From an uncultured Eubacteriales bacterium (GTDB lineage: Bacteria > Bacillota_I > Bacilli_A > RFN20 > CAG-288): DNA of 64,000 bases. Location: assembly GCA_900316035.1 (NCBI GenBank), contig ONBI01000002.1, positions 14,028-78,027 on the forward strand, read 5' to 3'. Made by a program: the position numbers and the translations under genes. How positions within the stretch are numbered: the stretch's first letter is position 1; each line of letters begins with the position of its first letter. A model generated the notes under the pieces. The model was given only the letters and a program-made list of their open reading frames with translations. It was not told the DNA's origin and did not search any database. Below, one piece after another: positions 1 to 64,000 of the stretch.

Positions 1-653
1 CGTTCCCGGGAAGCAAGCACCCGTTTGCTTATAACGATCCGAATAGTGGTGGAGCTTGGTTCTTAGGTGGAACGATGTTCCTTTATTATCTCTTTTCCTT
101 CTTATTCTTCGGTGCTACCGGTATTTTCTATCTTGTTGTTCTTGTTCTCTTCCAGGATGCTATCGATTACAACGAATGGAAGTTCGGAGAAAGAAAGGAA
201 TCTATCTGCTTTGCTTGGCGTCCTCTGGATGTTAAGTTAGCTTCTGGTCTAAACCGCGGTCTTCAATACATCACCTATCTTGCTTCCGGTACGATGTTAG
301 CTATCAATTCGGTTTCCAATTGGGAAGGTATCACGAACGCGATGATCAACTCTACTAGCGATGATGCTACCCAGAATGCAATCACCTTGCTCCGTGATGA
401 AAGAATCGCAGAAGGTATGAACGGTATCACTTCGAGTCAGTTATTCACTTTCGGTCTTATCATCATCGGTGTCATCTTGGCTGTGATGATCGCTTCTTAT
501 CTCTTACTTCATTTCGGTTTCAAGATCGATGAGAAGACCGAGAAACAGATTGTCGAGGAATTGGCTGCCCGTCATAAAGAAGACGAAGAAAGAGCCGATA
601 AGAATGTAGAAAATAAACCCGCTATTGCTGTAGAAGAAGGAGGAAACAAGTGA
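1..653 (+). CDS. GPH-family (MelB/YicJ-like) sugar:cation symporter, C-terminal part; 5' end lies outside the window
   Basis: Frame is open from nt 3 to TGA 651-653, with no stop upstream of the listed Met at 75. Polytopic hydrophobic sequence with a FGERKESICFAWRPLD loop typical of GPH symporters. Lies next to a GH36 gene. Confidence 0.6.
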   Translation, partial: FPGSKHPFAYNDPNSGGAWFLGGTMFLYYLFSFLFFGATGIFYLVVLVLFQDAIDYNEWKFGERKESICFAWRPLDVKLASGLNRGLQYITYLASGTMLAINSVSNWEGITNAMINSTSDDATQNAITLLRDERIAEGMNGITSSQLFTFGLIIIGVILAVMIASYLLLHFGFKIDEKTEKQIVEELAARHKEDEERADKNVENKPAIAVEEGGNK

Positions 654-1234
654 TGAAATCCTTAAAGAAATGTCTGTTGCTTCTTTCTTCTCTTTCGCTC
701 CTTGCTTCCTGCTCCTCTTCTTCTTCGAGTATCACGTATGATGAGATGGATAAGATCGCTAAGAATGATTTCACTTCTGAGAAAGCTCTTGCAGCGTATG
801 AAGGAAGCGGAAAACGTTCCACTTCCGCTTCTTATCCGAATGTCACCGATGAAATCTTAAAGGCAGTTCCGCTTGCTTACTTCCAGTTATCTGCTCTTCC
901 TATCACCACCGATTCGGAGACGGTTCTTACTTCTCTTTGTGTTTATTCTCATTCTTCTTTAGAAGATAACCATCAGATCTATGTTCAGGGAAAAGAAGCC
1001 GATGACACCTATCTCAAGAATGCTAACGGCACTTATTCTCTTCAGTTCACCTATAGCGACAAATATGAATTTGGAAAAACTGCTTATGGTGTTGCTGTCG
1101 ATATTCAGAAGACGGTCAATGAAGTAGGACTTCTGCTCTCTACGGATTTAGTTGCCGCTTTCAGCAACGACGATGGTTCTGCTCATATCGTCTATCGGAA
1201 AACGGAAAAATTCACTTGGACGAAAAAAGCCTAA
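653..1234 (+). CDS. small lipoprotein, unknown function
   Basis: Signal peptide plus lipobox (MKSLKKCLLLLSSLSLLAS|C). GGAGGA lies 8 nt before ATG 653. The start overlaps the transporter stop (GTGATG). Confidence 0.6.
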   Translation: MKSLKKCLLLLSSLSLLASCSSSSSSITYDEMDKIAKNDFTSEKALAAYEGSGKRSTSASYPNVTDEILKAVPLAYFQLSALPITTDSETVLTSLCVYSHSSLEDNHQIYVQGKEADDTYLKNANGTYSLQFTYSDKYEFGKTAYGVAVDIQKTVNEVGLLLSTDLVAAFSNDDGSAHIVYRKTEKFTWTKKA

Positions 1235-1250
1235 TCTTACGAAAGGATCC

Positions 1251-1283
1251 GAGGGTAAAGAGACATACTCTTACCCTCTTTTC
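1251..1283 (+). terminator. rho-independent terminator after the lipoprotein gene
   Basis: GAGGGTAAAGAG / CTCTTACCCTC stem with one bulged A, followed by TTTTCC. Confidence 0.55.
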
Positions 1284-1317
1284 CTCTATACTCATTCCTA
1301 AGGAGGAATAACTTCCC

Positions 1318-3648
1318 ATGATAGAAAAAATCGATGACAATACGGTTATTGTCTCTACGAAAAACACTTCTCTTCTTATCGTCAATAACAAAGTAAATAA
1401 GGTATCTCTGGAATATTTCGGACCCCGTATCCAGGATAGGGAAGAAGGAAATGCTTTATTCCATCCGGTTAATTTTGCGCAAGGAAGCTGTGCTATTTAC
1501 GAGGAAAGCTATCCGAATTATTCTTTATCCCAAGCAAAGCTTCTTCTTTCTACTGCGGGGAAGAGCGATCTTTTCTCCCCTTCGGTAGATATGGAAAACA
1601 GTCTTACTTCTCTTTTTGATTTCACGTTTGCTTCTTTCCAAATCAAGAGTGAAGTCCTTCCTCTTTCTTCTCTTCCTTTCCCTCATGGAGCAAAAGAAGA
1701 ACTGGTTATCCGCCTTATGGAAAAACAGAACCAAGTAGAAGCCGAACTCCATATCCTTCCTTTTGAAGAAGAGGATGTCTACGGAGAATACTTAGTCCTC
1801 TCGAATTCCAGCGAAAGAGAAATCAAAATCAAGAAAGCAGCTTCTTTATTGATTCCCTTAGAAGATAACGAGGATTCTCTTCTTTCTCTCTCTGGCAACT
1901 GGGCAGGAGAACTCAATGTCGAAAGAACAAAGCTTCCTTCTTCCCGTATCGTGATGGAATCTTTCAGCGGAACCTCAAGCTGTCAACACAATCCTTTCTT
2001 TGCTTTGGTAGAGAAACATACGAATTTCCAGCAAGGAAATTGCTATGGCTTCAATCTGATGTATTCCGGCAACTTTGAAAACTCCGTGGAAAAGAATTCC
2101 TTCGGCCTGATCCGTGTTCAGAGCGGTATCTCTTCTTTCGGTTTCAAAAAGACACTTGAAAAAGGAGAGAAGTTCATCACACCGGTTGCTCTCTTCTCTT
2201 ATTCCGGAGAAGGAATCAATACCTTAAGCGATAACTTCCATCGTTTCATCACTTCTCATGTGTTACCCGAAGAGTTTGCATCTGCTCCGCATCCGGTTTC
2301 CTATAACAACTGGGAAGCAACCGGAATGAAGTTCAATAAGAACAAGATTGTTGCTTTGATGAAAGAAGCATCGGATCTTGGAGTGGAGCTCTTTGTCTTG
2401 GACGATGGTTGGTTTTCTACCCGTGACGATGATGCTCACGGCTTAGGAGACTGGAGTGTCAACACAAAGAAGCTTCCTGGTGGCTTAGATGCGTTAGCCA
2501 AAGAAGCCGCAAAACGGAATCTCAAATTCGGTATCTGGATGGAACCGGAGATGGTTTCGCCGGATACTCCTCTTTACCGGAATCATCCCGATTGGATCAT
2601 CCATGATTCGCTTCATAAACCTTCCTTAGGAAGACATCAGTTTGTTCTCGATTTAAGAAAGCAGGAAGTACAGCACTTTGTCTACGATGCCGTAGACAAG
2701 GTTCTTTCTTCGGCGGATATCGCTTATCTCAAATGGGATTTCAACCGCGATATGACCGATATGGATAATAGGGACGGCACATTCTTCTATGACTACTATG
2801 TCGGACTTTATAAAGTCTTAGGAGCTTTGAAGAAGAAGTATCCGAAAGTCTTATTCGAAAACTGTGCTTCCGGCGGTAACCGTTTCGATTTAGGTATGAT
2901 GACTTATTTCTCTCAGTCCTGGATGAGCGATGATACGGATTCGTATCAGCGCACCTTGATTCAGGAAGGAGGAACGTTAGGTTATCCTCTTTCGATTCAG
3001 TCGAATCATGTTTCCTGCCGTGTATCGAATCAGATGTTACGGAACACTTCCTATGACACCAAGTTCGATACTGCCTGTTTCGGTGTTCTCGGATATGAAC
3101 TGGATCTGAAGGATCTTTCTTCACTAGATAAAGAAATCCTCAAGTCTCAGATTGCTTTCTATAAAGAACATCGGATGACTTTCCAACAGGGAAGAGTCTA
3201 TACGGATCAGTTCTATTGCGAGAATGAAACCAAGTGGTTAGAAGTCAAAGGAGAAAAAGAAGCCTTGGTTGCTTACTATCAGAAAGTACAGAAACCGAAT
3301 CCTTCTTCTTTACGTCTCTGGTGTGTAGGATTAAAAGAAAATCAACTTTATACCTATAAAACAAGACAGGAGTCCTTACCTCTTCAGCGTTTCGGTAACT
3401 TGGTCAATTATGCAACTCCGTTCCATATCAATCCGGACGGAACCATGCTTACGATTCTTTCTCATCATCGGGATATGAAGAGTGAAGTGGATCAAGGCGT
3501 TGTTCATGGGGAAGCTTTAGCTAAGAAGGGACCTCTTTTTTCCGATGAATGGATGGGATTAGGGTATAACGAACACACAAGACTTGTCGGTGATTTCGGT
3601 GCAAGACTCTATCTGATTCAGGAAAAAGAAGAAAAGAAAGAAGAATAA
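1318..3648 (+). CDS. alpha-galactosidase, glycoside hydrolase family 36
   Basis: 776 aa. Motifs LFVLDDGWF, KWDFNRD and CASGGNRFD are characteristic of GH36. AGGAGG SD upstream. Confidence 0.85.
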   Translation: MIEKIDDNTVIVSTKNTSLLIVNNKVNKVSLEYFGPRIQDREEGNALFHPVNFAQGSCAIYEESYPNYSLSQAKLLLSTAGKSDLFSPSVDMENSLTSLFDFTFASFQIKSEVLPLSSLPFPHGAKEELVIRLMEKQNQVEAELHILPFEEEDVYGEYLVLSNSSEREIKIKKAASLLIPLEDNEDSLLSLSGNWAGELNVERTKLPSSRIVMESFSGTSSCQHNPFFALVEKHTNFQQGNCYGFNLMYSGNFENSVEKNSFGLIRVQSGISSFGFKKTLEKGEKFITPVALFSYSGEGINTLSDNFHRFITSHVLPEEFASAPHPVSYNNWEATGMKFNKNKIVALMKEASDLGVELFVLDDGWFSTRDDDAHGLGDWSVNTKKLPGGLDALAKEAAKRNLKFGIWMEPEMVSPDTPLYRNHPDWIIHDSLHKPSLGRHQFVLDLRKQEVQHFVYDAVDKVLSSADIAYLKWDFNRDMTDMDNRDGTFFYDYYVGLYKVLGALKKKYPKVLFENCASGGNRFDLGMMTYFSQSWMSDDTDSYQRTLIQEGGTLGYPLSIQSNHVSCRVSNQMLRNTSYDTKFDTACFGVLGYELDLKDLSSLDKEILKSQIAFYKEHRMTFQQGRVYTDQFYCENETKWLEVKGEKEALVAYYQKVQKPNPSSLRLWCVGLKENQLYTYKTRQESLPLQRFGNLVNYATPFHINPDGTMLTILSHHRDMKSEVDQGVVHGEALAKKGPLFSDEWMGLGYNEHTRLVGDFGARLYLIQEKEEKKEE

Positions 3649-3728
3649 ACAATCATTTAAAGTTTTCAAAACCTATAATCTGTTTCAACATAGTCTTATT
3701 GTTAATTACAATTCCTTTGCAAATAAAG

Positions 3729-3768
3729 CGGCTTACTTCTATTGTTATGGAGTAAGCCGATTTTATTC
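3729..3768. terminator. bidirectional terminator between the convergent GH36 and folA genes
   Basis: 9-bp stem CGGCTTACT / AGTAAGCCG with T-rich runs on both strands. Confidence 0.55.
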
Positions 3769-3785
3769 TTAGCAAGAAAAGCGGA

Positions 3786-4301
3786 TTATAACTCTTCTTT
3801 GCTTTTATTGACGTAAGTCGTAAAGCGGATCGTATATCCGTTATCGAGAATAGGTTCTCCTTCTTTGACACAGACAAAGGAAGGATTCTCATCGAGATTC
3901 GGGAAGAAGACCTCGGCTTTGCCATCGGCATCGACCTTGGTTAAGAGAACCTCGTCCACATAAGGAAGCATAGTGCGATAGATCGAAGCTCCACCGATGA
4001 TATAGACATCGCCTTTCGTGAGTTCTTCTTTGATCTCTTTTTTGAAGTCGTCTAAAGTATGGACGTTCTTCACGCCTTCGTAGTTATGAGTCGAATCCTG
4101 AGAAAGAACAATGTTGAGGCGGTTTTTCAAAGGTTTTGAATGAGGGAAAGAGAGAAGAGTGTTTTCTCCCATCGCTACCGTATGGCCGGTCGTGGTCTTA
4201 CGGAAGAAAGCCATATCCTGCGGAAGAGAGAACATCAGCGTGTTCTTTTTCCCGATGCCGTATTTCTTATCGGCGTGAAGTATTTCAATCAGTTTTCCCA
4301 T
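3786..4301 (-). CDS. folA: dihydrofolate reductase
   Basis: 171 aa. The stretch GIGKKNTLMFSLPQDMAFFRKTTTGHTVAMGENT is a DHFR signature. Directly downstream of thyA. Confidence 0.85.
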   Translation of the reverse strand: MGKLIEILHADKKYGIGKKNTLMFSLPQDMAFFRKTTTGHTVAMGENTLLSFPHSKPLKNRLNIVLSQDSTHNYEGVKNVHTLDDFKKEIKEELTKGDVYIIGGASIYRTMLPYVDEVLLTKVDADGKAEVFFPNLDENPSFVCVKEGEPILDNGYTIRFTTYVNKSKEEL

Positions 4302-4312
4302 AAAGGCCTCGT

Positions 4313-5143
4313 TTAAATAGCGACCGGAATCTTTTTTCCTAATTTCTCGTATTCGTAATCGACCAGCTGGAAGTCTTCTATCTTGAAATCGTAGAAGTTC
4401 TTCACATTCGGATTCATGATGAGCTTTGGCGCTTTATGCTGTGGCTTCTTGATGATCTCTTTGACGATATCGATATGGCGGTCATAGATATGAGCATCCG
4501 CAATGACATGAATCAGTTCCCCAGCTTTTAATCCGGAAACCTGAGCAAACATCATCAACAGGAGAGAATACTGAAGGACGTTCCAGTTATTTGCCGTGAG
4601 CATATCGTTGGAACGCTGGTTGAGGATGCCGTTAAGAGTATCTCCCGAAACATTGAAAGTCATCGAATAGGCGCAGGGATAAAGATGCATTTCATGAAGA
4701 TCTTCGAAGTTATAAATATTCGTTAAGATTCTTCTCGAGTGCGGATTGTGTTTCAGATCGTATAAAACACGGTCGACCTGGTCGAATTCGCCTTCGGGAT
4801 AAATCGACTTCTTGGCTAACTGATAGCCATAGGCTTTTCCAATCGATCCGGTCTCATCGGCCCAGCTATCCCAGATATGGGAATGAAGATCGTGGACGTT
4901 ATTGGACTTCTTCTGCCAGATCCAGAGAATCTCATCTAAGCAATTGATGAAGTTGGTCTTACGGATGGTGAGAATCGGCAGTTCTTCCTGTAAGTTATAG
5001 CGGTTGACGATACCGAATTTCTTGATGGTATGAGCTGGGGTTCCATCTTCCCAGTGCGGTCTGACAGGATACGCGGCATCGGAGACGCCGTTTGTCAGAA
5101 TATCGTTCATATTCTGAATGAAGATCTCATCTGCTTTTGACAT
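4313..5143 (-). CDS. thyA: thymidylate synthase (ThyA type)
   Basis: 276 aa. LYPCAYSMTFNV holds the active-site Cys region; RSNDMLTANNWNVLQYSLL is also present. Confidence 0.9.
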   Translation of the reverse strand: MSKADEIFIQNMNDILTNGVSDAAYPVRPHWEDGTPAHTIKKFGIVNRYNLQEELPILTIRKTNFINCLDEILWIWQKKSNNVHDLHSHIWDSWADETGSIGKAYGYQLAKKSIYPEGEFDQVDRVLYDLKHNPHSRRILTNIYNFEDLHEMHLYPCAYSMTFNVSGDTLNGILNQRSNDMLTANNWNVLQYSLLLMMFAQVSGLKAGELIHVIADAHIYDRHIDIVKEIIKKPQHKAPKLIMNPNVKNFYDFKIEDFQLVDYEYEKLGKKIPVAI

Positions 5144-5288
5144 TTGTTACCCTCCAAAGAAAAAATCTTTTCTATTATAAAACAGAAGAGCGACTTTCTC
5201 TTGTGGGGAATACCGCTTTTAAAAAGAACCTAACCTCATACTCTCTTTCTTCCGATATAATCTCTCTGTTTGATAGGAGAAAAACAAG

Positions 5289-5579
5289 ATGACCTATTTA
5301 CAGATGCTGTTTCTTGTCGATGCTGCCTTGATGGTGCTGATGTCTTTTATCTCTTTATGTTTATTTATCGCCGATAAGAGGAAAGCGGAAAAAGGAGCAA
5401 TGCGAATCAAAGAGAAAACCCTCCTTTATTCCGCGGTTTTGGAAGGCGCGGTCGGTGCTTTCTTCGGTCGGATCCTTGCGCATCATAAGACCAACAAAGG
5501 TTATTTCACCTTTGTGATTCTCACTTCTTTCGTACTTCAGGTCGGAGTCTTAGTCTTTTTAGGTGTGATGGCTTTCTAA
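5289..5579 (+). CDS. DUF1294-family small membrane protein
   Basis: 96 aa. DKRKAEKGAMRIKEKTL...GAFFGRILAHHKTNK matches my recollection of DUF1294. Confidence 0.55.
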   Translation: MTYLQMLFLVDAALMVLMSFISLCLFIADKRKAEKGAMRIKEKTLLYSAVLEGAVGAFFGRILAHHKTNKGYFTFVILTSFVLQVGVLVFLGVMAF

Positions 5580-5598
5580 GAAAAGAGGAATGGAAATC

Positions 5599-5835
5599 AT
5601 GAATAATTCACAGAGAAAGAACGACGAAGAATCGTTAGCCAGAAGTCATTCGAAATCTTCGAATGCTTTACTTACGCTTCTTTGTTTTCTTACTTCGTTA
5701 GCATTAGCTCTCCTTTGGGTCGGATTAGCTCTCCTTGGTAAAGAAGATACCCATACTCTCGGGTTATTATTCACTATCTGCGGAGCTATCGTAACCGGAT
5801 TAGGAATCGTAGGCGGAGTTGTTTTCAAACGCTGA
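5599..5835 (+). CDS. small two-TM membrane protein, unknown function
   Basis: The ORF is open from 5590. The second ATG (5599) is better spaced from the GAGGA. Two hydrophobic helices. Confidence 0.45.
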   Translation: MNNSQRKNDEESLARSHSKSSNALLTLLCFLTSLALALLWVGLALLGKEDTHTLGLLFTICGAIVTGLGIVGGVVFKR

Positions 5836-5901
5836 TTTTGGAACACAAAAACGATTCCATACCAAAACCATTTTATAGACTTAGAAACAGGTAGTTAGTC
5901 G

Positions 5902-5929
5902 TTGCAAAGATTGTTCACCTGTTTATAAT
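5902..5929 (+). promoter_or_regulatory. candidate sigma-70-type promoter of fakB-fakA-plsX
   Basis: TTGCAA (5902-5907), 16 nt spacer, TATAAT (5924-5929). Flanked by the inverted repeat AACAGGT...ACCTGTT. Confidence 0.4.
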
Positions 5930-5970
5930 TATTAAAGGTTGCTTATTACTATAAAGAAAGGATTAAAACT

Positions 5971-6864
5971 ATGGCGGATTTTGCTATTGTACTCGATTCT
6001 ACCTGTAATCTTACACCGGAATTACTGAAGGAGTTCCATCTTGATTACATCCCGATGTCGGTCTCAATCGAAGATAAAATCTATCCGGCTGACCTCTCCT
6101 GGAAAGATATGTCTCCGCATGATTTCTATGCTTTGATGAAAGCGGGCAAGAGACCTTATACACAGGCTATCAACGAAACCACCTTCACTTCGGTCTTTGA
6201 AAAATACATCGCCGAAGGAAAAGATGTCCTTTATATCGCTTGCTCCGGTGGACTTTCCGCTTCGGTCCGTATCGGTGCCAAGGTCGCTAAGAGTGAGATG
6301 GAAGCTCATCCGGAAAGAAAGATCATCGTCATCGATCCCTGCAACTCCGGTATGGGTCAGGGTCTTTTAGGTATCTATGCTTCTGAGATGAGAGAACAGG
6401 GCAAGACGATTGATGAAGTCGCTGCCTGGGTTGAACAGAATAAGCTCCGCTCCTATCAGTGGGGAACTACCGGCAATCTCACCTACCTCAAGAACGCCGG
6501 CCGTGTTAAAGCCAGTTCTGCCTTCTTCGGAAACATCATCGGTATCAAACCAATCATTCTTTCCGATGATCAGGGTAATAACGTTGCCTTTAAGAAGGTC
6601 CGCGGACGTAAAGCGGCCTTAGAGGAACTCGTCAATTTAGCCACGACCTATGCGGTTGATCCGGAACATACTTATCTCTCGATTGACCACGCGGATTGTC
6701 TTGAGACCGCGGAAGAACTCAAGAAGAGAATTGAAGAGAAGGTTCACTTCAAGAGAATCTTCATCGTTCCGCTTGGCCCCATCCTCGGTGCCTCCTGCGG
6801 TCCGGATACGGTCATCCTTTATCATATGGGTGGAAGCAAGCAGTCTGATTTCCTCAACAAGTAA
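5971..6864 (+). CDS. fakB: DegV-family fatty-acid-binding protein (FakB)
   Basis: 297 aa with DegV-type sequence (VLDSTCNL..., GPILGASCGPDT). Immediately upstream of fakA. Confidence 0.8.
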   Translation: MADFAIVLDSTCNLTPELLKEFHLDYIPMSVSIEDKIYPADLSWKDMSPHDFYALMKAGKRPYTQAINETTFTSVFEKYIAEGKDVLYIACSGGLSASVRIGAKVAKSEMEAHPERKIIVIDPCNSGMGQGLLGIYASEMREQGKTIDEVAAWVEQNKLRSYQWGTTGNLTYLKNAGRVKASSAFFGNIIGIKPIILSDDQGNNVAFKKVRGRKAALEELVNLATTYAVDPEHTYLSIDHADCLETAEELKKRIEEKVHFKRIFIVPLGPILGASCGPDTVILYHMGGSKQSDFLNK

Positions 6865-6869
6865 CTCTT

Positions 6870-8528
6870 ATGGACTGCAAAACAATCGACGGAAACCTAT
6901 TTGGACAGCTGCTCGAGAGCGGCTATCATGCCTTAGCGAAAAACTTTCAGGCCATCAACGATCTGAATGTTTTTCCTGTTCCCGATGGTGACACGGGAAC
7001 CAATATGAAGATGACGTTCGAATCCGGTCTTTCCCAAAAGAGCGAATCGAATTATATTTCCGAAGTTGCTTCTTCCTTTGCCAAGGGAATGCTCTTCGGT
7101 GCCAGAGGCAATTCAGGTGTTCTTTCTTCCCGTTACTTCAACGGCTTAGCCAAAGGTTTAGAAAACCATAAAGAAGCCAGTGTCTTCGACTTTGCTTTAG
7201 CGATGGTCGAAGCTTATAAGATCGCTTATCAGGCGGTCGATACTCCGGCCGAAGGTACTTTCTTGACCGTCGCAAGAGAAGGTATTGAAACGATCCGCAA
7301 CACCATCGACTATAAGACGGTCACCTTCTCCTCTTTCTTCGCTATGGTGGTCGACGCGATGAAAATCTCTTTGGATAACACACCGAACCTTCTTCCGATC
7401 TTAAAGGAATCCGGTGTTGTCGATTCCGGCGGAAAAGGCTTGCTCACCATCTTCGAAGGATTCCTCTCTTTCTTCACCGGCGACGATAACGGAGATTACG
7501 ATCTCGATGTGCATGAAAGCACCTCTTCTTCGCTTCCTCACTATGATTTCTCTCTGTTCAATGAGAATTCTGTCCTAGAGTATGGCTATTGCACCGAGTT
7601 CTTACTTCAGTTACAGAACTCGAAGATCGATATCCCGTCTTTTGATCTTTCCAGTTTCATCGGTTGGCTTCATGAACATGGCAACTCCATTGTCTGTTTC
7701 CAAAATGGTACTATCGTCAAAGTCCATATTCACACGAAGAAACCCTATGAAGTTATCGAGTACGCACAGCGCTTTGGCGAATTCCTGACCTTCAAGATGG
7801 AGAACATGGCTTTACAGCATAACAACGTTCTCGATAAGAAGGAAAAGCTCGCTAAGACGAAGAAGAAATTCGCGGTTGTCGCAATCGCTCAGGGCAATGG
7901 CGTCATCCAGATGTTCAAGGATTTAGGCGCCGATGTCGTCTTAAACGGCGGTCAGACCATGAACACCTCTTCAGCCGAACTCATTTACGCTTTCAAGCAA
8001 GCTAACGCCGAAGATATCATCGTCTTACCGGATGAATCGAATATCTTGATGGCCGCTCATCAGGCTGCGGACTTATATAAGGATAGCCGTGTCCGCGTCT
8101 TAGAGACCAAGACGATCCCAGCTGGTTACGCTTCCTTGATGATGATGGTCGGAGACGATGAAAGCGCTGACGATTGTTATGATTCGATGAAAGATGCTAA
8201 TGACCATATCACCTCTGGATTCATCTGCAAATCGATCCGTGATACCACCGTCGATGGCATCAAATGTGTCAAAGGTAACTATATCGAAGGAGTCGACAGA
8301 AAACTGGTTGGATGTGACGCGGATATCTTATCTGCGGTCGATGATATGCTTGCTCATGTTCCGGATATGGAAGATCGTGAGAGCTTATTCTTCTTCTACG
8401 GTCAGATGGTCAAGAAAGAAGACGCCGAGAAGATTCAGAAGCATATCGAAGAGAAGTATCCGCAGTTAGAAGTCGCTGCTTACGATGGTAAGCAGGATGT
8501 CTACGACTTATTAGTCGGTATTAATTAA
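6870..8528 (+). CDS. fakA: DAK2-domain fatty acid kinase subunit (FakA / YloV-like)
   Basis: 552 aa. The DGDTGTNM motif of the Dak2 domain is present, and size and architecture match FakA. Confidence 0.8.
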   Translation: MDCKTIDGNLFGQLLESGYHALAKNFQAINDLNVFPVPDGDTGTNMKMTFESGLSQKSESNYISEVASSFAKGMLFGARGNSGVLSSRYFNGLAKGLENHKEASVFDFALAMVEAYKIAYQAVDTPAEGTFLTVAREGIETIRNTIDYKTVTFSSFFAMVVDAMKISLDNTPNLLPILKESGVVDSGGKGLLTIFEGFLSFFTGDDNGDYDLDVHESTSSSLPHYDFSLFNENSVLEYGYCTEFLLQLQNSKIDIPSFDLSSFIGWLHEHGNSIVCFQNGTIVKVHIHTKKPYEVIEYAQRFGEFLTFKMENMALQHNNVLDKKEKLAKTKKKFAVVAIAQGNGVIQMFKDLGADVVLNGGQTMNTSSAELIYAFKQANAEDIIVLPDESNILMAAHQAADLYKDSRVRVLETKTIPAGYASLMMMVGDDESADDCYDSMKDANDHITSGFICKSIRDTTVDGIKCVKGNYIEGVDRKLVGCDADILSAVDDMLAHVPDMEDRESLFFFYGQMVKKEDAEKIQKHIEEKYPQLEVAAYDGKQDVYDLLVGIN

Positions 8529-8545
8529 GAGAGGGTTTTCAAGAT

Positions 8546-9535
8546 ATGAAGGAGATCATCGTCGATACCTTAGGGGCCGATGCCGATGGTTCTGTCTTAG
8601 TAAGAGGAGCGATTCAGGCACATCATAAGAATCCGTCTTACAACATGGTTCTCTTTGGAAACAAAGAGGAGATGGAAAAGACATTCCAAGAAGTAGGAGA
8701 ATCCTTTGATGGATATACTCTTATCGATGCCGATACACTTAGCCCTGAAGTTCACGATGTCATGGCGATGCTCCGCTATAAAGGTCATTCTTCTTTAACG
8801 GATGCGATGGATTATCTCTCTTCTCACGAAGAAGCAGCGGGTCTACTTACCGCTGGTTCAACTGGTATGGTCTTAGTCTCCGCTATTAAACGGATTGGCT
8901 TATTAGATGGTGTCTCTTTCCCGGCGTTAGCCGCAATGCTACCGAATATCCACGGAGGCAGAGTCTGCTTAGTGGATTGCGGAGCAAATCTGGAAGTGCC
9001 GGCTGAGAAACTGGTTCAGTTTGCAAAGCTTGGTGCTGCCTTATCTTCTGCTTATTGCGGGATTGAAAATCCGCGTGTCGGTTTGATGAATGTCGGAAAA
9101 GAAGATACCAAAGGAGACTCTCTCCGCAAAAAGACGTTCGCTCTTCTCAAAGAGACGGATCTTAACTTCGTCGGTAACTTAGAAGGAAGCGACCTTCTTC
9201 TTGATAAAGCCGATGTCATCACCTGTGATGGATTCACAGGTAATTGCTTACTGAAGAATGCCGAAGCGGTTGGACTTATTGCGAGCAAGATGGTCCTTTC
9301 TTTAGGGAAGGACGATCCGAGTATCAAGAAAGCTTCTCATCTTCTTTCTTCTACCTTCTCTTTTACCGAACTCGGTGCTTCGATCGTCTTAGGTTGTAAG
9401 AAGATGGTCTTAAAAGCGCATGGTGCCGCCAATGAAAAGACGATTGCTACCGTCAGCGAAGATATCATCCGCTTAGACGAGAATCATCTCTTAGAAAAGC
9501 TTCCGAAGTATTTCAAAGCAAACGACGTAGAGTAA
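8546..9535 (+). CDS. plsX: phosphate acyltransferase PlsX
   Basis: 329 aa. Motifs DTLGAD, VDCGANLEV and DGFTGNCLLKNAE. Confidence 0.85.
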   Translation: MKEIIVDTLGADADGSVLVRGAIQAHHKNPSYNMVLFGNKEEMEKTFQEVGESFDGYTLIDADTLSPEVHDVMAMLRYKGHSSLTDAMDYLSSHEEAAGLLTAGSTGMVLVSAIKRIGLLDGVSFPALAAMLPNIHGGRVCLVDCGANLEVPAEKLVQFAKLGAALSSAYCGIENPRVGLMNVGKEDTKGDSLRKKTFALLKETDLNFVGNLEGSDLLLDKADVITCDGFTGNCLLKNAEAVGLIASKMVLSLGKDDPSIKKASHLLSSTFSFTELGASIVLGCKKMVLKAHGAANEKTIATVSEDIIRLDENHLLEKLPKYFKANDVE

Positions 9536-9541
9536 TAAAAG

Positions 9542-9586
9542 AACCTCTCGGCTTACTATATAACGTAGTCGGCTGAGAGGTTTTTA
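9542..9586 (+). terminator. rho-independent terminator after plsX
   Basis: AACCTCTCGGC...GCTGAGAGGTT stem with one mismatch, followed by TTTTT. Confidence 0.55.
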
Positions 9587-9661
9587 GGTGACCTAAATAA
9601 TAAAGAGATTGGTCTTGTAAACTATTTACTATACAATGTATATCAAAGGAGGTACTACTCT

Positions 9662-9934
9662 ATGGCTAAAGTACCGACACAGATCCGTATCGACGCGGGG
9701 GTGAAGAAACAAGCGAGTGAACTTTTTGAAGAACTCGGTCTTGGTATGTCTACCGCCATCAACATCTTCTTAAAGCAATGTATTTTAAGAGGCGGTCTTC
9801 CTTTCTCCGTGGAGGCTCCTAAGTACTCAAAAGAACTTCTTGATGCTGCAAAGGAAGCAAAACGCATCTCCCATGATCCTAGTGTTCCTCGTTACACAAA
9901 CAGGGAGGATCTAAAGAATTCTCTCGAAAAATAG
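9662..9934 (+). CDS. type II antitoxin, RelB/DinJ family
   Basis: 90 aa. IRIDAGVKKQASELFEELGLGMSTAINIFLKQCILRGGLPF is a DinJ-type ribbon-helix-helix. AAGGAGG SD upstream. Confidence 0.8.
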   Translation: MAKVPTQIRIDAGVKKQASELFEELGLGMSTAINIFLKQCILRGGLPFSVEAPKYSKELLDAAKEAKRISHDPSVPRYTNREDLKNSLEK

Positions 9935-10291
9935 ATGCTGGCAGTTAAGTATACATCTGCCTTTAAGAAGAGTTATTAGTTGATGAAAAAGCGGGGGGAC
10001 TTGATTTATCTCTTCTTGATGATGTTATCTCTTCCTTGCTGAGCTTTACCATGCCCTTTCCTTTCCGTCGGATGGTCAAGCTAGCTTGACCATCCATCCC
10101 TTACCTAGTTACCTGGAAGTACAAGAATTGGGTACAGTACATTATCAAAAATTTAAAAGTTTTCGTGAATGTTGTATTCAATCGGCCTGATTACTTGTTT
10201 ACTTTATTGAAAACGATATTCTGACTCTAACGCTTGTTGATACGGCACCTATGCAGACCTATTGAATATGGGAAAAGAAAAGGTCCTCTAG
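9935..10291 (+). pseudogene. decayed YafQ/RelE-family toxin gene
   Basis: ATG abuts the antitoxin stop. Reads MLAVKYTSAFKKSY-TAG(9977)-LMKKRG, then a frameshift in G6 (9993-9998), then LDLSLLDDVISSLL. Later FRECCIQSA-TGA(10188)-LLVYFIENDILTLTLVDT, another frameshift, then GTYADLL. Fragments are colinear with the YafQ consensus. Confidence 0.6.
10070..10095. repeat. 26-bp perfect palindrome GGATGGTCAAGCTAGCTTGACCATCC inside the toxin pseudogene
   Basis: Verified as its own reverse complement by hand. The centre is GCTAGC. Confidence 0.9.
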
Positions 10292-10365
10292 TTGGATTTT
10301 CTGGGCGATGCAGAGAGTGCTAGCACTCTCTGCTACCTACCCTAGTTGTCCAACTAACAGGGTCC
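10270..10365 (-). terminator. large compound terminator of the esterase operon, containing a 24-bp perfect palindrome (10310-10333)
   Basis: Outer stem is GGTCCTCTAGTTGGA (10282-10296) against TCCAACTAACAGGGTCC (10349-10365), enclosing GCAGAGAGTGCTAGCACTCTCTGC. On the minus strand it is followed by TTTTCTTTTCC. Starts 35 nt after the stop at 10400. Confidence 0.55.
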
Positions 10366-10399
10366 AATCATTTTCGAAAAGCCACTCTTTCGGAATCGT

Positions 10400-11584
10400 C
10401 TATTTGCTTTTGTATACACGAATCAAGAAATTATAGAGAGCAAGATGCCAATTTCCCTGAGAGTGATAACGCATCGGGAAAACATCAAAATTGGTGTTTA
10501 CTCCCGCTTTCAATCTCGGCTCTATTTTTAGGATGTTGTGATAATCCTCGACTTGGGAACTCAGGGCAAAATCGAAATTGCCACTGGAGACATACCAATA
10601 ATCGATGGGAAGATCTTTGAAGGCTTCCGATTGAATATTATCTTGAAAATAGGTAGCCCCTGTACGGCTTCCGCTGAAAGAGCCAAACCGTGAAAAATAG
10701 TCTAGAGATCCACAGAAAGCAGAACGAAGCGTAGTTACGGCACCGCGCGAGAGACCGGCGAACGAACGATGTTGACGGCTTGATTTAAAGCCTTTATCGT
10801 CCGCAGTTTCGGCATAAGTTGAGTAATGAGATTCAACATAGGGAAGAAGGTCGTTACGCAGTTCTTCTTTGAAAGAATAAGTAAGTAGATCAAGTCTTTC
10901 GATGCTTTCTTTACAATCATCTTCGACATAGAAGGTCGGAGTTACGACAAGCATCGGAGAAATGATTTTCCTTTCCGTCAGGTTATCTAGCAGAGCTTTG
11001 TTTTTTGGGTTCGTTATCAACCAATATGCTTCATCATCTCCTGTTCCATGAAGAAGATAGAGAATGTCGTAATTTTTGGTGGAATCATATCCATAAGGAA
11101 CATAAACATAAGCTCGTTTTGTCAGGCTTCTTTTGTCGGTCGCATAGGCTTTTGTAGGGTAATTGATCTCCTCTATTTTTCCTGGCTGAGAGCTTTCTTT
11201 TTCATAAATATCTGGCACTTGCCAGATTTCTCTTTTTGCTTCCGTATCGTTGTTAGCGACAACGGAAGAAATTCCCCACTGAGAGCCAAAGGCCATCAGT
11301 AGAACGAATAGAGGAACAAAGGTGGAAAGCACCTTTTTAGTAGGCTTCTTCTTTTCTAAAATGGCAAAAACACTGCCCAGAACGCCACCGATGGCAGCAA
11401 TGATAGCTTCGATCAGAAAAAGAACATTGAAGAGCGTTGTGGCAGGGTTATTGGTAATCAGAAAAAGAATGATGCCAAATGGAACGATAAGGAGATTCAG
11501 TACCGGAAGTTCACCTAAAAAGGCAGACCAAGAGAGTAGAGAAAAGAAAACTCCGATGAGTAGGACAGTCAGAGTTGAAATCAA
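10400..11584 (-). CDS. membrane-anchored alpha/beta-hydrolase esterase (esterase D / CE1-like). The start as sequenced is doubtful; the probable true start is ATG 11699, out of frame because of the A14 tract.
   Basis: YVYVPYGYDSTKNYDILYLLHGTGDDEAYW and the nucleophile elbow GLSRG. N-terminal TM helices. The frame stays open upstream to the TGA at the A14 tract. Confidence 0.65.
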   Translation of the reverse strand: MISTLTVLLIGVFFSLLSWSAFLGELPVLNLLIVPFGIILFLITNNPATTLFNVLFLIEAIIAAIGGVLGSVFAILEKKKPTKKVLSTFVPLFVLLMAFGSQWGISSVVANNDTEAKREIWQVPDIYEKESSQPGKIEEINYPTKAYATDKRSLTKRAYVYVPYGYDSTKNYDILYLLHGTGDDEAYWLITNPKNKALLDNLTERKIISPMLVVTPTFYVEDDCKESIERLDLLTYSFKEELRNDLLPYVESHYSTYAETADDKGFKSSRQHRSFAGLSRGAVTTLRSAFCGSLDYFSRFGSFSGSRTGATYFQDNIQSEAFKDLPIDYWYVSSGNFDFALSSQVEDYHNILKIEPRLKAGVNTNFDVFPMRYHSQGNWHLALYNFLIRVYKSK

Positions 11585-11676
11585 TTCTCCTAAAGCAATA
11601 TAACGCCCAATATCGATAAGGCAGAGAAGGGAAACAAGAAGAGCACAAAGAAAATCGATGAGAGTAGTCTTAGTTA

Positions 11677-11690
11677 TTTTTTTTTTTTTT
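11677..11690. repeat. homopolymer: T14 on the + strand, A14 on the coding strand
   Basis: Counted directly: tagttaTTTTTTTTTTTTTTcac. Confidence 0.95.
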
Positions 11691-11718
11691 CACATTCATA
11701 CCTCTGGGAAAGAAAGAG

Positions 11719-11746
11719 AGGCAGGCCGGAATTGCCCGGCTTGCCT
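11719..11746 (-). terminator. hairpin / weak terminator between the membrane-protein gene and the esterase gene
   Basis: 11-bp stem AGGCAGGCCGG / CCGGCTTGCCT with one G-U pair. Followed on the minus strand by CTCTTTCTTTCCC, a weak U-tract. Confidence 0.35.
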
Positions 11747-11756
11747 ATTCTATGTT

Positions 11757-12137
11757 TTATTGTTTGATGACTTCTTTTTTCTGTGGAAGAACAACGGCAA
11801 CTGCAGAGCAAAGAAGAGCAAGGATGCTGAGGACAAAGGCAACGACAAACGGAGCACTCAGACCTAAGACGTTGTTCTTTGCCATGATATCGGCTAAGTT
11901 GTTAAGCAACACCAATAAGAGGAAACCGACCGCAATCGCATTGAAAGTAAAGGGGAAAAATTCGGTAAGACGGAAGGGTTTGACACTGACGACAGCTCCG
12001 GCAACGGTTGCAAGAATAAGCATTACTAGGATCACTGGATAACGGTTTTCTCTGCAGATGCCGTATAAGATGGCAGATAAGAGACTGGCAAGAGTGGCAA
12101 ATTCTGTGAAGTAAAATCCCAAACCTCTATTTTTCAT
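11757..12137 (-). CDS. small polytopic membrane protein, unknown function
   Basis: The listed ORF starts at 12227 inside the GH3 gene. ATG 12137 (MKNRGLGFYF...) follows an AGGAG and lies after the GH3 stop. About four hydrophobic helices. Confidence 0.55.
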   Translation of the reverse strand: MKNRGLGFYFTEFATLASLLSAILYGICRENRYPVILVMLILATVAGAVVSVKPFRLTEFFPFTFNAIAVGFLLLVLLNNLADIMAKNNVLGLSAPFVVAFVLSILALLCSAVAVVLPQKKEVIKQ

Positions 12138-12144
12138 TTTCTCA

Positions 12145-14997
12145 TTACTCCTTTTCTTTGAAGGCTCCAATTGCAACGAAGGCGACAGCAACGATAGTGG
12201 CAACTGCAAGAACAGAATCAACGACAATCGCTGTTGTTAACCACCAAGGCATTACCGGAACAATCTTATCTCCCGAAGAGATTCCGTTGAACGCTAAAGA
12301 GTTGACAACGTTGTAGAGAAGATAATGAGCGGAAGAACGCATATTGGCGACCATCTTACTGTCTTTCTTTGCGTCGGCAATGACAGCTTCGTAGATCTTT
12401 GTTCCCGATGTAGCCCACATTGTCGTGCCTGCTTCGAGTCCAGATTTGAAGCCCATCGCTTCGTTGTAGCTGAAGACGGCATCCGTATCTAAGATACCTT
12501 TCCAATCCCATTCATTGCGGACTAAATCGGTCTGCAAGGCTTTGTCCGCACCAGTCCAGGTGCAGCCGATACGATTGAAGCCACCCATAATCGCTTTGGA
12601 TTTGCCTTCGACTAAGCCGGCTTTGAAAGCTTCGAGATAGATTTCACGGAAGGCCTGTTGACTGGTGAAAGTGCAGATACCCTGACGATTTGTTTCCTGA
12701 TCGTTGAGAACAAAATGCTTAAGGAAAGCGACAGCTCCTTTTTCCTGCATTCCCTCAATTTCTGGGACACTCATTTCGCCGTTAAGATAACCATCTTCCG
12801 AATAATATTCGAAGTTGCGCCCTGAATACGGAGTGCGGTGGATGTTGACGGAAGGGGCATAATGACCGACCGTTTCTGTACGTAAGTTATCTTCTCCGAA
12901 AGCTTCACCAATCTCTTTTAAGATATCGCGGTCATAGGTAGCACCCATGATGACTTCGCTGGGGAATACGTGAGCATATTCTTTATTTTCAACGTAAGGT
13001 CTATCCGCGACACGATGGGAACCATCTTTCATGAAAGTGGCCGGATAAGCGATGCTTTCAATAGCGGCTAACCCAGAACGGCCGACCAAATTGAGGAGGT
13101 CTTCAATCGAAAGCTGATTGATAATGACTTGCCACTGCGGATCATCGAACTTCGCGTCACGCATCATAGCAACCGTATATTTAGAATCCGCTCCTAAAGT
13201 CATTCCACTCATATCCTCTGAACCAGGAGTGTACTTACCCTCGATGTTCATCGCATCGATCATTTTGCTATTAGCGTTTAATTTGGTCACTTCTGTAGGC
13301 CAGGTGCTTTCCCAATTGTTACGCGAAAGATAGATAACAGAGTTGTCTTGCCAATAGTTGAGATCTACATCATCGAAGAGATTCGTGATTCGGACATTCT
13401 GGTCCGTGACGGAATACGTGCTGGTATCGGTATTTGCTAACGTGAACTTATGGACAAGATCCTTCTGGCCGTCTACACTCTTGTCTTTTGCCGACAGAAT
13501 GTTGTTAATAGCGGCATGTGCATTTTCACCGACGGTAAGATAATAGGTGCCGCCTTCCATAATATAGGTCTTGTTTACATACGAATCGTAATGAGCTAAG
13601 TCCTCTTTATCGATGGTGATTGAAACCGTCTCAGTAGCACCTGGAGCGATTTCCTTTGTCTTAGCAAAGCCGGCTAATTGAACAGAGGGGACTTCGATTT
13701 TGTTCTGTTTATCGAAATCGGTGTAAGGAGTCTGTGCATAGACTTCGACCGCTTCTTTACCTGCAACCGAACCGGTGTTCTTAACTTCGACCTGCACTTC
13801 ATAAGTGTTGTTGTTCTCTTTGACACTTTTCAGAGTCTTGGAGAAAGTGGTATAGGAAAGACCATAGCCGAAAGGATAGCAGACCTCTTTGTTGTAATCC
13901 CAGCCGGTCGCAGAGGCATAAGCTCCCGTGGAAGAAGACGCTTTTCCTTGGCCAAGAACCGTGTCTTCATAGCGGGTCTCATAGTATTTATAACCGACAT
14001 AGATGCCTTCCTTTTCAACAACATACTTTGTCGCATTTGCACCTTTACCGATCTGATTTTCAATATCGGTGCCATTCGCATAAGTATAGTCTCCGAAGTT
14101 GCGCATTGCCGGCGAAGAGAATGAGTCGGCAGCATAGGTATCTACCGTCTTTCCGCACGGATTGCTCTTTCCGACCAAAATATCGGAGACGGCATTCAGT
14201 CCGTTGTAACCCACAGCGCCGATCATCAGACAAGCATCGATATCGTAATCCTCTAACCAGCCTAATTCCATCGGATAAGAAGTGTTGAGAAGAACGATCA
14301 CTTTATCGAAATGAGAAGTGACTTCACTCAGCATCTTCTTTTCGGATTCTTGGAGGGCGAGATACTTTGTTCCACCGGTGAAATCACCCGTAGCTAAGTC
14401 ACCACCTTCTCCACCGGAACGGCTGATCACAACAATTGCTGCATCTTTATAGGAAGCATAGGAAGAACGGATCGAATCACCGATTTCATCGACATCGACT
14501 TCCGGGACTGCGTTAAATGCGAGTTTCGCGGTTGATTTTTCTTTGTAAAAATCGTAAACAGTCGGATTCAATTCAAGTTTTCCGTCTTCTTCCATAGCCG
14601 TTTTGAAATCGACATAAGAAGCTGGAGCACCGAAACGAACCATACCGGTCGAAACAGTGTTGATGGTTCCGTAACCAAAAGAACTTATTTTTGCTCCTTT
14701 AGCTAACGGAAGAGCATTGTTTTTGTTTTTCAATAAGACCGAACCTTCTGCCTGTACGCGACGTATCAGATTGTCTTCGGTCTTGACCCAATCGGCTAAT
14801 GACTGTCCGTTCGTCTTGTAGTCCTTTGTAGTTGCTTCTCCGTTCTGTTTGACGATTTTCGAAGTCTGTCCGCCAATGACAGAACATACTAAGGACTGAT
14901 ACGAGTTTGCCCAGGCTGTAAAGCCGATGAGTGGAGCGGTTAAAGTACCACAAACCGCTGAGACAATTCGCCAGTGTGTCGTCTTTCTTTTAGCCAT
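12145..14997 (-). CDS. glycoside hydrolase family 3 (beta-glucosidase/xylosidase-like) with reversed domain order, an N-terminal signal/anchor and a C-terminal TM helix
   Basis: AAIVVISRSGGEGGDL and PFGYGLSYTTF (alpha/beta-sandwich domain) come first. FLKHFVLNDQETNR and WKGILDTDA (TIM-barrel domain) come last. Start set at MAKRK (14997), after GGGGGAAAG. Confidence 0.8.
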   Translation of the reverse strand: MAKRKTTHWRIVSAVCGTLTAPLIGFTAWANSYQSLVCSVIGGQTSKIVKQNGEATTKDYKTNGQSLADWVKTEDNLIRRVQAEGSVLLKNKNNALPLAKGAKISSFGYGTINTVSTGMVRFGAPASYVDFKTAMEEDGKLELNPTVYDFYKEKSTAKLAFNAVPEVDVDEIGDSIRSSYASYKDAAIVVISRSGGEGGDLATGDFTGGTKYLALQESEKKMLSEVTSHFDKVIVLLNTSYPMELGWLEDYDIDACLMIGAVGYNGLNAVSDILVGKSNPCGKTVDTYAADSFSSPAMRNFGDYTYANGTDIENQIGKGANATKYVVEKEGIYVGYKYYETRYEDTVLGQGKASSSTGAYASATGWDYNKEVCYPFGYGLSYTTFSKTLKSVKENNNTYEVQVEVKNTGSVAGKEAVEVYAQTPYTDFDKQNKIEVPSVQLAGFAKTKEIAPGATETVSITIDKEDLAHYDSYVNKTYIMEGGTYYLTVGENAHAAINNILSAKDKSVDGQKDLVHKFTLANTDTSTYSVTDQNVRITNLFDDVDLNYWQDNSVIYLSRNNWESTWPTEVTKLNANSKMIDAMNIEGKYTPGSEDMSGMTLGADSKYTVAMMRDAKFDDPQWQVIINQLSIEDLLNLVGRSGLAAIESIAYPATFMKDGSHRVADRPYVENKEYAHVFPSEVIMGATYDRDILKEIGEAFGEDNLRTETVGHYAPSVNIHRTPYSGRNFEYYSEDGYLNGEMSVPEIEGMQEKGAVAFLKHFVLNDQETNRQGICTFTSQQAFREIYLEAFKAGLVEGKSKAIMGGFNRIGCTWTGADKALQTDLVRNEWDWKGILDTDAVFSYNEAMGFKSGLEAGTTMWATSGTKIYEAVIADAKKDSKMVANMRSSAHYLLYNVVNSLAFNGISSGDKIVPVMPWWLTTAIVVDSVLAVATIVAVAFVAIGAFKEKE

Positions 14998-15265
14998 ATT
15001 CTTTCCCCCAATTTTGTTTTTTGCGATGTCTGGCATCGCTTACGCCATCACTCTAGTTTTTTTCCTTTTTTACGTGTATACCTTTGTCGAAAAGTGATGC
15101 AGATCTGTCGAGAACTGCTGTAAGCGGTTTTAACTGTAAAATGTTGGAATAAATTACTTTAAACGGAATGATTTATTTTCTTCTATATTTGTGTAGCTTT
15201 CTCCGTTTATCAAGGTATGGCATTCTCTTTTTGAGAACACTATAATTTTGTGGAAGGGGTTTTCT

Positions 15266-15970
15266 ATGATTCGCGTTGCTTTAGTAGAAGACGATTCCGA
15301 ATATAAACAGCAATTTCTATCTTATCTAACCAAGTATGGCCTCGAAAAAGGAATTGAGGTTCAGACCGAGTACTTTTCGGATGGTCTTTCGTTTATCCAA
15401 AATTATCATAAAGGCTACGATATTGTTCTGATGGATATTGAAATGCCCCGCCTCAACGGGATTGATGCATCGAAACAATTGCGAAAAATCGATTCGGAAG
15501 TCTGTCTGATTTTCATTACGACTTTTGCTAAATATGCGATTGCCGGATATGAAGTGAACGCTCTTGACTTTTTGGTAAAGCCTGTTTCATATGAGCTTTT
15601 TGATCTGAAAATGGATAAAGCACGCAATTATCTTCAGAAGACACAAAGCGAAATCTATATTCTGAAGATGCCGGGAGAAACCTATAAGATTCAGCAAATG
15701 GATATCTTATATGTTGAAAGTCAGGATCATTACCTTATTTTTCATGTTCATGGGAAAAAAGAGGAATACCGTATTCGTGGAAAGCTGAGGGATATTTCCT
15801 TGCAGGAAGATCGTTTCTGCCTGATCGGCCGTTCCCTGCTTGTCAATCTCGCTTATGTCGAAGAAATCAATGATCTTTCTTTGACGGTTGCTGGGGAGGT
15901 ACTTCCTCTGGCCCGTGCCTATAAAACGATTTTGATGAAGAAATTGACGACATTCTGGGGAGAAGCGTGA
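15266..15970 (+). CDS. LytTR-family response regulator
   Basis: Receiver domain (VALVEDD...DIVLMDIEMPRLNGID) plus LytTR domain (ILYVESQDHYLIFHVHGKKEEYRIRGKL). ATG 15266 has a GGAAGGGG SD. Confidence 0.85.
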   Translation: MIRVALVEDDSEYKQQFLSYLTKYGLEKGIEVQTEYFSDGLSFIQNYHKGYDIVLMDIEMPRLNGIDASKQLRKIDSEVCLIFITTFAKYAIAGYEVNALDFLVKPVSYELFDLKMDKARNYLQKTQSEIYILKMPGETYKIQQMDILYVESQDHYLIFHVHGKKEEYRIRGKLRDISLQEDRFCLIGRSLLVNLAYVEEINDLSLTVAGEVLPLARAYKTILMKKLTTFWGEA

Positions 15971-15974
15971 CGAT

Positions 15975-17279
15975 ATGACTATTCAGGAAGTCTTCTCGCT
16001 CAGCGTTTATCATGGATATATCTTTCAGATATTGGTTTCGGAAGCTCTTTTTCTGAAACAGTTTCAGAGAAGAAATTACTTTTGGTTACGAATATTACTT
16101 GGCCTTCCAATTTTTGTTTTCCTCGCTATAGTTTTGCCGAACATCGTCGCACATTTTGTTTCTGGCTTTTTCTCTCTGATTATTTTCTTGCTTTCCCTTG
16201 CTCTCTGTGTTTTTCTTTTTAAGAACCGGTTCACTCATATTCTTTTCTATTGTATCAGCGCTCAGTTTGTTCAGAACCTCTCCTACCATATCGAAAACAT
16301 GATCTACCTACCTTTGCAGGACCATTTTAGTCAGCTTGGGTGGTTTTTCTTTTCGTTAGGAAATATGGCTGTGGTTTATACTATCTGTTTCTTTGTCTAT
16401 ATCTATCGGATGAAGCCTTTGGAAAAAATCAAAATCAATACCGGCTATGTTGTCACAATGGCGGTAGTTACTGCTGCTTTTATCTATGTGATTCAATATC
16501 TGTTTATGTATTACAATCTTTCTCAGATTTGGTTGACGCATCTTCCGATGGCACTATGTTGCATCTTTGCTCTTTATATTCAGAATGGCTTTGTCAATTA
16601 TAGGAATGCACAGGAAGAAAACAGAGAGCTGGAATATTTTCTCCATCAAGAAAGAAAACAGTATGAAATGACGAAGGAAAACATCGCCGTATTAAATATG
16701 AAAGCCCATGATCTGAAACATCATATTAATCGGTTCCAAAATTTAACTGGGTATGATAAAGAAGAAATTCAGGATATCTCCAAAGTAGTCGAAGAATATG
16801 AGACGATGGTAGACTGCGGAAACAAAGAGATGAATATTATCCTGACAAAGATTCAATACGAATGCCAAAGAGAAAAAATAGCTTTTACATCTATGGTGGA
16901 AGGAAGCAAAATGGGTTTCTTGCGTACTCCGGATATGATTTCTATTTATTCAAATGTTCTAGATAACGCATTTGAAGCGGAAAAAAGAATCGTTGAAAAA
17001 GGAAAACGTTTCATCTCGATTAATGTCCATAGCCACGGCAGTTTCCTCATCACCCATGTTGAGAATTACTGTAATCTACCTCTTCATTTCGAAGAAGGAC
17101 TTCCGGTGACTACCAAAGAGGATAAAGACTTTCACGGACTCGGTTTAAAAAGCGTCCGTTATGTTGTTTCAAAATATCAGGGAAACATCAATATCTTTCA
17201 GAAAGATAATCTCTTTGTGGTGGATATTCTTTTGCCGATGAACCGCCAGCAACAGAATCTGAAAGAAAAACAGCAGTAA
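15975..17279 (+). CDS. AgrC/HPK10-like sensor histidine kinase (GHKL ATPase) with a polytopic N-terminal sensor
   Basis: About six TM helices. H-box AHDLKHHIN, N-box SNVLDNAFEA, G-box DFHGLGLKSV. Confidence 0.8.
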   Translation: MTIQEVFSLSVYHGYIFQILVSEALFLKQFQRRNYFWLRILLGLPIFVFLAIVLPNIVAHFVSGFFSLIIFLLSLALCVFLFKNRFTHILFYCISAQFVQNLSYHIENMIYLPLQDHFSQLGWFFFSLGNMAVVYTICFFVYIYRMKPLEKIKINTGYVVTMAVVTAAFIYVIQYLFMYYNLSQIWLTHLPMALCCIFALYIQNGFVNYRNAQEENRELEYFLHQERKQYEMTKENIAVLNMKAHDLKHHINRFQNLTGYDKEEIQDISKVVEEYETMVDCGNKEMNIILTKIQYECQREKIAFTSMVEGSKMGFLRTPDMISIYSNVLDNAFEAEKRIVEKGKRFISINVHSHGSFLITHVENYCNLPLHFEEGLPVTTKEDKDFHGLGLKSVRYVVSKYQGNINIFQKDNLFVVDILLPMNRQQQNLKEKQQ

Positions 17280-17293
17280 TATTCTTTGTTCGC

Positions 17294-17926
17294 CTACTTC
17301 CCATCCATGAAGTTAGTGACCTCTCTTTTCTCCTCCAAGGTTGGATAGGTGATCCCTTTCTCTTTCCCAGCCTCTAAGCACTCTAAAACATAAGCCATAT
17401 TTAGGGCAAGATGTCTCATCGTCTGCATTCCTTCTTTATCTTTCTTCGCGTCCTCATAGGTAAAGCCATGCGCCATATTCCAGTACTGAGAACCGATCAC
17501 AAACATATTGTTCATGAGGAAATACTGGTTGAGTCTTTCAAAGCTAGCGCTGTTACCGCCTCTTCGGCATACCGTCAGAGAGGCTCCTACTTTTCCGAAG
17601 AGAAACTCTTTCGGGCAAGCGTAGAAGAAACAGTCTAAGAAGGACTGGATTCTTCCGGTCGGACCGGAATAATAGACGGGAGAGGCAATCACAAGACCAT
17701 CAAAGTCTTTCATCTTCTCGATGGTGGTATTCACCAGATCCGAGTAGATGCATTTATGGGTCTTAGAACAGGTTCCACAGCCGATACAATTCGCGATCGG
17801 AGCTTTCCCAAGCCAGACGATCTCACTATCGATATTCTTGGTTTTTAAAGTCGTAGCGACTTCTTCAATCGCCGCATACGTCGTGTTCTTCTCATCGGGA
17901 GAACCATTGATAAATAAAACCTTCAT
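17294..17926 (-). CDS. iron-sulfur flavoprotein / NADPH-dependent FMN reductase family
   Basis: MKVLFINGSP flavodoxin-like start. Compact Cys motif CIGCGTCSKTHKC (Cx2Cx2Cx5C), as in Isf-type proteins. Confidence 0.65.
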   Translation of the reverse strand: MKVLFINGSPDEKNTTYAAIEEVATTLKTKNIDSEIVWLGKAPIANCIGCGTCSKTHKCIYSDLVNTTIEKMKDFDGLVIASPVYYSGPTGRIQSFLDCFFYACPKEFLFGKVGASLTVCRRGGNSASFERLNQYFLMNNMFVIGSQYWNMAHGFTYEDAKKDKEGMQTMRHLALNMAYVLECLEAGKEKGITYPTLEEKREVTNFMDGK

Positions 17927-17958
17927 TCCTTTTTATCCTCCTTAAGTTGCTAATGGGA

Positions 17959-18528
17959 TTATAGCAGATAGCTAAGCCAATAAGAGGACCCTAAACTATC
18001 CTGTATTTTCTTTGAAACCACACTGCTTGGGGTATCTTCCCGAAGCAAAGAGAAGTCGCTGATTCCGACTCCTGACTTCTTCATAAAAGCTTCCTTCCTG
18101 CTCCAGAGGTAAATGAAGGTATCGGGTTTATCTTTCGATGCGTTATACACTTCATTTTCTTTCGAACTGAACACTTTCTTTGCCATCCGATCAAAGGTTG
18201 GACGAGAAGCGATTCTTTCGATATCGACTCCGCAATCTTTTTCACTGATCAGGAGAACAACCATCTTACCCGAGTGAGCGATATTAAAAGGAAAACCCTC
18301 TATGTACGGTTTTCCTTCTTTCCCATACTGTAACTCTACCTTATACGGATTGATTCCTCTTTTATAGAGCTCTTCCTTTAGCATCCACCAGGCTAACAAG
18401 GATCGTTTATGATCCTCTTCAAACGTATGACTATCGCAGTGCTTAAGAAAAGAAGGCGGAAGCTCTGCTTCTAATCTTTCTTCTTCGATATCGTCTTTCA
18501 CTTCTTTGATGAGAATCTCAAATTCCAT
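17959..18528 (-). CDS. Sfp-type 4'-phosphopantetheinyl transferase
   Basis: Motifs FNIAHSG, GVDIERI and WSRKEAFMKKSG. Confidence 0.75.
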   Translation of the reverse strand: MEFEILIKEVKDDIEEERLEAELPPSFLKHCDSHTFEEDHKRSLLAWWMLKEELYKRGINPYKVELQYGKEGKPYIEGFPFNIAHSGKMVVLLISEKDCGVDIERIASRPTFDRMAKKVFSSKENEVYNASKDKPDTFIYLWSRKEAFMKKSGVGISDFSLLREDTPSSVVSKKIQDSLGSSYWLSYLL

Positions 18529-18607
18529 ATCTTTATTGTATCGAAAACAAAAACCGGTCGGAGAAGAATTTTTCTCGCGACCGGTTAACTTTAGAACGAT
18601 AGGAAGA

Positions 18608-19240
18608 TTACTTCTTGGTATTGTTATTCGCTTGCGCGTTCGGGCAGTACTGAATGGTCACATGTCTCTTGTGACCGGTGCCGAAGGACTGGGTCTTGAT
18701 ATCCGGGAAATCGGCTAAGGCCTGATGGATGACTCTTCTTTCATCGGAAGTCATCGGATCTAAGACCGCGGTGACGTGGGTCTCTTCGACCTCACGGGCA
18801 TAACGGCGCGCCATAGCGATATACTTCGAATATTTGGCTTCCTTGTATCCGTCGCAGTTTAAGAGGATGCGGTAATGACCGCCGAAGCGGTTGAAGCAAG
18901 CCGAACGGGTCAGTTCGTTGATAGCGCGGAGGGTATCGCCGTTCTTGCCGATGACGTTCTTGTTATGGCTGGTGACGATGTTGAGCTTGATGACGCCATC
19001 TTCGTATTTGGCTTCGGTCGAACCGTCTAACCCAAGAGCTCTTAAGCAACGTTTGATGTAATCGTCGGCGAAGACGATGACATCGTTGATGGTATAGATA
19101 CCGATGGTGACGGTCTTAGCAAAAAGGGTCTTCTTGACGGAAATGACCTGATAATTGAGGGTCTTCGGATCCTGGACGCCTAAATCGGCACAGGCTTTCT
19201 TGACGGCTTCTTCTTCGGATTTACCTTCGTACTTATTCAT
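18608..19240 (-). CDS. jag: Jag/KhpB RNA-binding protein (Jag_N, KH, R3H)
   Basis: 210 aa with conserved Jag-type sequence. Position is immediately downstream of yidC. Confidence 0.8.
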   Translation of the reverse strand: MNKYEGKSEEEAVKKACADLGVQDPKTLNYQVISVKKTLFAKTVTIGIYTINDVIVFADDYIKRCLRALGLDGSTEAKYEDGVIKLNIVTSHNKNVIGKNGDTLRAINELTRSACFNRFGGHYRILLNCDGYKEAKYSKYIAMARRYAREVEETHVTAVLDPMTSDERRVIHQALADFPDIKTQSFGTGHKRHVTIQYCPNAQANNNTKK

Positions 19241-19246
19241 ATCGCA

Positions 19247-20827
19247 TTACCTCCATAAAGGCTTATCGGATTTGGCCTTTTTGTCTTTCTTCTGTTTCTT
19301 ATCGCTTTCGGCCTTCGTCTCGGAGTGATGAGACGAACGGCGGATAGCAGCAAGCGTGGAGCCATCGCCCGTTTCGGCAGCGAAACGATGACGGTTGTGC
19401 GTCTGAACAACTTCCATTAAGAGAGTGGTGATGATCGCGATGAGGGAAGATAAGAACCAGTAGATACCCATACCAGCCGGTAAGGACCAACCCATGATAA
19501 TGATGAAGATCAGCATGACATAGGTCATGATCTTTCCGGTACGGGCCGGATCCATGGATTCGCCATCGGCACCGACAGGAGCTTTCGGAGCGGTACCGAA
19601 GTTCTTATTACGCCAATTGGTGAACCAGAGGGAAGTGAAGGAAGAAAGAACGTTGCTCAGGGTCATGACGATGAAGATGATGATACCGACGATAGCACCC
19701 GGAGTCGTCTTATAAGCTGTGACACAGGTAGAGACCGGAGTCGTTAAGGATAGACCGAGCCAGTTACCACCGGCAATAGCGGCAGATCCTTGTAATGCAG
19801 ACCAGACGCAGATGAAGAGTGGGAACTGAATGATGAGGAAGAGCATCGGTAAGAGCGGATGGACTTTGGCTTTCTTCATGATGGCAGCCTGTTCCATCGA
19901 GTAAGCTCTTCTCTGATCGGAATCGGTCTGATAATCCGGATACTTCTGAGCTAAGGCATTCAGCTGAGGCTGAATCTTATTCTGCTTCGCCTGGGATCTA
20001 CCTTGGACTAAGGATGACCAGACGGTGAAGATACGGGTGATGACCGTGACGATGAAAATGGCTAAGATCTGCGCCCAACCATTGCCACCGAGACTTTCGG
20101 TGATGACATGGACAAGCCAAGCAAACGGATAGACTAATAAACCTTCCAAGAAACCGTATTCGGAGAAAGCCTGTCCCCAGGTCTTTCCTTCCACGTAGAC
20201 GGTGGCACCGTTATGGGTGAAGTTCTTGCTTTCCGGCGTGATGCAGGCGGTATTACCGCTGATTGCTTTGTTGGCAGCATTCTTCAGGTTGGTGACATAA
20301 CCGCTCGAAGGTGTCTTCAGAGGTCCGATCTCGGGATCAAGAATCGCTTCCTGATACCAGGAGTCGAAGTTTACCCAGAGGTCACTGACTTGATTATCGG
20401 AGGTAAGACCGGCGTAGATAGCGACGTGTTTTGCCACATGGGAAGCTTCGTTCTCGGATAAAGAAGCAATCGTTCCATCGGTCCATTTGACTTTGTTTTC
20501 GGTGACGAAAGTATCGACTTTCGTCTCCATAAACGTCAAAAACGCCTTGTCCGGAAGAGTGTAGGCCCCTTTCGAACTAAGGGTGGTAAAGAGCGTCTGA
20601 CGATTGGCGTTGACGTTGTTGCTGACCGCGGCTTCTTTATTGCTGCCGGTATAATTTTCTTCGACGATGTTTCCATCGTAAAGATCGCCATAGTAGGCGT
20701 ATAGCTGATTGGCTTTATCTTGGTTGGTGCAGAAGGATTTGGTACAACTGGACAAACCAAAAACAGTGATGATTCCTCCGAAGAGAATCACCAGCCGTTT
20801 TAGCCATCGGTTCGAATCTTTATTCAT
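19247..20827 (-). CDS. yidC: YidC membrane insertase with a lipoprotein signal and a long extracytoplasmic N-terminal domain
   Basis: Lipobox GLSS|C. Conserved core (LAIFIVTVITRI..., QPQLNALAQKYP, PLLPMLFLIIQFPLF). Basic C-terminal tail. Follows rnpA with an ATGA-type overlap. Confidence 0.85.
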   Translation of the reverse strand: MNKDSNRWLKRLVILFGGIITVFGLSSCTKSFCTNQDKANQLYAYYGDLYDGNIVEENYTGSNKEAAVSNNVNANRQTLFTTLSSKGAYTLPDKAFLTFMETKVDTFVTENKVKWTDGTIASLSENEASHVAKHVAIYAGLTSDNQVSDLWVNFDSWYQEAILDPEIGPLKTPSSGYVTNLKNAANKAISGNTACITPESKNFTHNGATVYVEGKTWGQAFSEYGFLEGLLVYPFAWLVHVITESLGGNGWAQILAIFIVTVITRIFTVWSSLVQGRSQAKQNKIQPQLNALAQKYPDYQTDSDQRRAYSMEQAAIMKKAKVHPLLPMLFLIIQFPLFICVWSALQGSAAIAGGNWLGLSLTTPVSTCVTAYKTTPGAIVGIIIFIVMTLSNVLSSFTSLWFTNWRNKNFGTAPKAPVGADGESMDPARTGKIMTYVMLIFIIIMGWSLPAGMGIYWFLSSLIAIITTLLMEVVQTHNRHRFAAETGDGSTLAAIRRSSHHSETKAESDKKQKKDKKAKSDKPLWR

Positions 20828-21174
20828 GCTTTTTCCCCTTTTTGCGGAAGGCTCAGACGGGTGAAGGCATCTTTCAGAATCGCAAGGTTCTCTTGATACG
20901 AATTTTCAAGATAACCCGGACGGGCAATGATGACGATATCGAATGGCTTGGTCAAGACATCCGTTTCATTGATCTGAGCACGAATCTGTCTTCGGATTCT
21001 CACTCTCGTTACGGCATCACCGAGTTTTGAGGAAACGGAGATGCCGATTCGGACATGGGCGAGGGTGTTTGGCGCATAGAACACGGATACGGAACGGTTC
21101 TTTTCCGCGGGATGACGTTGATCGAGTACGGCTTTGAAGTCGCTGGCCTTACGAAGCCGAAATTCTTTCTTCAT
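20824..21174 (-). CDS. rnpA: ribonuclease P protein component
   Basis: 116 aa. LRKASDFKAVL...AVTRVRIRRQIR is present. Located between rpmH and yidC. Confidence 0.85.
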   Translation of the reverse strand: MKKEFRLRKASDFKAVLDQRHPAEKNRSVSVFYAPNTLAHVRIGISVSSKLGDAVTRVRIRRQIRAQINETDVLTKPFDIVIIARPGYLENSYQENLAILKDAFTRLSLPQKGEKA

Positions 21175-21206
21175 GTCGCAGGCCGAGAAAAGAAAGCCTC
21201 TCGGGT

Positions 21207-21344
21207 TTAGGCCTGAGTGAGTCTGACTCTTCCCTTAGCTCTTCTGCGGGCTAAGACTTTACGTCCGCCTTTGGTCGCCATTCTGGCACGGAAGCCACAG
21301 GTATGGGCTCTCTTGATTTTGCTAGGCTGATAAGTACGTTTCAT
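21207..21344 (-). CDS. rpmH: 50S ribosomal protein L34
   Basis: [45 protein letters not shown] (45 aa). The listed 69-aa ORF over-extends. GGAGGAAA SD before ATG 21344. Confidence 0.9.
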
Positions 21345-21517
21345 GGAAGTTTTCCTCCTTACAAAGTAAATCAATGCGCATGAAAAAACGCATGTAGGCA
21401 TATTATAATCAGGCACTTCAAGAAAAACAATGAAAACTGGCAGTAGCTTCTATCCTTATATATATCTTGGTTAAGAAGAAATTATTGAGGAGCTACTAGG
21501 CTTTTTACTAGATTGGA

Positions 21518-22021
21518 CTAGGACAGATCAGCCTTATTCTCTGCTTCTTTCGGAGGGAGGATCTTCGCCCGGTTCCCTTTTACTTCCAAGGATAGAGAAA
21601 CAAGAGCCGCTCTTGTTTCTTCTATGGCCTGCTGAATCTTGTTTCTTTTTTCGTCTGTGAAAGAAGAAAAAGCTTTCTCAATAGCGATATCGTATTTGTT
21701 CTTTGCTTCTGTATTGAGCTTTTTCCAGTTGATAGAGGCAAAATAAGGAAGCGAAGATTTCTCATATGGGAGTTTCCCTTCTTCCATCCATACAGCGATG
21801 ATGGGATACCCAGCATAATGTTGCCAGACGGTGGCATTATCGTTAGAGGAATAGATTCCTTTTTCATCGATTATGACGGTATATCTTTTGCTGTGATCCG
21901 AGGATTCCACAAGGAAAAGAGAATCGTTGATCTTCTCAATTCTCTTGTCGGCTAGTGCTGAATAGGCTTCATAAATCTTACTGATTGGACTTTCGCGTGA
22001 CATTTTGATTGCTTCTCTCAC
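21518..22021 (-). CDS. hypothetical cytoplasmic protein
   Basis: 167-aa ORF with non-repetitive composition. No family recognised. Confidence 0.5.
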   Translation of the reverse strand: MREAIKMSRESPISKIYEAYSALADKRIEKINDSLFLVESSDHSKRYTVIIDEKGIYSSNDNATVWQHYAGYPIIAVWMEEGKLPYEKSSLPYFASINWKKLNTEAKNKYDIAIEKAFSSFTDEKRNKIQQAIEETRAALVSLSLEVKGNRAKILPPKEAENKADLS

Positions 22022-22064
22022 TTTGAAAATTATAATGGATATGATTTTTGTTTAAAGAGGAATA

Positions 22065-23033
22065 ATGATTAGTATGGAACAAGAGAATAAGAAAGAGAAG
22101 AATTCCGGTATCACCGAAGAAGAACTCTGGGCGCAGGCCGAAGAAGACGGACGTATCAATGTCTATAAGTGGATCAAGATCCTTCAGGCGATCATCCTGA
22201 TCGTCTTAGGTATTCTCTTTGTCGTGATGGCGATCTTCAGCGGAAACGGAGGAGACATCTCCCTGATGCTTTCTATCTCCGCCGGTATCGTTGCAGTGGT
22301 CTATGGCGTTATGAACATCCTCTCCGGTTATCTTCTTTATCGTCAGCCGTTCAACCACGATGTTCTCATCGGAGAATTAGCGGTTACGACCGGTATCGTC
22401 TTCTTCATCAAGCATGAGATTCTCAATGAGATTCTTTCCTACTTCGTCATCGTTTATTTCTTCGTCTTTGCTCTGATGCTGATTCTCTTCGGTGTGGATT
22501 GCTGTGTGAACCGTAAAACCATCAAGCATGGTGTTACGAAAGGTGTCTTCGCTTTTATCGGTGCCGCTTTATTAGCTGTCGGTGCAGGTGTTTACACTTA
22601 CTTCTATCTCAACAAGAGAACCGAAGTCGAACGTTATATGTTGATGATTGTCGGTGGTCTTTTGGCTCTTGCCGGTCTCTTTGCCTTGATCAATACTTTA
22701 GTCAAAGCCCATAACACCAAAGTCGTGATGAAACAGAAGCAGATTGAAAGAGAAAAGCAGGCGAAAGCTTCGGCTGCTTCCGAAAAAGAAAATAAAGAAG
22801 TCAAAGTTATCGATATCTCCGATTTAAGAAAGAATTCGGCGGAGATTCCGGATTCCGATAAGATCGTTGTCGAAGAAGACGATAAGGACGATGAGGATGC
22901 GAAGAAAGAGGAAGAAGAGCAGGATACTACCGCAGAAGAACCGAAAGCCGAGGAAACTCCGGCTTCAACGGCAACTGCCGTCACCATTGTCGATGCCAGT
23001 GACGATAAAAAGTCGAAACGGAAGAAGAGATGA
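22065..23033 (+). CDS. polytopic membrane protein (DUF308/HdeD-like helices) with a K/E/D-rich C-terminal tail
   Basis: Six or more hydrophobic helices, then about 90 aa of charged low-complexity sequence. AAGAGGAA SD upstream. Confidence 0.6.
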   Translation: MISMEQENKKEKNSGITEEELWAQAEEDGRINVYKWIKILQAIILIVLGILFVVMAIFSGNGGDISLMLSISAGIVAVVYGVMNILSGYLLYRQPFNHDVLIGELAVTTGIVFFIKHEILNEILSYFVIVYFFVFALMLILFGVDCCVNRKTIKHGVTKGVFAFIGAALLAVGAGVYTYFYLNKRTEVERYMLMIVGGLLALAGLFALINTLVKAHNTKVVMKQKQIEREKQAKASAASEKENKEVKVIDISDLRKNSAEIPDSDKIVVEEDDKDDEDAKKEEEEQDTTAEEPKAEETPASTATAVTIVDASDDKKSKRKKR

Positions 23034-23278
23034 CCCTTTCGACCATCCTTCTTTCTCTTTATCGCACCTATCATATCGATGCCTGCTTTATCGCAGACCA
23101 TCTTCATCTTCCCGATGAAACCGTTGTTTCCTGGGAAGAGGGAAAAGCTTTTCCGAACGAAGAACAGACGAAGAAACTTTCCGCGATGTTTGCTGTGCCT
23201 CTGAAGACACTCGACGAAGCTATCAAAGAAGGGAAAAAGCATGAAACAGAAAAGAGTTCTGACGATTCAGGATTATAG
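23030..23278 (+). CDS. small XRE-type helix-turn-helix protein
   Basis: IDACFIADHLHLPDETVVSWEEGKAFPNEEQTKKLSAMFAVPLKTL fits the XRE HTH pattern. ATGA overlap with the upstream gene. Confidence 0.55.
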   Translation: MTLSTILLSLYRTYHIDACFIADHLHLPDETVVSWEEGKAFPNEEQTKKLSAMFAVPLKTLDEAIKEGKKHETEKSSDDSGL

Positions 23279-24086
23279 CTGTTTAGGCCGCTGTTCTTTG
23301 ACGGTCGCTTTACCGATTCTCTCCGCTTTCGGACAGGAATGCGTCGGTTTACCGACAGCGGTTTTATCGAATCACACCGCTTATGCTTCTTGGACTTATA
23401 CCGATCTTTCGAAGGATATGTTACCTTCCGTTGAGAAATGGCTTCCTTACGAACATCATTTCGACTTGATCCTGACCGGTTATTTAGGAAACGGACAGTC
23501 GAAGATCGTCGAAGATATCTGTCAAAAACTTCAGAGTAAAGATACGGTTCTGATGGTCGATCCCGCGTTTGCCGATAATGGCAAGCTTTATTCGGGCTTT
23601 GATGAAAACCATACCGCAGAGATGAGAGAACTGGTGAAGAAAGCTTCTTTGATTGTTCCCAATGTCACCGAAGCCTGTGCTCTCTTAGGAAAAGAGTTCC
23701 CTGGGGATGAACTTACCAAAGATCAGATTACGGATATTCTTCATTCTTTAGCCGCTTTAGGACCGAAGAAAGTGGTTCTTACTGGTGTCACTCTTGCTCA
23801 TGGTAAAAGAGTCGGAGAAGCTATCTACGATGCGGAAGAAAATGAAATCGACCTCTATTACACTCCTTGTTATCCGGGTCGTTATCATGGTGCTGGTGAT
23901 GTCTTTGCTGCCTGCTTGGCAGGTGCTTATGTCCGCGGTCTTCCTTTTGTCGAAGCCGTTGAATTAGCTCATGACTACGTCCATCGGAGTATGCATTACA
24001 CGCTTCAGGATAAAGAAGATGGTATCCTCTACGGCTTAGAGTTTGAAAGAGCAATTCCTTATCTTCTCAAGAGATTAGAAAAGTAA
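23241..24086 (+). CDS. pdxK: pyridoxal/pyridoxamine kinase (ribokinase superfamily)
   Basis: 281 aa. VLTIQDYSCLGRCSLTVALPILSA N-terminus and GAGDVFAA anion-hole motif. Confidence 0.75.
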   Translation: MKQKRVLTIQDYSCLGRCSLTVALPILSAFGQECVGLPTAVLSNHTAYASWTYTDLSKDMLPSVEKWLPYEHHFDLILTGYLGNGQSKIVEDICQKLQSKDTVLMVDPAFADNGKLYSGFDENHTAEMRELVKKASLIVPNVTEACALLGKEFPGDELTKDQITDILHSLAALGPKKVVLTGVTLAHGKRVGEAIYDAEENEIDLYYTPCYPGRYHGAGDVFAACLAGAYVRGLPFVEAVELAHDYVHRSMHYTLQDKEDGILYGLEFERAIPYLLKRLEK

Positions 24087-24103
24087 CAACTAAAAACAAG
24101 AAG

Positions 24104-24148
24104 AACGAATCGACTTGGAAGTTTTCTTCTAGGTCGGTTCGTTTTTTC
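24104..24148 (+). terminator. rho-independent terminator after pdxK
   Basis: AACGAATCGAC / GTCGGTTCGTT stem (one G-U pair), then TTTTT. Confidence 0.55.
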
Positions 24149-24156
24149 TTTGGCGT

Positions 24157-24187
24157 TAAAAAAGCGCGCCCTTTTTAGGAACGCGCT
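24157..24187 (-). terminator. rho-independent terminator after nusG
   Basis: Minus strand reads AGCGCG-loop-CGCGCT followed by TTTTTT. Confidence 0.55.
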
Positions 24188-24196
24188 CTGTGGTTA

Positions 24197-24943
24197 TTAC
24201 TTATTGTCGGCAAGATCGCCAGGTTCGCGGATCTTCTCGATATCGGAGAACTTCTCCGGAATCGTGTTGTAACGTCCGAAGAGGGTGATCTGAACCGTGA
24301 CTTCGCTTCTATCGGGATCGATGGATTCGATCGTACCTTCGGCATCCTGGAAAGTGCCGGAGATGATACGGACAAGATCGCCGACCTTGTAATCGGAGTA
24401 GATATCCGGATCTTCGATATGCATTCTCTTGAGAACCGGTTCAATCTCTTCGTGCGGAATCGGGAACGGCTTTGCACCTTTACCGGAAGAACCGGTGATA
24501 CCGGAGACACCGGGAGTGTTACGGACGACGAACCAGGTTTCATCGGTCATGATCATTTCGACGAAGATGTAACCCGGATACCAGTTCTTGACCTTGACCT
24601 TAGGAACCATCTGGCCGGTCTTCTTATCTTTGGTGTACTTCTGCTTGCCGTTTTCATCGAGAACAGGCTCTTCGTATTCGGCGCAGATGACGCGGAAGAT
24701 CTTGTCTTCCATGTTGAAGGATTTCGCTCTCTTTTCGAGAGATTCCTTGACCTGACGCTCACGCATTGCGAAGGTGTTGATGACGTACCAAGCCTTTTCC
24801 GGTAAGGTATCGTCTTTATCCTGATCGTTCTCGTTTTCATCGGGATTGACTTCACCGATGAGAGGGTTATAGTTAGCTTTCTTGACCGGCTGCTCTTCTT
24901 CGACAGGGGTATTGACGACCTCTTTCTTTTCTTCTTCTGTCAT
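24197..24943 (-). CDS. nusG: transcription termination/antitermination factor NusG, with an acidic N-terminal extension
   Basis: NGN domain (WYVINTFAMRERQVKESL) and KOW domain (FKVGDLVRIISGTFQDAEGTI). Start overlaps the secE stop (TAATG). Confidence 0.9.
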   Translation of the reverse strand: MTEEEKKEVVNTPVEEEQPVKKANYNPLIGEVNPDENENDQDKDDTLPEKAWYVINTFAMRERQVKESLEKRAKSFNMEDKIFRVICAEYEEPVLDENGKQKYTKDKKTGQMVPKVKVKNWYPGYIFVEMIMTDETWFVVRNTPGVSGITGSSGKGAKPFPIPHEEIEPVLKRMHIEDPDIYSDYKVGDLVRIISGTFQDAEGTIESIDPDRSEVTVQITLFGRYNTIPEKFSDIEKIREPGDLADNK

Positions 24944-25212
24944 TAGAATCTACCTCCTTTGAGTAAATCAACTAACATCGCGGCTGCTCCGCTCGAGGAA
25001 CTGGAAGAACCAGAGCTCGAAGTAGGCATTGCGCTATCGAAAGCTCTCATGATCTGAACCGTCAGATAATCGAATAAAGCGATGAATAAGGCTGTGACAA
25101 TGGAGATGACTAAGACGATACCGACGGCTTTCCATAAGGTTTTCTGGTTAGGCCAACGGACACGTTTTGCTTCTTCGCCGACTCCTTTGAAATAACGGGT
25201 GAATTTACTCAT
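24943..25212 (-). CDS. secE: preprotein translocase subunit SecE, with a Ser-rich C-terminal extension
   Basis: FKGVGEEAKRVRWPNQKTLWKAVGIVLVISIV is the SecE signature. Lies between rpmG and nusG. Confidence 0.85.
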   Translation of the reverse strand: MSKFTRYFKGVGEEAKRVRWPNQKTLWKAVGIVLVISIVTALFIALFDYLTVQIMRAFDSAMPTSSSGSSSSSSGAAAMLVDLLKGGRF

Positions 25213-25215
25213 GTG

Positions 25216-25362
25216 TTATTTTCCCTCCCGATGGATGGTGTACTTGCCGCATTTCGGACAGTACTTTCTTACTTCCAGACGGACGGGATCTCCTTTCTTT
25301 TTGGTGGCGTTGTAGTTGCGGGATTCACATTCCGTACAGACCAGAACAACTTTTTCTCTCAT
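25216..25362 (-). CDS. rpmG: 50S ribosomal protein L33 (absent from the supplied ORF track, which lists nothing shorter than 60 aa)
   Basis: Hand translation gives [56 protein letters not shown] upstream. Stop lies 3 nt before the secE start. Confidence 0.9.
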
Positions 25363-25618
25363 GCAGCTTTCTCCTCATCTCGTTCAAATAAAAAATCCCA
25401 CCTTTGGGACCGTCCTTATTATATAGAGGAAAAGAGGAAAAGCAAAGAGGAATTTTGTACGTCCTTTCTCTCTTTGAAAGAAGGCACCGATAGCTTTGTC
25501 CTTCTGCTTTCTAAGGAAAAGAACATGTGTTTAAGAAACCTTTCTTTCGTTGCTTTGTTTACTTCTTTCTCTTTTTTATTCTCTATAATAAAGGCACCTA
25601 AGAAAGGAACTGTTCCTA

Positions 25619-26812
25619 ATGAAAACATTACAACTGACGAAGAACCTCTACTATGTCGGTGTTATTGATCACTCCTTGAAAGTCTTCGATGTCGCTATGC
25701 CGACCAAATACGGTTCTTCCTATAATTCTTATCTTCTCAAGACGAGCGAAGGAGCCGTTGTCTTTGAAGGATCCAAACATGGATTCGAAGACGAGTATCT
25801 CGAACACATCTCTGCTTTAGTCGATTTCAAAGAGATCAAATACGTCGTTGTCGCCCATACCGAACCGGATCATTCCGGTGCGATTGAAGCTCTCTTAGCT
25901 AAGAATCCGGAGATTACGGTCATCGCTTCTCCGGCAGGTACCAACAATTTAAAGAATATTCTCCGTCATCCTTTCAAATCGATGGTGGTTACCGCGGGTA
26001 AGGAACTGAAAATCGGAGAATACACGCTTCAGTTCGTCTCCGGTCTCTTCCTCCATTGGCCGGATGTGATGTTCACCTATATTAAGGAGGAGAAAGCGAT
26101 TGTCACCTGCGATGCTTTCGGTGCCCATTATGCCAGCGACGATATCTTATTAAGTAAGGAAAAGAATCTCCCTGCTTATAAAGAAGCGTTCGAATATTAC
26201 TTTGCTTCCATCATGTCTCCGTTTGCTTCTTTTGCTATCCAGGGAGCCGATAGAGTCGATAAACTCGATGTCGACTTCATCCTTACCGGTCATGGCCCGG
26301 TTATCGATACCAACGTCAAAGAGACCATCGCTGCTTTCCGCGAGTTAGGAAAGAAATATCTTCCTTCCAATGATGAGAAACATGTCACTTTGGTTTATGC
26401 CACCTGCTATGGCTACACCGAAGTCTTAGCCAAAGCCTTGAAAGAGAAACTCGAAGCCGATGGTAGAGAAGTCTCTTTCTATAAAATCGATGCTTTGAAC
26501 TATGCCGAAGTGAAGCCTCAGATTTTAGCTTCCATCCGTACTTCTGGTCTTGTTCTCTTCGGAACTCCGACGCTTCTTCAGGATGCTATTTCCTTATTCT
26601 ATGATTTAGCTGCTGCTCTTCCGATTCCGGTTATCCAGAATAAGAAAGCTTCCGTTTTCGGAGACTATGGCTGGAGTGGAGAAGCGGTCAATAACCTTTC
26701 GCAGTTCTTAACGCTCCGCAAGTTTAAGGTTATCCCCGGCTATCGCTATAGCTTCAAGATCGATGAAGCCGGTCTTAAGGGCTTAGATGACTATTATCAG
26801 ACGCTGAAGTAA
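25619..26812 (+). CDS. fprA: flavodiiron protein (A-type flavoprotein; metallo-beta-lactamase plus flavodoxin domains)
   Basis: 397 aa. AHTEPDHSG (HxExDH) di-iron motif and a C-terminal flavodoxin-like domain. Confidence 0.8.
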   Translation: MKTLQLTKNLYYVGVIDHSLKVFDVAMPTKYGSSYNSYLLKTSEGAVVFEGSKHGFEDEYLEHISALVDFKEIKYVVVAHTEPDHSGAIEALLAKNPEITVIASPAGTNNLKNILRHPFKSMVVTAGKELKIGEYTLQFVSGLFLHWPDVMFTYIKEEKAIVTCDAFGAHYASDDILLSKEKNLPAYKEAFEYYFASIMSPFASFAIQGADRVDKLDVDFILTGHGPVIDTNVKETIAAFRELGKKYLPSNDEKHVTLVYATCYGYTEVLAKALKEKLEADGREVSFYKIDALNYAEVKPQILASIRTSGLVLFGTPTLLQDAISLFYDLAAALPIPVIQNKKASVFGDYGWSGEAVNNLSQFLTLRKFKVIPGYRYSFKIDEAGLKGLDDYYQTLK

Positions 26813-26832
26813 TCTTTTACCTTATTGAATAA

Positions 26833-26866
26833 AGGCTGTTTCCTTTGCTGGGAGACAGCCTTTTTC
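26833..26866 (+). terminator. rho-independent terminator after fprA
   Basis: AGGCTGT...ACAGCCT stem followed by TTTTT. Confidence 0.6.
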
Positions 26867-26948
26867 GATGGCAGAAAAAGAAATTCAAAAAATATTTTTA
26901 TCAAAAAAGCCCATAGGTATCGCTGTTTTTAGAAACAATTAAAAATAT

Positions 26949-27021
26949 TTAGCACTCAACACTTGAATTTGCTAATTCTGATTGTATAATTAAATTAGCA
27001 ATCGAGATAAGAGACTGCTAA
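26949..27021 (+). promoter_or_regulatory. hsp20-1 promoter flanked by two CIRCE-like (HrcA-type) operators
   Basis: TTGAAT (26963-68), 16 nt, TATAAT (26985-90). Operators TTAGCACTC-N9-ATTTGCTAA (26949-75) and TTAGCAATC-N9-GACTGCTAA (26995-27021), against consensus TTAGCACTC-N9-GAGTGCTAA. Confidence 0.65.
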
Positions 27022-27050
27022 ATAAAAGAAAACAAGGAGGATGAAAACCT

Positions 27051-27521
27051 ATGGAAAACGAAAAGAAGAATGTCGCTGTCGAGGAAGAGAAGAAGGAAGT
27101 TGCCCCGAAAGAGGAGAATGAGAACCTCACCTACGGATATCATCCGTTCTGGAGTATGCTCAATGATTTCTTCGGAGATGACTGCACGAGCGAAGATGTG
27201 ATGAGAACCGATATCTCGGATGAAGGCAAGGACTATAAGTTAGAAGTCGAAGTCCCTGGTGTCGATAAGAAGGACATCCATGTCGCTTTGAAGAATGGCT
27301 ATCTCACCGTTTCTGCTAAGGCCGATCGTTCGACTCGTGAAGGCTCCGGTAAGTATCTTCGCACGGAGAGATACTTCGGTAACTTCTCCCGTTCTTACTA
27401 TGTCGGCTCTCAGGTCAGCAAGAAAGATGTCTCCGCTGGCTATGAGAACGGCCTTCTGACGGTCCGTGTTGCAAAACCGGCTCCGAAGGCGGATGAGAAT
27501 AACGAGATCACCATCGCGTAA
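27051..27521 (+). CDS. Hsp20/alpha-crystallin small heat-shock protein, copy 1
   Basis: 156 aa. Alpha-crystallin domain (MRTDISDEGKDYKLEVEVPGVDKKDIHVALKNGYLTVSAK...GLLTVRV). Confidence 0.9.
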   Translation: MENEKKNVAVEEEKKEVAPKEENENLTYGYHPFWSMLNDFFGDDCTSEDVMRTDISDEGKDYKLEVEVPGVDKKDIHVALKNGYLTVSAKADRSTREGSGKYLRTERYFGNFSRSYYVGSQVSKKDVSAGYENGLLTVRVAKPAPKADENNEITIA

Positions 27522-27540
27522 CTTCTCTTTCTGATCGCTT

Positions 27541-27582
27541 AACCCCTTATCTGGAAATTCCCAGGTGAGGGGTTTTCTTTTG
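27541..27582 (+). terminator. rho-independent terminator after hsp20-1
   Basis: AACCCCT...AGGGGTT stem followed by TTCTTTT. Confidence 0.55.
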
Positions 27583-27751
27583 GCTTCCTGATTGTTGACA
27601 TAATATGTCTTTCTTTGAATTTGGACTTATAAAACAATTTGTTTTTAACCTTATACAAGTTCTGTTTTCACGTCCAAGAATGGCCAAATCCAAGAAAATT
27701 GTTTCTTAAATATTTCGATGCCTTCGGCCTTTTTAAAAGATTTTAAAAAAA

Positions 27752-27824
27752 TTAGCAGTTTGCACTTGAAATTGCTAAACATGGTCTTATAATCATATTA
27801 GCAATCGAGATAATAGATTGCTAA
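27752..27824 (+). promoter_or_regulatory. hsp20-2 promoter flanked by two CIRCE-like operators
   Basis: TTGAAA (27766-71), 16 nt, TATAAT (27788-93). Operators TTAGCAGTT-N9-AATTGCTAA (27752-78) and TTAGCAATC-N9-GATTGCTAA (27798-27824). Confidence 0.65.
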
Positions 27825-27852
27825 AACAGTGGATACAAGGAGGATATGAAGT

Positions 27853-28314
27853 ATGGAAAACGAAAAGAAGAATGTCGAAGTCGAAGAAAAGAAAGAAGTT
27901 GCGCCGAAGAAGGAAAATGTCCCTGCTTCTTATGCTCATCCGTTCTGGTCGATCTTCAATGATTTCTTCGATGATGGTACCGATGAAGATGTCATGAGAA
28001 CCGATATCTCCGATGAAGGCAAGAATTACAAGCTTGAAGTCGAAGTGCCGGGTGTCGACAAGAAAGATATCCATGTTGCTCTGAAGAACGGCTATCTTAC
28101 GATTTCTGCTAAGACACAGCGTAACAGCCATGAAGGCTCTGGAAAGTATCTTCATACGGAAAGATACTTCGGATCTTTCTCCCGCTCCTACTATGTCGGT
28201 AATCAGGTAGAGAAGAAAGATTTGGCCGCTAGCTACAACGATGGTCTTCTTACCGTTACAATCGCGAAACCTACTCCGAAAGAAGAAGAGAGTAACGAGA
28301 TCAGCATCGCTTAA
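27853..28314 (+). CDS. Hsp20/alpha-crystallin small heat-shock protein, copy 2 (tandem paralog)
   Basis: 153 aa, colinear with and highly similar to copy 1 along its whole length. Confidence 0.9.
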   Translation: MENEKKNVEVEEKKEVAPKKENVPASYAHPFWSIFNDFFDDGTDEDVMRTDISDEGKNYKLEVEVPGVDKKDIHVALKNGYLTISAKTQRNSHEGSGKYLHTERYFGSFSRSYYVGNQVEKKDLAASYNDGLLTVTIAKPTPKEEESNEISIA

Positions 28315-28356
28315 CATCGATATTAAATTCCATTCCCAAATAATCCGTTCCTTTTT

Positions 28357-28388
28357 GGCCTCCCGCCTAACCGGGAGGCCACATTTTA
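28357..28388 (+). terminator. hairpin / probable terminator after hsp20-2
   Basis: GGCCTCCCG-cctaa-CGGGAGGCC stem. The downstream U-tract is weak (ACATTTTA). Confidence 0.4.
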
Positions 28389-28454
28389 TATCTGGAAATA
28401 CATTGGGTAACACTATCTTTTCGGCAAGAGTGTTTCCTCGCTTCCGCGGGAAAA

Positions 28455-28916
28455 ATGGTTTGTCGAATAAGGGACAGCCCAAAACGTGTGGTTTTATCGA
28501 ATTGTTACGACCGCGAAAAAAGAGAAGAAAATCCGTTTGAAACAAGCCCTTTAATAAAGGGAAGTCTGCCGAAAAAACCGGTCAAAATCGATATTGACTT
28601 CCATTTTTCCTGCTGGTTTTTTAGGGAAAAAAGGGAGGCAGAAAAAATAATTTCTCTTGTCGTTTCCCTTCTCTTTCCCTTTGTTGTCATCGTCTACCAT
28701 GAGGAGCTGAAGTTTCCTTATACGGAGAGATCTCTTTTATGGGATAACCTTGCTGTCTTCTTTACTTTCTCCACTGGCATCGCGGCTAGTGTGTTCATAC
28801 ACTATTTTTATCCTGATGACATCTCTGCAGCAGCATTCATTGCCGATTTTTTATTTACAACAGGTGTGATGCTCAATAGGTTTCATAAAATCTATTCCAA
28901 GCAAAAGCGTGTATAG
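28455..28916 (+). CDS. questionable ORF; the C-terminal about 90 aa look like a 3-TM membrane protein
   Basis: 153-aa ORF. The hydrophobic part is preceded by AAGGGAGG plus 8 nt but with ATA/ATT rather than a canonical start. The N-terminal 60 aa are atypical. Confidence 0.25.
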   Translation: MVCRIRDSPKRVVLSNCYDREKREENPFETSPLIKGSLPKKPVKIDIDFHFSCWFFREKREAEKIISLVVSLLFPFVVIVYHEELKFPYTERSLLWDNLAVFFTFSTGIAASVFIHYFYPDDISAAAFIADFLFTTGVMLNRFHKIYSKQKRV

Positions 28917-29209
28917 TTCACGCGGAAGACGACCATGGAAAACGCGATTGCTGAGATACGATTTGTTCTCTGACAAACAAGAGCAATAGCCCTATTCCCG
29001 TTATCAGACTTCTTTCGAAAACGGTTATCTACGGAATCTGTTCTCTTTGAGTCTACTATCTTGCTTCCATAATGATGGCGAAGAAGCCGAGATGGAAATA
29101 TCGCTTGTTTTTCCCGCTTAACAAATACATAGGAATTCACAGTATTCTCTTCCTAGTGTATGAGGGCAGTTTCTTTGGATGGCAGAGGCTGTTTTTACTT
29201 ACACATATT

Positions 29210-29238
29210 TTTACACTTCCGCTTTAAACCTTTATAAT
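29210..29238 (+). promoter_or_regulatory. candidate promoter of pncB-nadD-nadE
   Basis: TTTACA (29210-15), 17 nt, TATAAT (29233-38). Direct TTACAC repeats lie just upstream or overlapping. Confidence 0.45.
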
Positions 29239-29269
29239 GGTAACGACATTTTTAAGGAGAACACTCGCT

Positions 29270-30781
29270 ATGATCAAAGTAGAACCCTACATCCCGGATG
29301 AAGACTATGACAATCCGGCGATGGTGACCGATTTTTATGAGTTCTCGATGGCCAACTGCCTCTATCTTCACGGATTCAAGGATAAAGTTTTAGTTTTCGA
29401 TATGTTCTTTAGAAAGAACCCTTCCGACATGGGATATTCGATTTCCTGTGGTCAGGATAAACTCACGAAGTTCCTTCTCAATTACCATTTCACGGATCGT
29501 GACTTGAAGTATCTCCGTTTCAAAGGAATGAGTGAAGAATTCTGTGAATACTTAAGAACCTATAAATGGAAAGGCGACATGTATGCCTTGAGAGAAGGCA
29601 CTGTCTGCTATCCGCAGGTTCCGATGGTCCGTATCGAATGCGATATGGTCGGTGCGATCCTTATTGAAACCTATCTTCTTCAGACGATGAACTTCCATTC
29701 TCTGATTGCGACGAAGGCGACCAGAATCTCCGGCCTTGCCACCCATCAGAAGAGAAGCGTCATGGAGTTCGGTACCCGTAGAGCACAGGGTGAAAGCGCT
29801 GGTAACGAAGGCGCTTATGCTGCGGTTTTAGGAGGTTGTATCGGTACTGCCAACTGCTTAGCTGAGATGAAATATGGCCCCGAAGTCAAAGCGGTCGGTA
29901 CGGTTGCCCACTCTTTCATCGAATTCTTCCCGACCGAGTTAGATGCTTTCCGTGCTTTTGCGGAAACCTATCCGGAGAATGTCTCTCTGCTTCTGGATAC
30001 TTACTCTATCTTTGAACAGGGATTACCGGATCTGATTACCATCGATAACGAACTCATCAAGAAATATCCGAACGATCCGAATAAGAGAGTCAAGTCTGCC
30101 CGTATCGATTCCGGTGACTTAGCCCGTGAATATAAGAAGCTGAGAAAAGCGTTAGACAAAGCAGGTAAACCTTATATCAAGTTGGTCGCTTCGAACTCTT
30201 TGGATGAGAAGAAGATGGCCAATATGGAGTTATATGAAGACGCTCATTTCGACTCCTATGGTGTCGGTGAAAGACTGATCACTTCGAGCGATGATCCGGT
30301 TTTCGGCGGTGTCTATAAATTGGTTGCTATCAAAAACGAGGATGGCACCTATGAACCGAAAATGAAATGTTCCGATTCTCCTTCAAAGGCAGTTATTCCT
30401 GGAAAGTTGATGGCTTGGCGTGTTTTTGATGAGAACGATCAGGGACAGTGCGATATTATCTCCCTCGATGAGGAAGTTATCGAAGCCGGAAAAGAAATTG
30501 AAGTCCTCAATCTCGACCGCGATGAATTCGACCGTCGTAAGACCATCAAGCCGGTCCGTGTGGAAAAGCTTTTAATTCCGTTTGTCATCCATGGGGAACT
30601 TGCTCAGAAACTTCCTTCTATCACCGAGAAGAAAGAATACATCCGCGATCAGCTGGAGCATCATGTCTGGGAATCCGAACTCCGTCCGGAAGTTCCGCAT
30701 GTCCACTATGTCGATCTGACGATGAAGTTAGCCAGCGTCCGCGAAAGCATGTACCATAAGCTCCACGGAGGAAATCTCTGA
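29270..30781 (+). CDS. pncB: nicotinate phosphoribosyltransferase
   Basis: Motifs MVTDFYEFSMAN and FGTRRAQG. Start set at MIKVEPY (29270), after AAGGAG. The listed ORF starts 33 nt earlier. Confidence 0.85.
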   Translation: MIKVEPYIPDEDYDNPAMVTDFYEFSMANCLYLHGFKDKVLVFDMFFRKNPSDMGYSISCGQDKLTKFLLNYHFTDRDLKYLRFKGMSEEFCEYLRTYKWKGDMYALREGTVCYPQVPMVRIECDMVGAILIETYLLQTMNFHSLIATKATRISGLATHQKRSVMEFGTRRAQGESAGNEGAYAAVLGGCIGTANCLAEMKYGPEVKAVGTVAHSFIEFFPTELDAFRAFAETYPENVSLLLDTYSIFEQGLPDLITIDNELIKKYPNDPNKRVKSARIDSGDLAREYKKLRKALDKAGKPYIKLVASNSLDEKKMANMELYEDAHFDSYGVGERLITSSDDPVFGGVYKLVAIKNEDGTYEPKMKCSDSPSKAVIPGKLMAWRVFDENDQGQCDIISLDEEVIEAGKEIEVLNLDRDEFDRRKTIKPVRVEKLLIPFVIHGELAQKLPSITEKKEYIRDQLEHHVWESELRPEVPHVHYVDLTMKLASVRESMYHKLHGGNL

Positions 30782-30782
30782 T

Positions 30783-31394
30783 TTGAAGGCTCTCTTTTTT
30801 GGCGGAGCCTTCAATCCGCCGAGTCTTGCACATATCGAGATGGCCTATGAGGCTATGAAAGCAGTCGGTTATGACCGCGTTGTTTTCGTTCCCTCCAAAT
30901 CTCGGTATATTCAAGAAGACGAAAAGAAAAAACTTCTTTTTGAGGAAGAAGAACGTTTCCATCTGCTCTCTCTTGTCGCTTCTACCCGTCCGTGGATGGA
31001 AGTTTCCCGTATCGAGCTGGATCAGAAAGAACAACCTCGAACCTATTCGACGATGAAAGCCTTAGCTCCGAAGTATGAATCTCTGAAGCTTCTTTTAGGG
31101 AGCGATAAGTTAGGAGAACTTGAAACCGTCTGGCGTCATATCGATGATATCGGAAAGGAATTCGGTTTTGTCTGTATGACAAGAAACCACGATAATGTGG
31201 AGAAGATCTTCGCAGAGAATGAATATCTGAAGAAGCGGAGATCTTACTTCCAGGTGATTTCCCCTTTAGAAAAATATCAGGATATCTCTTCGACCTTGAT
31301 CCGTGAGAAAATAAAGAGGAAAGAATCTCTGAAAGGATTGGTCCCGGAAGAGATTCGCGAAGAAGTTGAGAAAAAGGAGTATTCCCGAGTATGA
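30783..31394 (+). CDS. nadD: nicotinate-nucleotide adenylyltransferase
   Basis: FFGGAFNPPSLAHIEMA nucleotidyltransferase motif. TTG start with GGAGGA about 10 nt upstream. Overlaps the nadE start. Confidence 0.75.
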   Translation: MKALFFGGAFNPPSLAHIEMAYEAMKAVGYDRVVFVPSKSRYIQEDEKKKLLFEEEERFHLLSLVASTRPWMEVSRIELDQKEQPRTYSTMKALAPKYESLKLLLGSDKLGELETVWRHIDDIGKEFGFVCMTRNHDNVEKIFAENEYLKKRRSYFQVISPLEKYQDISSTLIREKIKRKESLKGLVPEEIREEVEKKEYSRV

Positions 31395-33337
31395 AGAATT
31401 CCTATGTAAAAGCCGGTCTTGCTCTTCCGAGCATGAAGATTGCGGATGTCTCCTATAACGTCTCTCAGGTGGAAAAACTGTTCCTCAGTCAAAATGACCT
31501 CGGCATTCTTCTTTTCCCGGAGCTTTCTCTTTCCGGTTATACCTGTGGAGATCTTTTCTTCCAAGATTCTCTCTTGGATGCCTGCTTAGAAGGACTGAAG
31601 AAACTGAAGGAAGATTCCAAGCAGAAGAAAGGAACTCTTCTGATTGTCGGTTTACCACTCCGCAGAGGAAATGCTCTTTATAATGTCGCTGCTTTGATCA
31701 ACGATGGCCATATCTTAGGCTTTGTTCCGAAATCGAATCTTCCGAATTATTCGGAGTTCTATGAACGCCGTTGGTTTGCTTCTGGCTATGGTAAGACCAA
31801 CCAAGTCGTATCTTTCGATGGGGAAGAAGTTCCCTTCGGAACGGATCTTCTTTTTGCCGATGACGATGCTATCGTCGGTGTAGAAATCTGTGAGGATCTC
31901 TTTGTTCCGGATAAACCTTCGACTCACCTTGCTTTAGGCGGAGCTAATATCCTCTGCAACCTCTCGGCCAGTGATGAGATCATCGGTAAGAGAGAATACC
32001 GTAGAGACTTAGTGAAGATGCAGTCTGCCGATTGCTACTGCGATTATCTTTATGTTTCTTCGGGGACCGATGAATCTTCAACCGATCTGGTTTTCTCTGG
32101 TCAGAGATTAGTCGGTGATAACGGAACGGTTTTAGTCGATGAGATTTATCCGGAAGAGAATTCTATCAAGACGGTTGTTCTGGATACGAGTAAATCAATT
32201 CATAACCGTATCCATCAGAACACTTTCCGTGTAAAGGATTCCCGCCTTTACCGGACGATTCCAACCGATATTCAGAGACTCGGAGAGAAAGAAACAACTC
32301 TTAGTGAACTCAAGAAGAAGTTAAGTGATGAAAACTTTGTAATTGCGCGTAATCCTTTCCTTCCTACCGATGAAGATATCGCGAAGAGAGCGGAGACGAT
32401 TCTCGCCATTCAGGCTCATGGTTTAGTAACCAGAGTCAGAAAGACACATCTTTATAATCTGGTCATCGGTGTTTCCGGTGGACTTGATTCGACGTTGGCT
32501 TTACTGGTGATGAAGGAAGCGCAGCGCATTGAACCGAAGATTCAACTGATTGCCTATACAATGCCGAACAAAGGAAACACTTCTTCCTTGACGTATCGCA
32601 ACGCACAGGCTTTGATGAAGGAATTAGGTTGTGAGATTCATGAAGTCGATATCCATAGCGGTGTGGCAAAACACCTGAAGGATATCGGACATAAAGAAGA
32701 ATACGAAGGCGAAAGAGATACGGCCTATGAGAATGCGCAGGCCCGTATGCGCACCTATATTCTGATGGATGTTGCCAATATGCGTTCCGGTTTAGTGGTC
32801 GGAACCGGAGATCTTTCCGAACTTGCTTTAGGCTGGTGCACTTATAACGGCGACCATATGTCGATGTATGGTGTCAACGCTTCGATTCCGAAGACTCTGG
32901 TGAAGTATCTTGTCCGCGCTTATGCCGATAAGAGCGAAGATATGAAACTGAAGAAGACTCTTTATTCGATTCTCGATACGCCGATCACTCCGGAACTGAC
33001 CCCGAATCGGAATGGTGTCATCGCGCAGAAGACCGAAGAGAAGATTGGGAAATACGATCTCAACGATTTCTTCCTCTTCTATCTTCTTCGTTATGGCTAT
33101 AGTCCGGACCATATTCTTCTTTTAGCAAGTCTTGCTTATCCGGAAGTTTCGCTGGCGGATCTTAAGAACGCCGAGAAACGTTTCTATTCCCGATTCTTCT
33201 CTCAGGCTTTCAAGAGAAGTTGTCTTCCGGATGGCCCGAAAGTCGGTTCCCTTTCCCTTTCTCCGCGCGGAGATTACCGTATGCCTTCCGATGCCGAAGT
33301 AGAGATGTATCTTCAGATTATCGATAAAGCAGAGTAG
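31391..33337 (+). CDS. nadE: glutamine-dependent NAD+ synthetase (CN-hydrolase plus synthetase domains)
   Basis: 648 aa. N-terminal nitrilase-like domain and the GVSGGLDSTLAL PP-loop. Confidence 0.85.
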   Translation: MKNSYVKAGLALPSMKIADVSYNVSQVEKLFLSQNDLGILLFPELSLSGYTCGDLFFQDSLLDACLEGLKKLKEDSKQKKGTLLIVGLPLRRGNALYNVAALINDGHILGFVPKSNLPNYSEFYERRWFASGYGKTNQVVSFDGEEVPFGTDLLFADDDAIVGVEICEDLFVPDKPSTHLALGGANILCNLSASDEIIGKREYRRDLVKMQSADCYCDYLYVSSGTDESSTDLVFSGQRLVGDNGTVLVDEIYPEENSIKTVVLDTSKSIHNRIHQNTFRVKDSRLYRTIPTDIQRLGEKETTLSELKKKLSDENFVIARNPFLPTDEDIAKRAETILAIQAHGLVTRVRKTHLYNLVIGVSGGLDSTLALLVMKEAQRIEPKIQLIAYTMPNKGNTSSLTYRNAQALMKELGCEIHEVDIHSGVAKHLKDIGHKEEYEGERDTAYENAQARMRTYILMDVANMRSGLVVGTGDLSELALGWCTYNGDHMSMYGVNASIPKTLVKYLVRAYADKSEDMKLKKTLYSILDTPITPELTPNRNGVIAQKTEEKIGKYDLNDFFLFYLLRYGYSPDHILLLASLAYPEVSLADLKNAEKRFYSRFFSQAFKRSCLPDGPKVGSLSLSPRGDYRMPSDAEVEMYLQIIDKAE

Positions 33338-33417
33338 AAAAGCGCATTTTTGCCCTCTTCAAGTCCTTTCTTTCCATCTCTGAGGTTTTATAATAGGAAA
33401 CATCAAGGAGAACATCT

Positions 33418-34596
33418 ATGTCCAACTTGAGACGTACGTATCTTTTTGCTTTGCTCTTTAATATTGCTATCGCGGCATTCACGGTCTTCGGTACCTTGAT
33501 GGTTCTTACCGATCTCTCTTTCCCGTGGTCGACACAAAGCGAATCCCCCTCTGAGTTCTTTTCCCGTTATTCCAATATCGCTAACCTTCTTTATGGATCG
33601 GCTTCTCTGATTACGATTCCGTTCCTTCTTTTCGGCATGATCACAAATCATCCTTTCCCGAAGGGCGGATTTTTGGATCAACTGAAGTTTGTTCTCAGCG
33701 TCAACCTGCTATTGGTCCTCTTTGTCTCTTTGGTTTATCTGGTTCCGGTTTCTTCTTTGAGTGATACCTTCTGGAATCAGAATCATCTTTTCTTCCGTCT
33801 GGTTCTTCCGTTACTGGCTTTCTTCAATGAAGTTCTTTTTGAAAACAGAGTCCGTATTCCTTTCTCCCATCTCTTCTATTCTCTGATTCCGATCGGATGC
33901 TATTCTCTTTTCTATATTGTCTATATCCTGGTTCATTACTCGAACAATGAAGTTTCTCCGGAATATGATTTTTATGGGTTTGTTCAGCCTTTCGGTGTCG
34001 GTTTCGGTTTAGTGGTTTTCTTCCTGGTTCTGCTTTCTACCGTAATATTGGCGATGCTTGTCTATTATCTCCGTAACCGCATGAGAGTTCTTCTCTATGG
34101 TTATGAACCGGAAGAAGGAGAACCCCTGAAGACCACTGCTCCGAAATCTATCATTGCGGAAGAGGAAGATAACGAAGAAATCGTCTCCGATGAGGTGTTA
34201 GGTCATCTCGGTGATGAAGACCAGGAAAAATGGAAGAAGCTTCTTGCTTCTCCCGAAAAGAAGAAAGACGGACCGACTTCCGATACGATGGAAATCATTT
34301 TGACTTATGCCACTGATACCGGTGCCGTCCACAATGTGAAGAAATTAGTTCATAAGCAGAAAGGCACTTTCGCTCCCGAAGAGAATATCCAGAAATTACC
34401 GGATACCAATAAGGTCTATCATATCTACCGCAAGCCTTTCTCCTGCAAGTGGGAACTTAGAGCTAGCGGAGATGAAAAAGGTATCGGTCTATACCATACG
34501 CCAGCCGAAGCTTTGGAAGAAGCAAGAAAGAGAGTTCAGATGAGAGGTGGCTCTATCATGGCTCATTACACTCGCTTCTCGGCAAAAGCATACTGA
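33418..34596 (+). CDS. polytopic membrane protein fused to a C-terminal DUF2188-like domain
   Basis: About seven hydrophobic helices and an acidic linker. C-terminus VYHIYRKPFSCKWELRASGDEKGIGLYHTPAEALEEARKRVQMRGGSIMAH resembles DUF2188. Confidence 0.55.
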   Translation: MSNLRRTYLFALLFNIAIAAFTVFGTLMVLTDLSFPWSTQSESPSEFFSRYSNIANLLYGSASLITIPFLLFGMITNHPFPKGGFLDQLKFVLSVNLLLVLFVSLVYLVPVSSLSDTFWNQNHLFFRLVLPLLAFFNEVLFENRVRIPFSHLFYSLIPIGCYSLFYIVYILVHYSNNEVSPEYDFYGFVQPFGVGFGLVVFFLVLLSTVILAMLVYYLRNRMRVLLYGYEPEEGEPLKTTAPKSIIAEEEDNEEIVSDEVLGHLGDEDQEKWKKLLASPEKKKDGPTSDTMEIILTYATDTGAVHNVKKLVHKQKGTFAPEENIQKLPDTNKVYHIYRKPFSCKWELRASGDEKGIGLYHTPAEALEEARKRVQMRGGSIMAHYTRFSAKAY

Positions 34597-34621
34597 TTAA
34601 AGAGAAAAAAGTTGTTCCATA

Positions 34622-34672
34622 GAAAAGGACTTTCTAAGCCTCCTCATATTGGGGGTGATAGAAAGTCCTTTC
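34622..34672. terminator. bidirectional terminator between convergent genes
   Basis: 12-bp stem AAGGACTTTCTA / TAGAAAGTCCTT with T-rich flanks on both strands. Confidence 0.5.
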
Positions 34673-34677
34673 TTCTT

Positions 34678-36180
34678 TTATTTTGTCTCTAACTTAGCAA
34701 CCGGCTTTTCTTCTTTTCCAAGCTTCTTGAATATGATAATGATTGAAGGGATGATGACGATAGCTCCAGAGAAGAACCAAGTGATCGGATCGGCCCAACA
34801 GACCATCTGATAAGCGGTGATCGTCGCTTCGGAATTGATTGGTCCCTCGTTGATGACACTCGGTAAGAAAGCGCAGATGACAACACGGGTGATGAGTTCC
34901 GAGATACCACCTAATAACGGGAAGAGCGGTTTTCCTAATCCCTGAATCGTATTGCGCCCCATATAGATCGTACCGAGGAAGAAGTAGAAAGGAAGTGCGA
35001 TATAAAGATACGTATTTCCATATAGTAGTGAACCATCCGTGATCTTATCGGAAGCTAAGAAGATATGTTGATAAGCTCCGTTGATCGTGAGAAGAAGACC
35101 TATAGTCATTAAGAAGGCAGCCAGTAACATCATCAAGCCATAACCGGCAATGAATCCTTTTTTGATACGGTCGATTTTATTGGCACCTTTGTTCTGAGAG
35201 ATATAGGTAAGCATACCCATACCGACTGCATTGAGGAAGTTCATCAGAACACCGGAGAGCTTGTTGGAGACGCCATAACCCATCTGAGCCGGGTTATTGG
35301 GAATGGTCATTCCGTTTGGCATGATATCAAACGGGATGATAGCCGCCTGCATGACGACAACACCGATATAGAGAATCGAATATTGGAAACCTAAGGGAAG
35401 ACCGAACCAGAGATGTTTGGCGATGTATTTGCCGTCAAACGCCATATCTTCTTTATGGATACGAAGCTTCGGATAGCGGAGGAAGGCATATAAGAAAGCA
35501 CCGAAAGCCGATAAGAACTGAGAGATGACCGTCGCATAAGCAGAACCGGCAACACCCAATTTCAGCGGGATGATGAAGAGAAGATCCAGGAAGACATTGA
35601 GGATGGTAGATAAGACGAGGAACAGGAACGGAAGGAAGGAATCCCCGATACCGCGTAAGACCGCGGTGATCAGGTTATAGAACATCTGAGAGAAGATACC
35701 GTAGATGAAGAGAATTGCCATATACGTTCTTGCGGATTCATAGATAGCCTGCATGTTGCTATCGGTTTCGGAAGGTGTGATCTTCAGAACGGAGAGCATG
35801 AAATCGATAAGGAAGTAAGCAACAATCGTAAGAATCACTGTAAGGATGGCAGAGAGAACAATCTGAATAAAGAAGGATTGCCGCATTCTCTTTTCATCTC
35901 CGGCACCGACTGCATCGGAGAGAAGAGTAGAGAAACCGGCGGTCAGGCCGTTGGTGAAGGTGAGAACTAAGAAGATCATCGGAATCGCATCGGAGACACC
36001 GGCGATTTCATTTGAAGAGAGGTTCTGACCGACGATGATGGAATCGGTTAAAGAATAGAGCTGTTGGAAGATCATCGAAAGCATGATCGGGATGAAAAAC
36101 GGAATCATGACTTTGAGGATTCTTCCCTGGGTCAGATCGACCGGGTCAAAAAGCTTTTTAAAACGCTGAAATACATTCAT
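34678..36180 (-). CDS. MATE-family efflux transporter
   Basis: Twelve-TM-type sequence with MATE features. Start set at MNVFQRFKKLF (36180). The listed ORF starts 54 nt upstream. Confidence 0.8.
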   Translation of the reverse strand: MNVFQRFKKLFDPVDLTQGRILKVMIPFFIPIMLSMIFQQLYSLTDSIIVGQNLSSNEIAGVSDAIPMIFLVLTFTNGLTAGFSTLLSDAVGAGDEKRMRQSFFIQIVLSAILTVILTIVAYFLIDFMLSVLKITPSETDSNMQAIYESARTYMAILFIYGIFSQMFYNLITAVLRGIGDSFLPFLFLVLSTILNVFLDLLFIIPLKLGVAGSAYATVISQFLSAFGAFLYAFLRYPKLRIHKEDMAFDGKYIAKHLWFGLPLGFQYSILYIGVVVMQAAIIPFDIMPNGMTIPNNPAQMGYGVSNKLSGVLMNFLNAVGMGMLTYISQNKGANKIDRIKKGFIAGYGLMMLLAAFLMTIGLLLTINGAYQHIFLASDKITDGSLLYGNTYLYIALPFYFFLGTIYMGRNTIQGLGKPLFPLLGGISELITRVVICAFLPSVINEGPINSEATITAYQMVCWADPITWFFSGAIVIIPSIIIIFKKLGKEEKPVAKLETK

Positions 36181-36283
36181 AAGACACCGCCTATTAAAGA
36201 GCACTGTTGTTCTTGACGAGTATTTACTATACAACGGCGTCCTAGATTGTCCTCTTTGAAAAGGGTTACTTTGGCTTGCAAAT

Positions 36284-36316
36284 CAAAAAAAGAGGCAACA
36301 CGTAGGTCACCTCTTT
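36284..36316 (-). terminator. rho-independent terminator after serS
   Basis: Minus strand reads AAGAGG-loop-CCTCTT followed by TTTTTTT. Confidence 0.55.
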
Positions 36317-36335
36317 GGTATCGATAGAAGAAAGA

Positions 36336-37658
36336 TTACTTGATGACGTCCATATGCATATACGGACGTAAGACTTCCGGAACGGTGATAGAACCATCGG
36401 CGTTCTGGTAGTTCTCAATGACGGCAGCCGTTGTTCTACCGACGGCAAGACCGGAACCGTTGAGCATGTGGACGAACTCGGTCTTGGAATCCTTATCTCT
36501 CTTGAAACGGATATTCATACGTCTAGCCTGATAATCCGTATCATTGGAGCAGGAAGAGATTTCCTTGTAGTTCATCGTCGAAGGAACATAGATGCCGTCC
36601 TTTTCGACATAGTCGTTATAGGACGGAAGCCAGACTTCGAGATCGTAACACTTGGCAGCGGAGAATCCGACATCGCCGGTGGATAAGCAGACTCTGCGAT
36701 AAGGAAGCTTCAGTAACTCAAGGATGCATTCGGCTTCTTCGGTGATGGATTCGAGCTCTTCGAAGGATTTCTCCGGTAAACAGAACTTGACCATCTCAAC
36801 TTTCTGGAATTGATGCTGACGGATGATACCACGGGTATCTCTGCCGGCGGCACCGGCTTCCGCACGGAAGCAGGAAGAATAAGCAGCAAACCACTTAGGA
36901 AGTTCGCTAGCCATCAGGATCTCGTTACGATAGTAGTTAGTGACAGGGACTTCGGCAGTCGGGATGAGCCAGAAGGTATCACCGGTGTTATTGGTCATAT
37001 AGGCCTGATCGGCGAACTTCGGAAGCTGACCCGAACCGGTTAAAGAATCGGTGTTAACGAGATACGGAGGTAAGACTTCGGTGAAACCATGAGCGACATG
37101 GGTATCAAGCATGAAGGCAGCTAAGCATCTTTCCAGACGGGCGAAAGCACCGAGATAGAAAGTGAAACGGGAACCGGTGACCTTCGCAGCTCTATCGACA
37201 TCGAAGTAACCTAATTCCTGACCTAATTCCCAATGCGACTTCGGCTTGAAGGTGAAGGTTGTCGGACGATGCCAATACTTCTCCGGACGGTTATAGGAAT
37301 CATCGGTACCGATCGGAAGAGATTTATCGGGAAGATTCGGAGTCTTGAGCATGATCTCATGGATCTTCTCATCGATTTCGGCTTTCTCATTATCAAGACG
37401 GGCAATCTCGTCCTTATCGAAGGAAATCTTCTTCATCAGTTCGGCAGCTTCGGCATCTTTATGTGCGGCTTTGAGCTTACCGATATTCTTCGACTGGCTG
37501 TTTCTTTCGGCCTTGAGAGCATCGCCTTTGATGATGCATTCCTTACGTTTGCTATCCAGTTCCGGAAGTTCTCTCAGATAAGAGAAATCGCCGGTTCTTG
37601 TCTCTAAGCGTTTGATGACCTCGTCGAGGTTATCGATGACATATTTCACATCTAGCAT
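36336..37658 (-). CDS. serS: seryl-tRNA synthetase
   Basis: 440 aa. N-terminal coiled-coil arm plus class II core (FRAEAGAAGRDTRGIIRQHQFQKVE). Confidence 0.9.
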   Translation of the reverse strand: MLDVKYVIDNLDEVIKRLETRTGDFSYLRELPELDSKRKECIIKGDALKAERNSQSKNIGKLKAAHKDAEAAELMKKISFDKDEIARLDNEKAEIDEKIHEIMLKTPNLPDKSLPIGTDDSYNRPEKYWHRPTTFTFKPKSHWELGQELGYFDVDRAAKVTGSRFTFYLGAFARLERCLAAFMLDTHVAHGFTEVLPPYLVNTDSLTGSGQLPKFADQAYMTNNTGDTFWLIPTAEVPVTNYYRNEILMASELPKWFAAYSSCFRAEAGAAGRDTRGIIRQHQFQKVEMVKFCLPEKSFEELESITEEAECILELLKLPYRRVCLSTGDVGFSAAKCYDLEVWLPSYNDYVEKDGIYVPSTMNYKEISSCSNDTDYQARRMNIRFKRDKDSKTEFVHMLNGSGLAVGRTTAAVIENYQNADGSITVPEVLRPYMHMDVIK

Positions 37659-37736
37659 TTTCGTACTCCTTTTTGAATAAACGCCAATAGTGGCCTAAAA
37701 AATTGTAGTCTTTTCCCTATTTGAGTGCAAGGTTAG

Positions 37737-38696
37737 CTACGCTAACGATACGTCTTTCTCTTCGTAAGTGAGAGCAACCTCTTTCGCTTTGGCTATCTTC
37801 TTTTCGTCTACCGGTCCGTTGAGAGAATGGAAAAGAGGAGCGAAAGTCTCACAGAAATCGGAAGTCTCTTCGTTGATCAGCTCCGGGAAGCCTTTCAGTT
37901 TATAGGAAGTGATCGGGATTCCTTTATGGATACAATCGGTCAATAGCTGTGGATAAGAGAGATGGTCTCCGATCAGAAGCAGGCGGGAACAGGAAGCTAG
38001 AGCAGAGCGGTAAAGCTCTTCTCGGAGAACAGGAACAAAGAAGATATTTCCGGGTCTTGTGATTGTTTCCAATGTCTTCTGTTTCATCGCCTCTTTTTCA
38101 CCGTGGCCGAAGAAGAAAAAGACTTTCTCCGGTAAGTTCTGAGCGATGGTCTGGAAGACTTCGACATCCTGTTTCAAGGAGAAGTTTCCATAACTGAAGA
38201 CGATCTCTTTGTTCTCCTGAATGCCGTAATAACAGCGGAATGCGTGTTTTTCAACTTCTGACATCTCCTTTCCCGGAGCAAAAGACGGAGTCAGAGGAAT
38301 GAACTTGACCGGAGTCTTGATTCCGGCTTTCCGTAAGAACTCTTCCTGAGAAGGAAAATGAATCCAGAGGTATTTAGCTTTCTTATAGGCGTTGCCGGCA
38401 TCAAAAGAAAGTCCTAATGTCGGTTCTTTACGGAAAAGCTGCAACGCAAAATCGGATTCATCCTCTAAGGCTAGGACATTCATCGGAATATGCTTCTTTT
38501 TCAGAACCGCCGCAAAAGCAAAAGCATCCCCTCCGCAGGGAAGGATGGCTTCCGTAATCCCTTCTTCGTTGATATCGAAGGTATAGGAAATATGTTTTGC
38601 TTCCAAAAGAGAAACCAACGAGTTCCGGATCAGATAGGTGAACGAAGAAGAAAGTCTGGAACGTTCACAGCCGAGAAAATATTTCTGGTTAGTCAT
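37737..38696 (-). CDS. hypothetical protein, weakly glycosyltransferase (GT-B)-like
   Basis: 319 aa. The C-terminal KGFPELINEETSDFCE region resembles the GT1/GT4 EX7E segment. Otherwise unrecognised. Confidence 0.4.
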   Translation of the reverse strand: MTNQKYFLGCERSRLSSSFTYLIRNSLVSLLEAKHISYTFDINEEGITEAILPCGGDAFAFAAVLKKKHIPMNVLALEDESDFALQLFRKEPTLGLSFDAGNAYKKAKYLWIHFPSQEEFLRKAGIKTPVKFIPLTPSFAPGKEMSEVEKHAFRCYYGIQENKEIVFSYGNFSLKQDVEVFQTIAQNLPEKVFFFFGHGEKEAMKQKTLETITRPGNIFFVPVLREELYRSALASCSRLLLIGDHLSYPQLLTDCIHKGIPITSYKLKGFPELINEETSDFCETFAPLFHSLNGPVDEKKIAKAKEVALTYEEKDVSLA

Positions 38697-38708
38697 GGCT
38701 TTATTATA
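38697..38708 (-). promoter_or_regulatory. -10 box placed for a leaderless transcript of the 37737-38696 gene
   Basis: Minus strand reads GATATAAT-AAAGCC-ATG. TATAAT is at 38708-38703 and ATG at 38696. No SD present. Confidence 0.35.
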
Positions 38709-38721
38709 TCGAATCTAGAGA

Positions 38722-38767
38722 TAGAAAAAGACGGCTTTTCCGGAATAAGTTCCAGATCCGCCGTCTT
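38722..38767 (-). terminator. rho-independent terminator after gyrA
   Basis: AAGACGGC / GCCGTCTT stem with a large loop, followed on the minus strand by TTTTTCTAT. Confidence 0.5.
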
Positions 38768-38776
38768 CCTAGCTAA

Positions 38777-41530
38777 TTATTCTTCGTCCGAAGAATCGTC
38801 ACCGGAATCTTCGTCTCCGTCATCCTGAGCTCTCTTGAGAAGCTCCTTCAGAGCGGGATCGTTATCGACATTGTTCGATTCGTCTTTGCTTTCTTCTGTC
38901 TCCGGTAACTCCGCTTCGAGTTCCGAATCCGAAGGTAAGACCGAGACCGAGGAAATCTTCTCGTTGGATCTCAGAGTGATGACCTTGACACCGACGGTGT
39001 TACGGCCAGTCTCCTTGATCTGAGTAAGAGAAGTGCGGATCGTCGTACCGTGATCGGTGATGAGGATGATATCTTCATCGCCTTTGACGTTCTTGATGAC
39101 GAAGAGACCGCCGTTCTTCTCCGTCTCACGGATGGTGCGGACACCCTTGGAACCACGGGCCGTGATACGGTACTCCGTACCATCGGTGATCTTGCCGTAA
39201 CCGTTCTCACTGAGAGAGAAAATCTTATTTCCGTCTAAGGAAGTGACAAGTCCGACAACATGGCAGCCTTCCGCAAGCTCAATACCTTTGACACCCGTTG
39301 CGGTTCTACCCATGCAACGGACATCGGTCTCATAGAAGGAGCAGACTTTGCCTTCCGAAGAACCTAAGGAGATGATGGCCTTGCCATCGGTATGACGGAC
39401 ATCGAAGAGCTCATCCCCCTCTTTGAGAGTGATAGCGATCTTGCCGTTCGAATTGATGTTCTCAAAGTCAGAAGCGAGAGAACGTTTGACGATACCATCG
39501 CGGGTAGCGAAGAAGAGGTAATTGTTTTCGCCGTAGTCGTCCATCGAGATGATGGCTTCGACCTTTTCGCCATCCATCAGCTTGAGCAGATTGACGATCG
39601 GAATACCCTTCGAAGTGCGGTTTCCTTCCGGAATCTGATAACCGCGGCAATGATAGACACGGCCTAAGTTCGTGAAGAAGAGAACATCGGTCTTGGTGCG
39701 GGAATGACGGAGGATCTTGATGTCGTCATCGGCCTTCGTCTTCATACCCTGGACACCGATACCGCCACGGTTCTGTGTACGGAACTCGCTCGGATCAACT
39801 CTCTTGACGTAACCGCCTTCCGTTAAGAAGATGAGGATCTCCTTGTTCGGAATGAGGTCTTCATCGTCCTCATCGATATCGTAATCGGTGATTTCGGTTC
39901 TTCTGGCATCGCCGAATCTCTTCTTGATGTCTTCGAGTTCGCCGATGAGGGTGCTTTCTAAAACACTCTTATCAGAAAGGATGAGGTTGTATTGTTTGCA
40001 ATCTTCTTCTAATCCAGCCTTTTCCTGAGCATATTTATCCTGTTCAAGACCTGTTAAACGACGTAACGGCATATCGAGAATCGCTTTGCACTGAACCTCA
40101 TCGAAGTGGAAGCGGTCGATGAGACGGTTCTGCGCTTCTTCGTAGGTCTTCGAAGAACGGATGATATGGACGGTCTTATCGATTGCATCGGCGACAGTGA
40201 GGATAGCATCGAGGATGTGGATTCTCGCCTGAGCCTTCTTGAGATCGTATTGGGTTCTTCTGGTAATGATGACTTCCTGATGGTCGATATAGATCTTCAG
40301 AGCCTGCTTCATCGAAAGGACTTTCGGAGTCCCGTTATCTAGAGCAAGCATATTGACCGGGAAGTTCGACTGTAAGGGGGTGTAATGGAAGAGGTGATTG
40401 AGAACCAGAGCTTCGCTTGCGCCTTTCTTCAAAACGACAGTGAAGTGGGTTCCCATCTTCTGGGAAGAGTAATCGGCGACCGAAGCGATACCGTCGATCG
40501 TCTTGTTATCGGAGAGATCGACGATTTTCTTGGCGAGGTCTCTCTTGTTGACCATATACGGAAGTTCCGTGAAGACGATTTCCGTATGGCCATCTTTTTC
40601 TTCGGTGTGATACTTGGCACGGACCTTGACGGAACCACGGCCTGTCGTGAAATAGTTGCGGATTCCGCTTCTACCTAAGACGATACCGCCGTTAGGGAAA
40701 TCCGGTCCTTTGATGATCTGCATGAGTTCATCGACGGTGATATCCGGATTCTTGATGGTCGCGATAACGCCATCGATGGTTTCGGTGAGGTTATGTGGCG
40801 GAATCGAAGTAGCCATACCGACCGCAATACCGGAAGATTCGTTGCAAAGGAGGTTTGGGAAACGGGAAGGAAGAACAGTCGGTTCCTTACCATCGGCATC
40901 GTAGGTATCCATGAAGGGAACCGTATCCTTCTCGATATCACGGGTCATCTCCAGAGCAATCTTGGAAAGTCTAGCTTCGGTGTAACGGGAAGCAGCGGGT
41001 TCATCGCCATCGGGAGAACCGAAGTTACCATGACCTTGGACGAGGGTATAACGCATAGCAAAATCCTGCGCCATACGGCACATAGCAAGGTAAATCGAAG
41101 AATCGCCGTGCGGGTGATATTTACCCATGACGTCGCCGACGACACGGGCGGATTTCTTAAACGGCTTATCCGGGGTGACACCCATCTCCCACATATCGTA
41201 GATGATACGTCTCTGAACCGGCTTCATACCATCACGGGCATCTGGGATAGCACGGCTCGTTAAGGTAGAGACTGCATAGTCGAGGAAGGAATTTTTGATT
41301 TCGGCACCGAATTCATCCGGCGAGATACCGGCGACAATGCCTTCCTGAAGGCCTTTGATGCCTTCTCCCTTCTTCTCAGCGACTTCCTTATCGGAGAGTT
41401 CGCTCTCATCGGTGCTATCTTCGGCACCGGTGTTTTCGTCGACGGAAGACTCTTCGTTTTCGTCTTTTTCTTCCTTGTTCTCCTCAGAGGAGCTTTCCGG
41501 ATTGGTTTTCTTGTTATCTTCTTCTGACAT
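38777..41530 (-). CDS. gyrA: DNA gyrase subunit A, with an acidic N-terminal extension (about 60 aa) and an acidic C-terminal tail
   Basis: Motifs [29 protein letters not shown] and MGKYHPHGD, plus C-terminal beta-pinwheel repeats. AAGGAGG SD upstream. Confidence 0.95.
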
Positions 41531-41550
41531 GGTTGCTGTTCCTCCTTAGA

Positions 41551-43770
41551 TCAGATATCGAGATTGCGGACGAATTTTGCATTCGCCGTGATGTATTCCT
41601 TACGGGGTTCAACATTCTCACCCATCAAGTCAATCAGAGCATCGTTTGCTTCCTGCGCATCCTCGATAGAGACACGAAGCATACGGCGGTGATTCTTATC
41701 CATAGTCGTCTCATCCAACTGCTCCGGATCCATTTCACCGAGACCTTTGTAACGCTGAAGCGCGTAACGGGCATTATCCGGAAGCTTGGCTTTGATTTCG
41801 GCTAACTCATCATCGTTGAAGGCATAGTAGTGATGTCCCTGATAAGTGAGACGATAAAGCGGAGGCTGAGCGATATAGAGGTGACCTTCTTCGACAAGCG
41901 GACGCATGAAACGATAGAAGAAAGTCATCAACAGAATACGAATATGAGAACCATCGACATCCGCATCGGTCATGATGATGACCTTATCGTACTTGATCTT
42001 GCTGACATCGAACTGTTCGCCTTGGCCGGCACCGATGGCGGTGACCATGTTGTAGATTTCGGCGTTCTTTTCAATACGGGTAGCCTGTGCCTTTTCAACG
42101 TTGAGAATCTTACCTCTCAAAGGTAAGATGGCCTGTGTACGGGCATCTCTTCCCTGAACCGCAGAACCGCCTGCGGAGTTTCCCTCGACGATGAAGAGTT
42201 CTCTCTCCTTCGGATCTTTGGAGATACAATCGGTGAGTTTATCCGGTAAACCGGAACCGGCGCTCATCTTACCCTGGGCTGCTGCTCTAGCTTTCTCCGC
42301 GGCTTTTCTACCTTTGAAAGCGGAGATGACACGGTCATACCACTGTTTCCCCTGGGTCGGATGCTCCATCAACCACTCTTTGAGATAATCGCCGACGATC
42401 GAAGAAGCAATCTTACGGACCTCATCGTTTCCGAGTTTATCCTTGACCTGACCTTCGTACTGAGGGTTGGTGTGTTTAACACTTAAGACGACGGTAAGAC
42501 CTTCTAAGCAATCTTCGGAACGGAAGTTCTCATCTTTTTCGCCTAACCAACCTTTCGAACGGAAGTAGGAGTTGAGCTCACGGCCGATGGCAAGACGGAA
42601 ACCTTCCTCATGGGTTCCACCACCCGAGGTGCGGATGTTGTTGCAGAAGGAGTTCATATTGGTGATACCCGAGCGGGTCGGCTGGAAAGCCGCTTCGACG
42701 ATAACCGTGGTCGGTTTATCGTCTAATCCGCCGGTGTTGACGGTCGAAGCACCGTTGACATAAAGAACATCATCGAAGACCTTGTCCTTCTCTTCGTTGA
42801 TATAGTTGACGAATTCGATGATACCGCCTTCGAAAAGATATCTGGCATGCTGAGGGTTGGAAGCATCGCGGACATCATCAAGAGTGAATTCGATACCTTT
42901 GGTAAGGTAAGCGGACTGCCTTAAATAAGAAGCGATAGTGGAGAAATCATAGGTGGTCGTCTCTTTGAAAATGAGCGGATCCGGAGTGAATTCGACGGTC
43001 GTGCCGGTCTTCTCTTCCGGACAGTCGCCGATGATCTTGAGACCCGGAGCGATGGTGTGACCGCCATCCTTGAACTCGATCTGATGGACTTTGCCATCAC
43101 GGTAGACGGTGACTTTGACATAGGTGGAAAGGGCGTTGACAGCCTTGACACCGATACCATGAAGACCGCCGGAGATCTTATAACCGGTCTTATCGTTGAA
43201 TTTACCGCCGGCATGAAGAATCGTGTAGACGGTTTCGACGGTGCTTAAACCGGTCTGTTTATTGATATCGCAAGGAATACCACGGCCATCATCTTCGACA
43301 CGGACGCGATTGATTGGATTTTCTGCCGTGCCGGGAAGAAGAGTGACATGGATGTGTTTGCAGTAACCAGCCAAAGCTTCATCGATACCGTTATCGACAG
43401 CTTCGCGGACCAGATGGTGAAGACCACGGCTCGAAGTCGTACCGATATACATACCCGGACGCTGACGGACCGCCTCAAGACCCTGAAGAATCTCGATATC
43501 GGCACCGGTGTAGTCGTCCTTCGCCTTCATCTTCTTCTCTTCGGTCGCTTCATCGAGAGCGATGTGGTCGACATGCTGCTCTTCGAAGTTTTCTTCGACA
43601 GGAGCTTCTTCGACGACCGGTTTCTTTTCTTCTTCCTTCTTTGGTCCGACGTTTTCGTCTTTAGCGACCTTTTCGACCTTCGCCTGCTGCTTTTCGTAGA
43701 TCTTCTGACGTTCGAGAGCTCTCTTTTCTTCTTCGGTGAGCTCTTCCGGTTTCTTTTCTTCTTCGCTCAT
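41551..43770 (-). CDS. gyrB: DNA gyrase subunit B, with a K/E-rich N-terminal extension (about 80 aa)
   Basis: Motifs LEAVRQRPGMYIG, PLRGKILNVEKA and EGNSAGGSA. ATG overlaps the recF stop (ATGA) and is preceded by AAGGAGG. Confidence 0.95.
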   Translation of the reverse strand: MSEEEKKPEELTEEEKRALERQKIYEKQQAKVEKVAKDENVGPKKEEEKKPVVEEAPVEENFEEQHVDHIALDEATEEKKMKAKDDYTGADIEILQGLEAVRQRPGMYIGTTSSRGLHHLVREAVDNGIDEALAGYCKHIHVTLLPGTAENPINRVRVEDDGRGIPCDINKQTGLSTVETVYTILHAGGKFNDKTGYKISGGLHGIGVKAVNALSTYVKVTVYRDGKVHQIEFKDGGHTIAPGLKIIGDCPEEKTGTTVEFTPDPLIFKETTTYDFSTIASYLRQSAYLTKGIEFTLDDVRDASNPQHARYLFEGGIIEFVNYINEEKDKVFDDVLYVNGASTVNTGGLDDKPTTVIVEAAFQPTRSGITNMNSFCNNIRTSGGGTHEEGFRLAIGRELNSYFRSKGWLGEKDENFRSEDCLEGLTVVLSVKHTNPQYEGQVKDKLGNDEVRKIASSIVGDYLKEWLMEHPTQGKQWYDRVISAFKGRKAAEKARAAAQGKMSAGSGLPDKLTDCISKDPKERELFIVEGNSAGGSAVQGRDARTQAILPLRGKILNVEKAQATRIEKNAEIYNMVTAIGAGQGEQFDVSKIKYDKVIIMTDADVDGSHIRILLMTFFYRFMRPLVEEGHLYIAQPPLYRLTYQGHHYYAFNDDELAEIKAKLPDNARYALQRYKGLGEMDPEQLDETTMDKNHRRMLRVSIEDAQEANDALIDLMGENVEPRKEYITANAKFVRNLDI

Positions 43771-44870
43771 TGGTTGTCCTCCTTCTTATGTAGTTGGTTA
43801 TCTTGACAAAGATAAATCGAATAATTTTCGAATCCTTCCCGTATTCTTGCTCCGGTCAAGAAAATCTGTTCGTCTTGATTTAAACAGGTGAGCAAGTTTT
43901 TCGTTCTCGTCTCATCGAGATCGGAAGTGATATCGTCAAGTAGTAATAGAGGCCTTTTCTTCAGTCTCTCGGTGAGAATATCTAGCGAAGCGAGTCTAAG
44001 ACTTAAGGAAGCCAGTCTGTTTTCTCCTTGGCTTCCATAATCGGCTAAGTCATTCCCTTGTAAGGAACCGACTAAGTCATCCCTGTGTGGGCCTATTACC
44101 GTTACCTTACGGATAGATTCGACGGACTGATTGGCTTCAAAACGGGCTAACGCGTTCTTAACATAGCTATCTTGGTCATCGTCTAAGGGGCAAGTGGTTT
44201 TATACGTCAGCGTGAATTTCTTCTCGTCTGAGCCGAATAAACGATGATAGTAGTCTCCTCCCTTTTGACTCAGGGTCTTTATCAGCTCTTTTCGTTCCAT
44301 GACGATTCGGTAGGAGAGATTGATGAGCTGGTTTCGCAGGACTTTGATGATATCGGGGTCGTAATCCTGTTGGAGAGCACTGTTTCTCTCTTTGAGGAGC
44401 TTCTTATACCTTGCTAGGGCATAGAGATAACTCGGGGAGAGCTGACTCAAGGTCTCATCCAGGAATTTCCGTCTTCCTTCCGGTTCGGCCCGGAAGAAGA
44501 AGACAAGCGAGGGTTCATAATAGACCGCAATCAGCTTTCCTAAGATTTTCGATACGCTTTTGACCTTTTCATCATCGAGAGCAAAGATCTTGTAATCTGG
44601 GCCTAAGACGCAGGAGACCGAATGGTCTTTGTTATCTTCTTCGCTGTAGTAGGTCAGATAGAGAGAGGCTTCTTTCTCTCCCTTCTGAATCAGATCTACG
44701 GCTTCGGCTTTGCGGAAGCTCCGTCCTAAGGTGAGAAAGTATATTGCTTCGAGAATGTTTGTCTTACCGACTCCGTTCTCTCCGGTGAGATAGATTCTCT
44801 CTTTTCCAAAATTTGCTTCGAGATGAGAATAGTTCCGATAGTGGTTGAGGATTAGGGATTTGACGTACAT
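43767..44870 (-). CDS. recF: DNA replication and repair protein RecF
   Basis: Walker A GENGVGKTNILEA, SMC-like signature and LLLLDDITSDLD Walker B. Confidence 0.9.
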   Translation of the reverse strand: MYVKSLILNHYRNYSHLEANFGKERIYLTGENGVGKTNILEAIYFLTLGRSFRKAEAVDLIQKGEKEASLYLTYYSEEDNKDHSVSCVLGPDYKIFALDDEKVKSVSKILGKLIAVYYEPSLVFFFRAEPEGRRKFLDETLSQLSPSYLYALARYKKLLKERNSALQQDYDPDIIKVLRNQLINLSYRIVMERKELIKTLSQKGGDYYHRLFGSDEKKFTLTYKTTCPLDDDQDSYVKNALARFEANQSVESIRKVTVIGPHRDDLVGSLQGNDLADYGSQGENRLASLSLRLASLDILTERLKKRPLLLLDDITSDLDETRTKNLLTCLNQDEQIFLTGARIREGFENYSIYLCQDNQLHKKEDNQ

Positions 44871-45082
44871 ATCGTGTAAGAAACCCCATCGATCGACACC
44901 ACATCTTTATCCCGGAGCTTTTTCCCTCTCCGGATTTCCTTTTCTCCGTTGAAGGTGATTTCATGGGTGACAAGGAAGGCTTTTTCTTCTCCTCCGGTGG
45001 AGACTAGATCTAGGAATTTCAGAAGCTGACCAAGAGTGATATATTCGCCTTGAATGAGAATCTGATTACCGTTCTTTTTCAT
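44852..45082 (-). CDS. yaaA: S4-domain RNA-binding protein YaaA
   Basis: 76 aa. EYITLGQLLKFLDLVSTGGEEKAFL is present. Lies immediately upstream of recF and overlaps it. Confidence 0.75.
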   Translation of the reverse strand: MKKNGNQILIQGEYITLGQLLKFLDLVSTGGEEKAFLVTHEITFNGEKEIRRGKKLRDKDVVSIDGVSYTICTSNP

Positions 45083-45226
45083 CGCTGTTTCTCCTTTTAT
45101 CTATAGAGAACATAAACATTAATTATTATATATAAATATATACTTATTTGGAAGCTTTTTCGGCTCTTTAAAAGTCTCGGATTCAACCCGTTTTCCAAGA
45201 ACTATTCAAAAGAAGAAAACAGCATT

Positions 45227-45262
45227 CAAAAAGCCTCTCTTCGAAGCCGTAGAAGAGAGGCT
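45227..45262 (-). terminator. rho-independent terminator after fbp
   Basis: AGCCTCTCTTC / GAAGAGAGGCT 11-bp stem, followed on the minus strand by TTTTT. Confidence 0.65.
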
Positions 45263-45268
45263 CTCAAC

Positions 45269-47188
45269 TCAATATTTTTGAGGCAGTAAACCGGACTGAT
45301 AAGCGTGTAATAGATCCGTCAGATCCTCAATCTGCGAGCGGAGCTCTACACCCTTATCCGTATCCTTTACACGGATACGCACCGGTGCTCTTTCCGTGAT
45401 ACGGATCAGAGGAGTGTTCTCCTCTCCTTTCACAAAGCCTTTATGTTCTGCTAAGGCGATGTAATGGGAAGAAGAAATCAACGTATAACCGGCAATGCCC
45501 GTCTTGCTGTGGTAGGCTTTGGATAAGCCACCATCAATGACATAGTATTTGCCGTTTGCTTTCAAAGGAGACTCTCCGGCTTTGACCTTGACCGGAACGT
45601 GTCCGTTGATGACATGACCTGTCTTCGGAGATAAAGAGAACTCTTCTAAAATCTTATCGATAGTCTCTTCTTTCTCTACTAAGGAATAATACGGATTCAT
45701 AATTTCCTTCTTGACGTCTTTATCGTCTAAGAAGCAGCTTTCAAAAGTTGCCATCTTTGCTTTACCAAACAAAGGTGAAAGCGGACCGACCCACAGATAC
45801 CATAAGAGATCAATGTCTTTGGTATCCCTCGTGAAATAGGCACCACAGATCTTCTTATCGAAGTAATCCATCAGTTTCTTACCGGAGACTTTTCCTTCGT
45901 CGGTATCTAATGACAAGAAGTTTCCGTCTTTATCCATCGGGATGCAGCCATGATAAAGAAGGTTCCCGTTATAGACGCGGTACATCGATCCTCTCTGCAT
46001 CAGGAAAGCCATATGCTCATGTAACTTCTGCGAATGAGTGAAAGAATAAACCAGCGAAGCAAGAATGTTTTCTTCTTCCGGAGTCTCCTTATAGGGATCG
46101 TTAGGATCGATGGTCGGGAAGAGAGTGCTCTTCAGCGGATAGACTTTGCCACCGATAGTGACTGTCTTCTTTTCATAGTCGATATAGTTGAGTAAGAGCC
46201 TATCTTCGAGATGATATTCCGGATGACGGAGAATCGTCTTTCCTTCCTCTTTGAGCATGAGGATAGTGATAGCCTTATTCATCTTCGCAACCAATTGCGG
46301 GTTGACGTAATCGGAAACGTTCTGATCGAGGATATGAGGATAGAAGAGAGTGCAAGGATCGTCTTTATAGATTTCACTGGCGAACATGGAGAAAGGACGG
46401 AGGTTGATACCATAGCCATCCTCAAGAACATCAAAGGAGTTGTAAGAAGTAGCAATACGGACAACGGAACAGATAAGAGCTTTGTTTCCTAACGAAGCTC
46501 CTAACCATTCAATATCATGGTTTCCCCATTCGATATCGACATCCTTAAAGCTCATCAGTTCATCCATGATCTTATCCGGATGGGGGCCTCTATCGAAGAT
46601 GTCTCCTAAGATATGAAGCTGATCGATAGCGAGTACCTGAATCAGATTGCAAAGAGCGATGATGAAATCTTCGCCCTGGTCGATATCGACGATCGCATTG
46701 AGAATCTCTTTGTGATAATCCTTCTTATTGGAATCGTTGACATCGGTATGAAGGAGTTCATCGATAGCATAGGCATAGTTGACCGGCATCTTCTTACGGA
46801 CTTTGGAACGGGTGTAATTCAGACCGAGTTCTTTCGCGATAGAGACAAGACGGTTCAGAGTGAGAATCTGAAATTCTCTGGTGAAAGAACCGTCTTTCTT
46901 CCGCTTGCGGAGAATCTCATCCGGATAGCAGATCAGATTTGCTAAGAAAAGCTGTTCTTCTTCACTGACCAAAGAACCGAAAATCTCATCGATCTTGGCA
47001 CGGATTTCACCGGATGCGGAACGGAGCAGAAAATGGAAGGCTTCGTATTCTCCATGCAGATCCGAGAAGAAATACTCGGTTCCTTTCGGAAGAGCTAGAA
47101 TCGCCCTTAAATTGATGATTTCGGCTCCACAGACCTGTTCGTTCGGAAAATCCTTGGCTAATAGTTTTAGATAATGGAGATCGTTCAT
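45269..47188 (-). CDS. fbp: fructose-1,6-bisphosphatase, class 3
   Basis: 639 aa. Firmicutes-type class 3 FBPase (YFFSDLHGEYEAF, LGDIFDRGPHPDKIM metallophosphoesterase motifs). Confidence 0.9.
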   Translation of the reverse strand: MNDLHYLKLLAKDFPNEQVCGAEIINLRAILALPKGTEYFFSDLHGEYEAFHFLLRSASGEIRAKIDEIFGSLVSEEEQLFLANLICYPDEILRKRKKDGSFTREFQILTLNRLVSIAKELGLNYTRSKVRKKMPVNYAYAIDELLHTDVNDSNKKDYHKEILNAIVDIDQGEDFIIALCNLIQVLAIDQLHILGDIFDRGPHPDKIMDELMSFKDVDIEWGNHDIEWLGASLGNKALICSVVRIATSYNSFDVLEDGYGINLRPFSMFASEIYKDDPCTLFYPHILDQNVSDYVNPQLVAKMNKAITILMLKEEGKTILRHPEYHLEDRLLLNYIDYEKKTVTIGGKVYPLKSTLFPTIDPNDPYKETPEEENILASLVYSFTHSQKLHEHMAFLMQRGSMYRVYNGNLLYHGCIPMDKDGNFLSLDTDEGKVSGKKLMDYFDKKICGAYFTRDTKDIDLLWYLWVGPLSPLFGKAKMATFESCFLDDKDVKKEIMNPYYSLVEKEETIDKILEEFSLSPKTGHVINGHVPVKVKAGESPLKANGKYYVIDGGLSKAYHSKTGIAGYTLISSSHYIALAEHKGFVKGEENTPLIRITERAPVRIRVKDTDKGVELRSQIEDLTDLLHAYQSGLLPQKY

Positions 47189-47356
47189 TCTGTTTTCCTT
47201 TTTTTTCTGACAATGATTTTAGCATACCAAAGCTCTTTGCTCTTAGTTCGGAAGCACAAGGAAACAGCGAAAAAAGGAAACTTATTCCTACTTTTCTTTC
47301 TCTTTTTATCAAAAACAGACTTCTCATCTATCTATCGTTGAAAAATGTAAAAGTTG

Positions 47357-47362
47357 TATAAT
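47357..47362 (+). promoter_or_regulatory. -10 box placed for a leaderless transcript of the ArsR-family gene
   Basis: TATAAT 47357-62, then CACAAAGT (8 nt), then ATG 47371. No SD is present and the -35 is poor. Confidence 0.35.
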
Positions 47363-47370
47363 CACAAAGT

Positions 47371-47748
47371 ATGAACGATAACCGTAAAACACCTGCAGAA
47401 ATTGAAGAAATCAAAAAAGAGCTGTTAGAGGAAAAGAGCTTTGAAAAGCTCTCCTCTTTCTATTCTCTCTTTTCCGATCAGACAAGACTTACCTTGATTG
47501 CTCTATTAGCAAGACAGGAACTCTGTGTCAATGATATCGCTGCTATCCTCTCGATGTCTCAGTCCCGTGTTTCTCATCAGCTAGCTATCCTTCGTAAGCA
47601 TGATATCGTCACCTATTACCGCAAAGGAAAACAGGTTCTCTATACCCTTACCGATAACCACATCAAAGATATCTTCTCGACCGGATTAGAGCACATCTCT
47701 GAACAGGACGAAGACATTTATCAGGACAAGAAAAAGAAGGGATACTGA
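47371..47748 (+). CDS. ArsR/SmtB-family metal-sensing repressor (alpha5-site type)
   Basis: wHTH (CVNDIAAILSMSQSRVSHQLAILRKHDIV). The C-terminal DNH-x10-H-x2-E pattern matches the DxHx10Hx2(E/H) alpha5 Zn/Co site. Confidence 0.8.
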   Translation: MNDNRKTPAEIEEIKKELLEEKSFEKLSSFYSLFSDQTRLTLIALLARQELCVNDIAAILSMSQSRVSHQLAILRKHDIVTYYRKGKQVLYTLTDNHIKDIFSTGLEHISEQDEDIYQDKKKKGY

Positions 47749-47879
47749 GGTATTCTAAAAAAACAGCCGTGCCAATTTTTGGTTCAGGTTGTTTTTAATT
47801 CTTAGCAGTATCCTATGTTTACCTAGATAAAGAAAACGGATTCATAAAAAATCTTTGTATTCTTTATTTAAATCCAAAG

Positions 47880-47905
47880 CAGGCCCCTGATCTGGGGCCT
47901 GTTTT
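47880..47905. terminator. terminator hairpin between the convergent arsR-like and ATPase genes
   Basis: CAGGCCCC / GGGGCCTG 8-bp stem. TTTT on the + strand and a T-rich run on the - strand. Confidence 0.5.
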
Positions 47906-47942
47906 GGTACAAGAGATTTAAAGAAATTTCTAAAAGCAACTT

Positions 47943-49970
47943 CTAATTCGTAGCCAGAACACTTTCTTCTTTCTGGCTTTTGCTGGATGAACCGTTCTCT
48001 TTCTTTTTCTTCGAAGCAACATACTTCGGCTTATAGAGAAGAGGAGTCATAGCGATCAGCACGCAGAGAAGAAGAATACCGGTATCGGAGAAACCTGAGA
48101 CGACCATCGCCCACGGACCTAAGGCACCCGAGAGAACAAGAACTAAGAACATGACTTTCATCAGCAGAGCAAAGGTGATCGTGACATAGACAATTCGCAT
48201 CGTTTGGTCAGCTAAACGTTTGGCTTCGGCCACTTTCTTTAAGTCATCATCCATGACGACAATATCGCTGGCTTCAATGGCAGCATCGCTTCCTAAGGCA
48301 CCCATCGCTAAGCCGACATCGGCGGCTAAGAGAGCCGGGGAATCGTTGATACCATCGCCGACATAACAGATTTTCGCGCCTTCTTTTTTCTTCTTTTCCA
48401 GAGCAGCGAGTTTTTCTTCCGGAAGCAGTTCTCCATAGGTGAGATCCGCATCGATTTCTTTTCCGACTCTTTCGACGATCTTCTTATCGTCTCCGGAGAG
48501 GATGATGTTCGCCTTTGAACCGTTCTCTTTAAGAGCACGGAGCGTATCTTTGGCTTCGGGTTTAACTTCATCACGGACAACAAAGGAAGCAAGATAAGCT
48601 TTGTTTGCTTCTCCGAGATAGAGAACCTTGAACGGAGTCTCTTCTTCCTTGAATTCCGGAATACCGTTATCGAGAAGGAATTTCTTTGTGCCGATCAGAT
48701 ATTCTTTTCCATCGATTTTTCCTTTGATTCCGTATCCGGTGACATTTTCAAAGTCACTGACTTCTTTTAAGGGTGCTTTGTTTGCTGCCCCGATAGCTTT
48801 TGCTAAGGGATGAGTGGATTTCGCTTCTAAGGAAGCGGCAATCTGCAGCATATCTTCGGAAGGATGATTCTCTAAGACGAAGTTTCCTTTGGTTAAGGTA
48901 CCGGTCTTATCGAAGACAAAGGTGTTGCTCTTGGCAAGATTTTCTAAGGACACCGAACCTTTGATGAGAACACCGAGCTTCGATCCTGCTCCAATACCGG
49001 AGAAGAAAACAAGCGGAACACCGATAACCAGAGCACAAGGACAGGCAATCAATAAGACAGAAGCGGCTTTATAAAGCCAATCTCTTCCACCGTTTACCCA
49101 ATCCCAACCGGATAAACCATAACCGAGAAGGAAGACGATAAGAGCGATAACCATAACAGCAGGAGTGTAGATCTTAGCAAAACGGGAAATGAACTTTTCG
49201 GTCTTGGCTTTCTTCGCCTGTTCGTTCTTAACAAGGTCAAGAATCTTGGCTAAGGTCGAATCCGAATAGGCTTTACTGGTCTTAATCAATAGTACAGAAG
49301 AAAGGTTGACACTACCGGAATAGATCTCTTCTCCTTCTTTGACATCGCGAGGTAAGGATTCTCCGTTGAGAGAAGAAAGATCTAAGGAGGATTTTCCTTT
49401 GACAATCACACCATCGATCGGAATCTTTTCCCCAGGACGGATTTCAAGAAGAGAGCCGACAGGAATCTCTTCCGGATCTTTATCCACGAACGTGCCATCT
49501 GCCTGTTGGAGATGAGCGTAAAGCGGCATATTGTTGATCAACTTTGCAATCGAAGCTTTGGATTTATCGGTAGCAAAGTCTTCTAACATCTCTCCGACTA
49601 AAGCAAAGAGAAGAACAAAGAGAGCTTCCGGGAATTCGCCGATACCATAAGCCGAAGCAGTAGCGACGATCATCAAGGTAGATTCGTTGAAGATGTTTCC
49701 TTCTTTCAGTTCTCCGATACCATCTTTCATGGCAAAGAAGAGCAGAGGAAAATAACCGATGGTATAGAAGAGGAAAGCGATAAAAGCATAAGAAGAATAG
49801 AAACCAGGATCGGAGAACATCTCCCACGAGATTTCTCCATAGGTGGCATCTAACTTCTGAAGAACAATCGCAATAAGGAGGAAGGCGGTTCCTACTATCA
49901 GAAGAACAAGGCTTTTGATTTTCTCACCCTTCTCTTCGGATTCTTCGGTTTCACAGGCTTTGCAGGACAT
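47943..49970 (-). CDS. heavy-metal (Zn/Cd/Co-type) P1B-type ATPase
   Basis: CPC (ACPCALVIG), DKTGTLT, STHPLAKAI and GDGINDSPAL. There is no HMA domain, only an N-terminal MSCKAC CxxC. Confidence 0.85.
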   Translation of the reverse strand: MSCKACETEESEEKGEKIKSLVLLIVGTAFLLIAIVLQKLDATYGEISWEMFSDPGFYSSYAFIAFLFYTIGYFPLLFFAMKDGIGELKEGNIFNESTLMIVATASAYGIGEFPEALFVLLFALVGEMLEDFATDKSKASIAKLINNMPLYAHLQQADGTFVDKDPEEIPVGSLLEIRPGEKIPIDGVIVKGKSSLDLSSLNGESLPRDVKEGEEIYSGSVNLSSVLLIKTSKAYSDSTLAKILDLVKNEQAKKAKTEKFISRFAKIYTPAVMVIALIVFLLGYGLSGWDWVNGGRDWLYKAASVLLIACPCALVIGVPLVFFSGIGAGSKLGVLIKGSVSLENLAKSNTFVFDKTGTLTKGNFVLENHPSEDMLQIAASLEAKSTHPLAKAIGAANKAPLKEVSDFENVTGYGIKGKIDGKEYLIGTKKFLLDNGIPEFKEEETPFKVLYLGEANKAYLASFVVRDEVKPEAKDTLRALKENGSKANIILSGDDKKIVERVGKEIDADLTYGELLPEEKLAALEKKKKEGAKICYVGDGINDSPALLAADVGLAMGALGSDAAIEASDIVVMDDDLKKVAEAKRLADQTMRIVYVTITFALLMKVMFLVLVLSGALGPWAMVVSGFSDTGILLLCVLIAMTPLLYKPKYVASKKKKENGSSSKSQKEESVLATN

Positions 49971-49982
49971 AAGAATCTCCTT

Positions 49983-50031
49983 TCATATGACTTATTACTC
50001 ATATGATAGAACGTTCATATATAAGATTCAA
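49983..50031 (-). promoter_or_regulatory. candidate ATPase promoter with an embedded ArsR-type operator
   Basis: Minus strand reads TTGAAT (50031-26), 17 nt, TATCAT (50008-03). The spacer holds the perfect palindrome GAACGTTC with ATAT/TAT flanks. Three TCATAT(G/A)(A/T) units start at 49983, 49999 and 50015, a 16-bp period. Confidence 0.4.
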
Positions 50032-50618
50032 CCCTTTTCGTATGGAATCCTCAAAAAAGTTTTGACTGCAAAAGTCGCAGGCTGTTTCTTTATATATATA
50101 TAAATAGGAAAGGGAAACGCTAAATTACCTTAGGCTTGAAGAACAAAATATTAAGAAAACGCTTCTTAGATGGGCCTGGCTATTCCAAAGGGAAACTAAG
50201 CAAAAGCAAAGTCGTTTTGAAATAGCGATAGATTTTCTCCGTTCCTTCTAATTTCTCTGAAAAATGAGCGTTTTTGTAAACTATGATTTTTTTAAGAGTT
50301 TCCGTGTTACATGCCAAATTAAGAAATGCACAGAAAGTGAATTGCTGATATTTTGCCGATGTTCCTAAGCGTTTTTCTAATTTTGAATAGTTGAGTTTTC
50401 ATTAACCAGTTATTACAATAGGTAAGCCTTCATTCTTCGTGGAAGAGGGCGTAAAGCAAGCGGAATTTTTTTGGAATTGGGATTTGAGAGAACATCTCTT
50501 TTTTGGGTTGTTCCTCTTTACCTGGTCTATTATCTTTTCTATTTTTGCAAAGTTTTAGAAAATAGCGAACTACTTTTCTTCTTTGGAAAGATAGTTTTTC
50601 TGTTTATTCTTCGAATTC

Positions 50619-50645
50619 GGTGGGGTAACCCACCTTTTTTCTTTT
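50619..50645 (+). terminator. orphan rho-independent terminator inside the long PFOR upstream region
   Basis: GGTGGG-gtaa-CCCACC followed by TTTTTTCTTTTT. No CDS lies upstream of it. Confidence 0.6.
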
Positions 50646-50761
50646 TCTCTTTTGTTTTCTCAACACAAGAGAGTTTTCAAGGTTCCTGAATTTCCGCTTT
50701 TAAGGGCTTTCTTTTGGTTTATAATAACAGCCGGAGAACTTTTACCAAATTGGAGGATGTT

Positions 50762-53700
50762 ATGGAAAAAGAGAAATTCTCATTCAAGTCCGTCGATGGT
50801 AATACCGCGGCAGCTTTAGGCTCCTACAAGTTCACTGAAGTTGCGGCGATCTACCCCATCACTCCGTCCAGCCCTATGGCGGAGCATGTCGATGAGTATG
50901 CTGCTGCCGGTATGAAGAACGTCTTCGGCGATACGGTCAAGGTCATGGAGATGCAGTCGGAGGCTGGTGCTTCCGGTGCGGTCCATGGTGCTGCTCAGGG
51001 TGGTGCCTTAGCAACGACTTATACCGCTTCGCAGGGTCTTCTTCTGATGATTCCGAACGTTTATAAGTGGGTCGGCGAGGAACTTCCGATTGTCATGCAT
51101 GTCGCTGCCCGTTCGTTAGCTTCCCGTTCGCTTTCTATTTTCGGCGATCATGGCGATGTCTATGCTCTTCGTCAGACCGGTGCTGCGATGATCTGCTCGC
51201 AGTCCGTTCAGGATGTTGCCGATCTTGCCCCGTTAGCGCATCTTGTCGCTATCAAGGGTTCGACTCCGGTCATCCACTTCTTCGATGGCTTCCGTACTTC
51301 TCACGAAATCCAGAACGTTGAGTTCGTCAACGATGATTTCTGGGCTTCTTTACTCGATAAGGAAGCGGTTGCCAACTTCAAGAAGAGAGCTCTTAACCCG
51401 CATGGACATGCGGTCACCAGAGGCGGTGCGGAAAACGACGATATCACTTTCCAGGGCCGTGAAGCTCAGAACATCCACGAAGCGAAGATTGTCGATGTCG
51501 CTTGCGAATACTTCCAGAAGGTCAGTGATGCTACTGGCAGAACCTATGCTCCATTCGTCTATGTCGGCGATCCGGAAGCGGAGAGAGTCATCATCGCGAT
51601 GGGTTCGGTCACCGAAACGGCTACCGAGGTCGTCGAAGATATGAATTCCCGTGGCGAGAAGGTCGGTCTTGTCAAGGTCTACCTCTATCGTCCGTTCTCT
51701 GCGAAGCATTTACTCGCTGTTTTACCGAAGTCCGTCAAGACCATCGCGGTCTTAGATAGAACCAAGGAGCCTGGCTCCGTCGGCGAACCGTTATATCTCG
51801 ATGTTCTTGCTGCTCTTGAACAGAACGGCAGAACCGATATCAAGGTTATCGGTGGCCGTTATGGTGTCTCCTCTAAGGATACTGGCCCGAAGCATGTCAA
51901 GGCTGTCTATGACTTCCTTGCTGCGAAGACCAATTGGACCGGCTTCACGGTCGGTATCGAGGACGATGTTACGAACCTTTCGATCCCGGTTGATGAAAAC
52001 TACATCATCAAGCACGACTATACTTCCTGCCTCTTCTGGGGCTTAGGATCCGATGGTACCGTCGGTGCTAACAAGTCTTCCGTCAAGATCATCGGTGATG
52101 AGACCCATCAGTATGCGCAGGCTTATTTCGCCTACGATTCCCGTAAGTCCGGCGGTGTCACCCGCTCGCACTTACGTTTCGGTCACACTCCGATTCATTC
52201 GACTTACTATGTTGAGAACGCCGACTTCATCTCCTGCTCTTTGGATTCCTATATCTTCAAGTTCGACCTTATCGGCAACCTCAGAGATGGCGGAACCTTC
52301 CTTCTCAACACCAATATGAGCGATGAAGAACTCGTCAAGGCTATGCCTAACCGCATGAAGAAGCAGTTAGCCACCAAGCATGCGAAGTTCTATGTCATCG
52401 ATGCGAACAAGATCGCTCTCTCCATCGGTATGGGTCGTCATACCAACACCATTCTCCAGTCTGCGTTCTTCTATCTCAACCCGCAGATCATGCCGTATGA
52501 AGAAGCCAATAAGTGGATGAAGATCTTCGCCCAGAAGACTTATGCCAAGAAGGGTGATGATATCGTCCAGATGAACTACAAGGCCATCGATTCCGGTACC
52601 GAAGGCTTACGTCAGATCTCGGTCGATCCTGCTTGGGCGGATCTTCCGGTCAATTCGATGATCAAGCCGACCGGCGATGACTATTGGGATAACTATGTTG
52701 CGGTTATCGGCGCTCTCGATGGCTACAATCTCCCTGTCTCTACTTTCCGTAAGTGGGAACTCGAAGATGGCACCATGGAAGAGAACATCACTCTCAAAGA
52801 GAAGAGAGCTATTGCGGACCGTGTCCCTGTCTGGGATAGAAATAACTGCATCCAGTGCAACCAGTGCGCCTTCGTCTGCCCGCATGCGACGATCCGTCCG
52901 GTCCTTTTAACCGATGAAGAGATCGCTAAGCTTCCGGAAGACGAACGTGAAGATGTTTTACCGGCATTAGGTGGACCGAATGTCAAGGGACTCAAGTTCC
53001 GTATCCAGGTCAACCCGATGGATTGCGTCGGCTGCTCACTCTGCGTCAACCAGTGCCCGGGCAAGATGACTCCGAAGAAGGATGAAAACGGCGCCATCGT
53101 CAAAGATGAGAACGGCAAGCCGGTCATGGAAGCCCACAAGGCTCTCAAGATGGTCGATGCCAAGTCTCAGTACAAGCATCAGGAAGCTGCGGATTACCTC
53201 TACAGCCTTGAACCGAAGACCGGTTATTATCCGGCTGGAACGGTCAAGGAAGTCGCTTTCTATAAGCCGTATCAGGAAGTCTCCGGCGCCTGCGCAGGCT
53301 GCGGTGAGACTCCGTACTATCGTCTTGTCACTCAGCTCTTCGGTCCGGATATGTTAGTTGCTAACGCGACTGGCTGCTCTTCGATTTACAACGGTTCCAC
53401 TCCGCTTTCTCCGTTCGTCAACAACAAGAACGGTGAAGGTGTCGCTTGGGCTAACTCGCTCTTCGAAGATAATGCTGAATACGGCTATGGTATGAGACTT
53501 GCGACCGATTACAAGCTCTATCGTATCTGCCAGATCATCACGCAGAACGAGAAGGATGTTGAACCGGAACTCAAGGAAGTCTTAGACGATTATGTCGCTC
53601 ACATCAAGGATAGAAAGCACGTTCGTACGATCCTTCCGAAGATGCTCGCCTTAATCGAAGCTTCTAAGAACGAAGGCATCAAGGCCTTACTTCCGATGAG

Positions 53701-54373
53701 AAATGACTTACTCGATAAGTCTGTCTGGATCGTCGGTGGTGATGGCTGGGCTTACGATATCGGCTTCGGCGGACTCGATCATGTCATCGCCAGTGAAGAC
53801 GATGTCAACATCTTGGTTCTTGATACCGAGGTCTATTCCAACACCGGTGGTCAGGCTTCCAAGTCCTCTCAGACCGGTCAGATTGCTAAGTTCGCTGCCT
53901 CCGGTAAGAAGACTGCGAAGAAGAACCTTGGCTTAATCGCTATGGCTTACGATCACGTCTATGTCGCTTCTATCTCCTTAGGCGCTAACCCGTCGATGGC
54001 AATCAAAGCGATACAGGAAGCGGAATCCTATAATGGTCCGTCTCTCATCATGTGCTATTGCCCGTGCCAGGAACAGGGTATCAAGGGCGGTTTAGGTAAC
54101 GCCATGGCTCAGGAGAGATTAGCCGTTGAGTGCGGTTACTTCCTCACCTACACCTTCGATCCGAGACTTGCTGCTAAGGGCGAGACTCCGCTCAAGATGT
54201 ATGGTAAGACTCCTGACTTCACCAAGATCAAGGACTTCTTACTCACTTCGAGCCGTTATTCGCAGCTTCCGAGAGTCAATCCGGAGCATGCGGAAGAGCT
54301 CTTCGCTAAGAACGCCAAGTATGCAGAACGTCGTTATCACGACATTCTCCGCTATGGCGGATTAGAGAAGTAA
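50762..54373 (+). CDS. nifJ: pyruvate:ferredoxin (flavodoxin) oxidoreductase, single-chain
   Basis: About 1200 aa. Motifs IYPITPSSPMAE, 2x[4Fe-4S] CIQCNQCAFVCPHA / CVGCSLCVNQCP, and TPP site GGDGWAYDIGFGGLDHV. Start set at MEKEKF, after GGAGGA. Confidence 0.95.
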   Translation: MEKEKFSFKSVDGNTAAALGSYKFTEVAAIYPITPSSPMAEHVDEYAAAGMKNVFGDTVKVMEMQSEAGASGAVHGAAQGGALATTYTASQGLLLMIPNVYKWVGEELPIVMHVAARSLASRSLSIFGDHGDVYALRQTGAAMICSQSVQDVADLAPLAHLVAIKGSTPVIHFFDGFRTSHEIQNVEFVNDDFWASLLDKEAVANFKKRALNPHGHAVTRGGAENDDITFQGREAQNIHEAKIVDVACEYFQKVSDATGRTYAPFVYVGDPEAERVIIAMGSVTETATEVVEDMNSRGEKVGLVKVYLYRPFSAKHLLAVLPKSVKTIAVLDRTKEPGSVGEPLYLDVLAALEQNGRTDIKVIGGRYGVSSKDTGPKHVKAVYDFLAAKTNWTGFTVGIEDDVTNLSIPVDENYIIKHDYTSCLFWGLGSDGTVGANKSSVKIIGDETHQYAQAYFAYDSRKSGGVTRSHLRFGHTPIHSTYYVENADFISCSLDSYIFKFDLIGNLRDGGTFLLNTNMSDEELVKAMPNRMKKQLATKHAKFYVIDANKIALSIGMGRHTNTILQSAFFYLNPQIMPYEEANKWMKIFAQKTYAKKGDDIVQMNYKAIDSGTEGLRQISVDPAWADLPVNSMIKPTGDDYWDNYVAVIGALDGYNLPVSTFRKWELEDGTMEENITLKEKRAIADRVPVWDRNNCIQCNQCAFVCPHATIRPVLLTDEEIAKLPEDEREDVLPALGGPNVKGLKFRIQVNPMDCVGCSLCVNQCPGKMTPKKDENGAIVKDENGKPVMEAHKALKMVDAKSQYKHQEAADYLYSLEPKTGYYPAGTVKEVAFYKPYQEVSGACAGCGETPYYRLVTQLFGPDMLVANATGCSSIYNGSTPLSPFVNNKNGEGVAWANSLFEDNAEYGYGMRLATDYKLYRICQIITQNEKDVEPELKEVLDDYVAHIKDRKHVRTILPKMLALIEASKNEGIKALLPMRNDLLDKSVWIVGGDGWAYDIGFGGLDHVIASEDDVNILVLDTEVYSNTGGQASKSSQTGQIAKFAASGKKTAKKNLGLIAMAYDHVYVASISLGANPSMAIKAIQEAESYNGPSLIMCYCPCQEQGIKGGLGNAMAQERLAVECGYFLTYTFDPRLAAKGETPLKMYGKTPDFTKIKDFLLTSSRYSQLPRVNPEHAEELFAKNAKYAERRYHDILRYGGLEK

Positions 54374-54392
54374 TCTTCTCCAAGTAGAAATC

Positions 54393-54436
54393 AGCAGAGA
54401 GAGGTAACCTAAACGTTCTTCTCTCTGCTTTTTTGA
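54393..54436 (+). terminator. rho-independent terminator after PFOR
   Basis: AGCAGAGAGA / TCTCTCTGCT 10-bp stem followed by TTTTTT. Confidence 0.65.
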
Positions 54437-54564
54437 TGGCTTGGAAAGCTGAATGCACAAGAAGGCACAAAAAATATTACGAATTTGAATTGCTAAAAAG
54501 TCCATAGATATCGAGTGATTTACGAATTATAGATCCCTTCCGCTTCCGAAGGGTTGACTAGCAA

Positions 54565-54601
54565 GGAAAAAATCTCCGGATTCTTTGTTTCCAGAGATTT
54601 T
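54565..54601 (-). terminator. rho-independent terminator after the AlbA_2-domain gene
   Basis: Minus strand reads AAAATCTCTGG-loop-CCGGAGATTTT followed by TTTTT. Confidence 0.55.
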
Positions 54602-54622
54602 CTTCCTGGTTCTTAGAGAAGA

Positions 54623-56089
54623 TTACTTCTTATCTTCTTCGGTAAGAACGTAATTTCTTTTCTTACTCAGCGGAGCTAAACGTATTTTTCCTTCTTCTTT
54701 TAAGGTGCGTAGGAAGAGGGTGGCTTTTGACTCACGGAAGCCGAAAAGTTTACAGATATCTTTTCTGGTGAAAGAAGAGGTATTGAAAGCTTCTTTCATC
54801 TTCAGAAGCATCTTCTCTTCTTCTCCCATTTCCTCTTCGGGTATCTTGTTATTTTCTTCTGTTTCTTTTTTTATCAGAGGTAAAGTAAGAATTGTTCTAT
54901 CCGGGGACACTTTTTCTTCGAGAGTAAGATTCGGTAAACGGTATTTCTTCAGAGCTTCTTCCATCAAAGGGAAACCGGAACCTGCCCGTTCTCCGTAATT
55001 GAGAAAAGAAAGAAGCTTCTGAACAACGGCATTTCTCGGATCGGAATGACCGCCTTCTAACACTTCTTCTTTAGGAAGGCGGAGAAGACCTGGATTTTCG
55101 ATGACGATTTCATCCGGATAATGGCGGATAATTAGCCCCTGCGAATAAGCAAAATCGGCATTGCAGATGGCATTGACAACACCTTCTCTGATAGCCCGGA
55201 AAAGAAGAGCATCATCTTCTCTTTCAGCACTGCCTTCTTTCCAAGCAAAAGTATCTTTGGAATTCATTCGGATATGTTGAAGAGAAAGGCTGAGGAAATC
55301 AAAGAGATTTCCGCTCCAATAGCCGGAAGTGGAATAAACACGGTCGGAATATTTGGTAACCAGATCATGCGAAAGGCTATAGGTATAGTCGAGGAAATAG
55401 TAGGGGAAGCGGGATTCGATTTCCTCTTCCCTTCCAAAGAAGAGAAGGCCTTCCTTCGTAAGACCGATAGAGTCTTTTTCTCTTTTTGCAGCACCGATAC
55501 GAAGGAGAAAATCTTCTTTTTCTAAAGATAAGAAAGGATGACCAGGACGACTGTTCTGGAATTGCTGTCGATAAGAAACATAGCTTTCTTCCTGTAGAGC
55601 AGAAAGCGGAGCTATTAGCTTTGCATCGTTATCGTCCAGACTATCGGCTATCAGAGCTTTTACTTCTGGCTCTGGGCAAAGATAATCTCCATCCCGATTT
55701 CTCTTATAGGTCCCACGGAAAGGATTTCCATTGATATATACCGGCTTAAAATGTCTTTCCGCTTGAGGAACATGGATGGTGATAAGAGTGTAGTCCCCTT
55801 CTTTTATCACTTTGACGTCGTCTTCCTTGAGAAGATTGACAGAGACTTTCTTAGGGTCGTTCAGTAAATTAAAGAAATCTTTTAAAATCTTATCGGGATC
55901 TTCAATCTTGACCGGCGTAAAAGAACCATCCGCTTCTTCTTTTACTCCTAAAAAGATCACACCGCCAAAGGTGTTAGCAAAAGCGGAATAGGTGTCCCAA
56001 AGATTTGGTAGACCTTTTACTGCTTGCTTTGCTTCTATTTGATTATTCTCACGAAGCTTATCAAGATCTTTTATGCCAAACCGATCCAT
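54623..56089 (-). CDS. AlbA_2 (Schlafen-like) DNA-binding domain protein with a HATPase_c_4-like region and a C-terminal wHTH; putative transcriptional regulator
   Basis: The N-terminus QIEAKQAVKGLPNLWDTYSAFANTFGGVIFLGVKE is the AlbA_2 signature. The C-terminus FTRKDICKLFGFRESKATLFLRTLKEEGKI is wHTH-like. ATG 56089 is better spaced from the GAGGA than GTG 56095. Confidence 0.6.
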   Translation of the reverse strand: MDRFGIKDLDKLRENNQIEAKQAVKGLPNLWDTYSAFANTFGGVIFLGVKEEADGSFTPVKIEDPDKILKDFFNLLNDPKKVSVNLLKEDDVKVIKEGDYTLITIHVPQAERHFKPVYINGNPFRGTYKRNRDGDYLCPEPEVKALIADSLDDNDAKLIAPLSALQEESYVSYRQQFQNSRPGHPFLSLEKEDFLLRIGAAKREKDSIGLTKEGLLFFGREEEIESRFPYYFLDYTYSLSHDLVTKYSDRVYSTSGYWSGNLFDFLSLSLQHIRMNSKDTFAWKEGSAEREDDALLFRAIREGVVNAICNADFAYSQGLIIRHYPDEIVIENPGLLRLPKEEVLEGGHSDPRNAVVQKLLSFLNYGERAGSGFPLMEEALKKYRLPNLTLEEKVSPDRTILTLPLIKKETEENNKIPEEEMGEEEKMLLKMKEAFNTSSFTRKDICKLFGFRESKATLFLRTLKEEGKIRLAPLSKKRNYVLTEEDKK

Positions 56090-56133
56090 ATCCACATCCT
56101 CGTTTTGAATAAATTATATATGGTAATCGAAGC

Positions 56134-56196
56134 AAACGCAAGAAACGCGTAAAACGCGTAAAACGCATAAAACGCATAAAACGCGTAAAACGGACA
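56134..56196. repeat. tandem repeat, 7 x 9 bp (AAACGCGTA consensus)
   Basis: The units read AAACGCAAG AAACGCGTA AAACGCGTA AAACGCATA AAACGCATA AAACGCGTA AAACGGACA, in the divergent intergenic region. Confidence 0.95.
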
Positions 56197-56343
56197 TTAA
56201 TCAATTGCAATATAATAGATTTAAATAATCAATAACAACAAAAATGTATAAATTTGAAAGGCCGTTTTCCCTATACAAGAAAGATAAGATAAAATAGAAA
56301 CGTTGAGGTAGGTTATTGTTACTCATCAAAGGAGCTATGGAAA

Positions 56344-56712
56344 ATGTATTGTCCCCATTGTGGTAAAGAAGTGAAGGAAAGCGATTTGTTCTGCCCTTAT
56401 TGTGGGGCGGATCTAAGAAGAAGCAACTATAGCCAAAGTCAGGCGAATTATGTTCCGAGCGGAAACAGCTACAACGCTAACTCGGAATATTCTTCGAAGA
56501 GCTGGTTAGCCACTTTCCTGCTTTGGATGTTCTTAGGAACTTTTGGCGCTCATCGCTTCTATGTAGGAAAAATCGGTACCGGTCTTCTTTGGTTAGTCAC
56601 TTTCGGTCTTTTCGGTATCGGTTATATTATCGATCTTATTCTCATTGTCACGATGGATTTCACCGATTCAGATGGCAAGAAGATCGATATGAAGTACGAT
56701 AATCTACGGTAA
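56344..56712 (+). CDS. zinc-ribbon plus TM2-domain membrane protein
   Basis: CPHCG...CPYCG zinc ribbon. [22 protein letters not shown] is the TM2 domain signature. Confidence 0.75.
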
Positions 56713-56755
56713 TATTCTTCTTAGTTCTGTTTGTTAGGAGGGAGAAAGACGCATT

Positions 56756-57496
56756 ATGGCAAGCATAGAAAAAGATGCAGAAGTTCTTCAGAAGCTGATT
56801 GATGAAAGCCATCATATTGTCTTTTTCGGTGGAGCAGGAGTATCGACTGAATCCGGAATACCGGATTTCCGTTCTCAGGATGGTCTTTATCATCAGAAAT
56901 ATAAATATGATCCGGAAGTGATTATCTCCCATGATTTCTTCGAAGAAAATCCGAAAGAGTTCTATCGTTTCTATCGAGATAGAATGCTCTATCTCGATGC
57001 CAAACCCAATGCCTGTCATCTTTATCTTGCTAAGTTAGAAGAAGCGCATAAACTGGATGCGATTGTCACGCAGAATATCGATGGTCTTCATCAATTAGCA
57101 GGAAGTAAACACGTCATCGAAGTACATGGCAGTGTTCATCGCAATATCTGTGAAAGATGCGGAAAGGTCTATTCTGCGGAATATATCAAAGAAGAAAACA
57201 AGGAAGAGGTTCCGCATTGTCCAAGCTGTGGAGGCATTATCAAACCCGATGTTGTTTTATATGGGGAAGCTCTCAATGAAATGGATGTCACCAAAGCCTT
57301 GGTTGCTATCTCCCAGGCCGATTTATTGATTGTCGCCGGTACTTCTTTGGTGGTTTATCCGGCTGCCGGTTTTATCAACTACTTCCAAGGAAAACATATG
57401 GTTCTGATCAACAAGGATGAGAGCCAGGCCGATAGCAGAGCCGACGTCGTGATTCATCAGAAAGTAGGAGAACTTTTCTCCTTATTGAAAGTATGA
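56756..57496 (+). CDS. cobB: NAD-dependent protein deacylase (canonical sirtuin, CobB type)
   Basis: Motifs GAGVSTESGIPDFRS, TQNIDGLH and catalytic EVHGS. Zn ribbon CERCG...CPSCGG. Confidence 0.9.
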   Translation: MASIEKDAEVLQKLIDESHHIVFFGGAGVSTESGIPDFRSQDGLYHQKYKYDPEVIISHDFFEENPKEFYRFYRDRMLYLDAKPNACHLYLAKLEEAHKLDAIVTQNIDGLHQLAGSKHVIEVHGSVHRNICERCGKVYSAEYIKEENKEEVPHCPSCGGIIKPDVVLYGEALNEMDVTKALVAISQADLLIVAGTSLVVYPAAGFINYFQGKHMVLINKDESQADSRADVVIHQKVGELFSLLKV

Positions 57497-57981
57497 GCAA
57501 TCATCTTCTCAAAGACCCACAACAGAGAAGAGAGGAACTTGCCAGTGACGATTCTCCGTATTTCGGAGGATCTTCTTGTCTTCTTTCTCTTTCTTTTGTG
57601 CTTTATTATCTAGCGAATAAAACCGAGGATTTCCATTCTCTTTTCCCTCATATCGAAGAGCAGGTAGCTCTTCTTTATGAAGAGGATCCTCTGCTTTATT
57701 TCTATACTTCCGCTCCGAATCTCAGCGAAGAAGACGGAGTTAAAGTAAGCAAGTTCCTGGACGATTATTACGACCTCTTCACCCGATTGGATGATCTGAT
57801 TGTTTTTACGAAGGAAAGAGGAAGAACGTTTGCTCTTTCTTATCTTGAGGAAGATAGAAACTTCCTCAAGAATATTCTTTTAGATAACTTACATGCTTTC
57901 TCTAATAGAAATGATGTTCCGAACATTCTCAAAGAGAAAGTAGCTTCTCTTTCTTTTCAGGAGAATCTGAACCATGAATGA
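57493..57981 (+). CDS. hypothetical protein (162 aa)
   Basis: ATGA overlap with the cobB stop. Non-repetitive. No family recognised. Confidence 0.5.
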   Translation: MSNHLLKDPQQRREELASDDSPYFGGSSCLLSLSFVLYYLANKTEDFHSLFPHIEEQVALLYEEDPLLYFYTSAPNLSEEDGVKVSKFLDDYYDLFTRLDDLIVFTKERGRTFALSYLEEDRNFLKNILLDNLHAFSNRNDVPNILKEKVASLSFQENLNHE

Positions 57982-58342
57982 AGTAGAGAATGGTTTAAGA
58001 AGAATCCGTAAAGGAGAACATGATGAAGCCTATACGGCTTTGCTCGCTTCTTTACCGGCTTTGGATCTATTGAAGAAACTGATGGAACGGAAGAACCGTT
58101 CCAGACGTCCTTTTTCTTCTTTTTCTTTTGCGGAAGCTCATAAAGAGATCGAAGAAGCTTATGCGGTGATAGAGGATTCCTTAACTCAGGGAATCCGCTT
58201 TGAGGAATGTGTTAAGGTATTAAAGAACGTTTCGGATATCGCTTATAAAGCTTCTCAGGAGATAAAGATGCCCTCTTTGAAAAGCGATTATCTCTGGGCC
58301 AAAGATACCTTTGATTTGTCTTTATCCGCATTTCCTCACTAA
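57974..58342 (+). CDS. hypothetical helical protein (122 aa)
   Basis: 8-nt overlap with the upstream ORF. No family recognised. Confidence 0.5.
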   Translation: MNEVENGLRRIRKGEHDEAYTALLASLPALDLLKKLMERKNRSRRPFSSFSFAEAHKEIEEAYAVIEDSLTQGIRFEECVKVLKNVSDIAYKASQEIKMPSLKSDYLWAKDTFDLSLSAFPH

Positions 58343-58437
58343 AGAGAGTTACAAGAGTCTCAAATCTGTCTTGAAAAGAAGAAAAAACCACGCAGAATGC
58401 TATAATGACGGAGTAGTCAGAAGGAGGTCTTTTACTT

Positions 58438-58782
58438 ATGCCGAAACAATATGCGGAATGGTCCGATCGTAAGATTCTCATCGATTTACGTAATCGTTTT
58501 GCTACCTGCTATGAAAACGATGATGGATCTATTTTTTATATTGAACCGCAGTTCTATACCTATCTGCAGGGTTATAAGATGCAGCGTCCGGAACGTTATC
58601 AGGACTTGCTCGATGAGATGGACCGTGTCGTCCGTAAGAACCGCAAGGTCGTCTTTGTCGGACAGGAAGAGAATCCGCTAGTAGAAACAGACCACGCCAT
58701 TTACCTGACCGCCATGGATATCGCCGATAAAATCGGCTGTCTAGTCGAGCGGGAAAGCCGTGGCGCCGATTACGGAGATTAA
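58438..58782 (+). CDS. hypothetical protein (114 aa)
   Basis: AAGGAGG SD (58421-27). No family recognised. Confidence 0.55.
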   Translation: MPKQYAEWSDRKILIDLRNRFATCYENDDGSIFYIEPQFYTYLQGYKMQRPERYQDLLDEMDRVVRKNRKVVFVGQEENPLVETDHAIYLTAMDIADKIGCLVERESRGADYGD

Positions 58783-58787
58783 GCTGG

Positions 58788-60410
58788 ATGAACAAGAAAA
58801 AACTTTTTCTTCCCCTTACGGGAGTGGCACTGCTCTCACTGAGCTCTTGCTATTTCTTCTTTGGTCGTGATACAAGCGATACGAAGGCTTCTACCCAAAC
58901 CAATACCAGTGCAAAGCTGAAGCAGAGTGTCACCTATAAAACACCGAACTACACCTCTTCTATGACCAGCGAGAACATGAATATCGATAATATCGGATTA
59001 GGCTATGGTTATCATTACCTCCCTAAGACTGGTACCGATAAGATTCTCGTCGTTCCTTTCCAGACCACCGATTGCAAGTTCACTTCTTCGGAACTTACTT
59101 TGTTAGAAAAAGCTTTCTTCGGAGATGCAAACGAAACGGGTTGGGAATCGGTTGCTTCCTATTACAAGAAAGCTTCTTATGGAGCTTTGACTTTAACCGG
59201 TACGGTCACACGTCCTGTCACACTTCAGGAGTCCGCCTCTCAGCTTGAAAACGATGCCAGCAAGGTATCGGACGGACAGTATACGAACGATATTCTTCGC
59301 AGTGTTCTCAATGTCTTAGATAACGATATCGACTTCTCGGAATACGATGTCAATAACGATGGCTATATCGATGCCGTCTGGATGGTCTATGCTCCTTCCT
59401 ATGATGCAAGCTCGGATCTCTACTGGGCTTATACCACCTGGGCAACTTCGAACTCCCTTTTCGATGGCAAAAAAGCTTCCCTTTATTCCTGGGCGAGCAA
59501 GGATTTCCTGACGGCCGGTAAGTATTACAAGAGTTCTCTTTTAGGAGATACTCCTCTTGCCGATGCCCATACTTTCATCCATGAGACCGGTCATATGTTA
59601 GGACTTGATGATTACTATTCCTATGATGCCGGAAAAGATAAATCCTCTTCGACCTATTACGATTCTCCGTTAGGTGGAGTTGATATGATGGATTTCAATA
59701 TTGGAGATCATTGTGCGTTCTCAAAGTATCTTCTCGGTTGGAAGAGCCCGACTGTTGTTACCGAAGAATATCTCAAAGCCAACAACAATGTTCTTACCCT
59801 GAAGTCCTTCACCGAAAGCGGTCAGTCTTATCTGCTTCCGGTTTATAATGCCGACAACGAGATGGTTTATAACGGAACTCCTTTTGATGAGTACCTTTTA
59901 GTGGAATATTACACTCCGACAAATCTCAACTATAAGGATTCTCTCAAGGTCTATACGGCGAACTTAGGAACCTATACTAAATCCGGTGTTTTAGTTACGC
60001 ATATCAATGCGACAATCGGTAAAGTCGTTCCGAATCGTAGTGGGGATCCGGTCTGGGATGGTTATGCCTACGATAAACTCGGAACGTATAATACTTCTTG
60101 GGGCAAGAGTTATCTTTACGCTTATCTTTATAACAACACCAAATCCTATTGCTACGATAAGACATTAGACGATTCTGGTCTTCCTTTCTATCGCGGCCGA
60201 TTGATTTCCCTTCTTCCGGCCACCGGAAGCCGTATCAACGGCGCTAAGACCGGTTTTTCCAAGAATCCGTCTCTTTATACGCAGGGTTCTCATTTTGATA
60301 GTGTCACCTATCCAAATTTCGAATTCGATGATGGGTCTACGCCTCGCTATGGTTTCACCGTCTCGACGACTACTTCTACGAGCTGTCAGTTGACATTCAA
60401 GGATTTCTGA
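58788..60410 (+). CDS. lipoprotein, M6 / immune-inhibitor-A-like zinc metalloprotease
   Basis: Lipobox LSLSS|C. HTFIHETGHMLGLDDYY carries an HExxH motif with a GLDDYY context, as in M6 peptidases. Confidence 0.7.
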   Translation: MNKKKLFLPLTGVALLSLSSCYFFFGRDTSDTKASTQTNTSAKLKQSVTYKTPNYTSSMTSENMNIDNIGLGYGYHYLPKTGTDKILVVPFQTTDCKFTSSELTLLEKAFFGDANETGWESVASYYKKASYGALTLTGTVTRPVTLQESASQLENDASKVSDGQYTNDILRSVLNVLDNDIDFSEYDVNNDGYIDAVWMVYAPSYDASSDLYWAYTTWATSNSLFDGKKASLYSWASKDFLTAGKYYKSSLLGDTPLADAHTFIHETGHMLGLDDYYSYDAGKDKSSSTYYDSPLGGVDMMDFNIGDHCAFSKYLLGWKSPTVVTEEYLKANNNVLTLKSFTESGQSYLLPVYNADNEMVYNGTPFDEYLLVEYYTPTNLNYKDSLKVYTANLGTYTKSGVLVTHINATIGKVVPNRSGDPVWDGYAYDKLGTYNTSWGKSYLYAYLYNNTKSYCYDKTLDDSGLPFYRGRLISLLPATGSRINGAKTGFSKNPSLYTQGSHFDSVTYPNFEFDDGSTPRYGFTVSTTTSTSCQLTFKDF

Positions 60411-63400
60411 TGAGCATTGCATTTTACCGCGAGCAGGAGCTCGCTATCACCTTCCGTGCCGAATACCGAAAAGCGGTATTCGGTCTTTTCCATGTCGCTT
60501 TTCTGGATAACGAAGATAACTATGTGATTCCAAGTGAGGATAAGCCTTCGATTGAAGCAGCTCTTTCTTTCTATGAGAACTTCATTCTCAAAGGAGATAC
60601 GTATCCCGTTTACGATGGCAAGAATTTCTATGCCCAACCGGTTCGTGATCCCCGTGTCTTAAAACAGGTTCTTGGGTTACCGGATTCTCTCTATCGCCGT
60701 CTTGATCTCAGCAAGGATATCCTTTCGCAGATCACGTTTGTCGATGGGCTCAAGGACTTAAAGAATTCCTGCTATTATCTGATTCAGAGAGATAAGAAGA
60801 GCAGTTGGTCGTATCGGGATGATTTCAAACTTTTCTGCCTGAATTCGGGTGTCTTCTTCCTTTACGATGAGACGAAGCCTTTCATGAATCGGGAGATTAC
60901 TTCCTTACCGGTTTTCTTTGATGAATCCCGTTTTGATCCCGAACTGAAGACGCTTTATCATCAGGCGACCAGCGATCGGTTTGCTATCGATTTCTTAGGG
61001 GAAAAATGCACCAATGAGTTTGTGACGGAGATGAAGAAATACGATTCCTTCTCTTTACAGGAGCGAGTCGATTTCTTCCTCAACGACCGCTTTGATGCTA
61101 GACTTGCCGATCTCAATCAGGATCCTACCTTCCGAAGGAAGTATGAATTCCTGTTAAGAGAATACATTTCTTCTTTGATCAATGTCCTTTATGACCGTTA
61201 TTGCTTTAAGGTTCTGAATAAAGTCACTTCGAAACTCTCTTATCTCACGATTGCAAAGTTCCAGTCGCAGGATCATCTTGTCTATTCTTTATCGGCTTCT
61301 CATGCCGATATGTTCTCTTCTACGGGAAAAGAAGGAACCTTTGCTTTTGATCCGCAGGATAAAGAGAAGATTTCTTTATTGATTGATGAGACTCTGAAAG
61401 ATTGCCCGAACGGTTCTTTATTGACGATCTATAGTCATCTCGGACTTCCTTATGAAGGTTATGAAGCTATTCCGAACAAAGAGGAGCCTTTCACGAAAGA
61501 ATCCTTACTTGCTTCGCTTCCTTTTGAAGAGAAAGCAAGAAGTTCGGAAGAAAGATTCCTGACTGCTAAGAGATACGATACTTTCTATTCTTATCTCTCT
61601 GGCGAAAAGGAACATGAGATTGCTTTCTTAGGAAGAAGACTTTTTGAAGAGGGGGTTGAGATCATCTCTTCAAGACCTCTTTTAGAAGAGAATCCAACTA
61701 ACACCTTCACTGTCCGTATTTGGAACACACCGAAATGTGCTTCATTAGCCACTTTGTTCAGCGAAGAGAAAAATGTTACATTCTCTTTAGCGGAACAGGT
61801 CTATCCTTCTTATCTTCTTTATCAAGGCTTGGATGAACAGGACGGACTGAAAGAAGCTTTGAAGAAGTTAGACTATGCTTCGCAAGGAAAAGCGGCGGCT
61901 TTCTTCTTACATGCTTTTAAAGGAATCACGATTGAAAGAGCCGTCGACTTGATGCTTGTCACTTTCGATTGCCAGGAGATCAAGAGCGCCCAGCTTCTCA
62001 AGTTCTTCTTCTATGTTCTCCTTTATCCTCTTGCGATTGTCGAAAGAGAATGCCGCTTACAGGCAATCCGAGAAAACGATGCTTTGATTCTGGTTGCCTT
62101 AGATGGTATGCCGAATCAGTTTGAGACGTATGAACCGACGCTTCCTTATCCATATGTTTCTTATGGTAAGATTGCGTATTCTTTCCGCCGTTCTTTCTTC
62201 TCGAAACCATATCTATGTTCTTCGGAGAAGAATGCGATTGAAAGAAGTATTCAGTATTATTCCAACACCTATAAATCTCTTTTCCCGAAGAATAAGAAAC
62301 AGGCCGATGAGAATACTTTCATTCTCACGCAGATTGGTTTACCGAACGATATTGTTTCCGATATTGATTTCTCAAAGCCTCTGATTCCGCAACTTCCTTA
62401 TCAGGATAACCTCTGCCATCTCTGCCATCATACGATTCCGACGTATCATCCGACTCTTACCGATATTCCTTCCGGAAGAGATAACGCTTATCTCACTTAT
62501 CTTTTTGCTAGGGCTGCCGAAAACGGTGTCTTCCTTTCGGGAAGAATCCTCGATCAGAACTACGATTTAGCTTCTTTCTATGAACCTCTGAAAGATGGAA
62601 CTTATACGGGGTTATTCCATTTCGATCGAGCTTATATTCAACCTGTTCTGCTTCCGTATGTGAATGTCTCGGCGAAGATGGTTCTTGCTTTGCTTTCGGC
62701 TTTCTTCCCGAATTCCTTAGCCAATGATACCTACTACTCCCAAGTGGTTTCGTTCTTATCCTTAGGGGATAAGACGATTCAGCGTCTTATGTTTGATTGC
62801 CGAAAAGAAGACTATATGCTTCTTTTCTCCCATATGATGGTCTTCACCCATCTTGTCTTCCTCTATCTCGTAATCGGTGTTGCGTACGCCTATAACGTCT
62901 CCCAGGATATCATTCCGCCGAGTGAAACCGAGATCACGATGAATCTCGATTACAACCCTCGTCTTCTTTATCCTTATGTCATCTTAGGAAGGTACTACAA
63001 TGCCTACACCGATGATTTACGGAAAGGAGAATATTATTTCTGCTCATGTGAAAAGGAGTCTATGCTCTCGTTAGCAAAAGCTTTTGATCGCACCTATCAG
63101 CAGAAAGGATACGATCGGAAATTGGAAGCACCGATTCTTTTAGGCGTTGTCGGTGTACCTTACTTAGTCATTCTCAAGTATGCGGACTTTGATCTCAGCG
63201 AGAACTCGGTGGAAGATCTGATCGATGCAATTCCTTTTAAAGAGAGCATCTGCAGACGTTGTCTGAACGTCAACCATGCTGCCTTGATTCAACCTTTTAC
63301 CAAGGCTTTCCCATACAAGGAAAACAAGGAAGCGGAATACTCTTTTGCCGTCAATCGGATGATCCATGATGGCTTCCGTATCTTCTCGGATTACACGACT

Positions 63401-63835
63401 CCGGAAGTCCGCTATCATCCGGAAAGACACTACGATCTTTCTTTGACCTTAGGCGATAATCTTCCTTTCTTAGACTATACCGAAGACAATGTTCCGGAAG
63501 CTCTGTTCACCTTCTTTGTCATGTCGCAGGATACTCTGCGGAACCGTCTTTATGATTTTGCCAAAGTAGGTTCGAACAATGCGGAAGCAATTGCTACCGC
63601 TTCTGGTATTCTTTTAGACGCGAATCTTCGTTCTCCACAGGAAATTCTGGATCTGATGACCGATGATTTCAATAAAGTGACAAAAGATGCTTTACTGGAA
63701 CATTTCCCTGAAATTCAAAGAGTCCGGGAATCTTTCCAAGGACCGGTTATGCAAGCGATGATCGGTTTCTTCCTCTATCTTGTCCAAGAGCTCAACGAGA
63801 AGTATGCCGAATTAGAAAGCCACGTCGGGAGGTAA
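60410..63835 (+). CDS. large hypothetical protein (1141 aa) with two Cys/His modules
   Basis: TGATG overlap with the protease gene. No P-loop and no signal peptide. Contains C603...C669xxC672HH and C878xC880...C948xxC951 modules. No family recognised. Confidence 0.6.
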   Translation: MSIAFYREQELAITFRAEYRKAVFGLFHVAFLDNEDNYVIPSEDKPSIEAALSFYENFILKGDTYPVYDGKNFYAQPVRDPRVLKQVLGLPDSLYRRLDLSKDILSQITFVDGLKDLKNSCYYLIQRDKKSSWSYRDDFKLFCLNSGVFFLYDETKPFMNREITSLPVFFDESRFDPELKTLYHQATSDRFAIDFLGEKCTNEFVTEMKKYDSFSLQERVDFFLNDRFDARLADLNQDPTFRRKYEFLLREYISSLINVLYDRYCFKVLNKVTSKLSYLTIAKFQSQDHLVYSLSASHADMFSSTGKEGTFAFDPQDKEKISLLIDETLKDCPNGSLLTIYSHLGLPYEGYEAIPNKEEPFTKESLLASLPFEEKARSSEERFLTAKRYDTFYSYLSGEKEHEIAFLGRRLFEEGVEIISSRPLLEENPTNTFTVRIWNTPKCASLATLFSEEKNVTFSLAEQVYPSYLLYQGLDEQDGLKEALKKLDYASQGKAAAFFLHAFKGITIERAVDLMLVTFDCQEIKSAQLLKFFFYVLLYPLAIVERECRLQAIRENDALILVALDGMPNQFETYEPTLPYPYVSYGKIAYSFRRSFFSKPYLCSSEKNAIERSIQYYSNTYKSLFPKNKKQADENTFILTQIGLPNDIVSDIDFSKPLIPQLPYQDNLCHLCHHTIPTYHPTLTDIPSGRDNAYLTYLFARAAENGVFLSGRILDQNYDLASFYEPLKDGTYTGLFHFDRAYIQPVLLPYVNVSAKMVLALLSAFFPNSLANDTYYSQVVSFLSLGDKTIQRLMFDCRKEDYMLLFSHMMVFTHLVFLYLVIGVAYAYNVSQDIIPPSETEITMNLDYNPRLLYPYVILGRYYNAYTDDLRKGEYYFCSCEKESMLSLAKAFDRTYQQKGYDRKLEAPILLGVVGVPYLVILKYADFDLSENSVEDLIDAIPFKESICRRCLNVNHAALIQPFTKAFPYKENKEAEYSFAVNRMIHDGFRIFSDYTTPEVRYHPERHYDLSLTLGDNLPFLDYTEDNVPEALFTFFVMSQDTLRNRLYDFAKVGSNNAEAIATASGILLDANLRSPQEILDLMTDDFNKVTKDALLEHFPEIQRVRESFQGPVMQAMIGFFLYLVQELNEKYAELESHVGR

Positions 63836-63838
63836 CTT

Positions 63839-64000
63839 ATGGAATATACGGCCGATACCTTTGTCACCCATTCACAGAAAAGTGTAGCTACCCGTTACCC
63901 CACGGTTCTCAAAGGGGCTTTCTATTACGTTTATACCGACGAAAAAGGTGGCTATCATATGGCCAAAGAGGATGAGGCTTCTTTAAAAGCCCGCATCCGC
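63839..64000 (+). CDS. hypothetical protein, N-terminal 54 codons (continues beyond the window)
   Basis: GGGAGG SD, ATG 63839, and an open frame to the window edge (MEYTADTFVTHSQKSVATRYPTVLKGAFYYVYTDEKGGYHMAKEDE...). Confidence 0.45.
   Translation, partial: MEYTADTFVTHSQKSVATRYPTVLKGAFYYVYTDEKGGYHMAKEDEASLKARIR

Follow-up and report, generated by a model that had tools for sequence, protein, structure and literature searches.

Intragenic poly-G/C tracts form contingency loci in Neisseria, Haemophilus, Campylobacter and Helicobacter, and the vaa adhesin gene of Mycoplasma hominis carries a poly-A tract in its 5' coding region. Homopolymer phase switches are textbook features of the surface antigens and restriction systems of pathogens; to our knowledge, examples among the fibre-degrading enzymes of commensals of the rumen or gut are rare. 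Vaa undergoes high-frequency phase variation, and a G11 frameshift in a methylase gene has been described as probable phase variation (PMC2751442). Long A-runs can also act after replication. Runs of at least nine A's cause slippage of bacterial RNA polymerase, with cases reviewed for Shigella mxiE and for the endosymbionts Buchnera and Blochmannia (PMC5009743), and an A11 run rescues tssM of Citrobacter rodentium by transcriptional slippage (PMC4256274). Ribosomes slide on iterated AAA codons (PMC4363877), and poly-A tracks that are in frame are attenuators of translation, lowering protein output (PMC4363877, PMC4552401).

The locus considered here lies in a stretch of 64,000 nt from an uncultured rumen bacterium (the window), and all coordinates given are positions within it. 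An A14 homopolymer (T14 on the plus strand) occupies 11677–11690 of the minus strand, at what are likely to be codons 2–5 of an esterase gene. The gene is in frame with A13 and out of frame with A14. Contingency loci have a homopolymer of about eight bases or more in the 5' coding region, at which one base toggles the frame, and the A14 tract has this form. It is somewhat more probable than an even chance, at about 0.55, that the tract is a hypermutable simple-sequence repeat serving as a translational phase switch, ON at A13 and OFF at A14.

Start codons and reading frames at the tract

On the minus strand the order is AGAGG (11701–11705, Shine-Dalgarno-like), T, ATG (11697–11699), AAT, GTG (11691–11693), A14 and then TAACTAAG. 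The ATG and the GTG are in one frame, so the frameshift logic is the same with either start. In the A14 state this frame is ended by the TAA at 11670–11672, nine codons from the ATG (MNVKKKKNN*) or as MKKKKNN* from the GTG. The esterase frame has 429 codons and a stop (10400–11689, minus strand); it is open through the tract and is bounded upstream by the TGA at the tract edge (11690–11692). The stop-to-stop frame of 429 residues reads KKKKITKTTLIDFLCALLVSLLCLIDIGRYIALGE-L up to the TTG (11582–11584, minus strand) that is the ORF callers' start in the A14 state, which gives an ORF of 394 aa (10400–11584). The distance from the ATG down to the TTG is 115 nt (3n+1), and A13 or A16 would thus fuse both frames. 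Translated from the GTG, the A13 allele reads M-KKKK-ITK... and is 430 aa long.

These frame relations, and the AGGAG only 2 nt before the TTG (TTAGGAGAATTG), are those reported in a sequence-only reading of this DNA, which took the ATG as the probable start. The ATG and the GTG share a frame, but the GTG abutting the tract is the likelier initiation codon, and places the tract at codons 2–5. The GTG is preferred because the GAGG part of the AGAGG (11704–11701) is 7 nt upstream of it and only 1 nt upstream of the ATG, judged against the established optimum of 5–10 nt, and because the gene caller chose it on the three contigs with an intact frame (the A13 contigs L027–L029).

The esterase and its genomic setting

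A homolog search of 5.8 billion proteins listed 120 matches. Besides the 394-aa call of the window itself, the other 119 are 412–458 aa long, and coverage of the stop-to-stop frame by the listed homologs is as high as 99%. Alignments of 17 and of 45 sequences were made, the latter with 44 homologs. The sequence upstream of the TTG can be aligned gap-free with a hydrophobic helix and a conserved D-I-x-R-Y-x-x-L-G motif, and both this first transmembrane (TM) helix and the motif are present in 44 of the 44 aligned homologs. The window has IDIGRYIALGE at the motif, with conservation of at least 90% at R30, L34 and G35. On this alignment evidence, the segment upstream of the TTG is genuine coding sequence, and it is this conserved N-terminus that is cut off in the A14 state. 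The TTG was considered as the true start of the family and is ruled out, the homologs being longer and none of them (119 listed, 44 aligned) beginning at the equivalent position. The sequence-only reading had named orthologs that start at the TTG and lack the hydrophobic segment, together with reads uniformly of A14, as what would count against it; no such homolog was found. A shortened protein with four TM helices, made from the TTG, might in theory nevertheless be placed in the membrane with its esterase domain outside.

Hydropathy indicates five membrane helices. The KKKK tip and an EKKKPTKK loop obey the positive-inside rule, which predicts that the esterase domain is outside the cell. The AlphaFold model of the full-length allele has a mean pLDDT of 88 and a pTM of 0.87, and its helix at residues 8–34 of the 430-aa allele is modelled at a pLDDT of about 97 within a five-helix bundle. 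The codons of this helix and of the D-I-x-R-Y motif (11591–11671, minus strand) are missing with the TTG start. The additional TM helix proposed upstream of the TTG is therefore borne out by the homolog alignments and by the model.

The body of the protein has a match to PF00756 (putative esterase) above the Pfam cut-off (E = 9e-10). The catalytic domain matches PDB 1GKK by sequence (E = 3e-26), Foldseek gives TM-scores to target of 0.77–0.79 with the feruloyl esterase modules of C. thermocellum XynY/XynZ, and in NCBIfam the top hit is to the esterase half of a model for xylanase/feruloyl esterase. The nucleophile motif G-x-S-x-G is present as G313-L-S315-R-G317, with the serine codon at 10750–10748, and is invariant in the 45 sequences. 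D374, H410 and H416 are likewise invariant in the 45 sequences and are candidates for the Asp and His of the triad. An alpha/beta-hydrolase by sequence and by fold, with G-x-S-x-G and a conserved acid and His, has the features of CE1/PF00756. From sequence and model together, the product is predicted to be a membrane-anchored CE1 feruloyl-esterase-like enzyme, with an N-terminal membrane domain of five TM helices followed by the extracytoplasmic hydrolase. Apart from the tract the ORF has no lesion in 429 codons and keeps every family-invariant residue.

The esterase gene is the last of an operon on the minus strand that begins with a GH3 glycosidase gene (12145–15036), continues with a gene for a 126-aa membrane protein (11757–12137) and is divergent from a LytTR two-component pair. 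A RelB antitoxin gene comes after the operon. Between the 126-aa gene and the esterase start there is a GC-rich hairpin with a T/C-rich tail (11719–11746, minus strand), a possible weak terminator or attenuator. No σ70 promoter of its own was found for the esterase gene in 11500–12400. In a sister species (PlsX 85% identical, flanks 93–98%), plsX abuts the FMN-reductase gene and the block 9591–17294 is absent. The esterase is therefore placed in a 7.7 kb accessory island, which holds the sensor kinase, LytTR regulator, GH3, membrane protein, esterase and RelB antitoxin genes. This location explains why the next-best homolog is just 57% identical (among the matches listed) and why the homologs are of Clostridia origin. 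Searched against genome contigs, the 430-aa allele found distant homologs only (Gemmiger, a Christensenellaceae MAG and a Clostridia MAG). A second PF00756 paralog is present in the host genome, at C57.

Tract length in the genome and in other assemblies

The A14 tract is the sole homopolymer of at least 10 bases in the genome, a 1.86 Mb assembly of 93 contigs that is 75% complete. A/T runs of 6, 7, 8 and 9 number 1280, 275, 32 and 2 genome-wide, there are none of 10–13, and there is the one of 14; G/C runs longer than 9 are absent from the whole assembly. In long open frames AAA makes up 48% of the Lys codons, yet none of the 308 KKK runs elsewhere in the genome is written AAA AAA AAA, against an expectation of about 34. 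All-AAA coding is found in 1 of 37 runs of four or more Lys, and this is the esterase tract. The EKKKPTKK of the same gene is GAA AAG AAG AAG CCT ACT AAA AAG. The tract is far beyond chance and is the lone exception in a genome that purges slippery A-runs, and so is a clear outlier against its own background, as repeats of contingency loci are. Missing mismatch repair was considered as a cause of instability and is ruled out by the presence of MutS and MutL, which are found in the host genome and, within the genus, in all 17 genomes with a completeness of at least 90%. A genus-wide tally of A-tracts at least 12 bases long (present in 32 of 45 genomes) is only partly usable as a sign of a genus habit, because many of the tracts are at contig ends, one (L059) is an Illumina adapter followed by poly-A, and most of the real ones are intergenic.

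The comparison of tract length with related assemblies, which the sequence-only reading had suggested, finds the locus in both forms. The exact 394-aa product, representing the out-of-frame form, is encoded on 13 contigs drawn from ENA re-assemblies, Logan and an NCBI MAG. Four of the five that were inspected have A14, which is also the consensus in the 84-kb contig of the window. The fifth (L026, 1.3 kb) reads ATG AAA GT followed by A15. It was considered as an independent strain variant and is ruled out, its three substitutions all being to A, no more than 11 nt away from the tract and at a contig end; this pattern indicates Illumina phasing error after the homopolymer. The tract forms the beginning of two of the A14 contigs, and in L026 it is preceded by about 30 nt of sequence; contig ends of this kind would be expected from a branch of the assembly graph at this site.

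The 90%-identity cluster of the protein has one other member, P0122, which is 430 aa long, begins MKKKKITK... and is encoded in frame, with A13, on three ENA contigs. A single one-base indel separates the A13 contigs from the window, with 0 SNPs over 2.8–4.3 kb, and over 21,293 bp one of them has 0 mismatches and 1 gap, which is the tract. This contig class comprises one contig of 65 kb, found in 2 samples, and two that are short (2.8 kb). The same clone exists in the databases as in-frame and out-of-frame versions, a length difference between near-identical genomes that is seen as assembly consensus, in assemblies that may share samples. In JGI metagenomes, neither a flanking-anchor pattern allowing any tract length nor the downstream anchor had a match.

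Sample names of the matching assemblies point to Scottish cattle rumen studies. These used TruSeq/HiSeq 4000 data, assembled sample by sample with IDBA-UD and jointly with MEGAHIT at k of up to 87 (PMC5830445, PMC6785717). The 65-kb A13 contig, which is named k87_..., is probably from a MEGAHIT co-assembly of cattle whose single-sample assemblies give A14. Given the probably shared cohort and the 0 SNPs over 21 kb, the A13 and A14 assemblies are not fully independent. Stutter on A14 should not prevail in a deep co-assembly, nor should stutter on A13 give 13 out-of-frame contigs, which suggests that both tract lengths are present in the read pool.

Among the relatives examined, no homopolymer was found at the 5' end of homologs. 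There is no close ortholog, the gene being in a species-specific island, and a variable-length tract conserved in orthologs is accordingly not seen. The same design, with A15 after a Shine-Dalgarno sequence and ATG, does occur in one relative (L066).

Interpretation of the tract and comparison with known systems

If the tract is a phase switch, translation from the GTG at A13 would read M-KKKK-ITK... into the 430-aa protein, in which a cytoplasmic tip rich in Lys would precede five membrane helices and the esterase domain would lie on the cell exterior. Slipped-strand mispairing at replication would add one A to give A14, at which initiating ribosomes would stop after 7–9 codons, leaving the body of the esterase without a usable start. 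The window would then be the OFF state, and the two lengths would coexist as living subpopulations that interconvert, with switching presumably of benefit to the cell. The OFF state is probably leaky through slippage of RNA polymerase or of the ribosome, since runs of at least nine A's slip bacterial RNA polymerase and ribosomes slide on poly-A, and the ON state is probably attenuated.

An in-frame A13 allele in three assemblies of the same strain is what slipped-strand mispairing predicts. The phase-switch reading is also favoured by the tract being the only run of at least 10 in the genome, by an ORF that is otherwise intact including its GLSRG, and by the relative with the A15 design. Against this, the assemblies are not fully independent, two of the A13 contigs are just 2.8 kb, and there is real Illumina noise at the tract, as in the three changes to A described above. 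Other species have no orthologous tract, so there is no evolutionary sign that the tract is maintained, and with mismatch repair genes present its instability is not boosted as in Mycoplasma or Campylobacter. The benefit of turning the esterase off is not evident, and for a gene on a newly acquired accessory island simple decay is plausible as well.

Recoding of a fixed A14 is a rather doubtful alternative. The esterase would be made at a low set dose by RNA polymerase slipping to 13 or 16 A's, by a +1 slide of the ribosome, or by both, and the A13 contigs would be artefacts of assembly or of stutter. The tract does supply a slippery run of at least nine A/T, the threshold of PMC5009743, at the frame junction. 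Runs of this length are established slippage sites in bacteria, ribosomes slide on AAA runs, and the ORF is otherwise perfectly intact. The count of 13 out-of-frame contigs to 3 with A13 also agrees with a fixed A14, as does the finding that most of the out-of-frame contigs are in collection blocks with a longest contig of 50–200 kb. However, A13 is present in three assemblies from different assemblers, including the 65-kb contig in 2 samples. Programmed recoding cases usually retain the shifted state across relatives, and here the out-of-frame arrangement is neither fixed in the strain nor conserved between species, the homologs having no tract.

Slippage of the DNA and recoding could also be combined in a dose rheostat, a speculative arrangement that is on the unlikely side. 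A14 would be a resting state with constant low esterase output through RNA polymerase slippage on T14 and ribosome sliding, and DNA slippage between A13 and A14 would shift the population between high and low dose. This would amount to combined control of a carbohydrate-active enzyme by slippage of DNA, RNA and ribosome in a gut commensal that is proficient in mismatch repair. A membrane-embedded esterase may be costly when over-produced.

It is unlikely that the frameshift is a recent and non-adaptive one, arising at an A-rich Lys leader that is a mutational hot spot, in a gene of a dispensable island that is being lost and of which the 394-aa product from the TTG is absent or non-functional. 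The absence of the island from a sister species with flanks 93–98% identical would fit such a loss, as would the PF00756 paralog elsewhere in the genome, the predominance of the OFF form and the want of an evident functional rationale for switching. The 429 codons are nevertheless free of other lesions with all invariant residues kept, the clone still has an in-frame allele, and the tract survives where all other A-runs of at least 10 are removed from the genome. A one-base slip at A14 is in any case readily reversible, and a permanent loss looks the same as a reversible OFF state.

Last and quite improbable is that the true tract is A13 everywhere, with an ordinary intact gene and A14 as a homopolymer artefact, for although the data are Illumina TruSeq/HiSeq 4000, errors adjoin the homopolymer in L026, contigs break at the tract and the MAG is just 75% complete, a simple miscall in the window is unlikely with the out-of-frame form on 13 contigs from several assemblers, with A14 as the consensus of the 84-kb contig and of 4 of the 5 inspected, from several sources, and with polymerase stutter usually shortening homopolymer runs rather than lengthening them, so that a true A13 would rarely yield a majority of A14. 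Of the two possibilities raised by the sequence-only reading, slipped-strand switching and miscalled tract length, it is the first that the A13 allele of the same strain fits.

If the phase switch is real, cells with a surface feruloyl esterase and cells lacking it are maintained within one clone, which would bear on how plant cell-wall degradation is divided in the rumen and on the handling of such genes in MAG annotation. Here the gene call on 13 contigs is a truncated protein from the TTG, a start without support from any of the homologs. Genome-wide, A-runs are avoided (0 of 308 KKK runs all-AAA), which offers a clean internal yardstick for finding such exceptions in other MAGs.

The nearest described relatives of the catalytic domain are the CE1 modules of Clostridium thermocellum XynY and XynZ (PDB 1GKK, 1JJF), which it resembles in sequence, fold and G-x-S-x-G. 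In contrast to these, the esterase of the window is outside any cellulosomal xylanase and carries at its N-terminus an uncharacterised domain (about 145 aa, five TM helices) for which Pfam has no family. The tract itself shares with poly-A attenuators the four or more consecutive AAA Lys codons, although its main effect is a frame offset. It is like the loci rescued by transcriptional slippage in having at least nine A's exactly at the point of frame change, an intact downstream ORF and, at A14, a length sufficient for slippage to be expected. It differs from them in that the unshifted product is a peptide of 7–9 residues rather than a functional short isoform, that an in-frame DNA allele coexists, and that the case is known from DNA alone.

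Compared with known contingency loci, the host is an uncultured rumen commensal proficient in mismatch repair and not a pathogen, and switching is proposed from assembled sequence. The product is a carbohydrate esterase instead of an adhesin, an LPS or capsule enzyme or a restriction-modification system, and the tract is single in its genome and not one of a set. In common with these loci, it is a long mononucleotide run just past the start codon at which one base toggles the frame, with ON and OFF alleles in otherwise identical DNA and, as the product, a membrane protein predicted to be exposed at the surface, with its gene in an accessory island.

The accessory island and the esterase membrane domain

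The esterase gene is part of a 7.7 kb insertion (window 9591–17294) relative to a sister species, in which the flanking DNA is 93–98% identical to that of the window. In this relative the FMN-reductase gene directly adjoins plsX and the 7.7 kb block between them is absent. The island encodes a sensor kinase, a LytTR regulator, a GH3 protein, a 126-aa membrane protein, the esterase, and RelB, and has a GC content of 41.9%, compared to 44.4% for the window.

The five-helix N-terminal membrane domain of the esterase (window 10400–11689; residues 1–147 of the 430-aa allele, the in-frame A13 version) carries a conserved D-I-x-R-Y-x-x-L-G motif. There is no family in Pfam or NCBIfam for these residues, and the domain is retained across hundreds of esterases from gut and rumen Clostridia and Bacilli. 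In another family within the same order, 5-TM esterase genes are present as tandem pairs of diverged paralogs (L003/L018, G042:C4:120026–122643, and L004/L017, G058:C56:6356–8967; genome, contig and positions), with about 47–48% identity to the window's protein.

An assembly artefact, probable sequencing errors and an N stretch near poly-A tracts

One contig end in a species-representative MAG (L059, G028:C97:5462–5475) is an assembly artefact in which A14 comes after Illumina adapter sequence (AGATCGGAAGAGCGTCGTGTAGGG...); it raises the count in any census of poly-A tracts. The 1.3-kb contig carrying an out-of-frame form of the esterase (L026, ERZ28614630 scaffold_94706) has three substitutions, at the equivalents of window 11691, 11694, and 11701. 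Each is to A on the gene strand, no more than 11 nt from the tract and at the end of the contig; these are probably post-homopolymer phasing errors, rather than a strain variant. In another locus (L037, G024:C50), the sequence at approximately 2100–3012 of the locus, downstream of an A16 tract, is given as N.

Poly-A tracts in other genes and between genes

Long A-tracts are unusually numerous in MAG G003, as assembled, and may be of biological or technical origin. Two of them, of A16–A17, lie within coding regions (L065, G003:C30:24775–24791, and L067, G003:C137:360–375). One is in frame within a sigma-factor-like ORF; the other is inside a Dxr-like ORF, the frame of which is open from just 80 nt upstream of the tract.

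The design of a start codon plus poly-A is shared with the window esterase by two loci with unrelated genes. In another species (L066, G003:C41:9330–9344), GGGGAGG is followed after 7 nt by ATG and, without a gap, A15, with the contig ending 8 nt past the tract. In G028 (L058, C42, contig end), the first bases of the contig fall inside an A17 tract, and a frame of 404 codons (KKKKKIENPEEEK...) opens with this tract.

Intergenic tracts of A12–A20 are also present in relatives within the genus (L034, G004:C6:11871–11887; L036, G027:C11:43835–43854; L038, G006:C58:4805–4819; and L053, G063:C38). A shared TTGAAAAT or TTCAAAAT motif immediately precedes the tract in L034, L036, and L038. Divergent lipoprotein-like genes, the mature parts of which are Ser/Thr/Pro-rich, flank the tracts of L034 and L053, and a sigma-factor-like gene is downstream of that in L038. 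In appearance, these intergenic tracts resemble the vlp-type promoter-spacer tracts of Mycoplasma.

Follow-up and report, generated by a model that had tools for sequence, protein, structure and literature searches.

A clade-specific operon of RFN20-type Bacilli encodes two giant paralogues built from a repeated module and a predicted M6-like lipoprotein protease

The giant cytoskeletal and gliding proteins of Mollicutes are very large, clade-restricted and operon-encoded, and are found in wall-less relatives of the Bacilli; we know of no homologues of these proteins elsewhere. Proteins of the phrog_19778 type are only 300–400 aa long, combine a single module with a nuclease-like domain, and are encoded by single genes that are often phage-borne or located near mobile genes. 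Here, we describe an operon of four genes (A, B, C and D) that can be compared with both. It is located at the end of a 64,000-nucleotide stretch of DNA from an uncultured Eubacteriales bacterium; we refer to this whole stretch as the window. The operon and its upstream genes are arranged as follows:

56344..56712, + strand: membrane protein of 122 aa with a zinc ribbon and a TM2 domain (Pfam TM2, 1.4e-19; Zn_Ribbon_1, 2.9e-10)
56756..57496, + strand: sirtuin of 246 aa, a canonical NAD-dependent protein deacylase (Pfam SIR2, 9e-59)
57493..57981, + strand: o162, accessory gene for an acidic protein of 162 aa (ORF, no known family)
57974..58342, + strand: o122, accessory gene for a protein of 122 aa (ORF, no known family)
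58398..58406, + strand: TGcTATAAT, the extended -10 promoter of A-B-C-D (pattern conserved across loci)
58421..58427, + strand: Shine-Dalgarno sequence AAGGAGG of gene A (read from the sequence)
58438..58782, + strand: A, 114 aa (ORF)
58788..60410, + strand: B, lipoprotein of 540 aa with a predicted M6-like zinc metalloprotease domain (ORF, profile matches)
60410..63835, + strand: C, soluble acidic protein of 1141 aa (ORF)
63839..64000, + strand: D, first 54 codons (the ORF leaves the window)

Re-reading of the sequence reproduced all ORF coordinates and junctions of a first-pass annotation: A and B are separated by 5 nt, the stop codon of B and the start codon of C overlap as TGATG, and C and D are separated by 3 nt with a GGGAGG ahead of D. 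The TATAAT (58401–58406) and the Shine-Dalgarno sequence noted there ahead of the first ORF are also present, the former as part of the extended -10 element. The pattern TGNTATAAT was found 16–31 nt upstream of the start of A in 25 of the 31 other loci, as compared to only 49 occurrences in 1.3 Mb (both strands), which corresponds to approximately 0.003 expected per 86-nt interval. The median intergenic gaps over the loci were 2.5 nt (A-B), -0.5 nt (B-C) and 2 nt (C-D), and a spacing of 0–3 nt persists in loci where C is only 29–48% identical to that in the window. In 30 loci, gene B is tightly coupled inside the operon. The fourth ORF, previously seen to run beyond the window edge, is completed on an 84-kb contig that carries the identical locus (L001:13430-16942), where it encodes 1170 aa and is a paralogue of C. 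Extending the locus downstream, as the annotation had suggested, placed the end of the operon at an inverted repeat that follows D, beyond which lies a convergent HAD gene. The dN/dS values were 0.02–0.29 across A, B, C and D, and all four genes are under purifying selection. We conclude that A-B-C-D is a transcription unit whose genes are translationally coupled and served by an extended -10 promoter of their own, and that the signals and coordinates of the operon are far beyond chance.

The order A-B-C-D recurs in about 31 species-level genomes of uncultured RFN20-type Bacilli. The hosts include the family CAG-288 (Ca. Enterosoma; loci L025, L033 and L014), a lineage predicted to be peptidoglycan-deficient (PMC10868615, PMC8035907). 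Gene-neighbourhood conservation had been named as a check on the operon, and the co-occurrence proved to be strictly conserved, also in altered genomic context: A-(B)-C-D remain together in four loci (L004, L030, L035 and L036) although both flanks differ. In every genome recovered the cassette is found at a conserved position. Its divergence tracks that of housekeeping genes (Spearman correlations of 0.57 for C and the sirtuin and 0.69 for D and the sirtuin), and C and D also diverge together (0.76). Searches of phage, plasmid and viral-contig collections returned no relatives of C. Based on these results we conclude that A-B-C-D is clade-specific and vertically inherited. A known mobile anti-phage system was considered and rejected, since the cassette is not patchy or horizontally mobile and its divergence correlates with that of the sirtuin.

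It had further been suggested that the whole co-directional block from 56.3 to 64 kb forms a larger unit, which holds for o162 and o122 but not for the sirtuin, an ordinary deacylase, and the core has a promoter of its own. The TM2 gene is located upstream of the cassette in many loci and absent from the four with different flanks; it is a frequent neighbour, outside the core cassette. The sirtuin, which is 61–77% identical between loci, adjoins the cassette in most of them and lacks this adjacency in four. It scored 332 bits for the NCBIfam equivalog NF001752, whose cut-off is 221; a role as a defence-type SIR2 effector was rejected because it is a stand-alone deacylase equivalog of 246 aa above this cut-off. 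Its stop codon overlaps the start of o162 (ATGA). No match to o162 was found in Pfam or NCBIfam. By tblastn, o162 was detected in 14 loci; o122 was detected in 26. The two are probably fused in six species as a single 237-aa ORF, in which the o122 part aligns with an E-value of 1e-11 and the o162 part is weakly detectable (hhalign E 8e-4). In L027 and L028, o122 has no stop codon and continues in frame into A as one ORF of 275 aa, which keeps an internal GAGGAGG-GTG start. Because of these fusions, o122-A and o162-o122, we consider both accessory genes to be tied to the operon.

Protein A is acidic (pI 4.8), soluble and the best-conserved member of the operon. Its relatives form 71 clusters that are confined to the same clade and share an identity of 57% or more, with a mean pairwise identity of 0.77 as compared to 0.68 for the sirtuin and a dN/dS of 0.02–0.06. 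The AlphaFold model (pLDDT 88, pTM 0.80) displays a mixed beta/alpha fold with five strands and a disordered C-terminal tail (pLDDT 47–61 over the last ~15 residues) that ends in a near-invariant SDYGD. A Foldseek search of the PDB with this fold gave no significant match (best E 0.29), and the best hit of the profile among PDB sequences was only E 0.28. The hypothesis that A is a WXG100 partner in type VII secretion was rejected, as the fold is not a helical hairpin and no FtsK/SpoIIIE ATPase gene is present in any locus.

Protein B was the only product recognisable to the first-pass annotation, through its lipobox and HETGH motif. Both motifs were confirmed and are accompanied by an M6-like profile match:

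58839..58850, + strand: lipobox L-S-S-C, residues 18–21 of B (sequence, family alignment)
59580..59612, + strand: predicted zinc-binding and catalytic motif HETGHMLGLDD (HEXXHXXGXXD) of B (sequence, family alignment)

The N-terminus reads MNKKKLFLPLTGVALLSLSS-C21, with a hydrophobic window at residues 6–24, and the lipobox cysteine, Cys21, is kept in 97% of the family members. The protease motif, re-read in the sequence as HTFIHETGHMLGLDDYY, contains HETGHMLGLDD at residues 265–275; across 32 members of the B family, the conservation of HETGHxxGLDDYY is 90% or higher. The profile matches were to TIGR03296 (E 2e-28; 100.1 bits, below the cut-off of 110.8) and Pfam Peptidase_M6 (PF05547; E 3.8e-4; 20.3 bits, below the cut-off of 22). 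Since both curated cut-offs are missed, we refer to B as M6-like rather than as a certified M6 member. No relative of B was found in the PDB by sequence. From these motifs we predict that B is anchored by a lipid and is an M6-like zinc protease whose active site is intact. L036 has no B between A and C, and in L035 it is located elsewhere, an observation that counts against the explanation favoured below. The position of a gene for an exported protease between genes for cytoplasmic-looking proteins likewise counts against a scaffold.

The relatives of C form 35 clusters, with lengths of 1116–1146 aa throughout and no Pfam match in any. We found no match to C in Pfam, NCBIfam, PADLOC or PHROGs and no profile match among PDB sequences. 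A confident AlphaFold model (pLDDT 89.1, pTM 0.79) gave no Foldseek match to the PDB or BFVD at E<=1e-3 (best PDB E 0.95), and a match to DSR2 is noise (E 4.7). D is also without a match in PHROGs, Pfam and NCBIfam. The two proteins are related to each other (BLASTP E 2e-14; hhalign probability 100, E 2.8e-50 over 1053 columns), showing that they are paralogues over their full length, each being about 130 kDa. The two halves of C align as well (hhalign probability 97.2, E 3.5e-11 over 488 columns), and C is a duplication of a two-module unit. Both C and D are the result of internal duplication and consist of four modules of ~170 aa split by helical regions, located in C as follows:

60410..60814, + strand: module 1, degenerate, without zinc ligands (hhalign against module 3, probability 97.3)
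61202..61609, + strand: module 2, degenerate, without zinc ligands (hhalign against module 4, probability 95.4)
62102..62524, + strand: module 3, with a predicted zinc site of C603, position 605, C669, H670 and C672 (invariant columns)
62921..63334, + strand: module 4, with a predicted Cys4 zinc site of C878, C880, C948 and C951, and H956 nearby (invariant columns)

Modules 3 and 4 are the most clearly related (hhalign probability 99.3, E 1.7e-20). Position 605 is a Cys in 19 of 32 sequences and a Ser in the window. The Cys motifs that had been noted in C, namely CHLC (669), CSC (878) and CRRC (948), are real, and we refine them to two predicted Cys4 (CxC...CHxC) zinc sites in a repeated module. 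The D family contains no conserved Cys and retains no such site.

The earlier finding of no P-loop, catalytic signature or signal peptide in the orphan ORFs was borne out. In A, C and D we found no signal peptide, lipobox or transmembrane segment, no coiled coils or polymer-forming motifs, no enzymatic motif, and no nuclease, NTPase, TIR or other effector domain; PADLOC-DB 2.0 contained no family matching any of the three at E<=0.01. No Walker A/P-loop was found in A, B or C. An SMC/condensin-like protein or other NTPase was rejected, as the ARGINGKS at residue 1123 of D falls outside the columns that are at least 90% conserved in the D family. The pI values of A, C, D and each of the four modules lie in the acidic to neutral range (4.8–7.6), which disfavours binding to nucleic acids.

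A single part of C has relatives outside the operon. Profile positions 564–730, the stretch of module 3, match about 100 shorter proteins of other bacteria (E 1e-18 to 1e-7), and an HMM of the module re-finds the same proteins. The common motif is LP.P.V...CxC...FKD.ICHxCN, and its four Cys residues (CxC...CxxC) are invariant in 48 of 48 sequences; D retains the module without them. The module alone matches phrog_19778 and phrog_27771, and it has no model in Pfam, NCBIfam or PADLOC. The C-terminal halves of the short proteins carry the motif GESW...ELDIYI...EYQGxQH, match PHROGs annotated as homing, HNH or intron-encoded nucleases (E 1e-19 to 1e-7) and show weak matches to DUF2726, a family placed in the PD-(D/E)XK superfamily (PMC3424549). 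Some of the short proteins are fused to TerB_N or CpXC domains, and a full-length relative (gene 29) adjoins the terminase genes in Clostridium phage phiCT19406A. The similarity to C ends at the module, and the nuclease-like domain is absent from both C and D. Beyond the operon, the module is confined to the N-terminal part of solitary phage or bacterial nuclease-like proteins, and a previously unmodelled Cys4 zinc domain that is shared with phage nuclease-like proteins is now defined.

The explanation that we prefer, which we put forward tentatively and at less than even chances, is that a C-D heterodimer with A is a nuclease-free recognition scaffold, which together with a surface protease serves a core function of the lineage. 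The basis for the heterodimer is the paralogy of C and D together with their coupled genes; it would be pseudo-symmetric, with C keeping the zinc sites and D acting as the degenerate partner. The scaffold may have originated from a domesticated array of nuclease-associated modules, and its ligand would most likely be a nucleic acid or, failing that, another polymer. A could dock via its disordered SDYGD tail, along with o162 and o122, whereas B would be produced in a fixed ratio with its partners and act on the outside of the membrane that bounds these wall-less cells. Such a complex would belong to the housekeeping core of the lineage and not be a mobile defence element. A bolder version, which we regard as unlikely, is that the domesticated module, in eight copies in the two giants, forms with the 13-kDa protein A and with B a membrane-straddling core machine of wall-less gut Bacilli. 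If so, it could for example connect the cell surface with the handling of the chromosome or of nucleic acids, and would represent a new class of cellular apparatus with folds that have no detectable relative.

Several other readings were weighed against this scaffold. That the genes form no functional unit, and are unrelated genes whose order is kept by a narrow syntenic clade, is largely refuted and highly improbable. The upstream PFOR (pyruvate:ferredoxin oxidoreductase) and sirtuin genes are likewise syntenic in most loci, but A-(B)-C-D stay intact between different flanks, the short gaps are kept where C has diverged, the common promoter is conserved, C and D are co-diverging paralogues, and fusions join o122 to A. 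More specific is the suggestion of a machine for the envelope or cell shape of a lineage without a wall, in which C-D would be a large cytoplasmic scaffold or cytoskeletal element that works with surface protease B and is held at the membrane, perhaps by the TM2 protein. The confinement of the cassette to RFN20 Bacilli, with CAG-288 predicted to have no peptidoglycan, its vertical, core-gene-like inheritance, the coupled lipoprotein gene, the frequent upstream TM2 gene and the investment of about 10 kb of a ~2 Mb genome (one contig is 2.08 Mb) are all consistent with it. We nevertheless consider it rather unlikely, given that neither membrane segments nor coiled coils nor polymer-forming motifs are present in A, C or D, that we detected no connection to genes for division or shape, and that the sole homology clue is to nuclease-associated modules.

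Those modules might instead point to an anti-phage or conflict system in which C-D sense foreign nucleic acid, with A and/or B as effectors. The module is shared with the nuclease-like proteins and their TerB_N or CpXC fusions, C and D evolve fast, and the defence-type genes adjoining the cassette vary, from Schlafen/AlbA_2 in the window to AAA_21+RloB (L002) and AbiEii (L005). However, A, C and D match no PADLOC family and contain no effector domain, the cassette holds a conserved position, diverges in step with housekeeping genes and was not found in phage, plasmid or viral contigs, and its dN/dS is low, with A more conserved than the sirtuin. We therefore regard this role as quite unlikely. 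Export of C, D and perhaps A by a non-classical route, with B processing or displaying them as a surface adhesin or toxin complex, is very unlikely. It would account for an extracytoplasmic protease whose gene is embedded between A and C, where stop and start codons overlap, and C and D are the fastest-evolving members; surface proteins often evolve fast. Yet A, C and D carry no export signal or membrane anchor, no secretion ATPase or translocon gene is present in any locus, dN/dS is well under 1, and C has conserved Cys4 sites, which are typical of intracellular proteins.

The favoured scaffold aside, the proposal of an undescribed, co-directional orphan operon is supported: C has no homology to a characterised family by family, PDB-sequence or Foldseek searches, and the genes co-occur across genomes. 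Four or five of the products fall outside described families, yet are conserved and under purifying selection, and for both modelled products (A and C) the predictions are confident, although no structural relative could be detected. The RFN20 bacteria are common uncultured gut members with predicted cell-wall loss; a lineage-defining core operon offers a way into their cell biology and is a good target for structural genomics.

The operon fits no described system. Like the giant cytoskeletal and gliding proteins of Mollicutes, C and D are very large and clade-restricted; any likeness in role would be by analogy, as there is no relationship in sequence or fold, and C and D have no coiled coils or membrane anchors. 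As in the SIR2 defence systems (Thoeris ThsA, DSR1/2 and SIR2-HerA), a SIR2 gene is located just upstream, translationally coupled to o162, but here it is a canonical deacylase and is not beside the cassette in four loci. B shares HEXXHXXGXXD and clear domain-level similarity (TIGR03296) with immune inhibitor A and peptidase M6, and is predicted to be exported like the InhA-type enzymes, whereas it differs in its putative lipid anchor, its sub-cut-off scores and its three unclassifiable operon partners. The 580-aa protein P0137 of another organism has the module-helical-module-helical layout of one half of C; it is half the size of C and has no match in phage, plasmid or JGI contig collections. 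With proteins of the phrog_19778 and phrog_27771 type, C shares the ~170-aa module and its four Cys, but C and D contain four modules each and no nuclease domain, and are chromosomal and vertically inherited, a clear case of a module co-opted, minus its nuclease, into giant host proteins.

The operon comprises four co-directional genes, here called A to D, and its features in the window are:

58401-58406, + strand: TATAAT, contained in an extended -10 element (TGcTATAAT) upstream of A
58421-58427, + strand: AAGGAGG, upstream of A
58438-58782, + strand: A, 114 aa
58788-60410, + strand: B, M6-like lipoprotein protease, 540 aa
60410-63835, + strand: C, 1141 aa
63839 onward, leaving the window, + strand: D, paralogue of C, 1170 aa on contig L001

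All elements described in the first-pass annotation (the ORFs, the gaps, the TATAAT, the Shine-Dalgarno (SD) sequence, the lipobox and the Cys motifs) were recovered at the same positions. B follows A after 5 nt, the stop of B overlaps the start of C in a TGATG, and C and D are separated by 3 nt, with GGGAGG before the gap. The downstream extension suggested earlier was provided by L001, an 84-kb metagenome contig that overlaps the window and carries an identical C protein. On this contig the fourth ORF is complete: an inverted repeat marks its end and a convergent HAD hydrolase gene comes next, so that the operon closes with D. The reported absence of a P-loop also stands, in that none is conserved: the sole match is the Walker-A-like string ARGINGKS in D of L001 (residues 1123-1130; L001 16795-16818), which is not conserved among D homologues and probably reflects chance.

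The cassette A-B-C-D is conserved as a unit. Scanning one genome per GTDB species, we identified 31 cassette loci, all in metagenome-assembled genomes of uncultured Bacilli from gut, rumen or digester, including Ca. Enterosoma and UBA7642; Ca. Enterosoma corresponds to the GTDB genus UBA7642 in family CAG-288, order RFN20 (PMC8035907). Members of this family are predicted to be non-sporulating and to have no peptidoglycan (PMC10868615). The order A-B-C-D was found in essentially every locus, with median intergenic distances of 2.5 nt (A-B), -0.5 nt (B-C) and 2 nt (C-D). Co-occurrence of the genes, proposed earlier as a test, extends to loci with other flanks: in L004, L030, L035 and L036 the cassette alone is conserved, with B missing between A and C in L036. 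The TGNTATAAT element was located 16-31 nt 5' of the A start in 25 of the 31 other loci, and the pattern is rare, with 49 occurrences over both strands of the 1.3 Mb of locus sequence. A generic promoter/terminator scan gave the same counts as in shuffled sequence.

The dN/dS values for close pairs were 0.02-0.06 for A, 0.04-0.13 for B, 0.07-0.15 for C and 0.10-0.29 for D. Mean pairwise identities were 0.77, 0.54, 0.39 and 0.31, respectively, and 0.68 for the neighbouring sirtuin. Divergence was correlated between C and D (Spearman 0.76), C and the sirtuin (0.57) and D and the sirtuin (0.69), which indicates vertical co-evolution. Among 5.8 billion proteins, C is represented by 35 sequence clusters, each of 1116-1146 aa and none with a Pfam domain. 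Thus, order, spacing, relocation as a block, promoter and selection all speak for one unit, in agreement with the orphan co-directional operon first proposed.

The suggestion of a larger unit spanning 56.3-64 kb was borne out in part. It holds for o162 and o122, two small ORFs between the sirtuin gene and A with no family in Pfam, NCBIfam, PADLOC or PHROGs scans, which are tied to the cassette by gene fusions. In L027 and L028 the stop codon of o122 is missing and its frame runs on into A, giving a 275-aa ORF in which the internal SD and GTG start are kept (L027 7584-8411). Six species have a single 237-aa ORF (e.g. L017 1798-2511), the C-terminal half of which is o122-like (BLASTP 1e-11) and the N-terminal half o162-like by position and weakly by sequence (hhalign E 8e-4). 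The fusion combinations of o162, o122 (window 57493-58342) and A vary among species, the o162-o122 type measuring 237-269 aa. The sirtuin, however, is an ordinary NAD-dependent protein deacylase (NF001752 equivalog, score above cut-off). In four loci, o162, o122, the sirtuin gene and the TM2 gene farther upstream (encoding a 122-aa zinc-ribbon/TM2 protein) are absent beside the cassette, and they are therefore classed as accessory or frequent neighbours.

Between the TM2 gene and that for pyruvate:ferredoxin oxidoreductase (PFOR), the window and L001 encode a 490-aa protein that combines Schlafen/AlbA_2 with HATPase_c_4 (54623-56095, - strand). Other genes occupy this spot in L002 and L005 (extra zinc-ribbon proteins, or an 822-aa unknown protein), and it looks like a variable insertion site beside the cassette. 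On the other side, defence-type genes are present in L002 (AAA_15/AAA_21 and RloB, 17068-18925) and L005 (AbiEii, 19833-20702) where the window's genome carries the convergent HAD hydrolase, so the downstream side of the cassette also varies. The window seems to lie near the replication origin, carrying rpmH-rnpA-yidC-jag(R3H), secE-nusG and gyrB-gyrA at approximately 17.9-25 kb and 38.7-43.8 kb. The cassette of the distant loci L004 and L035 adjoins a "294-304 aa unknown / Phos_pyr_kin" cluster, and in L004 nusG-secE is close by as well; in the window this cluster is approximately 35 kb from the cassette. The window that carries the NAD-dependent sirtuin also contains an NAD salvage/synthesis cluster (NAPRTase, nadD-type nucleotidyltransferase and NAD synthase; 29237-33337), beside two HSP20 genes (27051-28916); this cluster has no evident link to the operon.

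C and D are full-length paralogues (BLASTP E 2e-14; hhalign probability 100, E 2.8e-50, 1053 columns). The two halves of C are themselves related (probability 97.2, 488 columns), and four modules of approximately 170 aa were distinguished, with pairwise probabilities of 99.3 (3 vs 4), 97.3 (1 vs 3) and 95.4 (2 vs 4). A is not a fifth copy, matching every module at a probability below 3%. C contains the motifs CHLC, CSC and CRRC, and two zinc-type sites are invariant in its family: C603, C669, H670 and C672 in module 3, and C878, C880, C948 and C951 in module 4, with H956 close by. Residue 605 (62222-62224), the second Cys position of the module 3 CxC, varies: 19 of 32 sequences have Cys here, and the window's protein and 13 of 32 homologues have Ser. 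With H670 invariant, the site may alternate between Cys4 and Cys3His coordination. No cysteine is conserved in the D family. Neither a signal peptide nor a conserved transmembrane segment was found in A, C, D, o162 or o122. All five proteins are acidic; a basic charge was looked for as a mark of DNA binding and was absent.

Homology of C to a characterised family, which would have counted against the first reading, was not found in Pfam, NCBIfam, PADLOC, PHROGs or PDB sequences. Scans of the first four collections gave nothing for A, C or D, the 32 C homologues showed no recurrent Pfam family at E<=1, and PDB sequences yielded no significant match to B by itself or to profiles of the module, the short module proteins, C and A. 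An AlphaFold2 model of C made with 32 homologues (pLDDT 89.1, pTM 0.79) displays four beta-meander-plus-helix modules with helical regions in between. The model of A (pLDDT 88, pTM 0.80) displays a compact beta/alpha core and a low-confidence tail ending in a conserved SDYGD. The Foldseek comparison proposed earlier gave no match at E<=1e-3 for C in PDB (best E 0.95) or BFVD (best E 0.57), or for A in PDB (best E 0.29). PD-(D/E)XK nucleases (EcoO109I, EndoMS, BamHI and Bax1) were among the weak top matches of A and were treated as noise (TM<=0.27, E>=0.29). On the basis of these models, C is without a structural relative in PDB and BFVD, and A in PDB.

With the C profile as query, HMMER was run exhaustively against 1.84 billion representative proteins and recovered nothing beyond the C family, D paralogues, fragments and approximately 100 shorter proteins (150-650 aa) in which the match is confined to module 3. 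The latter share the pattern LP.P.V...CxC...FKD.ICHxCN with four invariant Cys, and most run on into a C-terminal domain, GESW...ELDIYI...EYQGxQH. This domain matches DUF2726 weakly in 10 of 48 sequences, and its matches to PHROGs with homing, HNH or intron-encoded nuclease annotations are clear (E 1e-19 to 1e-7); DUF2726 is listed within the PD-(D/E)XK superfamily (PMC3424549). The module has no model in Pfam, NCBIfam or PADLOC, and alone it matches phrog_19778 and phrog_27771; phrog_19778 is an uncharacterised phage family that combines a Cys4 zinc module with a PD-(D/E)XK/homing-endonuclease-like domain. A few of the shorter proteins carry a fused TerB_N or CpXC domain. All are single genes in variable contexts, which give no clue to function. 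They occur in real phages (88 matching phage records), including Clostridium phage phiCT19406A, where gene 29 (L042 3992-5080) lies directly 5' of the small and large terminase subunit genes, a spot often held by packaging-associated HNH nucleases. Staphylococcus SPbeta-like phages also carry full-length copies of this protein. C has no relative in phage, plasmid or IMG/VR collections. A stand-alone 580-aa protein from a low-GC organism (P0137) has two modules in the layout of one half of C, and is a candidate for the form from which the giant proteins arose.

B has a lipobox (LSS-C21) with a conserved Cys, the motif HTFIHETGHMLGLDDYY, an intact HEXXHXXGXXD and many invariant residues. Against TIGR03296, the model of the M6 domain, it reaches E 2e-28 yet falls under the curated cut-off, as it does for Pfam PF05547. 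By these sequence models B is M6-like and not a certified family member. The lipoprotein was initially singled out as the sole recognisable product, and indeed relatives exist for B alone, apart from the remote ones of the zinc module.

Based on these results, we are confident that the cassette is a genuine, functional and clade-specific operon whose products very probably act together, and in which C and D probably form a pseudo-symmetric pair with zinc sites only in C. Mere synteny without a functional unit is highly improbable, since the cassette has been relocated as a block, shares a promoter and is involved in gene fusions. As to the joint activity, we tentatively propose that C and D would constitute a nuclease-free scaffold derived from a domesticated nuclease-associated module, that this scaffold would bind nucleic acid or another polymer, and that A would serve as its docking partner and B as an extracytoplasmic partner. 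This proposal is weakest in two respects: the modules are acidic, and the role of B is left unexplained.

An envelope or cytoskeletal machine of wall-less cells is a rather unlikely alternative to the scaffold. A defence system is improbable, with vertical inheritance, the lack of PADLOC matches and the absence from mobile-element collections all speaking against it, and an exported complex processed by B is distinctly improbable in view of the absent export signals. Whichever activity applies, the first-pass annotation was right to regard the system as undescribed: the operon corresponds to no known system.
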